The translations under genes and the position numbers were made by a program. A DNA stretch of 38,856 nucleotides, taken from positions 1 through 38,856 of the forward strand of contig CAZIVY010000249.1 in assembly GCA_964542505.1 (NCBI GenBank), in the 5' to 3' direction. This document shows, one piece after another, positions 1-38,856 of the stretch. Each line of letters starts with the position of its first letter. The first letter of the stretch is position 1. Below the pieces are notes generated by a model. It saw only the letters and a list, made by a program, of their open reading frames with translations, was not told the origin of the DNA and ran no database searches. This DNA is from an uncultured Rhodospirillaceae bacterium. Its GTDB lineage: Bacteria > Pseudomonadota > Alphaproteobacteria > Ferrovibrionales > Ferrovibrionaceae.

Positions 1-303
1 TGCGTCCTTCGGCGTCGTCTCCAGGGTCTTCGTCACGACCTCGGCGATCTTGTCGTCGCCGATCCTGCGCGGGGCGCCGGGACGCGGCTCGTCGTCGAGC
101 CCGTCGAGGCGATCCTTGGCGAACCGCCGGCGCCAGGTTCCGGCCGTCAGCCGGGACAGGTCGAGCTTCTCCGCGATCGCGCAATTGTTCAAGCCGTCCG
201 CCGCGAGAAGCACAATTCGGGCGCATCTCGCCGCCCCATGCGACACACGGCGACGCCGAACCCGCGCTTCAAGCTCGCCTCGCTCCTCACCCGTCAGTAT
301 AAT
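1..303 (-). mobile_element. IS630-family transposase, N-terminal HTH fragment (runs off the window; no canonical start)
   Basis: Not in the ORF track. Hand translation of the minus strand (frame ending at nt 1) gives IILTGEERGELEARVRRRRVSHGAARCARIVLLAADGLNNCAIAEKLDLSRLTAGTWRRRFAKDRLDGLDDEPRPGAPRRIGDDKIAEVVTKTLETTPKDA. This is the typical N-terminal HTH region of IS630-type transposases. There is an in-frame stop at 361-363 and no ATG/GTG/TTG between it and nt 295. Confidence 0.6.
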
Positions 304-403
304 CCGAACCGCCGCGCCGCGTGCTATTCCCGCCTCCGCAACAAGCCAGGAGACGCGGAATCACAAAGGGCGTCAGCTGACTAGGAATTTCTGAAACGGG
401 ACA

Positions 404-1609
404 CTAGGCGCGGCTGGTCAGCACCGAGGCCAGGCGCTCGCCGGCGATGCGGCCCTGGCCGGGTTTCAGCGCCATGGGGTTGAAGCGGATGAGGCCCTGC
501 TTGGCGCCGGAAGGATCGGCGTGTACCGATGGGCTGCCGTTCTGCAAGCGAATGATGGCGTCGAGGGCATTCATGCCGGCGGCGGCTTCATTCAGGCGCG
601 CTTCGAGGATGGGCACGCTGTCCGGGCCGCGATTCACCAGCGTGACTTGCAACATGTTGACGGCGCGAAGCGCGTCCCGCACCTCGGAGAGCCGAGCGAG
701 CCAGGTGGCGTGACGCTGTGCCGGGTCCTCGGCGGCGAAGCGGCGAAGCGCAACCAGCAGGCCCACCACTTGTTCCTTGCCCACCTTGCAGGGGCGGCCA
801 ATGCCATGCTGGGGTAGGCCCTTCATCAGGTGCTTGTCGAACAGATTGGCGGGCGGGTTCCATTGCTGGAACCAGATGTCATTGTCCATCATCTGCAGGG
901 CCGCCGACTGGATAAGATCGCGCCGGCCGGCAAGGATGCCGCTCGCCTGCGGTCCCAGAATCGCCTTGCCGCCAGAGAAAGCCACAAGGTCGGCGCCGGC
1001 GGCGACGAAGCGGCGCAGGTTCGACGCCGGCGGCAATTGACCCGCGGCGTCCACCAGCACCGGGACACCGTGTACATGGGCCATGGCGATCACCTCGGGT
1101 AGTGGCGGTTCGGACTGGGGCGCCGCCACATAAAGCACGCAGGCGGTGCGGAGCGTGATCGCCTCGCCGATCTCCCAGGCCTCGGCGTCGCGCACGCCGG
1201 CGCCCGCATAACGGTCGGCCAAGCCCACTTCCACCAGCCGTACGCCGGCCTGGCGCACCGCATGGTCATAGAAATTGCGCTGGCTGCGCACGACCACGAC
1301 CTCGTCCTTCAGGCCAGTGGTGTCAGGGAGCTGGTTCATGGCCTTGGGGTCGAGGCCGGCGACGCAAGCGGCGGCGCCGAGCAACAGACCCGCGGCGGCG
1401 CTGGAGGTGACGATGCCGGCCTCGGCGCCGGTGATCTCGGCGATGATCTCGCTCGCCCGGCCCTGCAAGGTGGGCATGTCGACGCAATGCTGGGTCGCGT
1501 CACGCATGGCGTCCGCCACCTCGTCGGGCATGACGCCGCCGGATACGCGCGTGGATGTTCCCTTGGCGTTGACGATGGTGGGAACGCCGAGGTCGCCGAA
1601 AATGCTCAT
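404..1609 (-). CDS. SelA-like / DgaE-like fold-type I PLP-dependent enzyme
   Basis: 401-aa ORF. The motif FSGGKAILGPQASG resembles the PLP-lysine motif of the SelA/DgaE family. Its start overlaps the upstream gene's stop (ATGA at 1606-1609). Confidence 0.7.
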   Translation of the reverse strand: MSIFGDLGVPTIVNAKGTSTRVSGGVMPDEVADAMRDATQHCVDMPTLQGRASEIIAEITGAEAGIVTSSAAAGLLLGAAACVAGLDPKAMNQLPDTTGLKDEVVVVRSQRNFYDHAVRQAGVRLVEVGLADRYAGAGVRDAEAWEIGEAITLRTACVLYVAAPQSEPPLPEVIAMAHVHGVPVLVDAAGQLPPASNLRRFVAAGADLVAFSGGKAILGPQASGILAGRRDLIQSAALQMMDNDIWFQQWNPPANLFDKHLMKGLPQHGIGRPCKVGKEQVVGLLVALRRFAAEDPAQRHATWLARLSEVRDALRAVNMLQVTLVNRGPDSVPILEARLNEAAAGMNALDAIIRLQNGSPSVHADPSGAKQGLIRFNPMALKPGQGRIAGERLASVLTSRA

Positions 1610-3390
1610 TGGCGCGCCGCCCGCATTTTCTTGCGCAAGGCGTCGGTCGCCGCCGCGTCAACCTGTGGCGGGGAGCCAGCGATAACGACGCCATAGGCGC
1701 CGCGGGCGTGGGGAAGAGTCATCTTTTGCTCGATCACGTCGTGGCGAACCGCCTCGGCCTCGCGGTCGAGGGGGTCGCCATGGCCGCCGCCGCCCGCGAG
1801 CCGCACGCGGAACAAATCGCCCTTGCTGACGGTGGTGAGGAACTTGGCGGGATGTTGCTCGGTTTTTCCGTTCGCGCGGTGGATGGTGACGTCGGATGGC
1901 GCGCCGGGACCGCCGCCCGCCAGGCCATAGGTGCGATGGTCGCGGCGGTCGGAGCGGATCTGCAGCACCGCGTTGTCGGCCTTGAAGCGCAAATGGCGCT
2001 CGATGGCCAGGCCGCCGCGGTAGCGCCCGGCGCCGCCGGTGTCGGGCACGAAGCCGTAATGCTCGACGGCGATGGGCTGGTCGGCCTCGATCATTTCCGC
2101 CGGGGTGTTGGAATAGTTCACCAGGGTGCCGGTGCAGGCGTCCATGCCGTCGCGGTCTGGCCCGCCGCCCCAGGAGGCGAGCAGGAATTCCAGATAGACG
2201 AAAGACTTGCCCATGGCGTCCGTGCCGCCGAAGGAGACGCCCACATCGGGCAGGTTGGAGCCGCAGGCGGGAATCAAATGGGGCACGGCCTGGGCGAGGG
2301 CGCCGAACACCGTATCGGCGACGCGAATGCCGGTGATGCCGCGCGCCGCCACGGCGGCGGGCGGGCGGGGATTGACGATGGTTCCCTCGGGGGCAATGAC
2401 CTTGATGGGACGGAAATAGCCGGCGTTGTTGGGTATCGCCAGGTCGACGATGGAGCGCACGCAGGCGAGAGCCGTGGACAGCGTGAAGGGATAGACGCAG
2501 TTGATTGCGCCGCGCACCTGGGGCGAGGTGCCGGTGAAGTCGATGGTCATGTCGCCGTCGCCGATGGTGACGGTAGCGACAAAGGGTATGGGCCTGGGGT
2601 CGATGCCGTCGCCGTCCAGGTGATCCACGAAGCGCCAAGTTCCGCGCGGCAGGCGCGCGATCTCGGCGCGGGTAAAGCGCTCGGTATAGTCGAGTAGCTC
2701 GCGGCACTGCCGCTCGAACCCGGCCACGCCGTGGCGGTCCGCCAGGCCCAGCATTCCGCGCTCGCCCACCACGCAGGCGGCGATGAGCGAGCGGATGTCT
2801 CCGATGACCTTGTCGGGCACGCGGACATTGCGCTCGATGATGCGGAACAGGTTTTCGTCGGGCACGCCCTGGCGCCAGATGCGCGAGGGCGGGATGCGCA
2901 GGCCTTCCTGGTAGAGTTCGGTCGAATCGCTGGCGTTGCCGCCGGGGACGCGCCCGCCGATATCGGTCATGTGCGCCAGGGCGACCGAGAAGCCCATCAA
3001 CCCGCCGCCGTGAAAGACCGGCTTCACCAGCACGATGTCCGGCAGGTGGGTGCTGCCGTCATAGGGATCGTTGGTGATGAACAGGTCGCCGGGTCCGATG
3101 CGGCCGCCAAAGGCCTTGACGACCGAGCGCACGGCGAAGGGCATGGCGCCAAGGTGGAAGGGCAGGCAGGTGCCTTGGGCGATCAGTTCGGCGTCCTTGA
3201 GGAAAAGCGCGGTGGAAAAATCCAGCGCTTCCTTGACCACGAAGGAGCGCGCGGTGCGCAACACCGTCAGCGCCATTTCGTCGGCGAGGGTGGCAAGCGC
3301 GTTTTTCAGCAGCTCCAGCGCGAAGGGATCGCGGCTTTGCGCCAAATCGGCGCGGATGCGCGCGTCGCCCGATGCATGCGCCTGGACCAT
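1606..3390 (-). CDS. hyuB: hydantoinase B / oxoprolinase family protein
   Basis: 594-aa ORF with Hydantoinase_B-like sequence along its length (DPFALELLKNAL..., NDPYDGSTHLPD, GGGGHGDPLDR). It sits immediately downstream of the hydantoinase A partner. Confidence 0.88.
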   Translation of the reverse strand: MVQAHASGDARIRADLAQSRDPFALELLKNALATLADEMALTVLRTARSFVVKEALDFSTALFLKDAELIAQGTCLPFHLGAMPFAVRSVVKAFGGRIGPGDLFITNDPYDGSTHLPDIVLVKPVFHGGGLMGFSVALAHMTDIGGRVPGGNASDSTELYQEGLRIPPSRIWRQGVPDENLFRIIERNVRVPDKVIGDIRSLIAACVVGERGMLGLADRHGVAGFERQCRELLDYTERFTRAEIARLPRGTWRFVDHLDGDGIDPRPIPFVATVTIGDGDMTIDFTGTSPQVRGAINCVYPFTLSTALACVRSIVDLAIPNNAGYFRPIKVIAPEGTIVNPRPPAAVAARGITGIRVADTVFGALAQAVPHLIPACGSNLPDVGVSFGGTDAMGKSFVYLEFLLASWGGGPDRDGMDACTGTLVNYSNTPAEMIEADQPIAVEHYGFVPDTGGAGRYRGGLAIERHLRFKADNAVLQIRSDRRDHRTYGLAGGGPGAPSDVTIHRANGKTEQHPAKFLTTVSKGDLFRVRLAGGGGHGDPLDREAEAVRHDVIEQKMTLPHARGAYGVVIAGSPPQVDAAATDALRKKMRAARQ

Positions 3391-3395
3391 CGCCG

Positions 3396-5471
3396 CTATC
3401 CTAGCTCGATCTCGATGGCGTCCCAGGCGACGCGGCGCGCGCGGCCATCGGGGGGCACGACGGTGGTGCTGTCGAATTCCTCGACCAGCAACGGGCCCTG
3501 GCGCCAGTCCGAGTCCAGTTCGGCGCGGGAACGGATGGGCGTCGATACCCAGCCGGTCTCGGGACCGAAATAGACTTCCCGCGCTCCGGTGGCGGATTGC
3601 GTGGCGCCGGCGAGCGACAAGCGTTCGGGGACGCGGGTGGTGGCGGCGATGCCCTGGGCCACCACGCGCAGGCTCATGGTCTCAATCGTTTCCTCGTCCG
3701 AGCGGTAGCCATATTGGCGCTCGTACATGGCGGCAAAGGCCTCGCCAAGTTTCGCCGCCGGGTCGGCGGATGCGGGATAGGGCACGGTGAGTTCGGAATT
3801 GGCGCCCACATAGCGCAGGTCGATCTGGCGCTCGAAGCGCCGTGCCGGGGGGGCGAATCCTTCATCGGCGAGCGCCGCGGCGCCCTCCGCCTCCATGGCG
3901 GCGAACACGCCTTCCAGGGCGGCGCGGCCGATGGTGTCAAGGCGGCGCTTGAAGGTGCGCACATAATGGTGCTCGACCTCGGGGAAGAGCATGCCGAGCG
4001 CGCTGAACAGGCCCGGCACCGGCGGGATGAGGATGCGCTTGACCTCGAGCAGCCGCGCCAATGTGGCGGCATGGATCGGCCCGTTGCCGCCGAAGGCAAG
4101 GATGGCGAAGTCGCGGGGATCGCGTCCCCGTTCCGTGGACACGGCGCGAAGGGCGCGGGCCATGGCGGCGTTGGCGACACGATGGATGCCCCAGGCCGCT
4201 TCCTCGAGCGAGAGGTTCATGGGCCGCGCGACGGCTTTCTCCAGCGCCGCCACCGCCAGATCGCGGCGGATGGGTAGGCCGCCGCCGGCCAACGCCACGG
4301 GGTTGATGAAGCCCAGCACCACATTGGCGTCGGTTACCGTCAGTTGCGTGCCGCCACGGCCATAGCAAGCGGGGCCCGGCGCAGCGCCGGCGCTTTCGGG
4401 GCCGACCTTCAGGCCCCCGCTGCCGTCAAGGCGCACGACGCTGCCGCCGCCGGCGCCCACCTCGGCGATGTCGATGGCGGGCGCGCGTACATGGTAGCCG
4501 CCGCCGCTCAGCAACCGGCCGGCGATGTTGATACCGCCGCCCACTTCAAGCGCGCCCACGCGCACGAACTGGCCGTCTTCCACCAGCGCGGCCTTGGCGG
4601 TGGTGCCGCCCATGTCGAAACTGAGCAGGTTGAGGTGGCCGAGGCGGCGCGCGATTTCCGCCGCGCCCACCACGCCCGCCGCCGGCCCGGATTCGATGAT
4701 GTGGATCGGGCGCTCCGCCGCCGCCGCCGCGCCCATGGTGCCGCCGCTGGATTGCATGATGGTCAGGGGCTTGGCGATGGAGCGGGCGGCGAGCTGTTTT
4801 TCCAGCTGCCCGAGATAGTGCCGCACCACCGGCCGGATATAGGCGTTCACCACCGTGGTGCTGGTGCGCTCATATTCCCTTATTTCAGGCAATAGTTCGC
4901 TCGACAGCGTGACCAGAATGTCCGCGTCCTGCTCGCGCACCAGTTCGCGCAGGCGTTGCTCATGGGCGCCATTGGCATAGGCGTTCAACAGGCAGATGGC
5001 GATGGCGCCGGCCTTTTCCGCCAGCACGCGGCCGATGACTTCGCGGGCATTGGCCTCGTCCAGCGGGCGCTCGATATCGCCCAAGTCGTCGATGCGTTCC
5101 GGCACCTCGAAGCGCAAATGGCGCGGCACCAGGGTCGGCGGCTTGCGCCAGCGGATGTCATAGAGCACCGGCATGCGCAGCCGCCGGATTTCCAGCACGT
5201 CGCGGAAACCGGTGGTGGTGATCAGCGCGACCCGGGCGCCCTTGCCCTCCAATATGGCGTTGGCGGCGACGGTGGTGCCGTGGACGATCTGGGTGATGTC
5301 GTCGACACTCAGCGCCCCGCTGGCGAGTGTGGATTCCAGTCCGGCGGCGATGCCGAGGCTGTAATCGTCCGGCGTCGATAGCACCTTGGCCCGCGCCACC
5401 CGGCCCTCGGGCGTCAGGAACACCATGTCGGTGAAGGTGCCGCCGATATCGATGCCGATGCGGGTGGCCAT
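3396..5471 (-). CDS. hyuA: hydantoinase A / oxoprolinase family protein
   Basis: 691-aa ORF. The N-terminus [17 protein letters not shown] is the classic Hydant_A_N ATPase motif. It is paired with hyuB 5 nt downstream. Confidence 0.88.
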
Positions 5472-5474
5472 GAC

Positions 5475-6566
5475 CTAGCGCCCGATGCCGAGCAATTCCG
5501 CGGCGTTATCGCCGAGGATCAGTTCTTTCTCCTTGGCCGAAAGGAACGTGCAGTGGCGGCGCACATAGTCCACGCACTGGCGATAGGTGCAAAACCGCTC
5601 CACGTTCGGCATGTCGGAACCCCAAAGCAGCTTGGCGGCGCCGAACATGTCGCGCATGCCGCGAATGAGTTCCTGGGCCTCGGGGTAGGGGTAGTCCCAA
5701 ACCCCGCCCCAGGTGATGGGAAACATCACCTCCAATTGCAGATTGTCGCGCCTGAAGACCGCCATGGCCTCGTCCGGAATTTCCCAGCGGCCCTTGGGCG
5801 CGAAATGCCCCGCCGAAGGACCCATGACGAACAGGAAGCGGTGGCGGCGGTGGCGCTGCAACAAGCGGTCAAGGGCGAGCAAATTGCCCATGTAGCTTGC
5901 CTTGTCGTAATTGGGCGTGGACGACAACTCGATCAACACCGGCAGCTTGTAGCCAGCGATCTTGTCCCAGAAGGGGGCGAAGTCGGCATGGTCGACATTG
6001 CGCGCGTATCCATGGCGCGACATTTCATGGGCGTAGTAAAGGCCCTTGATCCCAAGCTGGCCCACGGCGCGGTCGACCTCGGCCATGTTTTCCGGCCGGT
6101 CAGCCATGGCCTCGTCGACATTTAACAGGCCGGTGAAGCGGCCGGGATGGGCGTTCTGGGCGAAGGCGTTGTAATTGTTCATTGCGCCATAGCCGCCGCC
6201 GGCCTGCAGGATGCAGTGATCGACGCCGGCTTCGACCATCTGCGCCACCATGAATTCTGGCGAGCAGACGATTTCCTGCATGCCGACGGGCATGTACTGA
6301 ACGTAATAGTCCTCGCCCTCGTAAGTGAAGGCGAGCTGCCCGAAACGGCCGACGCGGAAGTTCACGTCGGTCAATCCCGCCCAGGTGTTGTCTCCCTGGC
6401 GGAACAGCATGGTGGGCTTTATTTCCTTGCCATCGCGGGCGCGGTAGGCGCGGGCGGCGGGCCGGGTCACGACTTTCTGAAGATATTTTAGGTGGATGGC
6501 GGCGGATGGGTGGCCGCACGCGCCCTGCCAGTGCTCGAAGACATGGGCATGGCAGTCGATGATCAT
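5475..6566 (-). CDS. amidohydrolase-family (Amidohydro_2-like) metal-dependent hydrolase
   Basis: 363-aa ORF. The N-terminus MIIDCHAHVF is the His-x-His metal motif of TIM-barrel amidohydrolases. A conserved late WGSDMP motif is also present. Confidence 0.78.
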   Translation of the reverse strand: MIIDCHAHVFEHWQGACGHPSAAIHLKYLQKVVTRPAARAYRARDGKEIKPTMLFRQGDNTWAGLTDVNFRVGRFGQLAFTYEGEDYYVQYMPVGMQEIVCSPEFMVAQMVEAGVDHCILQAGGGYGAMNNYNAFAQNAHPGRFTGLLNVDEAMADRPENMAEVDRAVGQLGIKGLYYAHEMSRHGYARNVDHADFAPFWDKIAGYKLPVLIELSSTPNYDKASYMGNLLALDRLLQRHRRHRFLFVMGPSAGHFAPKGRWEIPDEAMAVFRRDNLQLEVMFPITWGGVWDYPYPEAQELIRGMRDMFGAAKLLWGSDMPNVERFCTYRQCVDYVRRHCTFLSAKEKELILGDNAAELLGIGR

Positions 6567-6643
6567 GAACGCACTCGCGAACGCAGGTGGTCAACAGGAA
6601 TAGCCGGGACGGGCGCTGGCGCCCGTCCCGGGCTGAAGCGCGA

Positions 6644-7516
6644 TCAGGCGGCGCCGAGCTTTTCCATGTGGAAGTTGAACAGGCGATCCATTTCGCCGTT
6701 CACGACGACAAAGCTGGCCCACATGTCAAGAAACGCCTTCCACTCGGCGTCGCCGTAGCGGATCGCCCAGGTGTTGGGGCGCTTGTCGATGGGCTTCTCC
6801 GGTTCGACCACCGCGGCCCAGGTGTTGTTGCGCTTGGCGAACAGGATGACGTCGCTGTCGCCGCTCATCCACACATCGGCCTTCTTGGCGCGCACGGGTT
6901 CGGCGCCCAAGGTGACCTGGCCGGTGGTGGTGACGATCTTCGCCTTCGGCCACAAGAGGGGGATGCGCCCTTCTTCGCTGGCGCCGGCGGTTACCGAGAA
7001 GGTGACGTTGGGATCGTTGAAGTCGGCGGCGGTCTTGAAGCGGCCGGCATTGTCCTTGTGGATCAGGAGCAGGCTGCCCTTGGAGTAAAGCGGGCCGATA
7101 AAGTTGACCGTCAGCGCCCGCGCCATGGTGTAGGTCAGCGACGAGCCATAGAGGTCATAGTCGCCCTTGCGCAACGCCACGGTGGCGTTGGCGAAGGTGA
7201 CTTCCTTGTATTCCACCTTGATGTCGATTTCCTTGGCCAGGCGGTCCCCCACGTCCTTGTATATGCCGTGCAGATCGCCGGTCTTGGCATCCTTGTAGAA
7301 CCAGGGCCCGGTCTGGGAATAGCCGACGCGGACGATCCCGTCCTTGCGGACCTTGGCCAGGATAGAATCATCGCGCACGCCGGTTTCCAGAAGCTGCGCC
7401 ATGGATTGCCGTGGCGTCATGGCCGCGCCGGCGGCGGCGATCACGCCCCCGGCGGCGCCGAACGTCGCGGCGCCCTTCAAAAATTCGCGTTTGCTGGTTT
7501 TGATCTTGCCGTCCAT
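6644..7516 (-). CDS. ABC transporter substrate-binding protein (family 3, polar amino acid type), Tat/Sec-exported
   Basis: 290-aa ORF. N-terminal twin-arginine-like signal (KREFLKGAATFGAAGGVIAAAGAAM). SBP_bac_3-like body. It sits next to the cognate ATPase and permeases. Confidence 0.8.
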   Translation of the reverse strand: MDGKIKTSKREFLKGAATFGAAGGVIAAAGAAMTPRQSMAQLLETGVRDDSILAKVRKDGIVRVGYSQTGPWFYKDAKTGDLHGIYKDVGDRLAKEIDIKVEYKEVTFANATVALRKGDYDLYGSSLTYTMARALTVNFIGPLYSKGSLLLIHKDNAGRFKTAADFNDPNVTFSVTAGASEEGRIPLLWPKAKIVTTTGQVTLGAEPVRAKKADVWMSGDSDVILFAKRNNTWAAVVEPEKPIDKRPNTWAIRYGDAEWKAFLDMWASFVVVNGEMDRLFNFHMEKLGAA

Positions 7517-7570
7517 TTTTTTCCTCCCCTTGTTGAATACGCGTTCAAACCCCGATTTTCGGCGATCCTA

Positions 7571-8692
7571 TCACGTGCTGGCGCCGCGCGCGGCGATGGG
7601 CCACGTGGCTTCGACCCGGCCATCGCGGATGCCCACATACCAGTCGTGAAGGTTGACCGTGGGATCGCAATGGCCCGGAATCAGCATCACCTTGTCGCCC
7701 CGGCGGAGCGGCTTGGCCTTGGGCCCGACCTTCAGCGTGCCGTGTTCATCGGACACGCCCACGGCTTCCACGTCCTCGAGTCCATGCACCCAGGGCGGGC
7801 CTTTTTCGGCGCTGTAGGACTTCAGGCCGGCATCGACGACGGCGCGGCTGGCCGTGGGCACGCTCATCACCGTCGCGAGCACGAACAGGCTGTGCTCGAA
7901 GTCAGCGAAGCGGTTGCTGTTCCTGCCGCCGATGCGGGCATAGTCGGTGTCCATGAAGATGTAGGAACCGGCCTGAATCTCGTTCCACAACCCGCTGGCC
8001 GCCTCCATCTCGTGGGTTCCGGTGCCGGCGCCGGTGACGAATTCGCAGCCGATGCCGTTGTGTTTCAGCAGGTCCACGGTCTGGCGCACGGCGGCGGCGG
8101 CGGTCTTGATCGCTTTCTCCCGCTCGGCCACGCTGGGCAGATGCTGCGCCCGGCCGTGATAGGCCTGGAGCCCGCGGAATTTCAGCCCCGGCGTCCTGGC
8201 GATCAGCCGCGCCAGCTCCAGCGCGGGCTCGCCCGGCGGCACGCCGCAGCGCTCCATGCCCACCTCGATTTCCACCAGGGCGTCGAGTACGACGCCGAAG
8301 TCGCGCGCCACGGCCCCCGCCGCTTCCACCTGGTCGGCGGCGTCGAAGCAGAGGGCCACGGTGGCATCCTTGGCCAGCGCCGCCAGGCGGCGCAGCTTGT
8401 GGACCCCCACCACCTCGTTGCTCACCAGCACGTCCTTGACGCCGCCGCGCACCAGAGCCTCGGCCTCGCCGACCTTTTGGCAGCATTGGCCGACCGCGCC
8501 CAGCGCGATCTGCGCCAAGGCGATGGCCGGGCACTTGTGGGTCTTGGCGTGGGGGCGCAACCGCACCCCGGCCTTGCGCCCGAAATCCGCCAGCTTGCGC
8601 AGATTGTGCTCGAAGGCGTCGAGGTCGACCACCAGGGCCGGGGTGTCGATCTCGTCGACGGGCGCGCCGATGCGCGCGGGCGGGACGGACAT
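7571..8692 (-). CDS. DSD1-family PLP enzyme (D-threonine aldolase / D-serine or D-3-hydroxyaspartate dehydratase-like, alanine racemase N-terminal fold)
   Basis: 373-aa ORF. The motif LRPHAKTHKCP is the PLP-lysine signature of this family. The N-terminus DTPALVVDLDAFEHNL is also typical. Confidence 0.78.
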   Translation of the reverse strand: MSVPPARIGAPVDEIDTPALVVDLDAFEHNLRKLADFGRKAGVRLRPHAKTHKCPAIALAQIALGAVGQCCQKVGEAEALVRGGVKDVLVSNEVVGVHKLRRLAALAKDATVALCFDAADQVEAAGAVARDFGVVLDALVEIEVGMERCGVPPGEPALELARLIARTPGLKFRGLQAYHGRAQHLPSVAEREKAIKTAAAAVRQTVDLLKHNGIGCEFVTGAGTGTHEMEAASGLWNEIQAGSYIFMDTDYARIGGRNSNRFADFEHSLFVLATVMSVPTASRAVVDAGLKSYSAEKGPPWVHGLEDVEAVGVSDEHGTLKVGPKAKPLRRGDKVMLIPGHCDPTVNLHDWYVGIRDGRVEATWPIAARGAST

Positions 8693-8806
8693 CGTGTCGT
8701 TGCCAATGCGGCTATTGATGGACCATCATGCAATCGTGGGTGAGTTCACCATGCGGCGGCGCATCGCGCAAGGGGCGCGGCGAGCGGCAAGACGAGGGGC
8801 CTCGGA

Positions 8807-9580
8807 ATGGACGTGGTGCCGGCGATCCGCGTGGTGGGTCTGTGCAAGAACTTCGGTCCGCTCGAAGTACTCAAGGGCGTATCGTTCGACGTCCATAAGG
8901 GCCAAGTCGTCTGCATGATCGGCGCCAGCGGCTCGGGCAAAAGCACGCTGCTCCGCTGCATCAACTTCCTGGAAACGCCGAGCGGGGGCGACGTCTTCAT
9001 CGACGGCCAGCCCATGGGTTTTCGCACCGACGCCTCGGGCCAGCGCAAGCTGCGCTCCATGGCGGAGATCAATTCGATGCGCCGCGACTTGGGGATGGTT
9101 TTCCAGCAGTTCAATTTGTGGCCGCACATGACGGTGCTGGGCAATGTGATCGAGGCGCCGATCCGGGTGCGGGGCATGCCGCGCAAGGCGGCGGCGGCGT
9201 TGGGCGAGGAATGCCTGGCGCGGGTGCATCTGTCGGAGAAGTCCAAGGAATACCCGGCGCGGCTCTCGGGCGGGCAGCAGCAGCGCGTGGCCATCGCGCG
9301 CGCCTTGGCCATGCAGCCCAAGGCCATGCTGTTCGATGAACCCACGTCGTCGCTGGACCCGGAGTTGACGGACGAGGTGCTGATGGTGATGCGCGAGCTG
9401 GCGGGGTCGGGCACGACGATGATCGTGGTGACGCACGAAATGGGTTTTGCCCGCGACGCGTCGGACCGGGTGCTGTTCCTGCACAACGGCTCGATCGAGG
9501 AGGAAGGCCCGCCGGAACAGATATTCGGCAATCCGAAGTCCGAGCGTTGCCGGCAGTTCCTGTCGAAATACCTGCAATAG
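8807..9580 (+). CDS. polar amino-acid ABC transporter ATP-binding protein
   Basis: 257-aa ORF with Walker [13 protein letters not shown] signature [15 protein letters not shown] and Walker [12 protein letters not shown]. Confidence 0.92.
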
Positions 9581-9589
9581 AGGCCGGGA

Positions 9590-10291
9590 ATGTCCGACGC
9601 CTTCTGGCAATCCGTCGACCTGACCTTTTTCCTGGAGTACCGCAAGGTCCTGCTGGCGGGCCTGGCGTTCAATTTCTACGTGTTCGTTTGCGCGGCCGCA
9701 GCGGCGCTGAGCCTGGGGCTCTTGGCGGCGCTGCTGCGGGTAAACCGGAACCGGCCGTTCCGCTGGATCGGCACCGTGCACGTTGAAATCTTCCGCAACG
9801 CGCCGGATTACATCCTGGTGGTGTGGGTGCATTTCGTGCTGCCGCTGCTGCTCGGCGCGCTGTTCGGGCGGCGGATGGAGTTTCACCCCTTCGTGTCGGC
9901 GGTGATCGCGCTGGGCCTGGTCTATAGCGGCTATTTCGCCGAGACGTTCCGCGCCGGCATCCAGGCCATTCCCGCAGGGCACATCGAGGCGGCGCGCGCC
10001 TGCGGCATGGCGGACCGGCTGATCCTGTGGCGGATCGTCCTGCCGCAAGTCGTGCGGCGCATGCTGCCCGAGGCGGTCAACCAGTTCGTATCCATGTTCA
10101 AGGCCACGACCATCGTCTCGCTGATCGCGGTGCCGGACCTGATGTACCAGGTGTCCATGGTGATCGCGACCGAGATGCGGCCCTTGCCGCTCTATACCGG
10201 CGCGGCGCTGACCTATTTCGCCGTCATCTACGCCGCCGCCACCGGCGTGCGGCTTCTGTCCGAACGCTGGCGCAACAAGATTTACGCATGA
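9590..10291 (+). CDS. amino-acid ABC transporter permease (His/Glu/Gln/Arg/opine type)
   Basis: 233-aa hydrophobic ORF. It carries the EAA-loop-like motif (ETFRAGIQAIPAGHIEAARACGM). Confidence 0.85.
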   Translation: MSDAFWQSVDLTFFLEYRKVLLAGLAFNFYVFVCAAAAALSLGLLAALLRVNRNRPFRWIGTVHVEIFRNAPDYILVVWVHFVLPLLLGALFGRRMEFHPFVSAVIALGLVYSGYFAETFRAGIQAIPAGHIEAARACGMADRLILWRIVLPQVVRRMLPEAVNQFVSMFKATTIVSLIAVPDLMYQVSMVIATEMRPLPLYTGAALTYFAVIYAAATGVRLLSERWRNKIYA

Positions 10292-10959
10292 GCAACTGGG
10301 AACGCCTGGTCTGGAACCAACGCGGCCTGCTGATGCAGGGCCTGACGGTGACCATCGAGGTCTGTGTCTTGGCCTTCGTGGTGGCCATCGCCGGCGGGCT
10401 GATCTTGTGCCTGATCCGCATGTATGTGCGGCCCTTGCGTCCGCTGGCCATCCTGCTCATCGAGTTCTTCCGCGCCACGCCGATTTTCGTGCAATTGATG
10501 TGGGTCACCTATGTGTGGCCGGAACTGTTCGGCTGGCCGAACAGTTATTTCACCGCCGGCTGGGTGGGGCTCGGCCTGCAATCGGCCGGCTATCTGGCGG
10601 AGACATTCCGCGCCGGCATCGAGGGCATACCGCGCGCCCACCGCGAGGCCGGCTATTCCGTCGGCATGTCGCCGTTGCTGGTGTTCGGCCGCATCGTCAT
10701 GCCGCAGACGCTGCTCACCGTCTCGCCGTCCATCGTCAACCAATTCACGGTGATCGTGAAATCCTCGACGCTGGTATCGGTCATCACCGTGCCGGACCTG
10801 ATGTCCCAGGCCATGAAGCTGGTGAACGTCTGGTACGAGCCCATCGAAATCCTGACGGCGGTGGCGGGGCTCTATATCGCCCTGGTGTTCCTGGTGTCGA
10901 TGGCGGGGAAGATGCTGGCGGACGCGTTGCGCCGCCGCTACGGCCTGGCCGCGGCCTGA
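10288..10959 (+). CDS. amino-acid ABC transporter permease (second subunit)
   Basis: The track ORF 10027-10959 has an implausible Arg-rich N-terminal extension. The in-frame ATG at 10288 (MSNWERL...) overlaps the upstream stop (ATGA). EAA-loop-like ETFRAGIEGIPRAHREAGYSVGM. Confidence 0.85.
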   Translation: MSNWERLVWNQRGLLMQGLTVTIEVCVLAFVVAIAGGLILCLIRMYVRPLRPLAILLIEFFRATPIFVQLMWVTYVWPELFGWPNSYFTAGWVGLGLQSAGYLAETFRAGIEGIPRAHREAGYSVGMSPLLVFGRIVMPQTLLTVSPSIVNQFTVIVKSSTLVSVITVPDLMSQAMKLVNVWYEPIEILTAVAGLYIALVFLVSMAGKMLADALRRRYGLAAA

Positions 10960-10989
10960 AGTGGCAATTCGCTTCCAACCGTGACCCCC

Positions 10990-11555
10990 TTTTCGCGTCC
11001 AATCGCGACACCTTTGACAAGGTCCAGACCATCCTCGCCACCAACGGCCAAGTGCGCGTCGCCGCCACCCGCAACGGCGTCCCGGCGCTGCTGAGGGGGC
11101 TGATTTTCACCACAACCGACCGGGCGATGGCGCCGCACCATACGAAGAAGCGCAGCCGGCTTTATCGCTACTACGTGTCGACCGATGCGATTCGCGGCCG
11201 CGCGGCGGCAGCGACGGCCGATGTCCCCTTGCGCCTTTCCGCCGGCATGGTGGAAACCGCCGTCATCCGCGAACTCCGCCGCCTAGTCCGCGCGCCCGAG
11301 ATCGTCGCCCAGGCGGTGGCCCACGTCCGGCGGGAAGGCCCCGGCATCGACGAGTGCGCCGTGATCGACGCCATCCGGCGCTTCGATGAACTCTGGCCGG
11401 CGCTGTTCCCGGCCGAGCAGGCGCGTATCGTCCGGCTCCTCGTCGACCGCGTCACGGCGACGGCGGAGGGTCTCGCCGTCGATTTGCGCGCGGGTGGCCT
11501 CGACGCCCTCGTCCACGAACTACTGACGCCGGAACCAAAGGATGCCGCCGCATGA
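10990..11555 (+). pseudogene. large serine recombinase, C-terminal remnant (catalytic N-terminal domain absent)
   Basis: The reading frame of track ORF 10407-11555 after the permease stop reads ...NRDTFDKVQTILATNG...ALLRGLIFTT...RLYRYYVSTDA...VETAVIRELRRL. This matches the recombinase/zinc-ribbon region of large serine recombinases, but the usual Cys residues are replaced and there is no resolvase domain upstream. Confidence 0.5.
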
Positions 11556-11938
11556 GTAGCGGACCCGACACCATCCGCATCGTGATCCCGCTCGCCATCC
11601 ACCGCCGCAACGGGCGTGCGCACATCCTGCCGCCGGCGGAACACGAACAAGCCGTAGAGATGCGATCCGATCCGCGCATGCTTCGCGCCATCGCGCAGGC
11701 CTGGTCCTGGCGGCGCAAGCTCGGGCGCGGCGATGCCGCGACGCTGCGCGACATCGCGCAGGCCGAAAACATCTCGGACAGGTTCGTGAGCCGCCTGCTG
11801 CGTCTCGCCTATCTCTCGCCGGAGGTGTTGGAACAACTCCTCATTCACCGCCGCCCCTCGGCCCTGTCGATCAACGCCCTCGCTTCCGCCGCGGCAGCGC
11901 CGTGGGCCGTGCAACCGGGCGTGGTCTTCGAAGAGTGA
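11552..11938 (+). CDS. recombinase-associated HTH protein (C-terminal module often fused to, or following, serine recombinases)
   Basis: 128-aa ORF overlapping the previous frame. The segment LRDIAQAENISDRFVSRLLRLAYLSPEVLEQLL matches a pattern I recognise from the C-terminal regions of these recombinases. Confidence 0.4.
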   Translation: MSSGPDTIRIVIPLAIHRRNGRAHILPPAEHEQAVEMRSDPRMLRAIAQAWSWRRKLGRGDAATLRDIAQAENISDRFVSRLLRLAYLSPEVLEQLLIHRRPSALSINALASAAAAPWAVQPGVVFEE

Positions 11939-12246
11939 TCGCCGCACCGCTTCGCTCCTTTGCGCAGCCGGGTCACAACCAACCGCCGGTCCGAAACCCG
12001 ACGCCGTGCGAAAGGGATGTGCGAAAGGTTCGGATGGCGGGATGTTGCAACTTGCTGAAAACAGGGAATGTTTTTCGACCTAACCTTTCGGGGGCAGGTT
12101 CGGGCGGAAAGAGACGGAGGGGCTTTGGAGACCGATTTCGGGCGCTGTCCGTGTCTCCGAGGTTCGGACGACTCCGGCAAACCTCTTTGAACGTAAAAGA
12201 AATTCCGCCGCTGGCGGGGACCGGAATCGGGTTCATTGAGGAGTAG

Positions 12247-12395
12247 TGGCGGAGGGAGAGGAGTGCGACCAGAAACCTTCTCCGTTTTCTGCGCACCGTG
12301 ACGGAGAAGGTTGCAAGGATCGAGTTCGAATGCCGAACGGGATTTCGAACCCCAATCGGCCTCTCTGGTGCTGAGGTGCCCCCAACCGGACACGC
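12247..12395 (-). other. tRNA-like debris plus a 10-bp hairpin; no intact tRNA
   Basis: On the minus strand, 12247-12261 reads ...CCTCTCCCTCCGCCA (tRNA-Ser-like 3' end). 12331-12395 reads GCGTGTCCGGTTGGGGGCAC...TGGGGTTCGAAATCCCGTTCGGCA (class II tRNA-like D-arm, T-arm and Leu-like acceptor 3' strand), but no matching 5' acceptor or proper anticodon loop exists. There is a perfect 10-bp stem at 12276-12285 / 12301-12310. Confidence 0.3.
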
Positions 12396-12467
12396 TGCGG
12401 AGCAATCCAAAGTGTGAAGCTCTGGGGACAATGTCAGCGGACCTGCCAGCCTCAAAGCGGGCCGAGG

Positions 12468-12761
12468 CTAGCCGACGATGATCCCGCGGCCCATGAGTTC
12501 ATCCCGCAGTTCTTCCAAGCTCAGGTCGGGCTCGGCCGCGATCCGCCCCATGAGCCAGGTCCGCTCTTCCGCCAGCCGGGAGCGGCGGTTGCCGCCCATC
12601 GGCTTCGCCGCCGCGCTCCCCGTCTCCCGGAGCCGGCGCACCCACTCGATGACCGTGCGGATGCCCAGGTCGAACAACGCCGCCGCCTGCCGCCGCGACA
12701 ATCCCCCTTCCACCGCCGCCACCACGCGTTCGCGCAAATCTTGCGAATAGGGTTTCGCCAT
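12468..12761 (-). pseudogene. IS630-family transposase, N-terminal 97-aa fragment (truncated)
   Basis: The sequence MAKPYSQDLRERVVAAVEGGLSRRQAAALFDLGIRTVIEWVRRLRETGSAAAKPMGGNRRSRL...EPDLSLEELRDEL is the typical N-terminus of one IS630 subgroup. The ORF stops after 97 aa with no DDE domain downstream. Confidence 0.7.
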
Positions 12762-12924
12762 TCATGCTGGCCTCCTTCACCAGTAGCCAGCTTGAATCAC
12801 GCTTCGCCCCGTTTGGGAATCCTAAATCCGATTCCGTCTGATCGGATTTCGCTCCAGGTCCAGACTGATTGAGATAATCAGCGTGGAAAGGAGACCAATA
12901 GGATGGCGAAGAGGCGGTTCAGAA

Positions 12925-13043
12925 CTGAACAGGGTCAGGAACTCGCCGGCGTCAATCTCGAGCTCCGTCTTCAGCAGCGCGCACACCTCGCCGAAGGAGC
13001 GCGACACGCCGGCGAAGCGAATCGCCTCGCCGCGAGCGCTCAC
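12925..13043 (-). pseudogene. ABC transporter ATPase, about 40-aa N-terminal stub
   Basis: Track ORF 12822-13043 begins MSARGEAIRFAGVSRSFGEVCALLKTELEIDAGEFLTL, which is the beta-strand region just before Walker A. It then diverges, and no GPSGxGKT follows. Confidence 0.5.
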
Positions 13044-13186
13044 CGACCTAGGCCCCTCGCTTGCAGGCGCCGCCCGACGGCAAACCTGAATGAGCCGAAC
13101 AGCACTACGGTCAGCACGACCAAGAGCGTGGAGACGAACGCTGCGGGCAGTTCACTGATCGGTCACGGCATTTGGCCGCACCGCTT

Positions 13187-14245
13187 CTAGCCGGGCGCGG
13201 ACGACCTCGTGGCCAGGGGCAACTTACGGACCACGCAATGATCCGGATCCTTCGCCTGGCGCAGCAGCGCCGGGACGATCTCGCGATACGCTTCCCACAG
13301 CCCGCCATACGGTTTGGGCGTATCGGCCTTCATCTCTTTGTGCAGCGCCGGCAGGGCATGGTAGGGAACCATAGGGTACATGTGATGTTCGATATGATAG
13401 TTCATGTTCCAGTAGAGGAATCGCACGATCGGGTTCATGTAGACAGTGCGAGTATTGAGCCGATGGTCGAGCACGTCCTCGGCGAGGCCCGCGTGCTGGG
13501 TCAGGCTGGTGGCGCGAAAGAGCCAGGCGCCATAGAACGAGGGCAACCCCACATACATCAGTGGCAGGATGCTGCCGATCATGATCGCCCAGGCAATCAC
13601 GCCGAGGTAGATGGCGACATGAAGCCGTGCCGTCCAGAAGATCTTCCGGTGGTCGGCGGCGCGAACGAATGTCGCTACCTCGGGGTCGATCCGGCCGAGC
13701 GCGTGAGCGGCCAGCTTCCTGAAATAGTCCCTGGCATGCGTAATGCCGACGAAACCGAGCAGAATGCGCGATATCGAGACTGGTCGCGGCGCGGTGATCT
13801 CGGGATCGCGCCCGACGATGATCGTGTCGACATGGTGCCGGGCATGGCTCTCGCGCCACACCGTCGGATCGCGGAGCATCATGAACGAAGCGGCCCAGTA
13901 GACCGCGTCGTTCATCCACCTTGTCTTGAACGCCGTTCTGTGGCCGCATTCGTGCCAGCGCGAGTCAGACGACGAGCCGTAAAGAACACCGTACGCGGCG
14001 AAAAAGGGCACGGCCCACCATGTTCCCCAGGTGAGATAGCCCCCGGCGCCGGTAACGACGAAGGCCGCGATCCATACGGCGGTGTCGCGGATGGCGGGCC
14101 CGTCGGAGCGCGTCATCAACTCCTTCAGCCGGGCCCGCGGAACGGGGCAGCGGTACCATTTCGCCGAGGCGAGGCCCTTCGCGACCGCCGACCTGCCGTC
14201 CAGTCCGGTCAAGCTATAGTCCCTAGGTGCAACTTCCGCCGTCAT
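13187..14245 (-). CDS. membrane fatty-acid desaturase family protein
   Basis: His boxes HECGH, HARHH and HIEHH are present, together with hydrophobic segments. The track ORF extends to 14887 across the neighbouring dctM gene. The in-frame ATG at 14245 is preceded by GGAGGG 9 nt upstream (MTAEVAPRDY...). Confidence 0.82.
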   Translation of the reverse strand: MTAEVAPRDYSLTGLDGRSAVAKGLASAKWYRCPVPRARLKELMTRSDGPAIRDTAVWIAAFVVTGAGGYLTWGTWWAVPFFAAYGVLYGSSSDSRWHECGHRTAFKTRWMNDAVYWAASFMMLRDPTVWRESHARHHVDTIIVGRDPEITAPRPVSISRILLGFVGITHARDYFRKLAAHALGRIDPEVATFVRAADHRKIFWTARLHVAIYLGVIAWAIMIGSILPLMYVGLPSFYGAWLFRATSLTQHAGLAEDVLDHRLNTRTVYMNPIVRFLYWNMNYHIEHHMYPMVPYHALPALHKEMKADTPKPYGGLWEAYREIVPALLRQAKDPDHCVVRKLPLATRSSAPG

Positions 14246-14280
14246 CGAACCGTTCCCTCCTTCGACGATTGGCGTTGCGG

Positions 14281-15597
14281 TCAGTTCCCAACCAGGCGCC
14301 CGGGGAGATAGGTAATGATCTCCGGAAAAATCACGCAGGCGATCAGCCCCAGGATCTGCAGGATCAAGAACGCCGGAACCGACCGATAGATATCCGCCAT
14401 GGTGATTCCCGGCGGAACGATCGCCCTCATGTAGAAGAGATTCATGCCGAAGGGCGGCGTCAGGTACGCCGTTTCCATGGCCACCACGAACAGGACGCCG
14501 AACCACAATGAATCGAAACCCAGCGAGCGGATCACCGGATCGAAGATCGGAACCGTCAGCAGGATAATCCCCGAAACGTCCATGAAGCAGCCGAGTACGA
14601 TCAGGATCGCCAGGATGCCGGACAGAATCACCCAGCGATTTACGCCGAGTTCGTTGACGAGTTCGACGACGAACTGCGGTCCGCCGATTGCCGCATAGAC
14701 GTTGGTGAGCCATGTAGCCGTCACGATGATCCACAGGATCATCGCTGTCATCCTGAGGGTCTCGGTACAGCTCTCCCAAATCAGCGAGAGGCTGAGCCTT
14801 CGATGAACGGCCGCGCTTATCATGGCGCTGGCGGCGCCGATGGCCGAAGCCTCGGTCGGGGTCGCGAGCCCACTGAACATCGCCCAAAAAATTGCGACGA
14901 TGATAAGCGCCGGAAGAATGATCGACTTTAGCTTTATCAACACTGCCGCCGGCGGCACACGCTCCTCGCGCGGAATCGGCGGGCCCAGTTTCGGATTCAG
15001 TTGGGTCGCAACCAATATGTAGACAATGAACAGCGTGGACAACAGCAGTCCGGGCAGTATTGCCCCCGCAAACAGGCCGGCTACCGAGACCTTCGAGATC
15101 ACGGCGTAGACGATGAGAGGCACGCTCGGAGGAATCAGCACTCCCAGCGCCCCGCCAGCCATGATGCAGCCCATCGTGATGCTCTTGTCGTAGCCGCGGT
15201 TGAGCATCGACGGCAGCGCGATCAGCCCCATGCTCACGGTCGCCGCCGCGCTTACGCCGGACATGGCGGCGAATATGGTGCAGATGACGACCGACCCGAC
15301 CCCCAGCCCCCCTTTCAGACGTCCGAACGAGTGATACATGAATTCATACAGGTCGTCGGCGATGCCGCTCCTCTGCAGAAAGTTCGCCATCAGAACAAAC
15401 AACGGGATCGCCAGGAGAAGCGTGCTTTGCATCACCCCCATGGTGCTGGTGGCCACCAGGTTGAGGCTGTCCGGACCCCAAAGGAAGAAGGCGACGGCAA
15501 GAGAGCTGAACCCCATCGCCAGAGCGATGGGCGCGCCCGAGAATATCGCCAGCGTCATGACGCCGAAGAGTAGTGCGGTGGCGAAGCCTGTGCTCAC
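14281..15597 (-). CDS. dctM: TRAP transporter large permease
   Basis: 438-aa polytopic ORF with DctM-like sequence. Its start overlaps the stop of the small permease gene. Confidence 0.9.
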   Translation of the reverse strand: MSTGFATALLFGVMTLAIFSGAPIALAMGFSSLAVAFFLWGPDSLNLVATSTMGVMQSTLLLAIPLFVLMANFLQRSGIADDLYEFMYHSFGRLKGGLGVGSVVICTIFAAMSGVSAAATVSMGLIALPSMLNRGYDKSITMGCIMAGGALGVLIPPSVPLIVYAVISKVSVAGLFAGAILPGLLLSTLFIVYILVATQLNPKLGPPIPREERVPPAAVLIKLKSIILPALIIVAIFWAMFSGLATPTEASAIGAASAMISAAVHRRLSLSLIWESCTETLRMTAMILWIIVTATWLTNVYAAIGGPQFVVELVNELGVNRWVILSGILAILIVLGCFMDVSGIILLTVPIFDPVIRSLGFDSLWFGVLFVVAMETAYLTPPFGMNLFYMRAIVPPGITMADIYRSVPAFLILQILGLIACVIFPEIITYLPGRLVGN

Positions 15598-16100
15598 TTC
15601 AGGTCCTCTCCGGTGACGGCAAGGTGGACGTCACGCAGGAGCTTGCCCACCGCCTGAAGTAGGAAGATGGACGCGGCAAAGGGAATTACGCCGCGGAGCG
15701 GATACAACGGCGGAGAGAACGCGGAATCGGAGTGCTCAAGAAAGCGGAGTGAATTCAGAAAAATCGACAGGCCGTACCAGATCATCGCGCCAAGAACGCT
15801 CGCGGTGACCACGAAAAGCAGGATGTCGACAACGGCTCTCGCTCGTGGCTTGAGGCGCCCATGGACCACGTCGACGTTGACCATCGCGCCGCACCAGTAG
15901 CAATAGGCCCCCCCCAGCATGAACTGGGCGCCGAACAAGTACGTGCTCATCTCATGCGCCCAGATTGTCGGCGAATTGAAGATGTATCTCGCCACCATCT
16001 CGTAGATCAGGATGCCCATATAGACCAAAACGAGTGGGGCAACGACCAACCCGCTCCACTTGCTTATCCCGTCTATGAGCCGCACGGTCGATGCGAGCAT
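15594..16100 (-). CDS. dctQ: TRAP transporter small permease
   Basis: 168-aa ORF with four hydrophobic segments, immediately upstream of and overlapping dctM. Confidence 0.8.
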   Translation of the reverse strand: MLASTVRLIDGISKWSGLVVAPLVLVYMGILIYEMVARYIFNSPTIWAHEMSTYLFGAQFMLGGAYCYWCGAMVNVDVVHGRLKPRARAVVDILLFVVTASVLGAMIWYGLSIFLNSLRFLEHSDSAFSPPLYPLRGVIPFAASIFLLQAVGKLLRDVHLAVTGEDLK

Positions 16101-16234
16101 CGGCGAGCCTCCTTCTCAAGAATCGTGGGGGCCACACCCGGAAGATGCGCCGATGTCAGGCGGGCGCCGCGATCGACCGGTCCGCGGGGCGCCACGTTCG
16201 TGGAAGCCGGCGTCCGGCCGCGATGACGCGCCGG

Positions 16235-17017
16235 CTACTTGAAGTACTGGCCACCGTTGACCTCGATCACTTGCCCGTGGATATAGCCGGCGAGTCTGCC
16301 CGAAGCCAGAAACAGGTAGAGGCCCACACAGTCGTCGGCGGTGCCGAGGCGCCGCATCGGAATCATGTTGCGGATGGCTTCGAGCCGATCGGGCGGCGTG
16401 CTCGCGTGGAATGCGGTTTGAATGACACCCGGCGAAACGCAGTTCACCCGGATCCCTTCGGGACCAAGCTCGAGGGCCAGGTTGCGCGTCCAAGCATGAA
16501 TGAAGCCCTTGGCCCCGGCGTAGAGACCGATGCCGATGCCCCCGCCGTTATGGCCCGCGACCGAGCCCGTGTTGATGATGCACCCTTTGCTCTTGCGCAG
16601 TTGGGGCAGCGCCAGGCGGCATGCCAGGACGACCGGCCGGATGTTGATGCCGGTCACATTGTCGTACATGTCCTCGTCGAGCTTCTCGAGCGGCGCGCGC
16701 TGATAGAGGCTTCCGGCGTTGTTGATCAGCACGTCAAGGCCGCCGAAGGCGTCCACCGCCTTGTCGATCATCCGCGCGACCGCATTGCCTTTCATGACGT
16801 CGCCAAGGGCGACGACCGCCTCGCCGCCGGACCTCCGGATATCCGCAGCGACTTCCTCGGCGCGGTCGGAGTGGGTGTTGCCGTGGACGATAACCCGGGC
16901 GCCGACGCGGCCGAAGCCCTTGGCGACCGCGGCGCCAATGCCCGTGGACGATCCGGTGATCAGCACCGACTTGCCCTTCAGGTCATCGAACATGCGTCCT
17001 CCCGTGGCTTTTTCCAT
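16235..17017 (-). CDS. SDR-family oxidoreductase
   Basis: 260-aa ORF with the cofactor motif TGSSTGIG, NNAG, and the catalytic Y-x3-K (YAGAKGF). Confidence 0.9.
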   Translation of the reverse strand: MEKATGGRMFDDLKGKSVLITGSSTGIGAAVAKGFGRVGARVIVHGNTHSDRAEEVAADIRRSGGEAVVALGDVMKGNAVARMIDKAVDAFGGLDVLINNAGSLYQRAPLEKLDEDMYDNVTGINIRPVVLACRLALPQLRKSKGCIINTGSVAGHNGGGIGIGLYAGAKGFIHAWTRNLALELGPEGIRVNCVSPGVIQTAFHASTPPDRLEAIRNMIPMRRLGTADDCVGLYLFLASGRLAGYIHGQVIEVNGGQYFK

Positions 17018-17176
17018 TCTTGTGCCGAATCGGGCGCCCGGTTCGAATGCAACTGGCCGGGCGCCGGGTCTGTCGCCGCGCTTAGGAAGCGAACCGGTCG
17101 CCGCCCGGCGGGCTTCATTTTCGCGTCGACCTCGCCCAACTTCTGCGATCTCCCGCCGCCCGGCCGCGCCAGCGCC

Positions 17177-17494
17177 TCATTTCCAAGCGTCGTCCGTGGG
17201 CCAGATATTGACGCTGCCCGGCGCGGCGCCTTTCGGGCCATCCACGCGCAACTTCTGGACCGTCTCCCGCCACTTGATCACGTGAGGCGTAAGGAGATGG
17301 GACTTGAACGCGACCTCGTCGGTGAAAACTTCGTAGACCCAGAATCGGTCCCTGTCGCCGACGTCCTGGATGACGTCGAAACGTACGCAACCAGGTTCCT
17401 TGGCCAGCGACGTCCGCGCGTCTTCAACGGTCGCGGCGATGAATTCGTCGCCATGACCGACCTTGATCTGGATCGGCGCGAGAATGATGTACAT
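17177..17494 (-). CDS. antibiotic-biosynthesis-monooxygenase (ABM/YgiN-like) domain protein
   Basis: About 105 aa. It shows the ferredoxin-like ABM pattern (...EPGCVRFDVIQDVGDRDRFWVYEVFTDEVAFKSH). The ATG at 17494 with GGAGA 5 nt upstream is preferred over the TTG at 17506. Confidence 0.65.
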   Translation of the reverse strand: MYIILAPIQIKVGHGDEFIAATVEDARTSLAKEPGCVRFDVIQDVGDRDRFWVYEVFTDEVAFKSHLLTPHVIKWRETVQKLRVDGPKGAAPGSVNIWPTDDAWK

Positions 17495-17527
17495 GGGGTT
17501 CTCCAAGAGAGGGGCGATGGTTGCTCG

Positions 17528-18598
17528 TCACCGGACGTCGTCGAGGATCACTTCGCGTTTTTCCTTTGCGGAGAGTTCGACCGCCCGGCAGAACTGGAAC
17601 ACCTTCTTCCCTTCCTCGCCGGTCATCGACGGTTGGCGCTCCTCGCGTATCGCCGTGGCGAAGTCGTGGGTTCCGGCGAGGAAGCTCGCCACCCAGTCGG
17701 TGTCCATGTCCGAATACTCGGTGGTCACACCGTCGCGATACATGACGACCGGCGGGCGATCCAACAGCGCCGAAGTGCAGCGATTGACCCAGATCAGCCC
17801 TCGACTGCCGGTAATCTCAAACCACTCGTCCTCGGGCACGTATTTTCCCTGAACGAGGAGATCGTCGGACGTCACCATGTCGAAGGATCCGTACTTCTCG
17901 GCGTTCTTGTATTTCCAGATCACCATCATCGGACTGTCCAATAGCCAGTCGTATTGAATGCGCCGGTACGTAATCCAAGAAAAAATCTTCTCGACGTCGC
18001 CCAATAGCCAGATGGCGATCGAGAACATGTGGTAGCCATAATCGAGGGCGATTCGGCCGCCGCCGCCCCGCTTCGGATCGAATCGCCACGACCACCGGTC
18101 ATAGGGAATTTTCCAATCCTTCCCCATGTTTCCCTGGAACGCCTTCATCCGCAGGGACAGCGGCTCGCCGATGGCGCCCGAATCGAGGAGCGCTTTCGCC
18201 CGAAGTAGAGGTGGATAGTAGCGAAAGTTCTCGAATACCCGGAAAATCCGGCCGGAGCGGTGAGCGGCAGCGATCAGGGCATCGCACTCCTCGACGCTGA
18301 TCGCCATCGGCTTCTGCATGGACAGGTGCTTTCCGGCGTCCAGGGCGGCGATGCCGATCGGCGCATGCAAGTGATGCGGCGTTATCACTTCCACCGCTTC
18401 GACGCTCGGGTCGGCTAGCAGTTCGTTGTAGTTCGCGTACGCCTTCTTGGCGCTCCACTCCCCCATGCGTTGTTGCAGGGTCTTTTCATTGACGTCGCAC
18501 AACGCATAAAGTTCCGCGTTCGGACTTTCCTTGTATCCGCGCGCGTGCAGCCTGGCGACATTGCCGACACCAATGAGACCGATTCGCACCTTTTCCAT
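17528..18598 (-). CDS. Gfo/Idh/MocA-family NAD(P)-dependent oxidoreductase
   Basis: 356-aa ORF. N-terminal Rossmann motif IRIGLIGVGNVA and the family-typical EKPMA-like motif (MQKPMA). Confidence 0.85.
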   Translation of the reverse strand: MEKVRIGLIGVGNVARLHARGYKESPNAELYALCDVNEKTLQQRMGEWSAKKAYANYNELLADPSVEAVEVITPHHLHAPIGIAALDAGKHLSMQKPMAISVEECDALIAAAHRSGRIFRVFENFRYYPPLLRAKALLDSGAIGEPLSLRMKAFQGNMGKDWKIPYDRWSWRFDPKRGGGGRIALDYGYHMFSIAIWLLGDVEKIFSWITYRRIQYDWLLDSPMMVIWKYKNAEKYGSFDMVTSDDLLVQGKYVPEDEWFEITGSRGLIWVNRCTSALLDRPPVVMYRDGVTTEYSDMDTDWVASFLAGTHDFATAIREERQPSMTGEEGKKVFQFCRAVELSAKEKREVILDDVR

Positions 18599-18787
18599 GG
18601 CCGCTGCCCCCCGAACTAGCGCACACTCTCAGACGGAAGGTGCGCCATGGGGCTGGGCAAACGACAGCCCCGCGCCCTGATTGGGTGAATCTCTGGTTCG
18701 CATCTGAGCCCAGCAGCCGCGCATTTGTTCGCTATTGATCCCCCCTGCATTGCAACGCGCATAGCCTGATGCGCCTGCAGGCACCGA

Positions 18788-18806
18788 TTGTTATTTTATA
18801 TGACAA
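18788..18806. promoter_or_regulatory. candidate GntR-type operator (near-palindrome TTGTTAT-N5-ATGACAA)
   Basis: An AT-rich near-palindrome in an otherwise GC-rich 480-bp intergenic region upstream of the Gfo/Idh/MocA operon. It shares TGTTATTTT with the gntR / ThDP-gene intergenic region (minus strand, 19849-19857). Confidence 0.3.
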
Positions 18807-19080
18807 ACCTGTTCTACCGGTCAAGAAGCGATGGTTTTTCTTTCAACGCGTCCGAGACTCGCGGACGAGCGCGGCGGATTGATCGCCGTGATCGACGCCG
18901 CCGGTTACCGAGGGACGTGCTTCCGTCAAGGTCGCCGGGCGCCGCTGCAGGGCGAGGGTTGGCGATTTGCGCCGAATGCCGGCTGGGAATTGGCGGGTTT
19001 CCTGCCGCGGGAAATTACCCGGTGCGATCCTCGCCTGCCCGCGCCCTAGCGGTATCGACCGCGGCCGCGCCCCAAGAGAG

Positions 19081-19821
19081 TTACTTGGCGTCAAACCACT
19101 TCAGGAGAACAGCCCCGAAGCACGCTATGTCTTCGACGACGCCCGCCCTCGCCATTCCGCCGTCTTTCCATTTCAGGCCGTCGAGAGTGACGACATGCGG
19201 ATGTCGCGGCCATTTCGGCAGTTCCTGCGCATAGATATAGTTGAGGAACGGTCCGCATTGCAGCCATAGGCTTTCCACCACCCGAAACAGGACCGGCATT
19301 CGCGCCAGCCGGCAAAGAGTGAAGTGAAATTCCTCATTGTATTTGAGCGCGGCGGTGACGTCCTTTCGGGCCTCGGCCTCGATCATCCGCGCGTGGACGC
19401 GCTCGAGCGCCGCTATGTCTTGTGGCGTGGCGATTTCAGCCGCCCTGACGGCCGCTCGTCCCTCGAGTTCAATCCTGAGGTCCCGAATCTCGGTGAAAAT
19501 ATGCCGGTCAATCAACGGAACCCGCGCCCGACCACGCTTGTCGAGTTCGAGCGCCTGCTCCGACACAAGCCGAAGCAGCGCTTCACGAACCGGAGTCGGG
19601 CTGATACCGAGCTTTGCCGACAGCGGGCGCAGGACCAAGGCCTCGCCGGGCTTCAGACGACCCTGCATCAGCGCCCTGCGAATCTCGTCGTAGGCGAGGT
19701 CGCTCAGACTGTCCTTTGAAATCCGACCGAACGGTATCTCCTCGGCACCGTGCTCGACCGTCGCGACGGCCGATCCCGCCACCGTATCCCAATCGACCTG
19801 GCGCATTGACCTTGACTTCAC
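19081..19821 (-). CDS. GntR-family transcriptional regulator (FadR/FCD subfamily)
   Basis: 246-aa ORF with the N-terminal wHTH pattern (AYDEIRRALMQGRLKPGEALVLRPLSAKLGISPTPVREALLRL) and an all-helical FCD-like C-terminus. GTG start at 19821; alternative ATG at 19806. Confidence 0.85.
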   Translation of the reverse strand: MKSRSMRQVDWDTVAGSAVATVEHGAEEIPFGRISKDSLSDLAYDEIRRALMQGRLKPGEALVLRPLSAKLGISPTPVREALLRLVSEQALELDKRGRARVPLIDRHIFTEIRDLRIELEGRAAVRAAEIATPQDIAALERVHARMIEAEARKDVTAALKYNEEFHFTLCRLARMPVLFRVVESLWLQCGPFLNYIYAQELPKWPRHPHVVTLDGLKWKDGGMARAGVVEDIACFGAVLLKWFDAK

Positions 19822-19934
19822 TTCCTACTCCTCGGCACTATGTTTCACAAAATAACATATTACACGCTGCGCCAGCTTCCTTGGCAGGGAAAAAGCGCAG
19901 CATGGCGAGAATTCATGGAGGAGCATAGGTCGCC

Positions 19935-21665
19935 GTGAACTCCATAGCGAGAAGAGAATCGGCGACGAACGAGTCGGTTGCGACGCATTTGGCCCTCGCG
20001 TTCCGCCGGCACGGCGTCGAGATCGTGTTCGGGCAAAGCATTCCCAGCGCCTTCCACATCGCCGCCCCCCAATTCGGTATTCGCCAGGCCGCCTATCGCA
20101 CGGAGAACGCAGGCGGCGCCATGGCCGACGGCTACGCCCGGATCAGCAACCGCGTCGGCGTCGTGACCGCTCAGAACGGGCCGGCCGCAACCCTCCTCGT
20201 CGCGCCTTTGGCGGAGGCGTACAAGGCCTCCGTTCCGGTGGTCGCCCTGGTGCAGGAGGTCCCGCGCGTAAAGGCGGGCCGCAACGCGTTCCAAGAACTG
20301 GATCACGCGCGGCTATTCGCTTCGTGCGCCAAATGGGTTGGCCGCGTCGACCAGGCCTCGCGCGTCGACGACTTCGTGGATCAGGCGTTCACCGCCGCCG
20401 CCAGCGGCCGGCCCGGCCCGGCCGTGCTCCTGGTGCCCGCCGATCTCCTGACGGAGACCATGACCAACGCCGAAGCGCGCACTGCCAATCTCGGAGCCTT
20501 TCCGCTCGATCGCCCGGTGGCGGACCCGGCGCGTGTTCGCGAGGCCGCGCAGTGGCTCGTCGAGGCGAGGTCGCCGCTGGTGATTGCGGGCGGCGGCGTT
20601 CACCTTTCGCAGGCCTGCGGCGAACTCGCCGCGCTTCAGGAGGAGTGCCACCTGCCGGTGGCGACCACGACCATGGGCAAGGGGACGGTGAGCGAGACGC
20701 ACCCGTTGTCGCTGGGCGTGGTCGGTTACTTCATGGGAGAGGGCGGCCGAACGCGCGACATGCGGCCGATGGTCGATCGGGCCGATGTCGTCTTGCTGGT
20801 CGGCAACCGAACGAACGAGAACGGCACCGACAGTTGGTCGCTCTATCCTCGGGGCGCCCGCTATATCCACGTCGACGTCGACGGCAGCGAGATTGGGCGC
20901 AATTACGAGGCCCTCCGGCTACTCGGCGATGCGAAGCTGACGCTCGAGGCGCTGCGATCCGCCATGCTGAAGGCAGGCGTCGAAAGGCGCCGGGCCGCTC
21001 GCTCGGGCGTGGAGGTGGCGATCCAGCGGGCGGTCGAGGACTGGCGCAAGCTCACGCATGAAATTCGCACAAACGACCGCGATCCCATCCGTCCCGAGCG
21101 GATAATGGCGGAACTGGATGGGCGCCTGTCCGCCGGAACCGTCGTCGTCGCCGATGCCAGCTATTCGTCGATCTGGGTCTCGAACTACCTGACCGCCAAG
21201 GAGCCGGGCATGCGGTTCCTCACGCCACGCGGACTGGCCGGACTCGGCTGGGGCCTGCCCATGGCGATCGGCGCGAAACTTGCGGCCCCCGACCGGAAGG
21301 TCGTCTGCGTCGCGGGAGACGGAGCATTCGGCCACTGCTGGGCCGAGCTGGAAACAGCGAAGCGGCTCAAGCTCGACATTCTGATTATCGTCTTGAGCAA
21401 CCAGATTCTTGGATATCAGAAGGACGCCGAGGACAGGTTCCTTGGCGCGCACTCCTCGGCCTGTTACTTTGAGCCGGTCGACCATGCGGCGATCGCTCGC
21501 GCCTGCGGATGCGACGGCTTCCGCATAGAACGCGCGTCCGACCTCGCTGCCCATCTCGAGCGCGCCCTTAGCTCCGGGACGCCGACGGTATTGGATGTCG
21601 TGATCGATCCGACCGCCCGACCGCCGATTACGAGTTTCGACGGCCATTTCCCATCGCCATTCTGA
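19935..21665 (+). CDS. thiamine-diphosphate-dependent enzyme (acetolactate synthase large-subunit-like)
   Basis: 576-aa ORF with three-domain ThDP architecture. ThDP-binding motif GDGAFGHCWAELETAKRL...VLSN. Confidence 0.85.
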   Translation: MNSIARRESATNESVATHLALAFRRHGVEIVFGQSIPSAFHIAAPQFGIRQAAYRTENAGGAMADGYARISNRVGVVTAQNGPAATLLVAPLAEAYKASVPVVALVQEVPRVKAGRNAFQELDHARLFASCAKWVGRVDQASRVDDFVDQAFTAAASGRPGPAVLLVPADLLTETMTNAEARTANLGAFPLDRPVADPARVREAAQWLVEARSPLVIAGGGVHLSQACGELAALQEECHLPVATTTMGKGTVSETHPLSLGVVGYFMGEGGRTRDMRPMVDRADVVLLVGNRTNENGTDSWSLYPRGARYIHVDVDGSEIGRNYEALRLLGDAKLTLEALRSAMLKAGVERRRAARSGVEVAIQRAVEDWRKLTHEIRTNDRDPIRPERIMAELDGRLSAGTVVVADASYSSIWVSNYLTAKEPGMRFLTPRGLAGLGWGLPMAIGAKLAAPDRKVVCVAGDGAFGHCWAELETAKRLKLDILIIVLSNQILGYQKDAEDRFLGAHSSACYFEPVDHAAIARACGCDGFRIERASDLAAHLERALSSGTPTVLDVVIDPTARPPITSFDGHFPSPF

Positions 21666-21854
21666 GGCTCGCCGCTTGCCATCGGCGGGTCGCCGGAAGC
21701 ATGTCAGGCCGCGCGTGGCGGTTCCCCCTGAAGCCACCGAACTACCCGCGTAGAGACAGGCCTATGGGCGCAAATGCTCAATCGTCCCCGGAAATTGATC
21801 CCGGTGCGCCGTACGAACGCATCGCCGCACCGGGAGCCGCTCTCCCGGGTACCG

Positions 21855-22934
21855 TCAGGTCGGCGCCGCCTTGTTCACGTCGTAGTCCGTGTACGCCATG
21901 GCCCGCATGTAGTCGGTGAATCGCTTCACGATCTCGCGCCCGCGAGGGCTTTTCTTCGCGATCTCGGTCCAGACCACGGACGCCGCCGCCGCAAGCGCGG
22001 CGTTGTCTTCGGACGGCAGATGAATGCGCGTGATCCCCGCCTTGTCGTATTTATCGCGCACCTTGAAGTCGCCATAACGGAAGTGATAGGCGAAGCGCGA
22101 GAAGTTCAGGTCTCCGGCGTATTCGACGATGGCCTTCAGGTCGTCCGGCAAGCTGCTCCAGGCCTTTGCGTTGACATAGATGTCGTTGACCGGAAGCGGA
22201 TACGAGGACAGGGCCGGGTAGATGATGAACTTCGCCACCTCGTGCCAGGAGAAGTCGGCGAAGGATTCCTCCGGCCCGTTCGTGGCGGCGTCGATGGTCC
22301 CAGAGGCGAGCGCGCCGTAGACCTCGGGAAGCGGGATGCCCACCGGGGCGGCGCCCAGCTGGATCATCATCGTTTGGCGCGCGCCGATGGTCCGCACCTT
22401 AAGGCCCTTGAAGTCCGAGACCCGCCTTATCGGTCTCTTCGACAACAGGGGAATTACGTAGGCGGGCATCATGGAGACGAGGTGCACGCCGTGCGGCGCG
22501 TAGCTTTCGCGGAAAAAGTCCAGCACGCCGCGGTAATAGTAGAGCTCGAACGCGTCCATGATGTTTTGGAACATGAACGGTGCCGTGCCGATGGCGGCCT
22601 CGGGCATGAAACCAACATGATATCCCGGATCGGACCAACCCATCTCGAAAATGCCGGTCGACGCGCCCTTGAAGATGTCGGCGTTCGGAATCAGGGCGCC
22701 CGAATGATGCTTCGTGATCTTCATCCGCCCTCCCGAGAGCTTTTCGACGTCCCTGGCGAACATGTCGCTCGATTCGCCGATTCGCGAATTCGCCGGATGA
22801 TGGGTCTGCAGCCTCCAGGTGATCGGGCCGCCCGGTCTTGTCTGCGCCGAAGCCGCCGCCGCGGATGCCGCGGCCGCGCCGCCAGCCAATGCCGCCAGGG
22901 CGCGACGACGAGTCGGATATGCCATGTTACGCAT
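21855..22934 (-). CDS. dctP: TRAP transporter substrate-binding protein (DctP family), Tat-signal
   Basis: The in-frame ATG at 22934 is preceded by GGAGGAG 9 nt upstream and gives MRNMAYPTRRRALAALAGGAAAASAAAASAQT (twin-arginine signal). The body is DctP-like. The track ORF start at 23078 adds an implausible extension. Confidence 0.85.
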   Translation of the reverse strand: MRNMAYPTRRRALAALAGGAAAASAAAASAQTRPGGPITWRLQTHHPANSRIGESSDMFARDVEKLSGGRMKITKHHSGALIPNADIFKGASTGIFEMGWSDPGYHVGFMPEAAIGTAPFMFQNIMDAFELYYYRGVLDFFRESYAPHGVHLVSMMPAYVIPLLSKRPIRRVSDFKGLKVRTIGARQTMMIQLGAAPVGIPLPEVYGALASGTIDAATNGPEESFADFSWHEVAKFIIYPALSSYPLPVNDIYVNAKAWSSLPDDLKAIVEYAGDLNFSRFAYHFRYGDFKVRDKYDKAGITRIHLPSEDNAALAAAASVVWTEIAKKSPRGREIVKRFTDYMRAMAYTDYDVNKAAPT

Positions 22935-23304
22935 AGGCTTGGTCTCCTCCACGATGGTTATTGTTGATGCTTGGGCGCGCACCACTCGCGATGCGCCGCG
23001 CATTACGCCTGAACGCATTTCGCCGGCATTCGATGGAATCCATCGCCTTCCCCTTCTGCGACTGCGCATGCGATGCAAACAGGAATCGGTCAGCAGAGGG
23101 AGCAGCGCACCTGCTTGTCGCGTCTTTCACAGCCCAGGCAGCCCCTCCCGCAACCGAATAGCGTCACCGAAGACCAGGAGCGGAGCACGATTGGTCCGCT
23201 CTACCGCGGTTATCACGCGGTTACGCTCATCATTATAAGTAACACGATATTACAAGAATCAGACGTTCGTCAACGAAGCTGGGCCACCCGTGTTGGTGAC
23301 GCAT

Positions 23305-24010
23305 TAGTTGTCCGCCTTTTGTAGCGCGTGAATTGTCCGCCAAGTTCGCCCTTTGTTCAGGGAGGGGGCGAGAACTACCGCGCCCTCGGCCGCCATGGCC
23401 CTAGCGGAGATTCTTGAAGGCCCGATGATGGATTGGCTTGATCAGCGACAGGAGGAAATGGCGCGCCAGGAATTGACCCACCACAGACTTATACCAACGG
23501 CCCTAGGCGATGACCGCATTAGCCCAATCGCGGGTGGCGATCGAGGCGATGCGTTCGGGCGTGGCCATGAGGTCGTTCCAGGCGGTACAGCACGTATCGA
23601 CGATAGCGGTGTAGTCGTCCCAGACGCGAAGGCTGAGTTTGTTTTGGCGCAGATACTCCCAGACATTCTCGGTGGGGTTCAGTTCCGGGCTGTAGGGCGG
23701 CAGCGGCAGAAGCGTGATGTTGTCGGGGACCGCGAGGCTGGGCGGTCCGTGCCAGCCTGCCTGGTCGAGCACGACCACGGCGTGAGCGCCGGTCGCGACG
23801 CAGTGGCCGATCTCCTCGAGGTCGCGGTTCATGGCGTCGAGGTTGACGAAGGGTAACACCAGCGCTGCCCCGGTTGCCCGTTGCGGGCAGACGGCGCCGA
23901 ACAAGTAGGCCCAGGCGTAGCGGCGGTCGCGCGGGGCGCGCGGGGCGCGCGGCCGCGTGCCGCGACGCGCCCATTCGTCCCGGTCTATCCGGCCTTGGCC
24001 GGCGTCAAAT
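23305..24010 (-). mobile_element. IS630-family element remnant: DDE C-terminal half of the transposase plus a putative terminal region
   Basis: The C-terminal part of track ORF 23503-24201 reads ...RRGTRPRAPRAPRDRRYAWAYLFGAVCPQRATGAALVLPFVNLDAMN...VVLDQAGWH...LLPLPPYSPELNPTENVWEYLRQNKLS, which is the IS630 DDE domain. The HTH N-terminus is missing. A direct TTGTCCGCC repeat near 23305-23340 may mark the IS end. Confidence 0.7.
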
Positions 24011-24125
24011 GGTGGGTACGCCAATGCGGCGCTTGGTTGGGCGCGAAACAGCGCTACCGTGCTTACCCGGTGATTGCCATGGCACTTTCTGCATGGACGA
24101 AAAATCCAAAAGCCTTTGATATAAT

Positions 24126-24175
24126 TGGCGCACCCGACAAGATTCGAACTTGCGACCTCTGCCTTCGGAGGGCAA
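24126..24175 (-). tRNA. tRNA-Arg(CCG) 3' fragment (anticodon arm to CCA; 5' acceptor and D-arm absent). Probable att site of the island.
   Basis: The minus strand reads TTGCC-CTCCGAA-GGCAG AGGTC GCAAG-TTCGAAT-CTTGT CGGGTGC G CCA. This gives an anticodon stem-loop with CCG, a T-arm and a 3' acceptor. The expected 5' strand GCACCCG and a D-arm are not present upstream (24176-24205 is unrelated sequence). Confidence 0.65.
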
Positions 24176-24322
24176 TAGAGGCGGTTTCCTTTGCCCGCCA
24201 CGATTCGCCGGATACCGCATAAATGCCTTATTTAGGCGACTCTTGCCGCCACGCCCCGACAGGCGTATCTTGCTCGCGTGGTTGCTAGGCGGTTGCTAGC
24301 AACCAAAGCGAAAGGAAACTGC

Positions 24323-25588
24323 ATGAGCGGAACGCGGCGGATCACCAAACGGCTTGTCGATGCCTTGCGGCCCGGCGAAATAGCGTGGGACAGCGACGTA
24401 AGAGGGTTCGGCGTTCGCCGGCAACGCAAGGCGAAGATTTACGTCCTCAAGACACGCATCGGCGGGCGGGCGCGGTGGTTCGCCATCGGCGAGCATGGTG
24501 CGCCCTGGACGCCGGAAATGGCTAGGCGCGAGACGCGGCGCATCCTTGGCGAAGTCGCCGCCGGGCGCGATCCGGCGAAAATCCGCGACGATAAACGCAC
24601 CGCCGGGACGGTGGCCGAGCTGTGCGACGCCTACATGGCCGCCGCCCCTTCGCGGGTGCTCAAGAAATCGGGGCGCCCCAAGAAGCCTTCCACCCTGGCA
24701 ACCGACAAGGGGCGCGTCGAGCGGCATATCAAGCCGCTGTTGGGGCGGTTGCAAGTTGGGGCCGTGACAACCGAGGACGTGCGGCGCTTCCTGGCCGACG
24801 TGGCGGCGGGCAAGACGGCGGCCGACGTGCGGACGGGACCACGGGGCCGCGCCATCGTCGAAGGTGGCGAGGGCACGGCAAGCCGCACCGTTGGGCTTCT
24901 CGGCGGCATCTTTTCCTTTTCGGTCGAAAAGGGCTTGCGCGCCGACAATCCGGTGCGCGGCGTGGCGCGGTTCAAGGACCGCGAAGCCGAGCGTTATCTG
25001 TCGGCTGGCGAACTGGCGCGCCTAGGGCAAGCCCTGGCGGCGGCCGAACGAGCTGGCGAGAATCCGATGGCGGTTGCCGGCGTTCGGCTGCTGATTTTCA
25101 CCGGCGCGCGCAAGTCGGAAATCATGACGGCGCGATGGGATTACGTTGACGGTGAGCATGGCTATCTGCGCTTGCCGGATTCGAAGTCAGGGAAGAAGCT
25201 CTTACCCTTGGGCGCGCCGGCCCTTGACGTGCTGGCGAAGCTCCCGCGCATCGAGGGCAATCCCTACATACTGCCGGGCGAGAAACCGGGGGCGCCCTAT
25301 ACCGGGTTGCCGAAGGCATGGGAGCGCATCCGAGCGCGCGCCAAGCTCGGGGATGCGCGGCTGCACGATTTGAGACATTCGTTCGCCTCGGTCGGCGCGG
25401 CTGCCGGCGACAGCCTGATTATCATCGGCGCGCTACTCGGCCACCGCGACGCCAAGACCACGGCGCGCTACGCGCACTTGAGCAACGATCCAATCAAGGC
25501 CGCGGCAAACCGCATCGCCGGCACCATTGCGGCCACGATGGCTGGCGGCGGCGGCGAGGTTGTGCCGCTGGCGCAACGGCACGGCTGA
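24323..25588 (+). CDS. int: P4-type tyrosine integrase (DUF4102 N-terminal domain plus phage-integrase catalytic domain)
   Basis: Starts at ATG 24323 (AAGGAA upstream): MSGTRRITKRLVDALRPGEIAWDSDVRGFGVRRQ.... The C-terminus has RLHDLRHSFAS...LLGHRDAKTTARYAHL (catalytic R, H-x-x-R, Y). Confidence 0.9.
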   Translation: MSGTRRITKRLVDALRPGEIAWDSDVRGFGVRRQRKAKIYVLKTRIGGRARWFAIGEHGAPWTPEMARRETRRILGEVAAGRDPAKIRDDKRTAGTVAELCDAYMAAAPSRVLKKSGRPKKPSTLATDKGRVERHIKPLLGRLQVGAVTTEDVRRFLADVAAGKTAADVRTGPRGRAIVEGGEGTASRTVGLLGGIFSFSVEKGLRADNPVRGVARFKDREAERYLSAGELARLGQALAAAERAGENPMAVAGVRLLIFTGARKSEIMTARWDYVDGEHGYLRLPDSKSGKKLLPLGAPALDVLAKLPRIEGNPYILPGEKPGAPYTGLPKAWERIRARAKLGDARLHDLRHSFASVGAAAGDSLIIIGALLGHRDAKTTARYAHLSNDPIKAAANRIAGTIAATMAGGGGEVVPLAQRHG

Positions 25589-25618
25589 TTCAGCGCCAGC
25601 GGATGAGTGAGGGAAAAT

Positions 25619-26308
25619 ATGAAACGGATTGCGATTGGATTGTTGCTTGAACTCGCCTCGTGCGCCGCCCTGCCGCCTGATCGGCCGGCCGATCCCACCG
25701 TCATTCGGATTGCGCGGGACACTTGGCAATGGCTGGGCGGTTCCGATGCGACAATGCCCAGGATCATGATGAGCAGTGTTGCGGCGATTAGGCTGCGCAG
25801 CCGCAGCGGGGACGCTCCGGCAATGTACGATTGCGCCAGCACGACCATCTTTTTGCCGACTATGGAATCCCTGGAGCAGGCGCTGACCGAGCGCGGCGCT
25901 GGCGGCTCTGGTTCGTTGCTATTCTCCATCATGGTCGCGCACGAGCTGGCGCATCACCAGCAATGCCTGGATCGGAAGTTGCAGGTAAGCCGGGGCGCTC
26001 ACGATGACTGCATACTCGAAAAGGAAGCGACCACGGTCGAATTGCGTTTTCTCGATGAGTACTGGACCGTAATGCAACGAATAACGGTGGCGTTGAAGCG
26101 GATGCCGGACGATGGGGCGCGACTGGCGGCGATTCGAGAGGCCAGGCGACAGAGCGGGCTGGGCGACCTGTCCGACAGCGGAGCCGCCGAAGCGTTGCGA
26201 GCGCTGCAGGGGGTGCCGGAGGAAGAGTTGTTAAAGCCGGCGAGCGAGTCTTTCCCCGGTATCTACCGCGCCTCGGTCGAAGCGAGGTATCGCGCGCGGG
26301 GGTGTTAG
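25619..26308 (+). CDS. putative lipoprotein with an HExxH zinc-metalloprotease-like motif
   Basis: MKRIAIGLLLELASCAA is a lipobox-like L-A-S-C. An internal MVAHELAHHQQC supplies HExxH. No wider family was recognised by eye. Confidence 0.5.
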   Translation: MKRIAIGLLLELASCAALPPDRPADPTVIRIARDTWQWLGGSDATMPRIMMSSVAAIRLRSRSGDAPAMYDCASTTIFLPTMESLEQALTERGAGGSGSLLFSIMVAHELAHHQQCLDRKLQVSRGAHDDCILEKEATTVELRFLDEYWTVMQRITVALKRMPDDGARLAAIREARRQSGLGDLSDSGAAEALRALQGVPEEELLKPASESFPGIYRASVEARYRARGC

Positions 26309-26470
26309 CCGCCTGCCGCTCGCGGGCCGAAGGCGGCGAGGTTGTCTTGATGCCGAGGCGGGGGACGTAATCGAACCGGCGCGGCTAGGCCGACGGGCCG
26401 AACGCCGGGCACCGCACCCGGTTGCCGCGCCGACACTTCCTTGCGGATTCGCTCGCGTTGCGGAGGCGCC

Positions 26471-27004
26471 ATGCCTAAACCGGCTTACAAGGGCAAACTC
26501 GCGCAACCTTGGCGGCGACAAGAAGCGGATCGAGATCGGCTCCTTGCCGACATCCGTGAGAGAATCCGCTTGCTGTTCGTTCACTACGGGATATCGCCGC
26601 CCGATCCGGGAAAAGACCCACACTACTCCACCAACAATCCTTGGGTGCTTCTGGCGGTAAGCCTGGCGAGGGAGCATGTCCCAGGGCTGCACGTGTTAAG
26701 GGCAGGCCGCCCGGAGAGCACGGCAACAACCGCCGCCGCCAAGGCGCGACAAATCCTCGTCGCGCTCGTCGAATCGAGGCGCGGGAAGCACGGCGGCTCG
26801 ATTACCGATACGTGTCAATATTTTGCCGGGCGAGGGATTGGGAAACTACCCGAATACTATCGGACGAGGGAAAAGTTGAGCACCGACACACTTCGTGCCC
26901 ACGTCGCCCGCGAACGCCGGGAGTTTGCGGAGTGGAAAGCTCGCGTCGAGAGACTCATGCTGGAAGTTTCGGCTAATCGGGGATCGGGGAAGCGAGATAG
27001 ATAA
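26471..27004 (+). CDS. hypothetical protein (island cargo)
   Basis: ORF in the 26441-27004 frame. The ATG at 26471 has GGAGG 4 nt upstream. The codon usage looks coding, and no motif was recognised. Confidence 0.4.
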   Translation: MPKPAYKGKLAQPWRRQEADRDRLLADIRERIRLLFVHYGISPPDPGKDPHYSTNNPWVLLAVSLAREHVPGLHVLRAGRPESTATTAAAKARQILVALVESRRGKHGGSITDTCQYFAGRGIGKLPEYYRTREKLSTDTLRAHVARERREFAEWKARVERLMLEVSANRGSGKRDR

Positions 27005-27100
27005 TTCGGCTTCCGATTCTCTGGCAGATATTAAATCCAACTCCTTTTTTCTATCCGATGGGCGCCCGATATTCGCCCCATCCGCCGCGCGTGCGCGGCC

Positions 27101-27355
27101 TTGCGATGGAGACGACGAGTGCAAACCGATCACCCGCCCACCCGGCAGTCTGCCGGCGAAGTTTTCCTGAACCAGTGCGTCACCGCCGTTTTGCTTGGGC
27201 TTAGCGAGCGAACGCTCGAAAGGTTTCGCTTGGAGGGCAGCGGCCCGGCCTTTCGGAAGTTTGGTAGGCGGGTGCTGTACGCGCGCGCCGACGTGCTCGC
27301 CTGGGCCGACGCGCAGCGGCGCACCAGCACAAGCGATCCCGGCGAGGCCGCCTGA
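27101..27355 (+). CDS. AlpA/MerR-like HTH_17 DNA-binding protein (excisionase/regulator type)
   Basis: The segment VLLGLSERTLERFRLEGSGPAFRKFGRRVLYARADVLAWADAQ matches the AlpA-like pattern. It lies directly upstream of, and overlaps, the ATPase gene. The start is uncertain (TTG 27101 or GTG 27119). Confidence 0.65.
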   Translation: MRWRRRVQTDHPPTRQSAGEVFLNQCVTAVLLGLSERTLERFRLEGSGPAFRKFGRRVLYARADVLAWADAQRRTSTSDPGEAA

Positions 27356-28644
27356 TGGCCGCCGAATCCGACGCGGCCGCAGGGTTGGCCGCCTTCGATA
27401 AATTTTGCGCGGAAGAAAATCGCCTGCGTCCCTTCACTCCGCTAACGCCAGCGCACCGGCCGCGCCAAGCCGAGGACCAGGAGATGGAAGCCGAGGCCGG
27501 CGGCGTCGAAATCATCCGCGCCGACTCCATCAAGGTGGTGGGTATCAGGTGGTTGTGGTCCGGCTGGCTCGCTGCCGGCAAGTTGCACCTGCTGGCCGGC
27601 CAGGCCGGCACCGGAAAGACGACTATCGCGGTGGCGTGGGCGGCGACGATATCACGCGGCGGCTCTTTCCCCGACGGCACCCGCTGCGAGGCGGGATCGA
27701 CGTTGATGTGGTCAGGCGAAGATGACGTGGCGGACTCGCTGGTGCCGCGCTTCATGGCCAACGGTGGGGACGCCAGTAAATTTCATCTCGTCGTTGGCGC
27801 ACGCGACGAAGAAGGCCGGCGGCGTCCGTTCGATCCGGCGACGGACGTTCCCGCCCTGACGGCGGGCGCAAGGGGCGTGCCCGATCTGCGGCTGGTGATC
27901 GTCGATCCGGTAGTGCTGGCGGTTGCCGGCGACAGCCACAAGAATGCGGAAGTCCGGCGTGGCCTTCAACCCCTTGTCGATCTGGCGGCGGCGCTTGGCG
28001 TGGCGGTGCTGGGCATCACCCACTACAGCAAGAACACTTCCGGGCGCGATCCGCTAGAGCGCGTCACCGGCTCCCTGGCGTTCGGCGCCCTGGCGCGCGT
28101 CGTCCTGGGCACGGCAAAGCCCGCCAAGGATGGCCCGCCGCGCCGCCTGGTCCGCGTGAAGTCGAATGTCGGCCCCGATGGCGGCGGCTTCGAATATGAG
28201 CTTGTGCAACACGCTCTACGAGGCGCCGGCGGCCTATTCGGCCAGGCTGTTGTCTGGGGCGACGCCCTGGAAGGTTCCGCCCGCGACTTGTTCGCCGAGA
28301 TCGAGGCGCGCGAAGGCGACGAAGCGCCGGCCAGATCCGGCGCCGAAAGCTGGCTGCGCGACAGGTTGGCCAGCGGGCCGATGGACTCGGTGAAAGTCAA
28401 GATGGACGCCGAGGGCGCCGGCCTGTCGTGGGCCACCGTCCGACGGGCGCAAAAGGCGCTGGGGGTTGTCACCACCAAGGACGGGATGGAGGGGGGCTGG
28501 CGGTGGCGCTTGCCGCCGAAGGTGCTCACCGCCGCCGAAGATGCTCACCACGAAGGGGTGAGCGCCTTCGGGAAATCCGCCATTTCTAGCCCGGCCTTGA
28601 GCACCTTCGAGAAAGACGATTCCGGCGACGTGGAGGAGTTCTGA
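27355..28644 (+). CDS. RepA-like AAA_25 / RecA-fold ATPase (island replication/helicase-loader type)
   Basis: 429-aa ORF with Walker A LLAGQAGTGKTT, Walker B LRLVIVDPV, and THYSKNTSGRDPLERVTGSLAF, all typical of AAA_25 proteins found beside AlpA in integrative islands. Confidence 0.78.
   Translation: MAAESDAAAGLAAFDKFCAEENRLRPFTPLTPAHRPRQAEDQEMEAEAGGVEIIRADSIKVVGIRWLWSGWLAAGKLHLLAGQAGTGKTTIAVAWAATISRGGSFPDGTRCEAGSTLMWSGEDDVADSLVPRFMANGGDASKFHLVVGARDEEGRRRPFDPATDVPALTAGARGVPDLRLVIVDPVVLAVAGDSHKNAEVRRGLQPLVDLAAALGVAVLGITHYSKNTSGRDPLERVTGSLAFGALARVVLGTAKPAKDGPPRRLVRVKSNVGPDGGGFEYELVQHALRGAGGLFGQAVVWGDALEGSARDLFAEIEAREGDEAPARSGAESWLRDRLASGPMDSVKVKMDAEGAGLSWATVRRAQKALGVVTTKDGMEGGWRWRLPPKVLTAAEDAHHEGVSAFGKSAISSPALSTFEKDDSGDVEEF
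28516..28571. repeat. iteron-like cluster 1: three copies of CCGAAG-NN-GCTCACC (two direct, one inverted)
   Basis: 28516-28530 ccgaaggtgctcacc; 28535-28549 ccgaagatgctcacc; 28557-28571 ggtgagcgccttcgg (reverse complement ccgaaggcgctcacc). Confidence 0.6.
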
Positions 28645-28645
28645 C

Positions 28646-29308
28646 ATGCCGGCGTCGGCGTTGCTGACCGATTTGACCCGAGCGGGTTTTACCATCCAGG
28701 CCGACGGCGGGCGGCTGGTAGTCGGCCCCGCAAGCAAACTGACGGACGAAACGCGCCAGGTCATCCGGCTGCACAAGGCCGAATTGCTGGCAGAGATAAC
28801 CGCCAGGGTGTCGTCACCGAAGCTGCTCACCGGGGCCGAAGATGCTCATCGAAATGGTGTGAGCGCCTTCGAGAAAAGCGAGCATCTTCGGGCGGAGCGC
28901 GACCGGTACGAGGAACGCACCGCCACCACCGAGTTGCGGGAGCCGCCGCACGCCAGCCCGCTGGCGCAATGGCGCGCCGGCATTGCCCGCCTGTCCCCCG
29001 CGTCGCCGCCTGTCGGCTTCACGCCCCGGCGGTGGGCCGAGGTGCTGGCCGACGCCAATCGCTTCCTGGCGCGATGGGGCGGGCAGGCCGAGGCTTTGGG
29101 CTGGGAGACGTTGGACTTGTTCGCCGTCGACCCGCGCGCCCCGGACGCCCGTTACGACAGCATGGGGCTGGTGGTGGTGTTGGACGGCAGCGAGGTGATC
29201 GCTATCGCGCCTGACCAGGCGAAGGTGCGTACCAGCACGGGCAAGGTGCAGACCTTCTACCTCAGCCCGCGCGTGGAGGCGGTGGCGGTCTGGGAGTTGG
29301 GACTGTGA
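28646..29308 (+). CDS. hypothetical protein with a TubC_N-like N-terminal module
   Basis: The N-terminus LLTDLTRAGFTIQADGGRLVVGPASKLTDETRQVIRLHKAELLAEI resembles the small docking-type domain common in island/plasmid replication modules. It starts 1 nt after the ATPase stop. Confidence 0.45.
   Translation: MPASALLTDLTRAGFTIQADGGRLVVGPASKLTDETRQVIRLHKAELLAEITARVSSPKLLTGAEDAHRNGVSAFEKSEHLRAERDRYEERTATTELREPPHASPLAQWRAGIARLSPASPPVGFTPRRWAEVLADANRFLARWGGQAEALGWETLDLFAVDPRAPDARYDSMGLVVVLDGSEVIAIAPDQAKVRTSTGKVQTFYLSPRVEAVAVWELGL
28817..28891. repeat. iteron-like cluster 2: four copies of the same 15-bp motif (two direct, two inverted)
   Basis: 28817-28831 ccgaagctgctcacc; 28836-28850 ccgaagatgctcatc; 28856-28871 ggtgtgagcgccttcg (inverted); 28878-28891 gcgagcatcttcgg (inverted). 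Confidence 0.6.
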
Positions 29309-29383
29309 CGCCCGAGGAATTGTGGGAGGCGAGGCCCCCTCCACCGTCTGGCGGCCGTTCCTCTTCAAAGCGGTACCAACTGG

Positions 29384-31438
29384 CTAGTGTTCCTCTCCGA
29401 ATAGGCAAGTGCCCATGATCCGCGGGCCATCTGGGCTGCTTGCGGCAAAGAGCAGGAGAGGAACCTTTGGGTGCCAGGCGGGGTCCCATTCGTCGTCAAG
29501 TGAGGTCGTTATTTGGACTATGCTGGACGGCTGTTCTGTTCGGGTGACATAGACGTCCCAGTTGCCCTTCGCCTTCGACGCAAACGCAATCCAATTGCCA
29601 TCGGGAGACACAGCGGGGTCCCATTCGTCGGCAGGCGAGCCATAGAATAAATCTGGCAATTCCGAGCCGTGAGCAAGCCTGAAAATATCAAAGTTTCCGT
29701 TCTTGTTTGAGATGAAATAGACAGACTTGTCTGGCGCAATGGCGGGGCGCCACTCCTCCCATGGCGTGTCAGTCATCTTTGCGAGACGTTGGGTTGTCGA
29801 ATGCAGGCGATATAGATCAGGCGGCTGCCGCGAGGAGGTATTTGCGCCCGCAAATACAATCTCTTCTCCGGATACCGCAGGGATAGAGCCGCTTATGCCC
29901 TTGTCACCGAATAGCATCTCGCGGGTCGCGAACGATGGCCACTGCCGAGCCATCAGGCGCTCAATGCTTCTGGGATTTTGCTTGTCGAATCCCTGACCAA
30001 AGACAATTTCGAAAGTGTCGCTTGAGGATGAAAGGAACGCTGGGTGACGCTCGCTCGCTGTCACAACTTCTGGTGACAAGTCTATCACTTCGCGCCTCAC
30101 CGAATCGTATGCCCTTATTCGATCGCGACCACCCTTCCAAGTCTGGAAGAGCAACCATCTGCCATTGTCCGGCGAAAGACTCGGATACCGGCCTGATTCG
30201 GCAAGGAGCTGCCTAACAGGCGCCGATGCGACTTCCGTGGCTGCCAGTTTGCAACGCGAAGCCATATCAGGAGGGCTCAAGATGCCGGTTTCTATCGCCT
30301 TGGTCTGGAGCGTCGCTCCCAGCAGTGGCGCAAGATGCTCTGCAACAATATGGCCAATGGCCGTTGAGCCGCGATTGTTGAAATGAATATTGTCTTTTAA
30401 GAATGCCCACGATTTCGGCGCAGGCAGAGCCGCGTCGAGGTCGATCAGCACCGATTTTGTTTCAGCGGCAACACGCCTGATGGACTCATTGAATACGGCT
30501 TGCGGCTCGGATGCGACTCCAAGGGGTTGGGTCATGAGTGCTGGTTGCATGTCGTAGGCGCGGGCGATGCTCACAAATATCCGCAGGTTCCGCTCGAAGA
30601 GCAAGCGATGCTCGTCAAAGTTCGGGTCTGGAAAGTTAATATTTGACTCCCCTACAGAAACTCCAACTGTTTCGCCAGTCCATGCGTTGAATCTCGCGAC
30701 TGCATTACGCGCGAGAAATAAGATGTTACTTCGATAGGACACGTAATCCCACGAGGAATGCATCAGGCCGCGAGCTGACGCGAATACTGCAGCGCTAGAC
30801 ACGGGGGGGTCGGTTCCAAGACGTCCGGTATAGTTGCCCTGAATGGCAAGGCGCAGGCGGTCATTGATGTTTTCCATCAGCACAGCGACGGACGCATCAA
30901 GTAATCCCGGCCGGTTGAGCAACGCGTTGATGTTGTCCTGCGTAGTGTGGCCGCGAACCCCGGCATTGAGGGTCCGGACGCGGACGCCTGCGGAATTGAG
31001 GGCAGACCCTACAACTGCCGGAAACCGGAACGCCTCATCGACCTCATTTGACTCCGTTGTAGATCCGCCAAGGAAGAGAATCTTTGTCGCTGCATCGGAA
31101 TCATTGTTGGATTTGATGTATCCCAGATCATCAGTTCGAAACATCCTTGGCGCATGCCGCGAGAGCGTGCCAGCCGCATCACGGTCTCCGGGCAGAAACT
31201 CGTGTCGGATCGACGGGGCAAGGTTCAATGTCGTTGTGCGGAAGTATGCCGCTTCTTCTCGGAATTTGCGCGATTCCTCGCGGATAATTCCGGTTTCCCC
31301 AATCCGGCCAGCAGCGAAATCGAGTGTTACGAACGCCGTCGCGAGAATAGCCAGGATTGCCAAGGAGCCTAGAATTCTAATTCTATTAGATGCCACACTT
31401 GCACGCCTAGCCCACTCGTTTCTCATGTTGCGCGCCAA
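29384..31438 (-). CDS. membrane-anchored SGNH/GDSL-type hydrolase fused to a TolB-like (PD40/WD40-like) beta-propeller; fifth gene of the hxs operon
   Basis: 684-aa ORF with one N-terminal TM (ILGSLAILAILATAFVTL). SGNH blocks: ILFLGGSTTE (block I Ser), ENIND (block III), DNIHFN (block V D-x-x-H). The C-terminal repeats SLSPDNGRWLLF, PAIAPDKSVYFISNKNGNFDIFRL, PAVSPDGNWIAFASKAKGNWDVYV and DEWDPAWHP are typical of TolB-type propellers. It starts 8 nt after the hxsC stop. Confidence 0.7.
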   Translation of the reverse strand: MARNMRNEWARRASVASNRIRILGSLAILAILATAFVTLDFAAGRIGETGIIREESRKFREEAAYFRTTTLNLAPSIRHEFLPGDRDAAGTLSRHAPRMFRTDDLGYIKSNNDSDAATKILFLGGSTTESNEVDEAFRFPAVVGSALNSAGVRVRTLNAGVRGHTTQDNINALLNRPGLLDASVAVLMENINDRLRLAIQGNYTGRLGTDPPVSSAAVFASARGLMHSSWDYVSYRSNILFLARNAVARFNAWTGETVGVSVGESNINFPDPNFDEHRLLFERNLRIFVSIARAYDMQPALMTQPLGVASEPQAVFNESIRRVAAETKSVLIDLDAALPAPKSWAFLKDNIHFNNRGSTAIGHIVAEHLAPLLGATLQTKAIETGILSPPDMASRCKLAATEVASAPVRQLLAESGRYPSLSPDNGRWLLFQTWKGGRDRIRAYDSVRREVIDLSPEVVTASERHPAFLSSSSDTFEIVFGQGFDKQNPRSIERLMARQWPSFATREMLFGDKGISGSIPAVSGEEIVFAGANTSSRQPPDLYRLHSTTQRLAKMTDTPWEEWRPAIAPDKSVYFISNKNGNFDIFRLAHGSELPDLFYGSPADEWDPAVSPDGNWIAFASKAKGNWDVYVTRTEQPSSIVQITTSLDDEWDPAWHPKVPLLLFAASSPDGPRIMGTCLFGEEH

Positions 31439-31446
31439 TTGGCAGA

Positions 31447-32667
31447 TCAGTTCGCGGCAGCGCTTACGAAAGGCCGAATATGCGAACTATAACGCACCTT
31501 TGCAGACGAGAAAAACCCGCCGCAGTTTTCCCTCTCAGCGCAACCGGCGCACTCAGGCATGTGTTCGTTTTTCCAATCGCTTATCGAGCGCCGCGCAAAG
31601 GTCCACAAACGGCGATCGAGCACACAAAGTTGATGATTGTAAATTGACACATGGAGATGATGATCGGCCAGCGTTGTAGCAGCCCTGTATAGTTCGCGCT
31701 GATAGTCGAAGGGATCAATCCAGAGGTCTGGGAGATTTGCTTTTGTGAATCCCATCATCTCCAAACCCATAAGCGCCACGTGATCCACGAAAATCAGATT
31801 GCGTGCGATGAAATCAGCCAGTTGCGGAAGCCGTTCATAGGTCTGCTTGTGAACGACTACGCGTATTTCGACCTTCTGTCGATGGCGCTTTAGATTGAGG
31901 ATGCCTCGAATAGTCTCGTCATACGCTCCATCCGCCTGGACAACGTAGTCGTGGACGGTCGAAAGATCGGAATAGAGCGGGATTCCCATCATCAAGTCCG
32001 GGTGCTCGACGCTCGCGACCTTTTTGGCCAAGCTCGCATCTGAGAAATTGCGGCCATTGGAAAGTACGTGAACCGCCGTATTAGGCAGGTAGTTCTTTGC
32101 GAGCCGCAGGAGATCAATAAAACGGTCGCCGAGCAATGTCGGTTCGCCGCCTGTGAATCCAATCTCGCGGGTCGCGGGATCAATAAGCGGAATTGCTTCC
32201 GAAATTTCGTCAACAATCCACGAATCCTGTACATCTCGCGGCGGCTGCGAACACATAAGGCAATACGAATTACAGCGCTCCGTCACAAGAAAACTGTTGT
32301 GTGGCGAGTTGCGACGATAGAGGACACGAATTGTTCCGTCCCTCTGATCGAATCCTAAAACGTCACCGTCGCCAAGGTACTGGTAATCATCAGGCAATAC
32401 GACTGCCGAAGCTCCTTCTGGCGGTGTACCTACAAAGCCCGAGTTACGAAGATAGACATAGAGAGAGAATCCATCCGGTGCGACACCACTGTTGACCAAG
32501 AACGCTTCTCGCGCTTTGAGCGGAGCCGGCCGGAGCGGGTTTGTTGTCAGTCGGACAACGAATCGGCCACGGTCCGTTGGCACATTGAGGAATTCAAGCC
32601 CGCCGCTGCGCAGTTTCAGCATGCTACCGCCTAACCCAGCCAAGGAAGACGCGGCGCACTTCTTCAT
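31447..32667 (-). CDS. hxsC: His-Xaa-Ser system radical SAM maturase (HxsC-type)
   Basis: 406-aa ORF with the radical SAM motif ERCNSYCLMC (CX3CX2C) and a C-terminal Cys cluster PECAGCAERENCGG. It lies in an operon with the HxS-repeat precursor. The start is uncertain: 32667 overlaps hxsB by 44 nt, while the alternative ATG at 32622 lies 1 nt after the hxsB stop. Confidence 0.78.
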   Translation of the reverse strand: MKKCAASSLAGLGGSMLKLRSGGLEFLNVPTDRGRFVVRLTTNPLRPAPLKAREAFLVNSGVAPDGFSLYVYLRNSGFVGTPPEGASAVVLPDDYQYLGDGDVLGFDQRDGTIRVLYRRNSPHNSFLVTERCNSYCLMCSQPPRDVQDSWIVDEISEAIPLIDPATREIGFTGGEPTLLGDRFIDLLRLAKNYLPNTAVHVLSNGRNFSDASLAKKVASVEHPDLMMGIPLYSDLSTVHDYVVQADGAYDETIRGILNLKRHRQKVEIRVVVHKQTYERLPQLADFIARNLIFVDHVALMGLEMMGFTKANLPDLWIDPFDYQRELYRAATTLADHHLHVSIYNHQLCVLDRRLWTFARRSISDWKNEHMPECAGCAERENCGGFFSSAKVRYSSHIRPFVSAAAN

Positions 32668-34117
32668 CCTGCCGCATCAGCGTGATTAGGTGCCGGAAGA
32701 TTGCCATGTTCCGATTGCAAAAGTCCGACAGCGGCTTACGGCCAACGAAGTCGCCCCAAGTGGCGTGGTGGAACACAGGATCGGCACCACAATATGGTTC
32801 GAACGCGCACTCGGAGCACATTGGCGCCGACCCCGCGAAAGACGCTTCTAGCGGATCGAGCAGTGCATCAGACAGGAAGATGGATTCGTAGCTGTCCGAG
32901 TGGACATTGCCAAGGCGAAACGTCTTATCGCCCATTTCTGCCAACATTCGGCCTTCGTCTGCTGCATACACGTCGCCATCGTAGTTGTAAACAACTGCAG
33001 CGATGCCGATCCCGGACGGACTCGTTAAATCGACGTAGCCCGCATCGAAGGGCGTCAGCATCTTAGTTAGGATCGTGGCGGCATAGTGCTCCGGGAAGAA
33101 GTACCCGCCGCGATTCAATTCGATTATGTAATTGAGTCCCTCCTTGTAGAAGCGCAGCCACTTTTCCGCGTCATACGCCGCATGCATCTTCGTCTTGATG
33201 GCGAAGCCATACGGCGAGAGTGGCCGCAAAAAGATGCCTTCTAGCCCCTGTGCCACGTACTCATCGATTATTTCGCGGACACGATCCAAACTACGCGCCG
33301 TCGTAGTCATGAGTGCACCTACTCGATCACGCCCAAGCATGGCGCGCGCTCGGTTGATGCCGGCAATCGTTCGGTCGTAACTATCGCCGCCGGGCCGTGG
33401 GCGGTTCTTGTTGTGCAAATCGCGCGGACCATCCAGCGATGTCGATATAAGGATGTTGTGCTCACGGCAAAACGAAAGAATTTCATTCGTGATAAGCGCG
33501 AGGTTCGATGTGATGACAAATTCCAGGGCGCGTTTCGCCGTCTCGTTTACGCGCTTCGCCTCTATGACGACGTGTCGGATCAAGTCGAAATTTAGTAATG
33601 GCTCGCCGCCTTGGAATTCGATCTTGAGGTGTGGCGATGGTGAACGAAACACGAGCTCCAATGCCTTGTCCGCAGTCTCGAGTGTCATATCGAAAGCGAC
33701 CTTATCGCTGCTTCGTCGCGATACTTGGCAGTAGCCGCACGAATGTTCGCATCGCAATGAAACAACGAACATGTGCAAGCCAGTGAAGTCCGCTAACCGC
33801 TTTAGCTTCGTCCTGACTTTCAGCGCCAAGAGATCGGCCGCAATGTCTGAGTCGCCATCTGTGAGAAAGTGCTTCGCCTTCAAGTCGCCGAACCATGCAG
33901 AGGACGTCGGCAACTGATGGCGAACGAATGAGGCAAGGGTGGTTCTATCTAGGACGACAAACTCACCGGCCTGATTGGTGGCGACGTAATCGTTTTCATC
34001 GAGTCGTGTGAACCGGAAGGGCAGAAGCTTGTAGCCGTCAGCTAGCGGAGCTTCGAAATGGTCCAGCGAGAGAAATCTACCGGTCATCTCCCTGGAGACC
34101 TGTCCTAGAGAAGGCAT
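32624..34117 (-). CDS. hxsB: His-Xaa-Ser system radical SAM/SPASM maturase (HxsB-type)
   Basis: 497-aa ORF with the radical SAM motif LRCEHSCGYC (CX3CX2C) and a C-terminal SPASM-like cluster APMCSECAFEPYCGADP...FCNRN. The B-versus-C naming rests on size and SPASM content recalled from the TIGRFAM definitions. Alternative start at 34087. Confidence 0.78.
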   Translation of the reverse strand: MPSLGQVSREMTGRFLSLDHFEAPLADGYKLLPFRFTRLDENDYVATNQAGEFVVLDRTTLASFVRHQLPTSSAWFGDLKAKHFLTDGDSDIAADLLALKVRTKLKRLADFTGLHMFVVSLRCEHSCGYCQVSRRSSDKVAFDMTLETADKALELVFRSPSPHLKIEFQGGEPLLNFDLIRHVVIEAKRVNETAKRALEFVITSNLALITNEILSFCREHNILISTSLDGPRDLHNKNRPRPGGDSYDRTIAGINRARAMLGRDRVGALMTTTARSLDRVREIIDEYVAQGLEGIFLRPLSPYGFAIKTKMHAAYDAEKWLRFYKEGLNYIIELNRGGYFFPEHYAATILTKMLTPFDAGYVDLTSPSGIGIAAVVYNYDGDVYAADEGRMLAEMGDKTFRLGNVHSDSYESIFLSDALLDPLEASFAGSAPMCSECAFEPYCGADPVFHHATWGDFVGRKPLSDFCNRNMAIFRHLITLMRQDEEVRRVFLGWVRR

Positions 34118-34415
34118 AGGCTAAGATGGCGTTACGCGCAGCCTCGGTTTCTCGCGCAACAGTGCGCCGCAAGTCCTGGTCTAGTACTTCATTGCGAAAC
34201 TCGTTGACAACGCGCTCAACCGTTTCCGCATCCTTGCCCGGAAGAACTGTGACGGTACAAGAAATTTCGGCGTCCGATATGGAGAAGTCGAACGCCGCAA
34301 GATTGGTCAACCGATAGGCAGCTTTTTTTACCGTTTCGAGGTCGTAGACCTTTGTCGAAAACGAAACTATTGCAGAAGCTCCTGCGACGGCCCGCCCATC
34401 GGCCACGTTCGTCAC
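34077..34415 (-). CDS. hxsD: His-Xaa-Ser system protein HxsD-type (small accessory protein)
   Basis: 112-aa ORF between the precursor and the maturases. The GTG start overlaps the hxsA stop (GTGA). The C-terminal NEVLDQDLRRTVARETEAARNAILAYAFS resembles what I recall of HxsD. Confidence 0.65.
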   Translation of the reverse strand: MTNVADGRAVAGASAIVSFSTKVYDLETVKKAAYRLTNLAAFDFSISDAEISCTVTVLPGKDAETVERVVNEFRNEVLDQDLRRTVARETEAARNAILAYAFSRTGLQGDDR

Positions 34416-34690
34416 TGACTGGACGAATAGTGCGAATAGTGGCTTGAGTGCGACTGATGCGACTGATGCGACATATGCGAACGGTGGTACGTGGTTTGGA
34501 TCGGCGACCCGTCGCTCCGTTCCAAGACGAATTCATCAACCAATTGTCCGTTCCCAGTTAAGGCCGACTCCGCTTGTACCGCCTGTGTCGTCTCGGGAAT
34601 CACTGATGCGCTGGACGTTCCCAACGCAAGCGACAAGAGCGCTGCCACCGAAACCGCCAATGGTGAAAGAAATGGACGCTTCTTACCCAC
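34412..34690 (-). CDS. hxsA: His-Xaa-Ser repeat precursor protein (HxsA-type) with an N-terminal signal peptide
   Basis: 92 aa. MGKKRPFLSPLAVSVAALLSLALGTSSASV is a Sec-type signal. The C-terminus is Y-HRS-HMS-HQS-HQS-HSS-HYS-HYS-SSQ. GTG start at 34690 with AGGAGG 6 nt upstream. Confidence 0.85.
   Translation of the reverse strand: MGKKRPFLSPLAVSVAALLSLALGTSSASVIPETTQAVQAESALTGNGQLVDEFVLERSDGSPIQTTYHRSHMSHQSHQSHSSHYSHYSSSQ
34424..34486 (-). repeat. seven tandem 9-nt (His-Xaa-Ser) coding repeats
   Basis: Codon-by-codon reading of the minus strand gives CAC/CAT-NNN-TCG/AGC x7. On the plus strand this appears as cga-nnn-gtg/atg periodicity (e.g. gactgatgc gactgatgc gacatatgc). Confidence 0.85.
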
Positions 34691-34735
34691 GTCGTTCCTC
34701 CTTTTTCACTTGCTTCCTGAGCACGGTTTTCAAGT

Positions 34736-35470
34736 ATGTACTATATTGATGAGTCAAACAAGCAAGAGGCTCAATTGCACCGACTACATAGGCCGCAAGT
34801 CCTAGTAGGCCCGTTCTTGATACTCGCATTGGCGAGCTTCTTGACGCTCCCTGCAACGAATGTTCTTGCTCACGGTGGTGGCCTTGACGGCCTAGGTTGC
34901 CACCACGACCGGAAGGTCGGCGGCTACCATTGCCACCGAGGCGCGTTGGCCGGCCAGTCCTTCGCCTCCAAAGTCGAAGCCGAGCGGGCACTCCGAGGCG
35001 CACGAGAAGCGCCGCCGCAAGCGATGCCAGCCCCAACTCGACCGGCGCCGGCAACAGCCGAGATCGCGGGCCAGGCCTCCGTGATTGATGGCGATACCAT
35101 TGAAATCCACGGCCGGCGCATCCGCCTGCACGGAATCGACGCCCCCGAGAGCGGGCAGGACTGCAAGGCTGGCGGCCAGACCTATCGGTGCGGCCAGAAG
35201 GCTGCCGTGGCGTTGGCGGACAAGATTGGGCGCCAGACCGTCAGTTGCGACCAGCGCGACACCGACAGGTATGGCCGGGCCGTAGCAGTGTGCAGGATCG
35301 GGGCGGAAGACCTAAGCGCATGGCTGGCGCTCGAAGGCTGGGCGCTCGCCTACCGGGAATACTCAAGAGATTACATTTGGGCCGAGGATGCGGCGAAGAA
35401 AGCCGGGAAGGGGGTATGGGCCGGCGAGTTCGAGGCGCCGTGGGACTGGCGAAAGAAGAAACAGCGATGA
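34736..35470 (+). CDS. secreted thermonuclease (SNase-like) with an N-terminal His/Cys-rich YHYH-like motif
   Basis: ASVIDGDTIEIHGRRIRLHGIDAPE...DRYGRAVAVC...EGWALAYREY are staphylococcal-nuclease-family motifs. Upstream lie HGGGLDGLGCHHDRKVGGYHCH and a hydrophobic signal (VLVGPFLILALASFLTLPATNVLA). The likely true start is TTG 34775, with AAGAGG 5 nt upstream. Confidence 0.78.
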   Translation: MYYIDESNKQEAQLHRLHRPQVLVGPFLILALASFLTLPATNVLAHGGGLDGLGCHHDRKVGGYHCHRGALAGQSFASKVEAERALRGAREAPPQAMPAPTRPAPATAEIAGQASVIDGDTIEIHGRRIRLHGIDAPESGQDCKAGGQTYRCGQKAAVALADKIGRQTVSCDQRDTDRYGRAVAVCRIGAEDLSAWLALEGWALAYREYSRDYIWAEDAAKKAGKGVWAGEFEAPWDWRKKKQR

Positions 35471-35667
35471 TCCGCGAGAAGGACATCTATCGCTCGGCCA
35501 AGCTGATGATAGACCGGCGCGGCGACGACGCGCCCCTGTTCGCCGCGATGCGCGCCGACGAGCTACTGGCGAAAGGTGATATCGAGGGCCAATCCGCATG
35601 GAAGCGCATCCTGCGCGCCATAGACGAGTTGCAGCGTGGCAGGAAGCTACATGAAGGCGTGCAGTAG
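35467..35667 (+). CDS. small conserved hypothetical protein (66 aa)
   Basis: The ATG overlaps the nuclease stop (ATGA). MIREKDIYRSAKLMIDRRGDDAPLFAAMRADELLAKGDIEGQSAWKRILRAIDEL resembles a small helical protein family common in alphaproteobacteria. Confidence 0.5.
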   Translation: MIREKDIYRSAKLMIDRRGDDAPLFAAMRADELLAKGDIEGQSAWKRILRAIDELQRGRKLHEGVQ

Positions 35668-35683
35668 GGCGCAAAGGCGAGGT

Positions 35684-35992
35684 TTACGCCGGCCGGTGCT
35701 CGATCAGGGAAGCTGCGCCGCCGTTCCCCCTGGTTTCGACCAGCGCCGACCCGTGGCAGGCGGCGCCAAAAGCCAGGTGAAGGACCGCCGTCTCCTGCCG
35801 CGCCACGATTTCTGTCGGTATCAGTCGTGCCGCGATCCGGTAGAACTCAGTCGGGTTTTCCCGCGCCCAGGCGGCGAACGCGGCGTGGCCACCGACAGCC
35901 TCAAAGGCGAGGAGAACCGCGTGCCGGAAACTGCGGGTGAACTTGTTCGGCGTGCCCCTCTGTCTGCCGCCGGTCTTGATTCCTCGTGCCAT
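35684..35992 (-). CDS. phage-like hypothetical protein (basic N-terminus)
   Basis: The N-terminus MARGIKTGGRQRGTPNKFT is typical of small phage proteins often found near terminase genes. Confidence 0.4.
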   Translation of the reverse strand: MARGIKTGGRQRGTPNKFTRSFRHAVLLAFEAVGGHAAFAAWARENPTEFYRIAARLIPTEIVARQETAVLHLAFGAACHGSALVETRGNGGAASLIEHRPA

Positions 35993-36071
35993 CGAAATGC
36001 CCGCGCGCCGTCTCTTTGAGTCTATTATAGAGCGTCACGTTAGCGATTGCTAACCTTGGGCGTCCAGCAGG

Positions 36072-36992
36072 ATGCGCATCAACCTCGTAGTCGCCGTCAC
36101 CGATGATGATTGGTTCGAGATGCTTCGTCGGCATCCGAACCTCAGCGAGGTCAACTTCTGGGCACCTTCAGCGGCGAATTTCCGCGCGCTCCAGCCCGGC
36201 GAGATGTTTCTGTTCAAGCTACATGCGCCCCGCAATGTGATCGTTGGCGGCGGGATATTCGCCCATGCCAATGTGCTGCCCTGCTCCCTCGCCTGGGCAG
36301 CGTTCGGCGAAGCGAACGGCGCGCGTTCGGCGCAGGAGATGCGTGTGCGCATTGGCCGTTATCGCAGAACCGGTGAGAGCGACCGGGGCGACTTTGCGAT
36401 CGGTTGCCGCATCCTGACCCAGCCCTTCTTCTTCGAGGAACCCGATTGGATTCCCGTGCCGCCAGGCTGGTCACCGAACATCGTATCTTTCAAGACCTAC
36501 AACACAGGCAATGCTGACGGTTTTGATCTGTGGGAAGCGGTCAACGATCGCCTGAACCGGCACCTCGGTCCGGGGATGCCCGAGGCCAGCGAGCGATTTG
36601 GAGAGCCGCACCTTATCCGGCCCCGGCTCGGACAAGGCGCATTCCGCGTGCTGGTTACAGACATCTACCTTCGGCGCTGCGCGGTCACGCAGGAGCGGAC
36701 GCTGCCAGCTCTCGAAGCGGCGCATATCCGTCCGTATAGCGATGGTGGTGAGCACGAGGCTCGGAATGGGCTCTTGCTACGGCGCGATATTCATAGCCTG
36801 TTCGACGCCGGCTATGTGACGGTTACGCCCGACCTTCGCTTCGAGGTTAGCCGGCGGATTCGGGAAGAGTTTGAGAACGGCAAACACTATTACGCCCTTC
36901 ACGGTCAACGAATCAGCGCGCCGGCGGAAATCGGCCAACGTCCTGATCCAAACGCCCTGACCTGGCACAACGATCATTGTTTTAGGGGATGA
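36072..36992 (+). CDS. HNH endonuclease (HNH_2/PF13391-like) with a PUA/EVE-like N-terminal domain
   Basis: The C-terminal LGQGAFRVLVTDIYLRRCAVTQERTLPALEAAHIRPYSDGGEHEARNGLLLRRDIHSLFDAGYV is the PF13391-type HNH signature. The N-terminal 180 aa (FWAPSAANFRALQPGEMFLFKLHAPRNVIVGGGIF) looks PUA-like. That domain call is inference. Confidence 0.78.
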   Translation: MRINLVVAVTDDDWFEMLRRHPNLSEVNFWAPSAANFRALQPGEMFLFKLHAPRNVIVGGGIFAHANVLPCSLAWAAFGEANGARSAQEMRVRIGRYRRTGESDRGDFAIGCRILTQPFFFEEPDWIPVPPGWSPNIVSFKTYNTGNADGFDLWEAVNDRLNRHLGPGMPEASERFGEPHLIRPRLGQGAFRVLVTDIYLRRCAVTQERTLPALEAAHIRPYSDGGEHEARNGLLLRRDIHSLFDAGYVTVTPDLRFEVSRRIREEFENGKHYYALHGQRISAPAEIGQRPDPNALTWHNDHCFRG

Positions 36993-36995
36993 TCG

Positions 36996-37931
36996 GTGGC
37001 GCCTATGACAGATGGCGACCGGGACGCCTTGATGCGCATGGCGGCCGTCGAGCATGTGCGAAGGTTGGGCGAGGTTCACGATCACCTGACCGCCACCGAG
37101 TTGAAGCCCGGCTTCTATTTCGAGGGTGAGCGAATACCGCTCATCAATCCACAGCGCGGCATCTTCAAGCCAAAGCAGATGCGGTTCTTGCTTTCGATCA
37201 GGACCGTCTTTCCGAAGCCGGGCGGCAAGGTCTGGTATGACGATCAGCGCGAGGTGCATCGCCAGATTTTTGAGGGCGACGAGTCGATCGACTACGCCTT
37301 TATGGGCAAGGACCCCGATGCCGCTGATAACCGCTGGCTTCGCGAGGCGTTTGAGAAGCGGATACCGATCATCTATTTCCTCGGAATTGCGCCGGGCCGC
37401 TACCAAGCCATGCTTCCGGCCTTCATTTCCGGGTGGGACGCCAAGGCGTTAATGGCGCGGGTCGCGTTCGGAGTGCCCGGTCAAGAGGCGCTGGCGCCGC
37501 CCGAGAATGCCTTGGAACGGCGTTACGCCCTGCGCGCAGTCAAGCAACGGCTGCATCAGGCGTCGTTCCGCGAAGCCGTCATCACCGCCTATAATGGCCG
37601 TTGCGCGCTGTCGGGCCTGCCTGAGCCGATGCTGTTGGACGCCGCCCACATCGTTGCGGACACGGACGAGCGGCTCGGACAGCCAGTGGTGCCCAACGGC
37701 ATCCCATTGTCGAAAATCCATCACGCCGCCTTCGATGCCCACCTGATCGGCATCGACCCTGACTATCGGCTGCATGTGTCCGAGCGGCTGCTCGGGCGGA
37801 ATGATGGCCCGATGCTCGAAGCCCTGAAACAGTTGAAGGGCGGAACCATCCATTTGCCGAACCGCCCCAAGGACTGTCCGGATCGAGACCGGCTCGCCTT
37901 GCGCTTCGAGCGCTTCAAGGCGGCGGCGTGA
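36996..37931 (+). CDS. HNH endonuclease (HNH_2/PF13391-like) with a different, SRA-like N-terminal domain
   Basis: The C-terminal FREAVITAYNGRCALSGLPEPMLLDAAHIVADTDERLGQPVVPNGIPLSKIHHAAFDAHLIGI is a second PF13391-type HNH. The N-terminus (RGIFKPKQM...SIRTVFPKPGGKVWYDDQ...IPIIYFLGIAPGRY) is unrelated to that of the upstream gene. It starts 3 nt after the upstream stop. Confidence 0.78.
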   Translation: MAPMTDGDRDALMRMAAVEHVRRLGEVHDHLTATELKPGFYFEGERIPLINPQRGIFKPKQMRFLLSIRTVFPKPGGKVWYDDQREVHRQIFEGDESIDYAFMGKDPDAADNRWLREAFEKRIPIIYFLGIAPGRYQAMLPAFISGWDAKALMARVAFGVPGQEALAPPENALERRYALRAVKQRLHQASFREAVITAYNGRCALSGLPEPMLLDAAHIVADTDERLGQPVVPNGIPLSKIHHAAFDAHLIGIDPDYRLHVSERLLGRNDGPMLEALKQLKGGTIHLPNRPKDCPDRDRLALRFERFKAAA

Positions 37932-38197
37932 GACGCCCTTCTTCGCCCGCGCAATCGGCATCGACTATTCGGGCACTGAGTTGCCGATATGAGTGTCCGC
38001 GAAGAGAACACGATTTGCCGAATACCCCCTGCACAGCGCGTGTTGCCGTACCCGTCGGGTTCCCTAATCGGCCCCCGACCTGCCGTTCGATACCCCGGCC
38101 CTCATTTCCGGCTGGCATAGGCCGTCAGCGCCGCCGCGTGCCCGCCAGGCCGCGAAATCGCGCCGCTTGCCACCGGGGGGGCGCCAGGCCCGTTAGA

Positions 38198-38668
38198 TCA
38201 GGCGTCGAACCCGGCGCGTCCAATGCGCCGTCGGATAAACCCCGCGACATATGCATCGCCGCCGGCAATCCGCTGAATCAACGCTTCGTCGTCGAGTTCG
38301 TCGGCCGGATGCAGGACAAGGTGATCCCTGAGCAGGCCGTGGACTTGCGCCCGGATGCGCTGAAGCGCGGCGACTGCCGTATGATTGCCAGCCTCCTTCG
38401 CCGCCTCGTAATCGGCCAATAGATCGGCCAGGAACCGCCCAACGGAGTCCATCGAGGAAATTCTCGCCGCATCGACAAAGGCGCGGACTGTTAGCATCAC
38501 GTTACCCCGCTTGGCGAACCGGCACGCCGCCACCCGGAGCGCTTCCGGGGTCCAATTCTTGCGCTTGGTGAAGACCTGCCGATAGGCGTCGGTGTAGGTC
38601 CAGCCTGTGGAAACAAGCGTGGCAAACTTGCGCTCGCGGGATTCCATGCTGGCTTTGGCGTAAGTCAT
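38198..38668 (-). CDS. phage terminase small-subunit-like protein (tentative)
   Basis: The ATG at 38668 has GGGAGA 9 nt upstream. The N-terminus ...RERKFATLVSTGWTYTDAYRQVF...ALRVAACRFAKRGNV fits the HTH pattern of small terminases. The track ORF start at 38743 is less likely. Confidence 0.4.
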   Translation of the reverse strand: MTYAKASMESRERKFATLVSTGWTYTDAYRQVFTKRKNWTPEALRVAACRFAKRGNVMLTVRAFVDAARISSMDSVGRFLADLLADYEAAKEAGNHTAVAALQRIRAQVHGLLRDHLVLHPADELDDEALIQRIAGGDAYVAGFIRRRIGRAGFDA

Positions 38669-38856
38669 GGCCGAAAATCTCCCACAGCAGCCAAAATCCC
38701 GCCTGGTTTTCGCGTGCCCCGCAATGAGATTGCCCCCGCTCACGCGCGAAGCCGCCAGGGGGGCTGGCCTGTCTCGTCCGGCGCGGGATCGCGGGGCTTG
38801 CTTGCGCCGCTCAACCCGCCGTCACTCCGTCCGGTAGCGCGCGGGCTTGCAAAAGA

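Follow-up and report, generated by a model that had tools for sequence, protein, structure and literature searches.

The window, a 38,856-nt stretch of alphaproteobacterial DNA, carries a locus of the HXS (His-Xaa-Ser) family in a five-gene form on an integrative island (Table 1). We give a probability of roughly 60% to the reading that this locus is antiphage by homology and that its fifth gene, here called X5, encodes a dedicated, optional component directed at HxsA. The HXS antiphage system itself is already known; the five-gene form with a short effector is undescribed. In E. coli, hxsDBCA protects broadly against phages by keeping their DNA from entering the cell; HxsA acts as a periplasmic effector, HxsD complexes with HxsC, and defence requires both the radical SAM (rSAM) enzymes and the peptidoglycan-binding domain of HxsA; a +8 Da modification of HxsA was mapped to an SHRSS repeat (Li et al., Nat Commun 2026, PMC13128918). 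An earlier, sequence-only reading of the window held that no role or chemistry had been demonstrated for such proteins, which this report makes outdated, and took a characterised product as grounds for its refutation, which now applies in part: a role and a partial product characterisation exist. Phage defence is now a likelier function than the metal-binding peptide, signal or toxin at which it guessed.

Table 1. Features of the HXS locus and its island neighbourhood (positions in the window).
Feature	Coordinates	Strand	Description
Island mobility/replication module	24278..28644	plus	integrase, HTH_17, AAA_25
Tyrosine integrase	24278-25588	plus	part of island module
HTH_17 (AlpA-like) protein	27101-27355	plus	part of island module
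AAA_25 protein	27355-28644	plus	part of island module
X5 (fifth gene)	29384..31438	minus	684 aa; membrane anchor + SGNH hydrolase + TolB-like propeller
hxsC	31447..32667	minus	radical SAM enzyme; longest ORF 406 aa
hxsB	32624..34117	minus	radical SAM maturase; longest ORF 497 aa
hxsD	34077..34415	minus	112 aa; TIGR03976 60.3 bits
hxsA-like precursor/effector	34412..34690	minus	92 aa; signal peptide, 40-aa acidic leader, seven HxS repeats, tail SSQ
Shine-Dalgarno AAGGAGG	34697..34703	minus	6 nt 5' of hxsA GTG start; direct sequence reading
Secreted staphylococcal-nuclease-like protein	34736..35470	plus	Pfam SNase 53.7 bits

The gene order is hxsA(short)-hxsD-hxsB-hxsC-X5, all on the minus strand, and each of the five open reading frames reported earlier is present at its coordinates. 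The hxsA stop and hxsD start overlap by 4 nt. The earlier figure of 8 nt or less for the packing does not hold for the longest open reading frames, which overlap by 41 nt (D/B) and 44 nt (B/C), but the packing is tight under either set of starts. The probable start of hxsB is Met11 at 34087, giving 487 aa, and that of hxsC is Met16 at 32622, giving 391 aa; X5 has other possible starts at 31426 (ATG) and 31396 (GTG). On identical contigs the proteins are called at 487 aa (HxsB), 391 aa (HxsC) and 670 aa (X5), which yields an 11-nt overlap (D/B), a 1-nt gap (B/C) and a 50-nt gap (C/X5). That the operon is island cargo is borne out by the integrase, HTH_17 and AAA_25 genes upstream, by chromosomal metabolic genes to the left of this module, and by a dip in GC content to 0.53-0.56 in the operon against 0.60-0.70 across most of the remaining window. 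Independent contigs of identical sequence show these three island genes linked to hxsC and X5 as well. Two HNH nucleases beside the operon match PADLOC HNH models and, with the SNase-like gene and the island module, give it the setting of a defence island. The SNase-like gene diverges from hxsA across a 45-nt gap; seven other distinct loci have a homologue close to hxs genes (L002, L004, L016, L024, L089, L098 and the P0114 locus), and the homologues of L002, L004, L016 and L098 were seen to carry a signal peptide. The gene may be an accessory of the system but is not an established component.

The family membership of three of the Hxs proteins is clear from the curated NCBIfam cutoffs of 370, 267.9 and 50 bits for HxsB, HxsC and HxsD: they score 630 bits (TIGR03978), 406.5 bits (TIGR03977) and 60.3 bits (TIGR03976), respectively. 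The proposed HxsA-D set is upheld, although HxsA scores below the cutoff of every HxsA model. Translation agrees with the rSAM Cys motifs noticed earlier in both enzymes, CEHSCGYC and CSECAFEPYC in HxsB, CNSYCLMC and CAGCAERENC in HxsC, and the HxsB residues C123/C127/C130 and C434/C437/C443/C467 are invariant among 14 homologues. The Pfam SPASM model does not match; the C-terminal Cys cluster of HxsB is SPASM/twitch-like on its motif and on NCBIfam matches to SPASM maturases. Like the E. coli and Klebsiella systems, the locus has HxsD, two rSAM enzymes with the same Cys motifs, and an effector in which a signal peptide and a leader precede tandem HxS repeats finishing SH[R/Y]SS, and like them it is on mobile DNA. 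Its HxsB is 33% identical to the HxsB of a Klebsiella plasmid and its HxsC 36% identical to the plasmid HxsC, with both Cys motifs aligned. It differs from these systems in gene order (A-D-B-C-X5 instead of D-B-C-A), in the length of HxsA (92 aa instead of 212-214 aa), in the absence of the Ser-rich linker and peptidoglycan-binding domain, in having seven repeats with one Arg rather than five with three Arg, and in the extra gene X5. Judged by sequence, the locus is a distant variant of the E. coli HXS system, with which it probably shares, by homology, an antiphage function.

The precursor of the window is, on its sequence features, of a short, anchor-less, HxsA2-like type and not the characterised HxsA form; neither this type nor the altered gene order was picked up in the sequence-only reading. 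The export signal and the Cys-free His-Xaa-Ser repeats described there are present: a Sec-type signal peptide (MGKKRP, a hydrophobic stretch and SSA|S) is followed by an acidic leader carrying the class motif DEFVLER... and by seven contiguous repeats (HRS HMS HQS HQS HSS HYS HYS) ahead of the SSQ tail, with no Cys in the 92 aa. The closest model is HxsA2 (NF038296), which comparative genomics defined for a short His-Xaa-Ser repeat protein; it and the precursor have in common a length of about 90-100 aa, a signal peptide and C-terminal HxS repeats, and the alignment spans model positions 2-95 of 96. The score of 34.8 bits is under the HxsA2 cutoff of 48, making the precursor a divergent relative and not a member by NCBI's criterion (HxsA4, 27.3 bits against 55; HxsA, 21 against 121.65). 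Short precursors from other X5 loci pass HxsA2 with 52-89 bits. The leader motif stands directly before a repeated core and a 2-3 residue tail in 62 distinct sequences; residue -2 before the repeats is Thr in the window and Ala in 47 of the 62. The last repeat yields SHYSS, analogous to the E. coli SHRSS. Since E. coli HxsA needs a peptidoglycan-binding domain and the window effector is without one, the mechanism may differ, and with a single Arg in the core a model in which basic repeats bind DNA fits less well.

The SGNH-hydrolase and beta-propeller assignment of the extra gene is confirmed by Pfam matches to Lipase_GDSL_2 (PF13472) and PD40, both above gathering scores. From N- to C-terminus, X5 comprises a membrane anchor (residues ~22-44), a hydrolase domain of the SGNH/GDSL type (~115-375) and a PD40 β-propeller resembling that of TolB (~405-684). 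The catalytic set is intact and conserved, with S126, G160, N192, D349 and H352 unchanged in all 40 sequences compared; 39 of the 40 have a TM helix, and the pair C396/C678 is kept in 39 and lost jointly in the remaining one. A periplasmic location of the catalytic part is the topology we infer. In the AF2 model (pLDDT 89.8) the SGNH domain, which has all four blocks of SGNH/GDSL esterases and acyltransferases such as lysophospholipase L1/TesA-like enzymes, contains a long helical insertion (residues ~200-295); this and the propeller fusion set X5 apart from those enzymes. In the PDB the propeller is matched best by TolB, some of whose matching structures are complexes with disordered colicin peptides, and by the propellers of S9 peptidases; it has the PD40 fold in common with both (Foldseek E = 1e-14; profile E = 4e-26). 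Ligands of the TolB propeller are Pal and disordered colicin peptides, whereas S9-family propellers gate peptides toward a hydrolase domain. X5, unlike these proteins, is membrane-anchored; it lacks the N-terminal domain of TolB, and its propeller is fused to an SGNH hydrolase instead of the α/β-hydrolase peptidase domain of the S9 family. The PDB search returned no structural analogue covering the whole protein, and we found no paper or family model describing X5.

X5 is a recurrent accessory that occurs almost only with Hxs, a linkage overlooked when the fifth gene was treated as a mere extra. Eighteen distinct homologues adjoin hxs genes, the sole exception being on a 5.7-kb contig. All six homologues sampled from the protein database (31-100% identity, two of them SGNH-only) adjoin twin-rSAM/HxsD genes, and on contigs from one genome per species hxs genes are within ~2.5 kb of X5 in 12 of 13 relatives. 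X5 may lie on the same strand as the hxs genes or divergent from them, upstream or downstream, and the taxa comprise Alpha- and Betaproteobacteria, a MAG labelled Lactobacillales and a Nitrospinota MAG. In the HxsB tree, loci with X5 are scattered over at least five separate positions. About 13% of related Hxs loci have X5, and ~20 of the 23 with adequate flanks are without it, so X5 is dispensable for basic maturation. It co-occurs with short HxsA and also with a long, peptidoglycan-anchored HxsA (L008), and is thus not simply a replacement anchor. The repeats end in H[YR]S-S in 18 of 18 X5-positive loci versus 5 of 21 loci confirmed to be without X5 (Fisher p = 1e-6, kinship of loci ignored).

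A doubtful alternative sees in the short, anchor-less form a RiPP natural-product pathway that would release the modified peptide as a metallophore, signal or bacteriocin, with X5 as a periplasmic enzyme of leader removal or tailoring. The precursor class has classic RiPP anatomy, the core has seven His and lacks an anchor, and HxsB has relatives among the SPASM peptide maturases. A carbamoyltransferase/SxtJ-like/DUF5989 tailoring module is added in betaproteobacterial versions, and propellers like that of X5 gate peptides in S9 peptidases. However, the sole experimental data on the family concern phage defence with the repeats as effector (PMC13128918), and the signal peptide-leader-repeat N-terminus also belongs to the long characterised HxsA. 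The locus has nucleases for neighbours in its mobile island, its relatives lie near Mrr-type and DpnI-type nuclease genes, and the operon has no exporter, immunity or receptor gene.

It is improbable that X5 is an Hxs partner that does not act on HxsA but aids the entry block by remodelling the envelope, for example through removal or transfer of O-acyl groups on peptidoglycan or LPS, or by engaging Tol-Pal-like partners with its propeller. In its favour, glycans are common targets of periplasmic SGNH enzymes, some X5 family members also match ALGX and acyltransferase-3-associated SGNH Pfam models, the closest propeller is that of TolB, a Pal binder at the cell wall, and X5 accompanies both short and peptidoglycan-anchored HxsA. 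Against it, near-exclusive linkage to Hxs across phyla is unusual for a general envelope enzyme, the presence of X5 follows a specific C-terminal precursor motif, and X5 scores 43.5 bits against the TolB equivalog, far under the cutoff of 343. That X5 is an unrelated chance neighbour in a gene-dense island, as its absence from the majority of Hxs loci, the closest plasmid relative among them, and the >99.8% of four-gene systems in the published survey (PMC13128918) might suggest, is effectively refuted by the neighbourhood survey, in which 18 independent homologues, with identities as low as 31% and variously arranged, adjoin hxs genes, by the 8-50 nt that separate X5 from hxsC on the same strand in the window, and by the absence of the family from 72,556 plasmids and from viral contigs.

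In the favoured antiphage reading, with X5 directed at HxsA, the precursor would be exported via Sec and its His/Ser-rich product would halt incoming phage DNA in the periplasm, the effector corresponding to only the N-terminal 'signal peptide - leader - repeats' portion of the characterised HxsA. X5 would be an optional dedicated component whose anchor sits in the inner membrane and whose catalytic part faces the periplasm. The most likely task of its TolB-like propeller is to capture the HxS peptide in its modified, disordered state, and the SGNH site most likely acts on an ester-type group of this peptide by hydrolysis or transfer. Such a step would serve as post-export tailoring, activation or tethering of the effector.

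The His-Xaa-Ser (HXS) system was defined bioinformatically by Haft and Basu (as cited in PMC9062424). The sequence-only reading held that no biological role had been shown for it, a statement overtaken by the antiphage function published in 2026: of 113 coliphages, 110 are warded off by hxsD-B-C-A of Escherichia coli, which keeps their DNA from entering (Li et al., Nat Commun 2026, PMC13128918; bioRxiv preprint). Each of the four genes is required, HxsC binds HxsD, and the radical SAM (rSAM) clusters of HxsB and HxsC are required for processing (PMC13128918). The periplasmic effector, HxsA, is a 214 aa protein with a signal peptide, five HxS repeats and a peptidoglycan-binding domain that is needed for defence; an rSAM-dependent change of +8 Da (+C −4H) is located at SHRSS of its last repeat (PMC13128918). 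According to the survey in the same paper, four-gene systems account for more than 99.8% of the total and 99.6% are ordered D-B-C-A, and the paper makes no mention of an SGNH, TolB-like or HxsA2-type component (PMC13128918). As a kind, the system in the window is already known. The window represents a variant with a short, anchor-less HxsA2-like effector, an A-D-B-C gene order and an undescribed, dedicated fifth component, here called X5, which combines a membrane anchor, an SGNH hydrolase domain and a TolB-like PD40 propeller.

The reading that we favour, with a probability of roughly 0.6, is that the window carries a defence-island copy of HXS type whose core is modified, exported and active in the periplasm on phage DNA, with X5 as a periplasmic accessory. 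HxsB, HxsC and HxsD would modify the repeat core in the cytoplasm, and the modified peptide would be exported and then act in the periplasm against incoming phage DNA. An antiphage role for this locus is suggested by homologues of 33-36% identity and by its context.

The five minus-strand open reading frames proposed earlier were all found exactly in place. The island segment has three identical copies in public sequencing runs, and the gene calls on these copies give an HxsB of 487 aa, an HxsC of 391 aa and an X5 of 670 aa. By those calls, hxsA and hxsD overlap by 4 nt, hxsD and hxsB overlap by 11 nt, and gaps of 1 nt and 50 nt separate hxsB from hxsC and hxsC from X5. The operon is tightly packed, but the proposed limit of 8 nt or less at each junction does not survive the 11-nt overlap and the 50-nt gap. 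The GTG start of hxsA is preceded, at a distance of 6 nt, by a consensus Shine-Dalgarno sequence (AAGGAGG); scans of the operon for promoters and terminators gave site counts no higher than in shuffled sequence.

Coordinates of the operon, its neighbours in the window and the accessory genes at related loci (L004, P0114 and similar, Hxs loci other than that of the window)
Locus	Feature	Position	Strand	Remarks
Window	hxsA-like	34412-34690	minus	92 aa
Window	hxsD	34077-34415	minus	112 aa
Window	hxsB	32624-34117	minus	497 aa
Window	hxsC	31447-32667	minus	406 aa
Window	X5, fifth gene	29384-31438	minus	684 aa
Window	SNase-family gene	34736-35470	plus	apparent signal peptide; divergent from hxsA, 45 nt away
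Window	HNH_2 endonuclease gene, first of tandem paralogous pair	36072-36992	plus	306 aa; matches PADLOC PDLC04132
Window	HNH_2 endonuclease gene, second of pair	36996-37931	plus	311 aa; 3 nt from the first; matches PADLOC PDLC04132
L004	carbamoyltransferase module	5507-7989		
L013	carbamoyltransferase module	7523-9936		
L014, L016, L017, L012, L036, L047, L049	carbamoyltransferase module			
L004	SNase homologue near hxs	10737-11228		
L016	SNase homologue near hxs	18367-18858		
L098	SNase homologue near hxs	316-1116		
L024	SNase homologue near hxs	3275-3969		
L002	SNase homologue near hxs	10089-10526		
P0114 locus	SNase homologue near hxs			

The proposed assignment of four proteins to NCBIfam HXS families held for HxsB (TIGR03978, 630 bits against a cutoff of 370), HxsC (TIGR03977, 406.5 against 267.9) and HxsD (TIGR03976, 60.3 against 50), but the precursor fell below every HxsA model. 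The rSAM motifs are present as originally read and are conserved across homologues: C123/C127/C130 (CX3CX2C) and the C-terminal cluster C434/C437/C443/C467 of HxsB are invariant in 14 homologues, and the CX3CX2C and CX2CX5C motifs of HxsC align with those of Klebsiella HxsC. HxsD is too divergent for pairwise comparison; BLASTP against Hymenobacter HxsD returned zero alignment, although the profile cutoff was passed. A viperin-like interpretation of HxsB and HxsC was rejected, the PADLOC pVip matches being weak and reflecting the common rSAM fold; HXS models are absent from PADLOC (2023). At locus L010 (12422-13877), from an alphaproteobacterial single-cell genome, hxsB appears as two overlapping ORFs of 300 and 212 aa, the result of a frameshift or of an error in assembly.

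The precursor has the layout MGKKRPFLSPLAVSVAALLSLALGTSSA/SV…TTY-HRSHMSHQSHQSHSSHYSHYS-SSQ: a signal peptide of the Sec type leads into an acidic leader of 40 residues (six Asp/Glu, one Arg), and seven contiguous His-Xaa-Ser repeats follow. The protein contains no cysteine, and it has the signal peptide and tandem repeats that characterize the effector. Klebsiella HxsA consists of a signal peptide, a leader, HRSHSSHRSHSSHRSS, a Ser-rich linker and a peptidoglycan-binding domain, whereas the window protein matches only the first ~75 residues' worth of it; its chain stops three residues past the repeats, with zero Pfam matches, and the peptidoglycan-binding domain is absent. The last repeat region reads SHYSS (…SHYSHYSSSQ); in relatives it is SHYSS or SHRSS. 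Scores were 21 bits against the TIGR03979 equivalog (cutoff 121.65), 27.3 against HxsA4 (cutoff 55) and 34.8 against HxsA2 (NF038296, cutoff 48), the last over nearly the full model length. Because the window precursor falls below the HxsA2 cutoff while five short precursors from related loci reach 52-89 bits and pass it, we regard the former, on sequence grounds, as a divergent member of the short HxsA2-like class.

In total, 62 distinct short precursors adjoin D-B-C, each with a leader motif of approximately (F/L)VL(K/E)R…G…(M/L)A(Y) immediately ahead of 5-7 repeats and a tail of 2-3 residues. A leader and core precursor encoded beside rSAM maturases is the arrangement of an rSAM/SPASM RiPP, and it would also suit a locus that makes a RiPP natural product instead of conferring immunity; set beside the antiphage function of the E. 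coli system and the island setting of the operon, that alternative seems to us unlikely.

The E. coli and Klebsiella systems have the order D-B-C-A and a peptidoglycan-anchored effector, whereas the window has A-D-B-C plus X5, so departing from the four-gene D-B-C-A form, and a short anchor-less effector; its HxsB and HxsC are 33% and 36% identical, respectively, to the Klebsiella type. Among 80 metagenomic loci with an HxsB 53-73% identical to that of the window, the common layout is short-A, D, B, C, and therefore the published gene-order figures appear to stem from a dataset dominated by enterobacterial genomes (Klebsiella, Escherichia). Within the HxsB clade of the window (L023-L102, L020, L021), A-D-B-C with a short hxsA is the usual order.

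The X5 family comprises 151 protein-search matches at E ≤ 1e-5, mostly of 640-690 aa and with an identical domain set. Pfam assigns PF13472 (Lipase_GDSL_2; 39.5 bits against a gathering score of 32.9) and PD40. In all 40 aligned members S126 (GGSTTE), G160, N192 (NIND) and D349 with H352 (DxxH) are invariant, and 39 of the 40 have an N-terminal hydrophobic helix. C396 and C678 are both kept in 39/40, the sole exception having neither; this pairing fits a disulfide, and hence a predicted extracytoplasmic location for X5. The family member that lacks the pair is P0072, the X5 homologue of L009 (a MAG labelled Lactobacillales), and its loss of both cysteines would fit a disulfide that is dispensable in that lineage.

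The AlphaFold2 model of X5 (pLDDT 89.8) shows a long N-terminal helix, an SGNH domain and a β-propeller. The best PDB matches of the propeller are TolB, including its complexes with Pal and with disordered colicin peptides, and S9 peptidase propellers; the SGNH domain matches generic GDSL esterases, and a whole-protein analogue was not found in the PDB. There is no NCBIfam model for X5, only sub-threshold TolB matches, and X5 was rejected as a TolB orthologue: TIGR02800 gives 43.5 bits against a cutoff of 343, over the propeller blades only, a likeness at the level of fold. We infer that X5 would bind disordered peptide in the periplasm through its propeller, with ester hydrolysis or acyl transfer at the SGNH site. 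The target of X5 could instead be the envelope rather than HxsA; with the near-confinement of X5 to Hxs loci on the other side, we consider this quite improbable.

All six sampled database homologues of X5 (31-100% identity, two SGNH-only forms included) adjoin twin-rSAM/HxsD genes. In contigs of one genome per species we found 13 real relatives, hosted by Reyranella, Hyphomicrobiales, Rhodospirillaceae and an alphaproteobacterial SAG, and by Limnohabitans (three), Neopusillimonas, Oxalobacteraceae (two contigs, one MAG), Burkholderiaceae, a Nitrospinota MAG and a MAG labelled Lactobacillales. Every contig with enough flank (11/11) has hxsB and hxsC within ~2.5 kb, together with an HxS-repeat ORF and, in most, hxsD; the twelfth, truncated, has hxsC directly upstream, and the thirteenth is a 5.7-kb contig. 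This neighbourhood survey effectively excludes the proposal that X5 lies beside Hxs by chance adjacency. X5 varies in orientation: it may follow hxsC on the same strand, diverge from hxsA or lie upstream.

Conversely, X5 is scarce among Hxs loci, being present in three of the 80 metagenomic loci (~3/23 of those flanked on each side by 2.5 kb or more). It is absent from Mesorhizobium pWSM4875, the closest plasmid relative (HxsB 64.5%), and from PLSDB plasmids, though hundreds of these carry HxsB; none was found in viral contigs. In a neighbour-joining tree of HxsB, X5-positive loci fall at five or more separate positions, mixed among confirmed X5-negative loci. From the near-exclusive adjacency, the scarcity and the scattered tree positions, it follows that X5 is almost exclusive to Hxs, optional, and has been gained or lost repeatedly. 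A repeat array ending in H[YR]S-S, the equivalent of the SHRSS site, was present in 18/18 X5-positive and 5/21 confirmed X5-negative loci (Fisher p = 1e-6, uncorrected for phylogeny).

Long HxsA forms are likewise found together with X5 (L001, L008), and that of L008 is peptidoglycan-binding and passes TIGR03979. Because of this co-occurrence X5 is not merely a substitute anchor, and the reading that its sole role is to stand in for the missing peptidoglycan anchor was rejected. At L103 (5354-9158), two shorter rSAM genes (390 and 343 aa) precede a homologue of X5 that has the SGNH domain only (385 aa, no propeller). With no HxS-repeat ORF detectable near these genes, L103 may use another kind of precursor and represent yet another variant.

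Betaproteobacterial X5 loci encode a three-gene module of an SxtJ-like protein (PF19588), a DUF5989 protein and an O-carbamoyltransferase (PF02543/PF16861), placed between hxsC and X5 or upstream of hxsA. The module is present in all three X5-positive metagenomic loci, and it hints that carbamoylation chemistry is tied to the SGNH enzyme. SNase homologues stand beside hxs genes in seven other distinct loci, with a signal peptide read in four (L002, L004, L016, L098); at L004 the SNase gene sits between X5 and hxsA. The SNase could be a periplasmic DNA-degrading partner for arrested incoming phage DNA.

The left 23 kb of the window hold ordinary metabolism genes (hydantoinase, TRAP transporter, TPP enzymes). 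From 24.3 kb rightward come a tyrosine integrase, an HTH_17 protein and an AAA_25 protein, then the operon, with a GC content of 0.53-0.56 against 0.60-0.70 over most of the remaining window. These genes, the GC dip and the nearby nucleases support the view of the sequence-only reading that the operon is island cargo. The HNH_2 pair may be a separate defence element of the same island. A direct-repeat search of 20000-38856 for att sites gave nothing convincing, the right boundary was not found and the window has no tRNA genes; the right end of the island probably lies past the window. A 60-nt direct repeat of 83% identity (28516-28575 and 28817-28876) encodes PK[VL]LT[AG]AEDAH…GVSAF twice, at the C terminus of the AAA_25 protein and in the middle of the next ORF (220 aa, TubC_N-like N terminus). 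Mobile, defence-rich surroundings are also seen at the X5/Hxs loci L002 (484-3459, 14494-15702) and L004 (1-4539), with small-terminase genes, a ParB-methyltransferase, Mrr-type and DpnI-type nucleases, an integrase and IS66, contexts that resemble phage-satellite-like or prophage-remnant islands.

Within the favoured reading of a defence-island HXS copy, we tentatively suggest a two-compartment maturation, a possibility we rate below even odds. After the cytoplasmic rSAM step and export, membrane-anchored X5 might capture the peptide with its TolB-like propeller and remove or transfer an ester or carbamate group, activating the peptide or tethering it at the inner-membrane face, the site of phage DNA entry; in Betaproteobacteria, the O-carbamoyltransferase module may also modify the peptide in the cytoplasm. 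If this were true, no SGNH-propeller enzyme before X5 would have been given a part in maturing a defence effector or RiPP, and X5 would offer a chemical handle on the +8 Da modification.

To our knowledge, no bacterial system other than HXS has been reported to block the entry of phage DNA. A periplasmic esterase that is catalytically intact by sequence, joined to a propeller of peptide-binding type and dedicated to Hxs, points to an extra-cytoplasmic modification or processing step, and the recurring signal-peptide-bearing nucleases near the loci suggest that arrested DNA may be degraded. The usual form in environmental Alpha- and Betaproteobacteria is A-D-B-C with an anchor-less effector of ~90 aa, which the "anchored DNA trap" model explains poorly. 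The variant challenges the published mechanism, and its small, clonable operon gives a new experimental handle.

Follow-up and report, generated by a model that had tools for sequence, protein, structure and literature searches.

What does a predicted membrane-anchored esterase do directly downstream of a radical SAM maturase gene in a His-x-Ser (Hxs) anti-phage operon? The gene lies at positions 29384..31438 (-) of the window, the whole 38,856-nucleotide stretch of DNA analysed here, and its product combines a transmembrane (TM) anchor, an SGNH esterase and a six-bladed TolB-like β-propeller. HXS blocks phage DNA entry via a periplasmic radical-SAM-matured effector, HxsA (Li et al., Nat Commun 2026, PMC13128918). 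The canonical system, as described by the NCBIfam models TIGR03976-03979 and the 2026 paper, has four genes in the order D-B-C-A, with an HxsA whose peptidoglycan-binding domain is essential in E. coli, and four genes are found in >99.8% of the HXS systems surveyed (PMC13128918). A first-pass annotation of the window proposed the SGNH-propeller gene as a fifth Hxs gene.

The open reading frame encodes 684 aa from a TTG start at 31438. The start codon is ambiguous; ATG at 31426 (680 aa, the NCBI call) and GTG at 31396 (670 aa) are the alternatives. The stop codon of hxsC occupies 31447-31449, leaving a gap of 20 nt to the ATG or, as the first-pass annotation had it, 8 nt to the TTG. A scan of this junction for promoter-like or terminator-like sites that could belong to the gene itself found none, and the gene is presumably co-transcribed with hxsC. 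At loci L002, L007, L010 and L045 its start is 0–9 nt downstream of hxsC; in several loci the spacing is tight enough for translational coupling.

The neighboring hxs genes are all on the (-) strand. The maturases encoded by hxsC (31447..32667, radical SAM) and hxsB (32624..34117, radical SAM/SPASM) score above cutoff with TIGR03977 (406.5 bits) and TIGR03978 (630 bits), and hxsD (34077..34415) matches TIGR03976 with 60.3 bits at a cutoff of 50. A short HxsA2-like precursor of 92 aa is encoded at 34412..34690. It has a signal peptide and tandem H-x-S repeats visible in the sequence and a C-terminal ...HRSHMSHQSHQSHSSHYSHYSSSQ; its score with the best NCBIfam model, HxsA2, is below cutoff (34.8 bits, cutoff 48), while HxsA homologs at linked loci pass the HxsA2 cutoff. 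No Pfam domain, and no peptidoglycan-binding domain, is found in the 92-aa protein. As in published HXS, HxsB, HxsC and HxsD in the window are genuine members of their families; beside them stands a candidate HxsA, the signal-peptide HxS-repeat peptide, and this effector is likewise expected to act in the periplasm. It differs in gene order, A-D-B-C instead of D-B-C-A, in its short HxsA2-like HxsA that lacks the peptidoglycan-binding domain, and in the fifth gene, to which related loci, such as the seven-gene loci of the Limnohabitans and Neopusillimonas types, add a sixth and a seventh (SxtJ/DUF5989 and a carbamoyltransferase). These extra genes are not mentioned in the HXS paper (PMC13128918).

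The GC content of the SGNH-propeller gene is 0.552, compared with 0.532–0.552 for hxsA-D and 0.63–0.69 for the flanking genes on either side, in line with the low GC already noted for the operon. The borders of the low-GC block coincide with the five genes, hxsA-D-B-C and the SGNH-propeller gene, which by composition form one horizontally acquired cassette within an integrative island. A search for a tRNA as island attachment site found none, a direct-repeat search gave no convincing att pair, and plasmid searches with the gene, by protein and by DNA, gave no copies. The ORF at 38198-38743 was considered as a small terminase, such as adjoins the cassette in L097 and L100, and was dropped as it has no Pfam match. 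A PADLOC scan of the window returned weak viperin-like matches to the radical SAM genes only, and PADLOC holds no model for the SGNH-propeller protein or for Hxs. Cassettes of this type are carried on mobile islands, some of which adjoin conjugation genes.

The protein has one hydrophobic segment only by hydropathy, a single N-terminal helix at aa 16-40 in ATG numbering (31307..31381, (-)), preceded by an Arg-rich stretch; in the AlphaFold model the N-terminal helix spans aa 2-56. The positive-inside rule, the PD40 fold and the pair of conserved cysteines lead us to infer an N-in/C-out anchor in the inner membrane, with the bulk of the protein in the periplasm. The SGNH/GDSL hydrolase domain (aa ~57-395, 30242..31258, (-)), delimited by Pfam, conservation and the model, contains a family-specific helical insertion and matches Lipase_GDSL_2 (PF13472) with 39.5 bits against a cutoff of 32.9. 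Block I is GGSTTE, a G-x-S-x-x-x motif with the nucleophile Ser122 (31061-31063, (-)). Gly156 of block II (NAGVRGHT) and Asn188 of block III (ENIND) take the oxyanion-hole positions, and the D-x-x-H of block V is Asp345-Asn-Ile-His348 (DNIHF; 30383-30394, (-)). Ser122, Gly156, Asn188, Asp345 and His348 are invariant in 50/50 homologs. Judged by structure prediction and conservation, the SGNH catalytic set is complete and invariant. Cys392 and Cys674 are exactly the two cysteines of the protein, are kept in 49/50 homologs and probably form a disulfide.

The β-propeller (aa ~400-680, 29387..30229, (-)) is recognized by Pfam, NCBIfam, the model and Foldseek. PD40 scores 44.8 bits against a cutoff of 20.9, and 24 strands at aa 405-674 make up six blades in the full-length AlphaFold model (pLDDT 91.9, pTM 0.87). 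These methods agree on a membrane-anchored SGNH esterase fused to a TolB-like propeller, and the single TM segment, the three SGNH motifs GGSTTE, ENIND and DNIHF and the PD40-type repeats that the first-pass annotation had read from the ORF are all borne out. TolB is the top PDB match (E 1e-24 by sequence profile, E 4e-14 by fold). Because propellers dominated the full-length Foldseek matches, the SGNH domain was modelled on its own. This model matches TesA, Axe2, EstA and 4rsh (TM-scores 0.65–0.83 on the target side); the nearest folds are generic small-acyl or carbohydrate esterases, not peptide-acting enzymes. Acetyl-xylan esterases are among the matches, with PatB, a peptidoglycan O-acetyltransferase, at lower rank. 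Propeller-less but catalytically intact members of the family exist, including the hxs-linked P0089 and P0114, and the propeller therefore cannot be essential to the core function.

Like TolB of the Tol-Pal system (TIGR02800), which is periplasmic, the protein has a six-bladed PD40 propeller and a presumably periplasmic location. It lacks the N-terminal TolA-binding α/β domain of TolB and has the TM helix and SGNH domain in its place; it is membrane-anchored and esterase-fused, and its neighbors are hxs and island genes, with no tol-pal operon. Assignment to TolB itself was rejected, with a match to profile positions 253-389 of 418 only, 43.5 bits where the cutoff is 343, and the wrong gene context. 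The S9 prolyl-oligopeptidases and acylaminoacyl-peptidases also fuse a β-propeller to a Ser-His-Asp hydrolase, and S9 propellers are among the fold matches (8wt1, 5yzm). By analogy with them, a propeller might choose peptide substrates. The differences are a catalytic domain that is SGNH and not α/β-hydrolase, a reversed domain order and six PD40 blades.

Absence of the gene from other hxs loci looks at the association in the wrong direction; the informative direction runs from the gene to hxs. Genes of hxs lie within 8 kb at 19 of 21 independent loci of the family, and the two non-linked loci are both at contig edges. The 21 loci comprise 13 genome loci picked out solely by their SGNH motifs, 12 of which have hxsB/C within 3 kb while the 13th is on a truncated contig, and eight further homologs on long contigs, seven of them hxs-linked. 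At least five gene arrangements occur among the linked loci, which belong to Alpha- and Betaproteobacteria and Nitrospinota. Read from hxsC, the gene is present at 3/80 anchored metagenome loci, at 3/11 of those with ≥2.5 kb flanks on both sides and at 3/20 with a relaxed criterion. With about 60 clusters in a set of 1.84 billion representatives, the family is so rare that chance adjacency to hxs is implausible. Its members occur almost exclusively at Hxs loci, yet most Hxs loci lack them; by its genomic distribution the gene is therefore a dedicated accessory, and an optional one, of Hxs anti-phage systems with a short (HxsA2-type) peptide. The co-occurrence with hxs suggested in the first pass is thus near-obligate starting from the gene and rare starting from hxs, where four-gene systems prevail, and the designation as a fifth Hxs gene holds for these loci and not as a general rule. 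The link is absent from the 2026 HXS paper (PMC13128918), PADLOC, NCBIfam and the source annotations; as the first-pass annotation supposed, it is previously undescribed in the literature and family databases examined.

Identities of the SGNH-propeller protein and HxsB co-vary, with a Mantel r of 0.63 (Pearson) that 0/2000 permutations reach, and a Spearman value of 0.25. Strict co-phylogeny was dropped on these values, which indicate moderate covariation only. Loci with the gene are interleaved with loci lacking it across nine HxsB clusters, which points to repeated gain or loss.

The last HxS repeat of HxsA distinguishes the loci that carry the gene. It is H-x-S-S at 20/20 of them (HYSS at 18) versus 9/17 loci without the gene, and H-x-S-G at 0/20 versus 7/17. 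The Fisher p value of the difference, a statistic that ignores phylogeny, is 2e-4 to 2e-3, and the association of H-x-S-S with the gene persists inside single HxsB clusters. HYSS-ending HxsA is also found at 6/17 loci without the gene. The last repeat in the window, SHYSS, corresponds by homology to SHRSS of published HxsA, the site of a +8 Da modification (PMC13128918). [quoted passage not shown] The idea that the esterase makes up for the peptidoglycan-binding domain that short HxsA lacks was rejected as a general rule on these grounds.

At 12 loci, about half of those linked, the gene is accompanied by a carbamoyltransferase and SxtJ/DUF5989. In the window, a search near the gene for a carbamoyltransferase and for SxtJ/SxtK(DUF5989) found none. 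NodU/CmcH-type carbamoyltransferases normally modify sugar hydroxyls. At L014, a distant cassette of TM-SGNH, SxtJ and carbamoyltransferase genes lies in a glycan-biosynthesis cluster that lacks hxs, next to glycosyltransferases and an exosortase-like gene, suggesting an ancestral envelope-glycan role. The gene content recalls saxitoxin sxtI-sxtJ-sxtK-sxtL, in which the GDSL lipase gene sxtL encodes a proposed decarbamoylase: half of the loci likewise adjoin a NodU/CmcH-type carbamoyltransferase and SxtJ and/or DUF5989 to a GDSL/SGNH hydrolase. The parallel is one of gene content, to a decarbamoylase role that is itself only proposed for SxtL. The window differs in having no carbamoyltransferase, the hydrolase of the Hxs loci is TM-anchored and usually propeller-fused, and the genes around it belong to a RiPP-like defence operon and not to alkaloid biosynthesis.

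The esterase probably acts to tailor the His-x-Ser peptide once exported, or else the cell envelope. Its most likely role, to which we give about even confidence, would be periplasmic O-deacylation, decarbamoylation or acyl transfer on matured HxsA. HxsB, HxsC and HxsD would modify HxsA, which would then be exported; the SGNH domain would remove or transfer an O-linked acyl or carbamoyl group, likely at Ser or Tyr hydroxyls in the final H-Y-S-S repeat, and so tune or activate the effector. The propeller, in full-length forms, may serve as a peptide-binding platform. Where they are present, at about half of the loci, the co-located cytoplasmic carbamoyltransferase and the SxtJ/DUF5989 membrane partners could supply the donor chemistry, by analogy with sxtI-J-K and sxtL. 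Several observations count against tailoring of HxsA. The window lacks the carbamoyltransferase, the closest folds are not peptide-acting enzymes, the L014 cassette sits in a glycan cluster that lacks hxs, HxsA ends in HYSS at 6/17 loci without the gene, Spearman co-divergence with HxsB is just 0.25, and propeller-less forms occur. Four genes moreover suffice for canonical HXS, whose modification of +8 Da does not correspond to an acyl mass (PMC13128918).

A more specific and rather speculative form of HxsA tailoring is a trans-envelope relay, in which the carbamoyltransferase and SxtJ/DUF5989 would pass carbamoyl across the membrane and the periplasmic SGNH domain would either attach it to Ser/Tyr hydroxyls of the exported HxS peptide, already modified by the radical SAM enzymes, or take it off. 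PatA/PatB and OatA pass acetyl across the membrane. Together with AlgI/AlgJ/AlgX they share with the proposed Hxs relay a membrane-tethered or membrane-associated extracytoplasmic SGNH domain working with a cytoplasmic donor and membrane partners, and PatB is among the fold matches of the SGNH domain, weaker than the generic esterases. They differ in that the Hxs esterase has no MBOAT/AT3 partner; SxtJ/DUF5989 and the carbamoyltransferase are the possible partners. If true, an anti-phage effector would mature a second time, after its export, and the relay would give the SxtJ/SxtK families their first assigned role.

The main rival leaves HxsA itself untouched and has the periplasmic SGNH domain de-O-acylate, decarbamoylate or acylate peptidoglycan, LPS or exopolysaccharide, altering the barrier to phage DNA or the matrix that holds short HxsA. 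We regard such envelope tailoring as possible but less probable. The acetyl-xylan esterases and lower-ranked PatB among the fold neighbors fit it, as do the L014 cassette amid glycosyltransferases and the usual action of NodU/CmcH-type enzymes on sugar hydroxyls, and the wall matters to Hxs because canonical HxsA requires its peptidoglycan-binding domain. However, it leaves unexplained both the 19/21 linkage of the family to hxs and the tracking of the gene with an H-x-S-S last repeat, and the window contains no MBOAT or AT3-type membrane acyl carrier. A regulator or immunity factor that inactivates, turns over or sequesters mature HxsA, and so limits self-harm, for instance where HxsA would disturb DNA uptake, conjugation or envelope functions of its host, is unlikely. 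The gene is optional and Hxs-dependent, as immunity and regulator genes often are, the cassette rides on mobile islands that in some cases adjoin conjugation genes, and the propeller could capture a disordered peptide much as TolB captures colicin TolB-box peptides; yet four-gene HXS is not reported to be toxic, and the gene is missing from many loci with short HxsA.

Alternatively, the propeller might simply tether short HxsA at the inner membrane with no catalysis. The TolB propeller is known to bind peptides and proteins, and the window-type HxsA lacks the peptidoglycan-binding domain that canonical HxsA requires. Such a non-catalytic anchor is quite improbable given catalytic residues invariant in 50/50 homologs, hxs-linked propeller-less forms that are catalytically intact, short HxsA2 at many loci without the gene, and the gene's company with long HxsA at L003/L101 and L104. 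Least probable of all is an unrelated passenger that merely neighbors hxs in defence islands. Such islands do collect unrelated genes and most hxs loci lack this one, but the linkage is near-obligate across phyla in at least five arrangements, its spacing to hxsC is tight in several loci, it shares the limits of its GC block with the hxs genes, and the rarity of the family makes chance adjacency hard to accept.

For experimenters, the gene offers an extra component to delete or mutate (S122A, H348A), a predicted site, the terminal H-Y-S-S, and the hypothesis of O-acyl or O-carbamoyl addition or removal. The ~60 clusters whose current annotation is 'hypothetical' or 'lysophospholipase L1-like esterase' should be considered Hxs-associated. 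The loci point to an Hxs variant in environmental Alpha- and Betaproteobacteria and Nitrospinota that pairs a short HxsA lacking a wall-binding domain with a dedicated, presumably periplasmic esterase, often together with a carbamoyltransferase module.

The accessory gene at 29384-31438 (minus strand) is a real open reading frame and encodes 684 residues from a TTG start. In-frame alternative starts lie at ATG 31426 (680 aa, the form used by NCBI) and GTG 31396 (670 aa); residue numbers here count from the ATG. The stop codon of hxsC (31447-31449, minus strand) directly precedes the gene, leaving 8 nt before the TTG, as described in the first-pass annotation, or 20 nt before the ATG. That annotation had named a promoter or terminator of the gene's own, together with absence from essentially all other hxs loci, as evidence against the link; a consensus scan of the junction found no promoter-like and no terminator-like site. 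The low GC it had ascribed to gene and operon alike is borne out, at 0.552 for the gene and 0.532-0.552 for hxsA-D compared with 0.63-0.69 for the flanking genes on either side, and the low-GC block coincides exactly with these five genes. We infer that the gene is co-transcribed with hxsC. Upstream of it, NCBIfam identifies HxsC (TIGR03977, 406.5 bits), HxsB (TIGR03978, 630 bits) and HxsD (TIGR03976, 60.3 bits). The HxsA peptide (34412-34690, minus strand; 92 aa) has a signal sequence and the C-terminal HRSHMSHQSHQSHSSHYSHYSSSQ. Its top NCBIfam match is HxsA2 with 34.8 bits against a 48-bit cutoff, and it falls below every NCBIfam HxsA cutoff; automated annotation would probably leave it unnamed, and the operon would then seem incomplete. 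The hxsB, hxsC and hxsD genes place the locus in the Hxs family, but it differs from the characterised anti-phage system HXS in gene order, effector type and the extra gene.

The cassette sits in an integrative island. The island backbone (24278-29308) includes a P4-type integrase with Arm-DNA-bind_3 and Phage_integrase domains (24278-25588), an int-alpA RNA (26378-26446; RF02996, 47.5 bits), an AlpA-like HTH_17 protein and an AAA_25 protein. An ARAGORN search for a tRNA flanking the island was negative. The same island gene set occurs in comparison locus L103 together with hxs, the accessory gene and an SNase gene. A 60-nt direct repeat, 83% identical between copies (28516-28575 and 28817-28876), encodes the peptide motif LT[A/G]AEDAH..GVSAF twice, once close to the C-terminal end of the AAA_25 protein and once about one third into the following ORF. 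Next to hxsA and divergent from it is a nuclease gene (34736-35470, plus strand) whose product looks secreted and has a hydrophobic N-terminus and YHYH and SNase domains; because its GC is 0.633, it lies outside the low-GC cassette. It is suggestive that a periplasmic nuclease stands beside a system that holds up phage DNA on its way into the cell. Downstream in the island, two adjacent paralogous HNH_2 endonuclease genes (36072-36992 and 36996-37931, plus strand) match PADLOC HNH and type II restriction-like models and may be another defence module. SNase genes were also seen beside hxs in L018, L097, L103 and the locus of homolog P0114.

Pfam assigns Lipase_GDSL_2 to residues 122-358 of the accessory protein, together with PD40, and the TolB model of NCBIfam is matched over its C-terminal third only. 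An alignment with 50 homologs (30-54% identity) shows no change at any of the SGNH block residues S122, G156, N188, D345 and H348. The full-length AlphaFold2 model built from this alignment is confident (pLDDT 91.9, pTM 0.87) and shows a long helix at the N-terminus, then an alpha/beta domain (about residues 57-395) and, in residues 405-674, 24 beta-strands forming six four-stranded blades. Foldseek matches the whole model to TolB (E 4e-14) and S9 peptidase propellers, and TolB is found again by profile search against the PDB (E 1e-24). The SGNH domain modelled alone (pLDDT 86.7) matches the generic SGNH esterases LAE5, Axe2 acetyl-xylan esterase, TesA, EstA and 4rsh with TM-scores on the side of our protein of 0.65-0.83, and PatB is lower in the list. 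Between SGNH blocks III and V, family members carry a helical insertion. The catalytic set, for which a structure check had been named beforehand, is thus present in an SGNH fold, and the PD40-type repeats and single N-terminal transmembrane segment read from the sequence are confirmed. By sequence and fold the protein is a member of the SGNH superfamily, with all the defining residues and the fold present. Identity with TolB was considered and ruled out, as the N-terminal domain of TolB is missing, the score is far under the cutoff and the genomic context is the wrong one. It may work in a similar way to propeller-plus-hydrolase fusions and to extracytoplasmic SGNH tailoring enzymes, yet it lies outside both families.

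The only hydrophobic segment (residues 16-40) follows several arginines. C392 and C674 are the only cysteines of the protein; each is kept in 49 of 50 homologs, and they are probably joined in a disulfide. Taken with the positive-inside rule and the PD40 fold, this probable disulfide predicts a periplasmic location for both the propeller and the catalytic domain. Three family members of 384-402 aa (P0089, P0105 and P0114; loci L095, L096) have no propeller and keep the anchor and all SGNH motifs. Since P0089 and P0114, whose neighbourhoods are readable, are also both hxs-linked, the conserved core of the family appears to be the TM-SGNH unit rather than the propeller. Public names of the family are 'hypothetical protein', 'lysophospholipase L1-like esterase' and 'Tol biopolymer transport system component'; PADLOC and NCBIfam hold no model for it, and full-text literature searches found no paper connecting it with Hxs.

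A genome scan with one genome per species, queried only with two SGNH peptide motifs of the family, recovered 13 full-length relatives from Reyranella, Hyphomicrobiales, Rhodospirillaceae, Nitrospinota, Limnohabitans, Oxalobacteraceae, Neopusillimonas and others. Both hxsB and hxsC lie within 3 kb in 12 of the 13 loci; the remaining one, L006, consists of a 5.7-kb contig that breaks off immediately upstream of an SxtJ-carbamoyltransferase-esterase block like that of its relatives. Seven of eight further homologs on long metagenomic contigs, including the propeller-less P0089 and P0114, adjoin HxsD and twin radical SAM genes, and the eighth (P0028) is 1.9 kb from a contig end, beside an IS element. 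The gene is directly 3' of hxsC with 0-9 nt spacing in the window, L002, L007, L010 and L045, divergent from hxsA/D in L001, L013, L003/L101 and L103, upstream of hxsA in L005 and L102, convergent in L104, and separated from hxsC by two other genes in L008, L009, L011 and L012. When 1.84 billion representatives were searched exhaustively with a profile, the family amounted to only about 40 full-length clusters and about 20 with the SGNH domain alone (50% identity); all other matches were unrelated multi-PD40 proteins. Because the family is this rare, adjacency to hxs by chance is not credible. The gene depends near-obligately on Hxs. Apparent breaks in hxsB were seen in L005 (12425-13874, two overlapping tblastn pieces) and in the P0114 locus (two ORFs of 238 and 250 aa); either decay of the system or errors in sequencing may account for them.

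When all ORFs of 94 loci were clustered, only two neighbours recurred beyond HxsA-D and the accessory protein: a small membrane protein, SxtJ or DUF5989, and a NodU/CmcH-type carbamoyltransferase of about 615 aa with Carbam_trans_N and Carbam_trans_C domains. This pair is a frequent partner, found in various arrangements in 12 loci that carry the gene (L006-L012, L033, L040, L045 and the later-fetched L097 and L102; e.g. L009:7558-9950). The window has no such pair. The gene set at these 12 loci mirrors that of saxitoxin clusters, where contiguous sxtI (carbamoyltransferase), sxtJ, sxtK and sxtL (GDSL lipase) are assigned to carbamoylation and a decarbamoylation role of SxtL is only proposed (PMC2679770).

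HxsA at loci with the gene is short (81-104 aa), except for 236-273-aa forms in L003/L101 and L104, and its top NCBIfam match is HxsA2, as in many loci without the gene. The wall-binding domain of E. coli HxsA is essential (PMC13128918). The accessory protein is not a simple substitute for that domain, since short HxsA also occurs without it and since it stands alongside a 273-aa HxsA with a PG-binding domain in L003/L101 and a 236-aa HxsA in L104. The HxsA tail covaries with the gene. With duplicates removed, the last repeat is H-x-S-S in 20/20 loci with the gene (HYSS in 18) versus 9/17 without, and H-x-S-G in 0/20 versus 7/17 (Fisher p 2e-4 to 2e-3, in a test that ignores phylogeny); the contrast is also seen inside single HxsB clusters. 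In HXS, the last HxsA repeat contains an SHRSS motif to which a +8 Da modification maps and which is essential for defence (PMC13128918). The H-x-S-S position of the window-type last repeat is homologous to this site.

We propose, at about even confidence, that the accessory protein tailors HxsA. The peptide would be modified by the radical SAM enzymes and exported, and in the periplasm the SGNH domain would hydrolyse or transfer an O-linked acyl or carbamoyl group at its terminal H-Y-S-S; the propeller, where present, would be a peptide-binding platform. The principal rival, which we regard as rather unlikely, is tailoring of envelope glycans in cooperation with Hxs. It is favoured by the carbohydrate-esterase fold neighbours of the SGNH domain and by L014:8295-12010 of a Dehalococcoidales MAG, where a distant 338-aa TM-SGNH relative with the signature of the family (GGSTT-NEV, MHNINDR, D-x-x-H) precedes SxtJ and a carbamoyltransferase in a neighbourhood that has glycosyltransferases and an exosortase-like gene but no hxs. 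This locus hints at an ancestral glycan-tailoring role of the TM-SGNH/SxtJ/carbamoyltransferase cassette. A role as regulator or immunity factor seems less likely than either, and so does a role as non-catalytic anchor; the anchor is contradicted by the invariant catalytic residues and the existence of propeller-less forms. A mere passenger gene, likewise less likely, is contradicted by the linkage statistics.

The co-occurrence check called for in the first-pass annotation came out positive from the gene to hxs and largely negative in reverse. Among 80 metagenome loci anchored on HxsC, chosen as the best matches to an HxsC alignment, only L033, L040 and L045 have the gene, and L048 ends within an SxtJ gene. 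These are 3 of the 11 loci with at least 2.5 kb of flank on both sides, and 3 of the 20 in which hxsB and hxsC are complete and each flank is 1 kb or longer. In a survey of 10,369 canonical HxsA proteins, more than 99.8% of systems are four genes in the order D-B-C-A, and no esterase, TolB-like or carbamoyltransferase partner is named (PMC13128918). By HxsB sequence, loci with the gene spread over nine clusters and are interleaved with confirmed negatives (for example L031 and L065 within the Limnohabitans type, L021 near the window). Pairwise identities of the accessory protein and HxsB correlate with a Pearson coefficient of 0.63, reached by 0 of 2000 Mantel permutations, but a Spearman coefficient of only 0.25. 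Overall, the gene looks like an optional, Hxs-dependent module that moves together with Hxs and was gained or lost on repeated occasions.

Follow-up and report, generated by a model that had tools for sequence, protein, structure and literature searches.

We propose that the 92-codon reading frame at positions 34412..34690 (minus strand) encodes the precursor—that is, the effector—peptide of a short-form His-Xaa-Ser (HXS) system with the gene order hxsA-hxsD-hxsB-hxsC, a reading that, together with the mechanism outlined below, we consider about 75% probable. Such systems were reportedly predicted in silico by Haft and Basu around 2011. In E. coli, HXS acts as an anti-phage system that blocks phage DNA entry (Li et al., Nat Commun 2026, PMC13128918). 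The window departs from that system in the short form of HxsA, the A-D-B-C order and the absence of a peptidoglycan-binding domain. A sequence-only reading of the window—the entire 38,856-nucleotide stretch of DNA analysed—had labelled the frame an HxsA precursor, a call that proved right in substance while leaving the short form, the missing domain and the gene order unnoticed.

A short hxsA gene heads a radical SAM maturase operon

Read on the minus strand (34690..34412), the hxsA-like gene translates into MGKKRPFLSPLAVSVAALLSLALGTSSASVIPETTQAVQAESALTGNGQLVDEFVLERSDGSPIQTTYHRSHMSHQSHQSHSSHYSHYSSSQ*, a protein of 92 aa followed by a TGA stop. A 6-nt spacer separates its GTG start (34688-34690, minus strand) from the Shine-Dalgarno sequence AGGAGG (34697..34702, minus strand), as is evident from direct reading of the sequence; both the frame and the AGGAGG-preceded GTG had been described earlier, without mention of the strand, and both hold. 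Homologous proteins begin at the same place as the window's HxsA, with M-KKR-x-FL. Scanning the surroundings of hxsA for promoters and terminators returned nothing exceeding shuffled expectation.

The three genes that follow on the minus strand each pass the curated NCBIfam cut-off of their family. The product of hxsD (34077..34415, minus strand) scores 60.3 bits against TIGR03976 (cut-off 50), its homologues carry PF27806, and its GTG start overlaps the hxsA stop codon in the sequence GTGA. A radical SAM (rSAM)/SPASM maturase is encoded by hxsB (32624..34117, minus strand; full-length match to TIGR03978, 630 bits against a cut-off of 370), with CEHSCGYC at residue 123 and C-terminal cysteines at 434, 437, 443 and 467. 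The frame of hxsC (31447..32667, minus strand) overlaps the end of hxsB and specifies a second rSAM maturase (TIGR03977, 406.5 bits against 267.9), with CNSYCLMC at residue 132. The CxxxCxxC motifs and auxiliary cysteine clusters of these enzymes are intact. Because HxsD, HxsB and HxsC exceed their curated cut-offs, the short frame can be taken as the precursor of a His-Xaa-Ser system, and we regard HxsA as almost certainly a substrate of HxsBCD.

We considered HxsD as a PqqD-like RiPP recognition element and dropped the idea: its AF2 model is confident (pLDDT 87.6) and matched no PDB entry at E < 0.01, the best structural matches being ferredoxin-like or Pcc1-like folds at TM 0.4-0.48. HxsD shows no PqqD-like fold, which leaves the recognition step here without a structural precedent. 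Inspection of the operon and its flanking genes revealed neither a dedicated leader protease nor an ABC exporter. In these respects, and in a precursor N-terminus that resembles a signal peptide, the locus departs from the classical RiPP pattern.

Related loci support a family of short HxsA proteins in many phyla

The best NCBIfam match of the window's HxsA is HxsA2 (NF038296), to which residues 3-87 align at profile positions 2-95 of 96. The score of 34.8 bits lies below the cut-off of 48, and the same holds for every other curated HxsA model (27.3 against 55; 21 against 121.65 for the canonical TIGR03979). Eight of ten relatives tested likewise fell below the 48-bit HxsA2 cut-off. No Pfam domain matched the window's HxsA, which ends three residues past its repeat array.

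Close homologues (n = 18, 82-107 aa) have in common an N-terminal KKRxFLxPLA, the motif FVLxRS, an array of His-Xaa-Ser (HxS) repeats and an SHYSS tail. In the metagenome contexts examined, the order A-D-(small ORF)-B-C recurred in 7/7. We further sampled 80 genome loci whose HxsB is 57-72% identical to that of the window, the best match among species genomes being 72% identical. A short frame ending in an HxS array was present in 75 of these 80, almost always directly upstream of hxsB and on the same strand; the median length of the family is 92 aa. A profile search yielded 1,851 clusters at 50% identity, and 145 of its best 150 matches were at most 113 aa long and ended at the array. The short layout occurs in species-representative genomes labelled Proteobacteria, Acidobacteriota, Nitrospirota and Myxococcota, as well as in others labelled Eremiobacterota, Melainabacteria, Dehalococcoidia and more. 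Short HxsA proteins are often unannotated or left uncalled as genes; the record of Mesorhizobium plasmid pWSM4875 lists the counterpart as a hypothetical protein of 61 aa. A megablast of the operon region against plasmids gave no match.

These related loci support a real family, and they bear on whether the frame is a gene at all, rather than a low-complexity repeat open by chance in a GC-rich genome. Exact look-ups of HxsA, HxsB and HxsC in a collection of 15 billion proteins returned nothing, while HxsD had an exact match on a contig of 2.6 kb that derives from public sequencing data; its overlapping genes are identical to those here, and the gene caller left the hxsA slot empty. The opposite strand, moreover, holds overlapping frames. 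Against such a chance origin stand the strong Shine-Dalgarno sequence, a start in register with homologues, the overlap of the hxsA stop with the hxsD start, the conservation of amino acids over variable codons, and a full-length architecture kept in many phyla at an identical operon position. The comparative data already refute a chance origin, whose remaining probability is negligible: the frame is a real gene, for a peptide that is very probably exported.

Histidine and serine are invariant in the repeat array

The (His-Xaa-Ser)x7 array occupies codons 69-89 (34424..34486, minus strand) and reads HRS-HMS-HQS-HQS-HSS-HYS-HYS, followed by SSQ and the stop, the middle position being R, M, Q, Q, S, Y and Y. 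The seven triplets and the SSQ ending reported previously thus reappear in our translation. Likewise, the description of the underlying DNA as imperfect 9-nt repeats is accurate: Tandem Repeats Finder detected a period of 9 at 34424-34441 and 34449-34480, and the seven 9-mers share only 60% pairwise identity. Histidines within the array are encoded by both CAC and CAT; the invariant serines use one AGC and otherwise TCG.

Whether such an array reflects selection or DNA slippage was addressed by the alignment of homologues that the sequence-only reading had proposed as a check. H and S were invariant, X varied, and the number of repeats ranged from 4 to at least 8; across 86 arrays, the count per array was 5-9, and TCN and AGY codons were mixed at the invariant serines in 26. 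The earlier proposal of selection on H and S, not slippage, is supported by this invariance, by the variable X and repeat number and by the mixed serine codons. Seven consecutive HxS triplets within 92 aa, recurring in homologues, cannot be chance.

Two further motifs accompany the array. At its end, S-H-Y-S-S (codons 86-90; 34421..34435, minus strand) is the counterpart of SHRSS in the last repeat of E. coli HxsA, to which a +8 Da modification was mapped (PMC13128918), and by analogy S-H-Y-S-S may be the modified segment in the window's protein. A terminal S-H-x-S-[S/G] is found in 82/85 short HxsA proteins. Ahead of the array, the conserved hydrophobic motif FVLERS (codons 54-59; 34514..34531, minus strand) lies 15 residues before the first histidine, and 67 of 85 homologues carry a motif of this type 14-16 residues ahead of their arrays, making FVLERS a candidate maturase recognition element. 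It matches the region of E. coli HxsA spanned by residues 23-47, which is required for activity (PMC13128918).

We also asked if the array could bind DNA through basic residues, and judged this weak: the window's array contains a single Arg, and 32/85 family arrays are devoid of Lys and Arg. Subtracting Asp and Glu from Lys and Arg in the predicted mature peptide gives a count of -4.

The N-terminus resembles a Sec-type signal peptide

Heuristic n/h/c analysis predicts a signal peptide, MGKKRPFLSPLAVSVAALLSLALGTSSA and then SV, over codons 1-28 (34607..34690, minus strand). Its n-region carries a charge of +3 (K3, K4 and R5), its hydrophobic core spans L11-L23, and small-x-small sites are present, among them SSA28/SV, where we infer cleavage. 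The heuristic analysis found neither a lipobox cysteine nor a twin arginine in this N-terminus. Among the 161 frames of at least 80 aa in the window, HxsA was the one that passed the heuristic, and the tripartite N-terminus was conserved in every homologue examined. The earlier suggestion of a Sec-type leader therefore stands as to a conserved, signal-like N-terminus and a likely Sec route, with the qualification that K-R-x-F-L-x-P, a motif conserved in the family and included in codons 1-28, resembles a Tat signal minus its twin arginine.

The Tat consensus is S/T-R-R-x-F-L-K. The window's n-region reads K-K-R-P-F-L-S and is without the Tat twin-arginine motif. Of 85 short HxsA proteins, 40 contain KRxFL, KKxFL or RRxFL, and 66 have a Pro at the second position past FL. 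This motif-plus-Pro is more conserved than a generic Sec n-region requires; it resembles the Tat consensus, and modification ahead of export fits Tat logic. In E. coli, moreover, N-terminal processing of HxsA depends on HxsBCD and is not simple signal-peptide removal (PMC13128918). The N-terminus might accordingly be a degenerate Tat signal, or an uncleaved inner-membrane anchor replacing the missing peptidoglycan anchor. We hold export outside the classical Sec route to be unlikely, given that twin arginine occurs in just 2/85 family members, that the h-region is strongly hydrophobic as is typical of Sec (10-residue Kyte-Doolittle mean of 2.36; family median 2.2), that every member has small-x-small sites after its core, and that a core of ~13 residues is short for a stable membrane anchor. 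Judged by homology, the window's HxsA is very probably exported, with Sec as the likely route.

The combination of an apparent signal peptide and cytoplasmic rSAM maturases was previously flagged as unusual for RiPP-like systems. It has a precedent in this family, since E. coli HxsA has been shown to bear a signal peptide, required for periplasmic localisation and defence, and to be rSAM-matured and act in the periplasm (PMC13128918).

The operon lies in a mobile-type, low-GC setting

A phage-type integrase gene is located at 24278-25588, with the operon downstream of it. Over 30-35 kb, the GC content drops from ~65% to ~54%, and the setting also includes an int-alpA RNA and two HNH nuclease genes; no tRNA gene was detected in the window. 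Related loci have resolvase, integrase, ThsB-TIR and restriction-type genes around them. PADLOC v2, which contains no HXS model, returned only weak viperin-type rSAM matches for the window.

Two neighbours are possible accessory genes. Starting 9 nt past the hxsC stop, at the left end of the low-GC segment, a frame at 29384..31438 (minus strand) encodes a 684-aa protein that combines a hydrophobic stretch at its N-terminus with an SGNH/GDSL hydrolase domain (PF13472) and a PD40 (TolB-like) beta-propeller (PF07676); its homologues adjoin hxs operons in two related loci (L041 and L020). On the other side, divergent from hxsA across a 45-bp gap, lies a gene at 34736..35470 (plus strand) for an SNase-type nuclease with a YHYH domain (PF00565, NF033223) and, at its N-terminus, a hydrophobic segment. 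In three loci (L014, L058 and L062), hxs operons are adjoined by SNase genes whose products have signal-like N-termini. A GDSL lipase upstream of hxsA in two others (L003 and L004) showed no similarity to the 684-aa protein at E < 1e-5 and was set aside as coincidence.

Proposed maturation, export and function

According to our model, the 92-aa pre-peptide would be translated from its GTG, with hxsD probably translationally coupled to hxsA through the GTGA overlap. In the cytoplasm, HxsC together with HxsD, plus the SPASM-type rSAM enzyme HxsB, would act on the H-x-S array, whose modification we infer from homology; S86-H87-Y88-S89-S90 would be the most likely site, and FVLERS, 15 residues upstream, would probably help recognition. 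The signal peptide would then direct export over the inner membrane, most likely via Sec, with cleavage near SSA28/SV, and further N-terminal trimming may follow. What would remain in the periplasm is a small, modified His/Ser-rich peptide that, by analogy with E. coli HXS, might protect against phages by interfering with DNA entry. As it contains no peptidoglycan-binding domain, the peptide would have to act free in the periplasm or via other partners. Homology to the E. coli system tips the balance modestly in favour of an anti-phage function for the window's operon.

The features that count against this best explanation are HxsA scores below the cut-offs, the missing peptidoglycan domain, a gene order unlike that of the E. 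coli system, the scarcity of basic residues and an HxsD that does not fold like PqqD.

A different role for the matured peptide would be metal handling, as a periplasmic or secreted binder such as a His-rich Ni/Zn/Cu chaperone or a metallophore-like RiPP. Seven histidines within the 21 array residues, the invariance of H and S alone with basic residues dispensable, the missing peptidoglycan anchor and the His/Cys-rich YHYH domain of the divergent neighbour all fit such a role. We nevertheless deem it quite unlikely: neither the window's operon nor the related loci examined for gene content have a metal transporter or regulator alongside; the contexts are mobile or defence-type islands; HxsB, HxsC and HxsD share their equivalog models with the E. 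coli defence proteins; and simple His-metal binding requires neither serine invariance nor rSAM chemistry.

The one experimental account of HXS defence is built on an Arg-rich effector anchored to peptidoglycan. The window's layout differs, its effector being pared down to a predicted signal peptide, a candidate recognition motif and the HxS array; our literature search found no experimental test of any short-form HXS system. It is conceivable, if rather doubtful, that short-form HXS constitutes a mechanistically distinct and far more widespread sub-type. Such a sub-type would deploy a free, periplasmic, rSAM-modified His/Ser peptide of ~35-64 residues that needs neither anchor nor basic residues. 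In some loci, exported partners would assist it, namely an SNase directed at phage DNA stalled at entry and a membrane-anchored SGNH/TolB-like propeller protein, and the conserved KRxFLxP n-region would signal export or maturation in a manner particular to the family, as opposed to acting as a generic Sec leader. As a naturally minimal substrate, short HxsA lends itself to elucidating the +8 Da chemistry, and it offers a direct test of the need for anchoring and positive charge in blocking DNA entry.

Comparison with known systems

Like the window, the E. coli/Klebsiella HXS system comprises HxsD and a pair of rSAM enzymes, all recognised by the same equivalog models, and an effector with a signal peptide (predicted in the window's case), a hydrophobic motif ahead of the array, HxS repeats and a final S-H-x-S-S. 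HxsB is ~33% identical between them. The gene order is D-B-C-A there versus A-D-B-C here; in a published census, 99.6% of HXS systems were D-B-C-A, and they were nearly confined to Pseudomonadota (PMC13128918). The E. coli/Klebsiella effector measures 211-214 aa (211 in Klebsiella) compared with 92 aa, and has five repeats with three Arg, whereas the window's has seven with one; its pre-array motif is DLVIAPL in Klebsiella HxsA instead of FVLERS. The window's HxsA is also without the Ser-rich linker and C-terminal peptidoglycan-binding domain of that effector. In E. coli, mutation of this domain abolished defence, every HxS repeat was required, and processing of HxsA required HxsB, HxsC and HxsD (PMC13128918).

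More distant is the likeness to anaerobic sulfatase maturation, which we regard as analogy only, and HxsB has distant similarity to the anSME models. AtsB/anSME are cytoplasmic SPASM-type rSAM enzymes that modify a Ser-containing motif of export-signal-bearing sulfatases before or during export. The common element is a cytoplasmic SPASM rSAM enzyme working on a substrate with an export signal. Sulfatase maturation yields a single formylglycine within a folded enzyme, whereas the window's system pairs a small peptide bearing a repeat array with HxsD and two rSAM enzymes.

A Leptospira phage LE1-like record (KF114877) shares the A-D-B-C order, an HxsB 46% identical to that of the window and a 99-aa protein annotated as HxsA. 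Unlike the window's, its array is Arg-rich (HRSHSSHRSHSSHRSS) and not C-terminal, being followed by a 16-residue tail, and it is carried on a phage record.

HxsA2 (NF038296), the short HxsA of Pseudomonas and Cupriavidus, belongs to the length class of the window's HxsA, aligns with it end to end, and likewise runs from a predicted signal peptide through an FVLKR-like motif to a C-terminal HxS array. It is encoded upstream of hxsD-B-C, a layout also seen in two members that pass the model (L073 and L057). Its scores are 102 in Pseudomonas and 88 in Cupriavidus, compared with 34.8 for the window's HxsA. For genome annotation, the lesson is that much of the family escapes the HxsA2 model; the window's HxsA belongs to the wider, mostly unnamed part of that family.

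HxsA is a short-form member of the HXS system

The window's HxsA belongs to the short-form (HxsA2-like) branch of the experimentally characterised HXS system, as a divergent member that scores below the model cut-offs, and is not a new kind of element; it ends three residues past its His-Xaa-Ser (HxS) array and is devoid of the peptidoglycan-binding domain of Escherichia coli HxsA. Its ORF, on the minus strand (34690..34412), encodes 92 residues followed by TGA (MGKKRPFLSPLAVSVAALLSLALGTSSASVIPETTQAVQAESALTGNGQLVDEFVLERSDGSPIQTTYHRSHMSHQSHQSHSSHYSHYSSSQ). Translation confirmed what the sequence-only reading had observed: seven consecutive HxS triplets occupy residues 69-89 (X = R, M, Q, Q, S, Y, Y), and S-S-Q and the stop follow the array. 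An AGGAGG (34697-34702, minus strand) precedes the GTG start at a spacing of 6 nt. The TGA stop and the GTG start codon of the following ORF overlap (GTGA). Tandem Repeats Finder reported period-9 repeats at 34424-34441 and 34449-34480, yet pairwise identity among the seven 9-mers is only 60%; both CAC and CAT are used for His, and the invariant Ser codons comprise one AGC, the rest being TCG. The array contains one Arg, and the K/R minus D/E count of residues 29-92 is -4.

HxsA models were the only matches of the 92-aa peptide, every one below cut-off: HxsA2 (NF038296) aligned end to end at 34.8 bits (cut-off 48), HxsA4 scored 27.3 (cut-off 55) and canonical HxsA (TIGR03979) 21 (cut-off 121.65). 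A Pfam search with HxsA returned no match. The identity of the system follows from the downstream minus-strand genes, all above cut-off: hxsD (34415..34077; TIGR03976, 60.3 versus 50), hxsB (34117..32624; TIGR03978, 630 versus 370) and hxsC (32667..31447; TIGR03977, 406.5 versus 267.9). With these neighbours, and with HxsA models as the best peptide matches, the initial interpretation as an HxsA precursor is supported. In both rSAM enzymes, HxsB and HxsC, the CxxxCxxC motif is intact, as is a Cys cluster at the C-terminus. The AF2 model of HxsD, which is confident (pLDDT 87.6), predicts a strand-helix-strand-strand arrangement followed by two long helices; as a PDB search with this model gave no significant match, HxsD cannot be recognised as a PqqD-type element from its predicted fold.

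Short HxsA proteins form a large, under-annotated family

A search of a protein collection returned 18 HxsA homologues, 82-107 aa long and with BLASTP identities no higher than 47%. In their alignment, M-KKR-x-FL-x-PLA..SVAALL at the N-terminus is followed by a linker that varies, the motif FVL-x-RS, the array and an invariant SHYSS tail; repeat number varies from 4 to at least 8, and H and S are invariant. Gene order was A-D-B-C in 7/7 metagenome contexts examined, in some of them with an additional small ORF between D and B.

Scanning species-representative genomes with the window's HxsB yielded 545 relatives, the best 80 of which (57-72% identical) were used for a locus survey (L012-L091). 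By record title, these 80 span Alpha-, Beta- and Gammaproteobacteria, Acidobacteriota, Nitrospirota, Methylacidiphilaceae, Spartobacteria, Myxococcota, Eremiobacterota, Melainabacteria, Dehalococcoidia and Flavobacteriales. A short ORF with a terminal HxS array lay on the hxsB strand in 75/80 loci, nearly always directly upstream of hxsB, and about ten loci harbored two (L028, L034, L036, L039, L044, L049, L053, L064, L076, L086). The paired genes are mostly in tandem, often with one product Gly/Ala-rich and the other Arg-rich at X.

Across 85-86 short HxsA sequences, the median length is 92 aa and the array counts 5-9 repeats (mode 6), with X mainly S, A, R, Y or G. Most end in S-H-x-S-[S/G] (82/85) and carry a hydrophobic motif 14-16 residues ahead of the first His (67/85), and 32 of the 85 arrays have no Lys or Arg at all. 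TCN and AGY codons are mixed at the invariant Ser in 26/86 arrays, a pattern that favours amino-acid-level selection over replication slippage, in line with the initial view of the window's repeats. When 1.84 billion cluster representatives were searched with a profile, it matched 1,851 proteins at E ≤0.001 and 264 at E ≤1e-10; among the best 150 matches, 145 are ≤113 aa long and aligned over nearly the whole profile. The short form is thus a real, large family. In Mesorhizobium (L025, L026, L027, L030, L032, L037 and plasmid pWSM4875, L005), the tail reads SHCSGYSYC, with two Cys, replacing SHYSS; this is a distinct variant, in which cross-linking might differ.

The HxsA2 model scored a Pseudomonas member at 102 bits and a Cupriavidus member at 88 bits, and 8/10 other relatives at 27-42 bits, under the 48-bit cut-off. 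The short gene is also missed or mis-annotated elsewhere. On pWSM4875, whose HxsB is 64.5% identical to that of the window, the HxsA and HxsD counterparts are labelled "hypothetical protein" and HxsA is annotated at 61 aa only (L005 4389-4703); on a public sequencing-run contig with HxsD and SNase genes identical to those of the window, the hxsA slot is uncalled (L011 1476-1797). An exact look-up in a 15-billion-protein collection did not contain the window's HxsA sequence. The window's hxsA is one instance of a small gene that is widespread and under-annotated.

A predicted signal peptide favours Sec export

Signal peptides were judged by an n/h/c-region heuristic. By this measure, the HxsA N-terminus comprises an n-region of +3, a hydrophobic core (L11-L23) and small-x-small sites including SSA28/SV; neither a lipobox Cys nor a twin Arg was found in it. 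The same predicted tripartite layout is common to all homologues and to Klebsiella and Aeromonas HxsA. Of the 161 window ORFs that reach 80 aa or more, HxsA alone passed a stricter version of the heuristic; HxsB, HxsC and HxsD failed, as did those cytoplasmic enzymes that were tested. This heuristic is conservative, because it misses the window's two solute-binding proteins, which have long longest-ORF N-termini.

The window's K-R-x-F-L-x-P motif (34670-34684, hxsA codons 3-7) was compared with 85 homologues from the surveyed loci: 40/85 short HxsA have KRxFL, KKxFL or RRxFL in the n-region, and 66 of 85 have Pro two residues past FL. This conservation goes far beyond what a generic Sec signal requires, and the motif resembles a Tat consensus minus its twin arginine; it might serve a Tat-like export route or maturase recognition. 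Given the strong hydrophobicity of the core and the near absence of RR in the family, Sec is the most likely route. A KR-type Tat-like motif also occurs in the window's SBP_bac_3 protein (6644-7516, minus strand), which begins ...TSKREFLKGAATFGAAGG.

The operon lies in a putative mobile or defence island

Ordinary metabolic and transport genes fill 1-23 kb of the window. Upstream of the hxs region follow a phage-type integrase (24278-25588), an int-alpA RNA (26378-26446; Rfam RF02996, 47.5 bits) and an AAA_25 protein (27355-28644). GC content drops from ~65% to ~54% over 30-35 kb, a span that takes in the hxs operon together with most of the gene for a 684-aa protein on one side and the beginning of a nuclease gene on the other. 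Further on, two tandem, paralogous HNH_2 nuclease genes (36072-36992 and 36996-37931, plus strand; 306 and 311 aa) match PADLOC HNH model PDLC04132 and may constitute another defence module of the same region. Together, integrase, int-alpA RNA, AAA_25, GC drop and HNH_2 pair suggest that a mobile or defence island has integrated here; no tRNA gene was found in the window and no att repeats were identified. A direct repeat of 60 nt (28516-28575 and 28817-28876), whose copies are 301 nt apart and 83% identical, has one copy where the AAA_25 gene ends and the other within the ORF that follows (220 aa).

The 684-aa protein gene (29384-31438, minus strand) begins 9 nt past the hxsC stop; its product combines an SGNH/GDSL hydrolase domain with PD40 (TolB-like) propeller repeats and has a hydrophobic segment at the N-terminus. 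Proteins of this type at hxs loci measure 640-690 aa; one homologue starts 1 nt past hxsC (Oxalobacteraceae MAG; L041 8186-10117) and another is divergent from hxsA across a 40-bp gap (Rhodospirillaceae genome; L020 3283-5364). The SGNH/PD40 protein may be an accessory gene for some short-form operons. Divergent from hxsA across 45 bp is an SNase-type nuclease gene (34736-35470, plus strand), whose product also carries a YHYH domain and is hydrophobic near its N-terminus. Directly beside the short-form hxs operons at L014 (4590-5303), L058 (8613-9311) and L062 (9118-9801) there are likewise SNase genes whose N-termini are signal-like; the one at L014 has the same divergent position and is 55% identical. 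Both associations are in the minority (684-aa type, 3/81 loci; SNase, 4/81) and might reflect mobile-element cargo. A nuclease exported to the periplasm and encoded beside a putative blocker of DNA entry, which would stall phage DNA in that compartment, could be its functional partner.

Comparison with the published HXS system

The HXS system was defined in silico, a definition for which PMC9062424 and the Discussion of PMC13128918 cite Haft and Basu 2011. In E. coli, the hxs operon defends against phages by blocking the entry of their DNA, and it restricted 110/113 phages tested (Li et al., Nat Commun 2026, PMC13128918). There, defence was abolished by signal-peptide replacement or mutation of the peptidoglycan-binding region, residues 23-47 and every repeat were needed, N-terminal processing required HxsB, HxsC and HxsD, all three, and a +8 Da modification mapped to SHRSS within the last repeat (PMC13128918). 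An export signal on a substrate of cytoplasmic rSAM maturases, initially regarded as unusual, has hence been described before for this family (E. coli HxsA, PMC13128918). Short forms or HxsA2 are never mentioned in that study, and our literature search for them found no other paper.

By homology, we infer for the steps after translation that the array of the pre-peptide, whose translation would be coupled to that of hxsD, is modified in the cytoplasm by HxsC with HxsD, plus HxsB. The likeliest site would be S86-H87-Y88-S89-S90, the SHRSS counterpart, and FVLERS, a motif whose spacing from the array is fixed, probably aids recognition. The signal peptide would then carry the product to the periplasm, where, by analogy with E. 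coli, it would interfere with phage DNA entry. Simple transfer of the E. coli model is weakened on two points, since the window's HxsA has no peptidoglycan anchor and its array is poor in basic residues. That His and Ser are the invariant parts points to modification chemistry or His-based binding, and not to charge. The window's HxsA represents a minimal natural variant that questions anchoring and charge in the published model.

In the published census, 99.7% of HXS systems fell in Pseudomonadota and 99.6% were ordered D-B-C-A (PMC13128918). Klebsiella HxsA (211 aa) consists of a signal peptide, ...DLVIAPLNTEVPFYIAG-HRSHSSHRSHSSHRSS, a Ser-rich linker and a C-terminal domain; the window's protein matches its N-terminal module only and ends three residues past the array. 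The Klebsiella gene follows hxsC, whereas the window's order is A-D-B-C, and the two HxsB proteins are only 33% identical. Leptospira phage LnoZ_CZ214 (KF114877; L092 2793-6102) carries a complete short-form hxsA-D-B-C operon, indicating that the HXS system travels on phage or prophage genomes too; its layout is that of the window, with a 99-aa protein annotated as HxsA.
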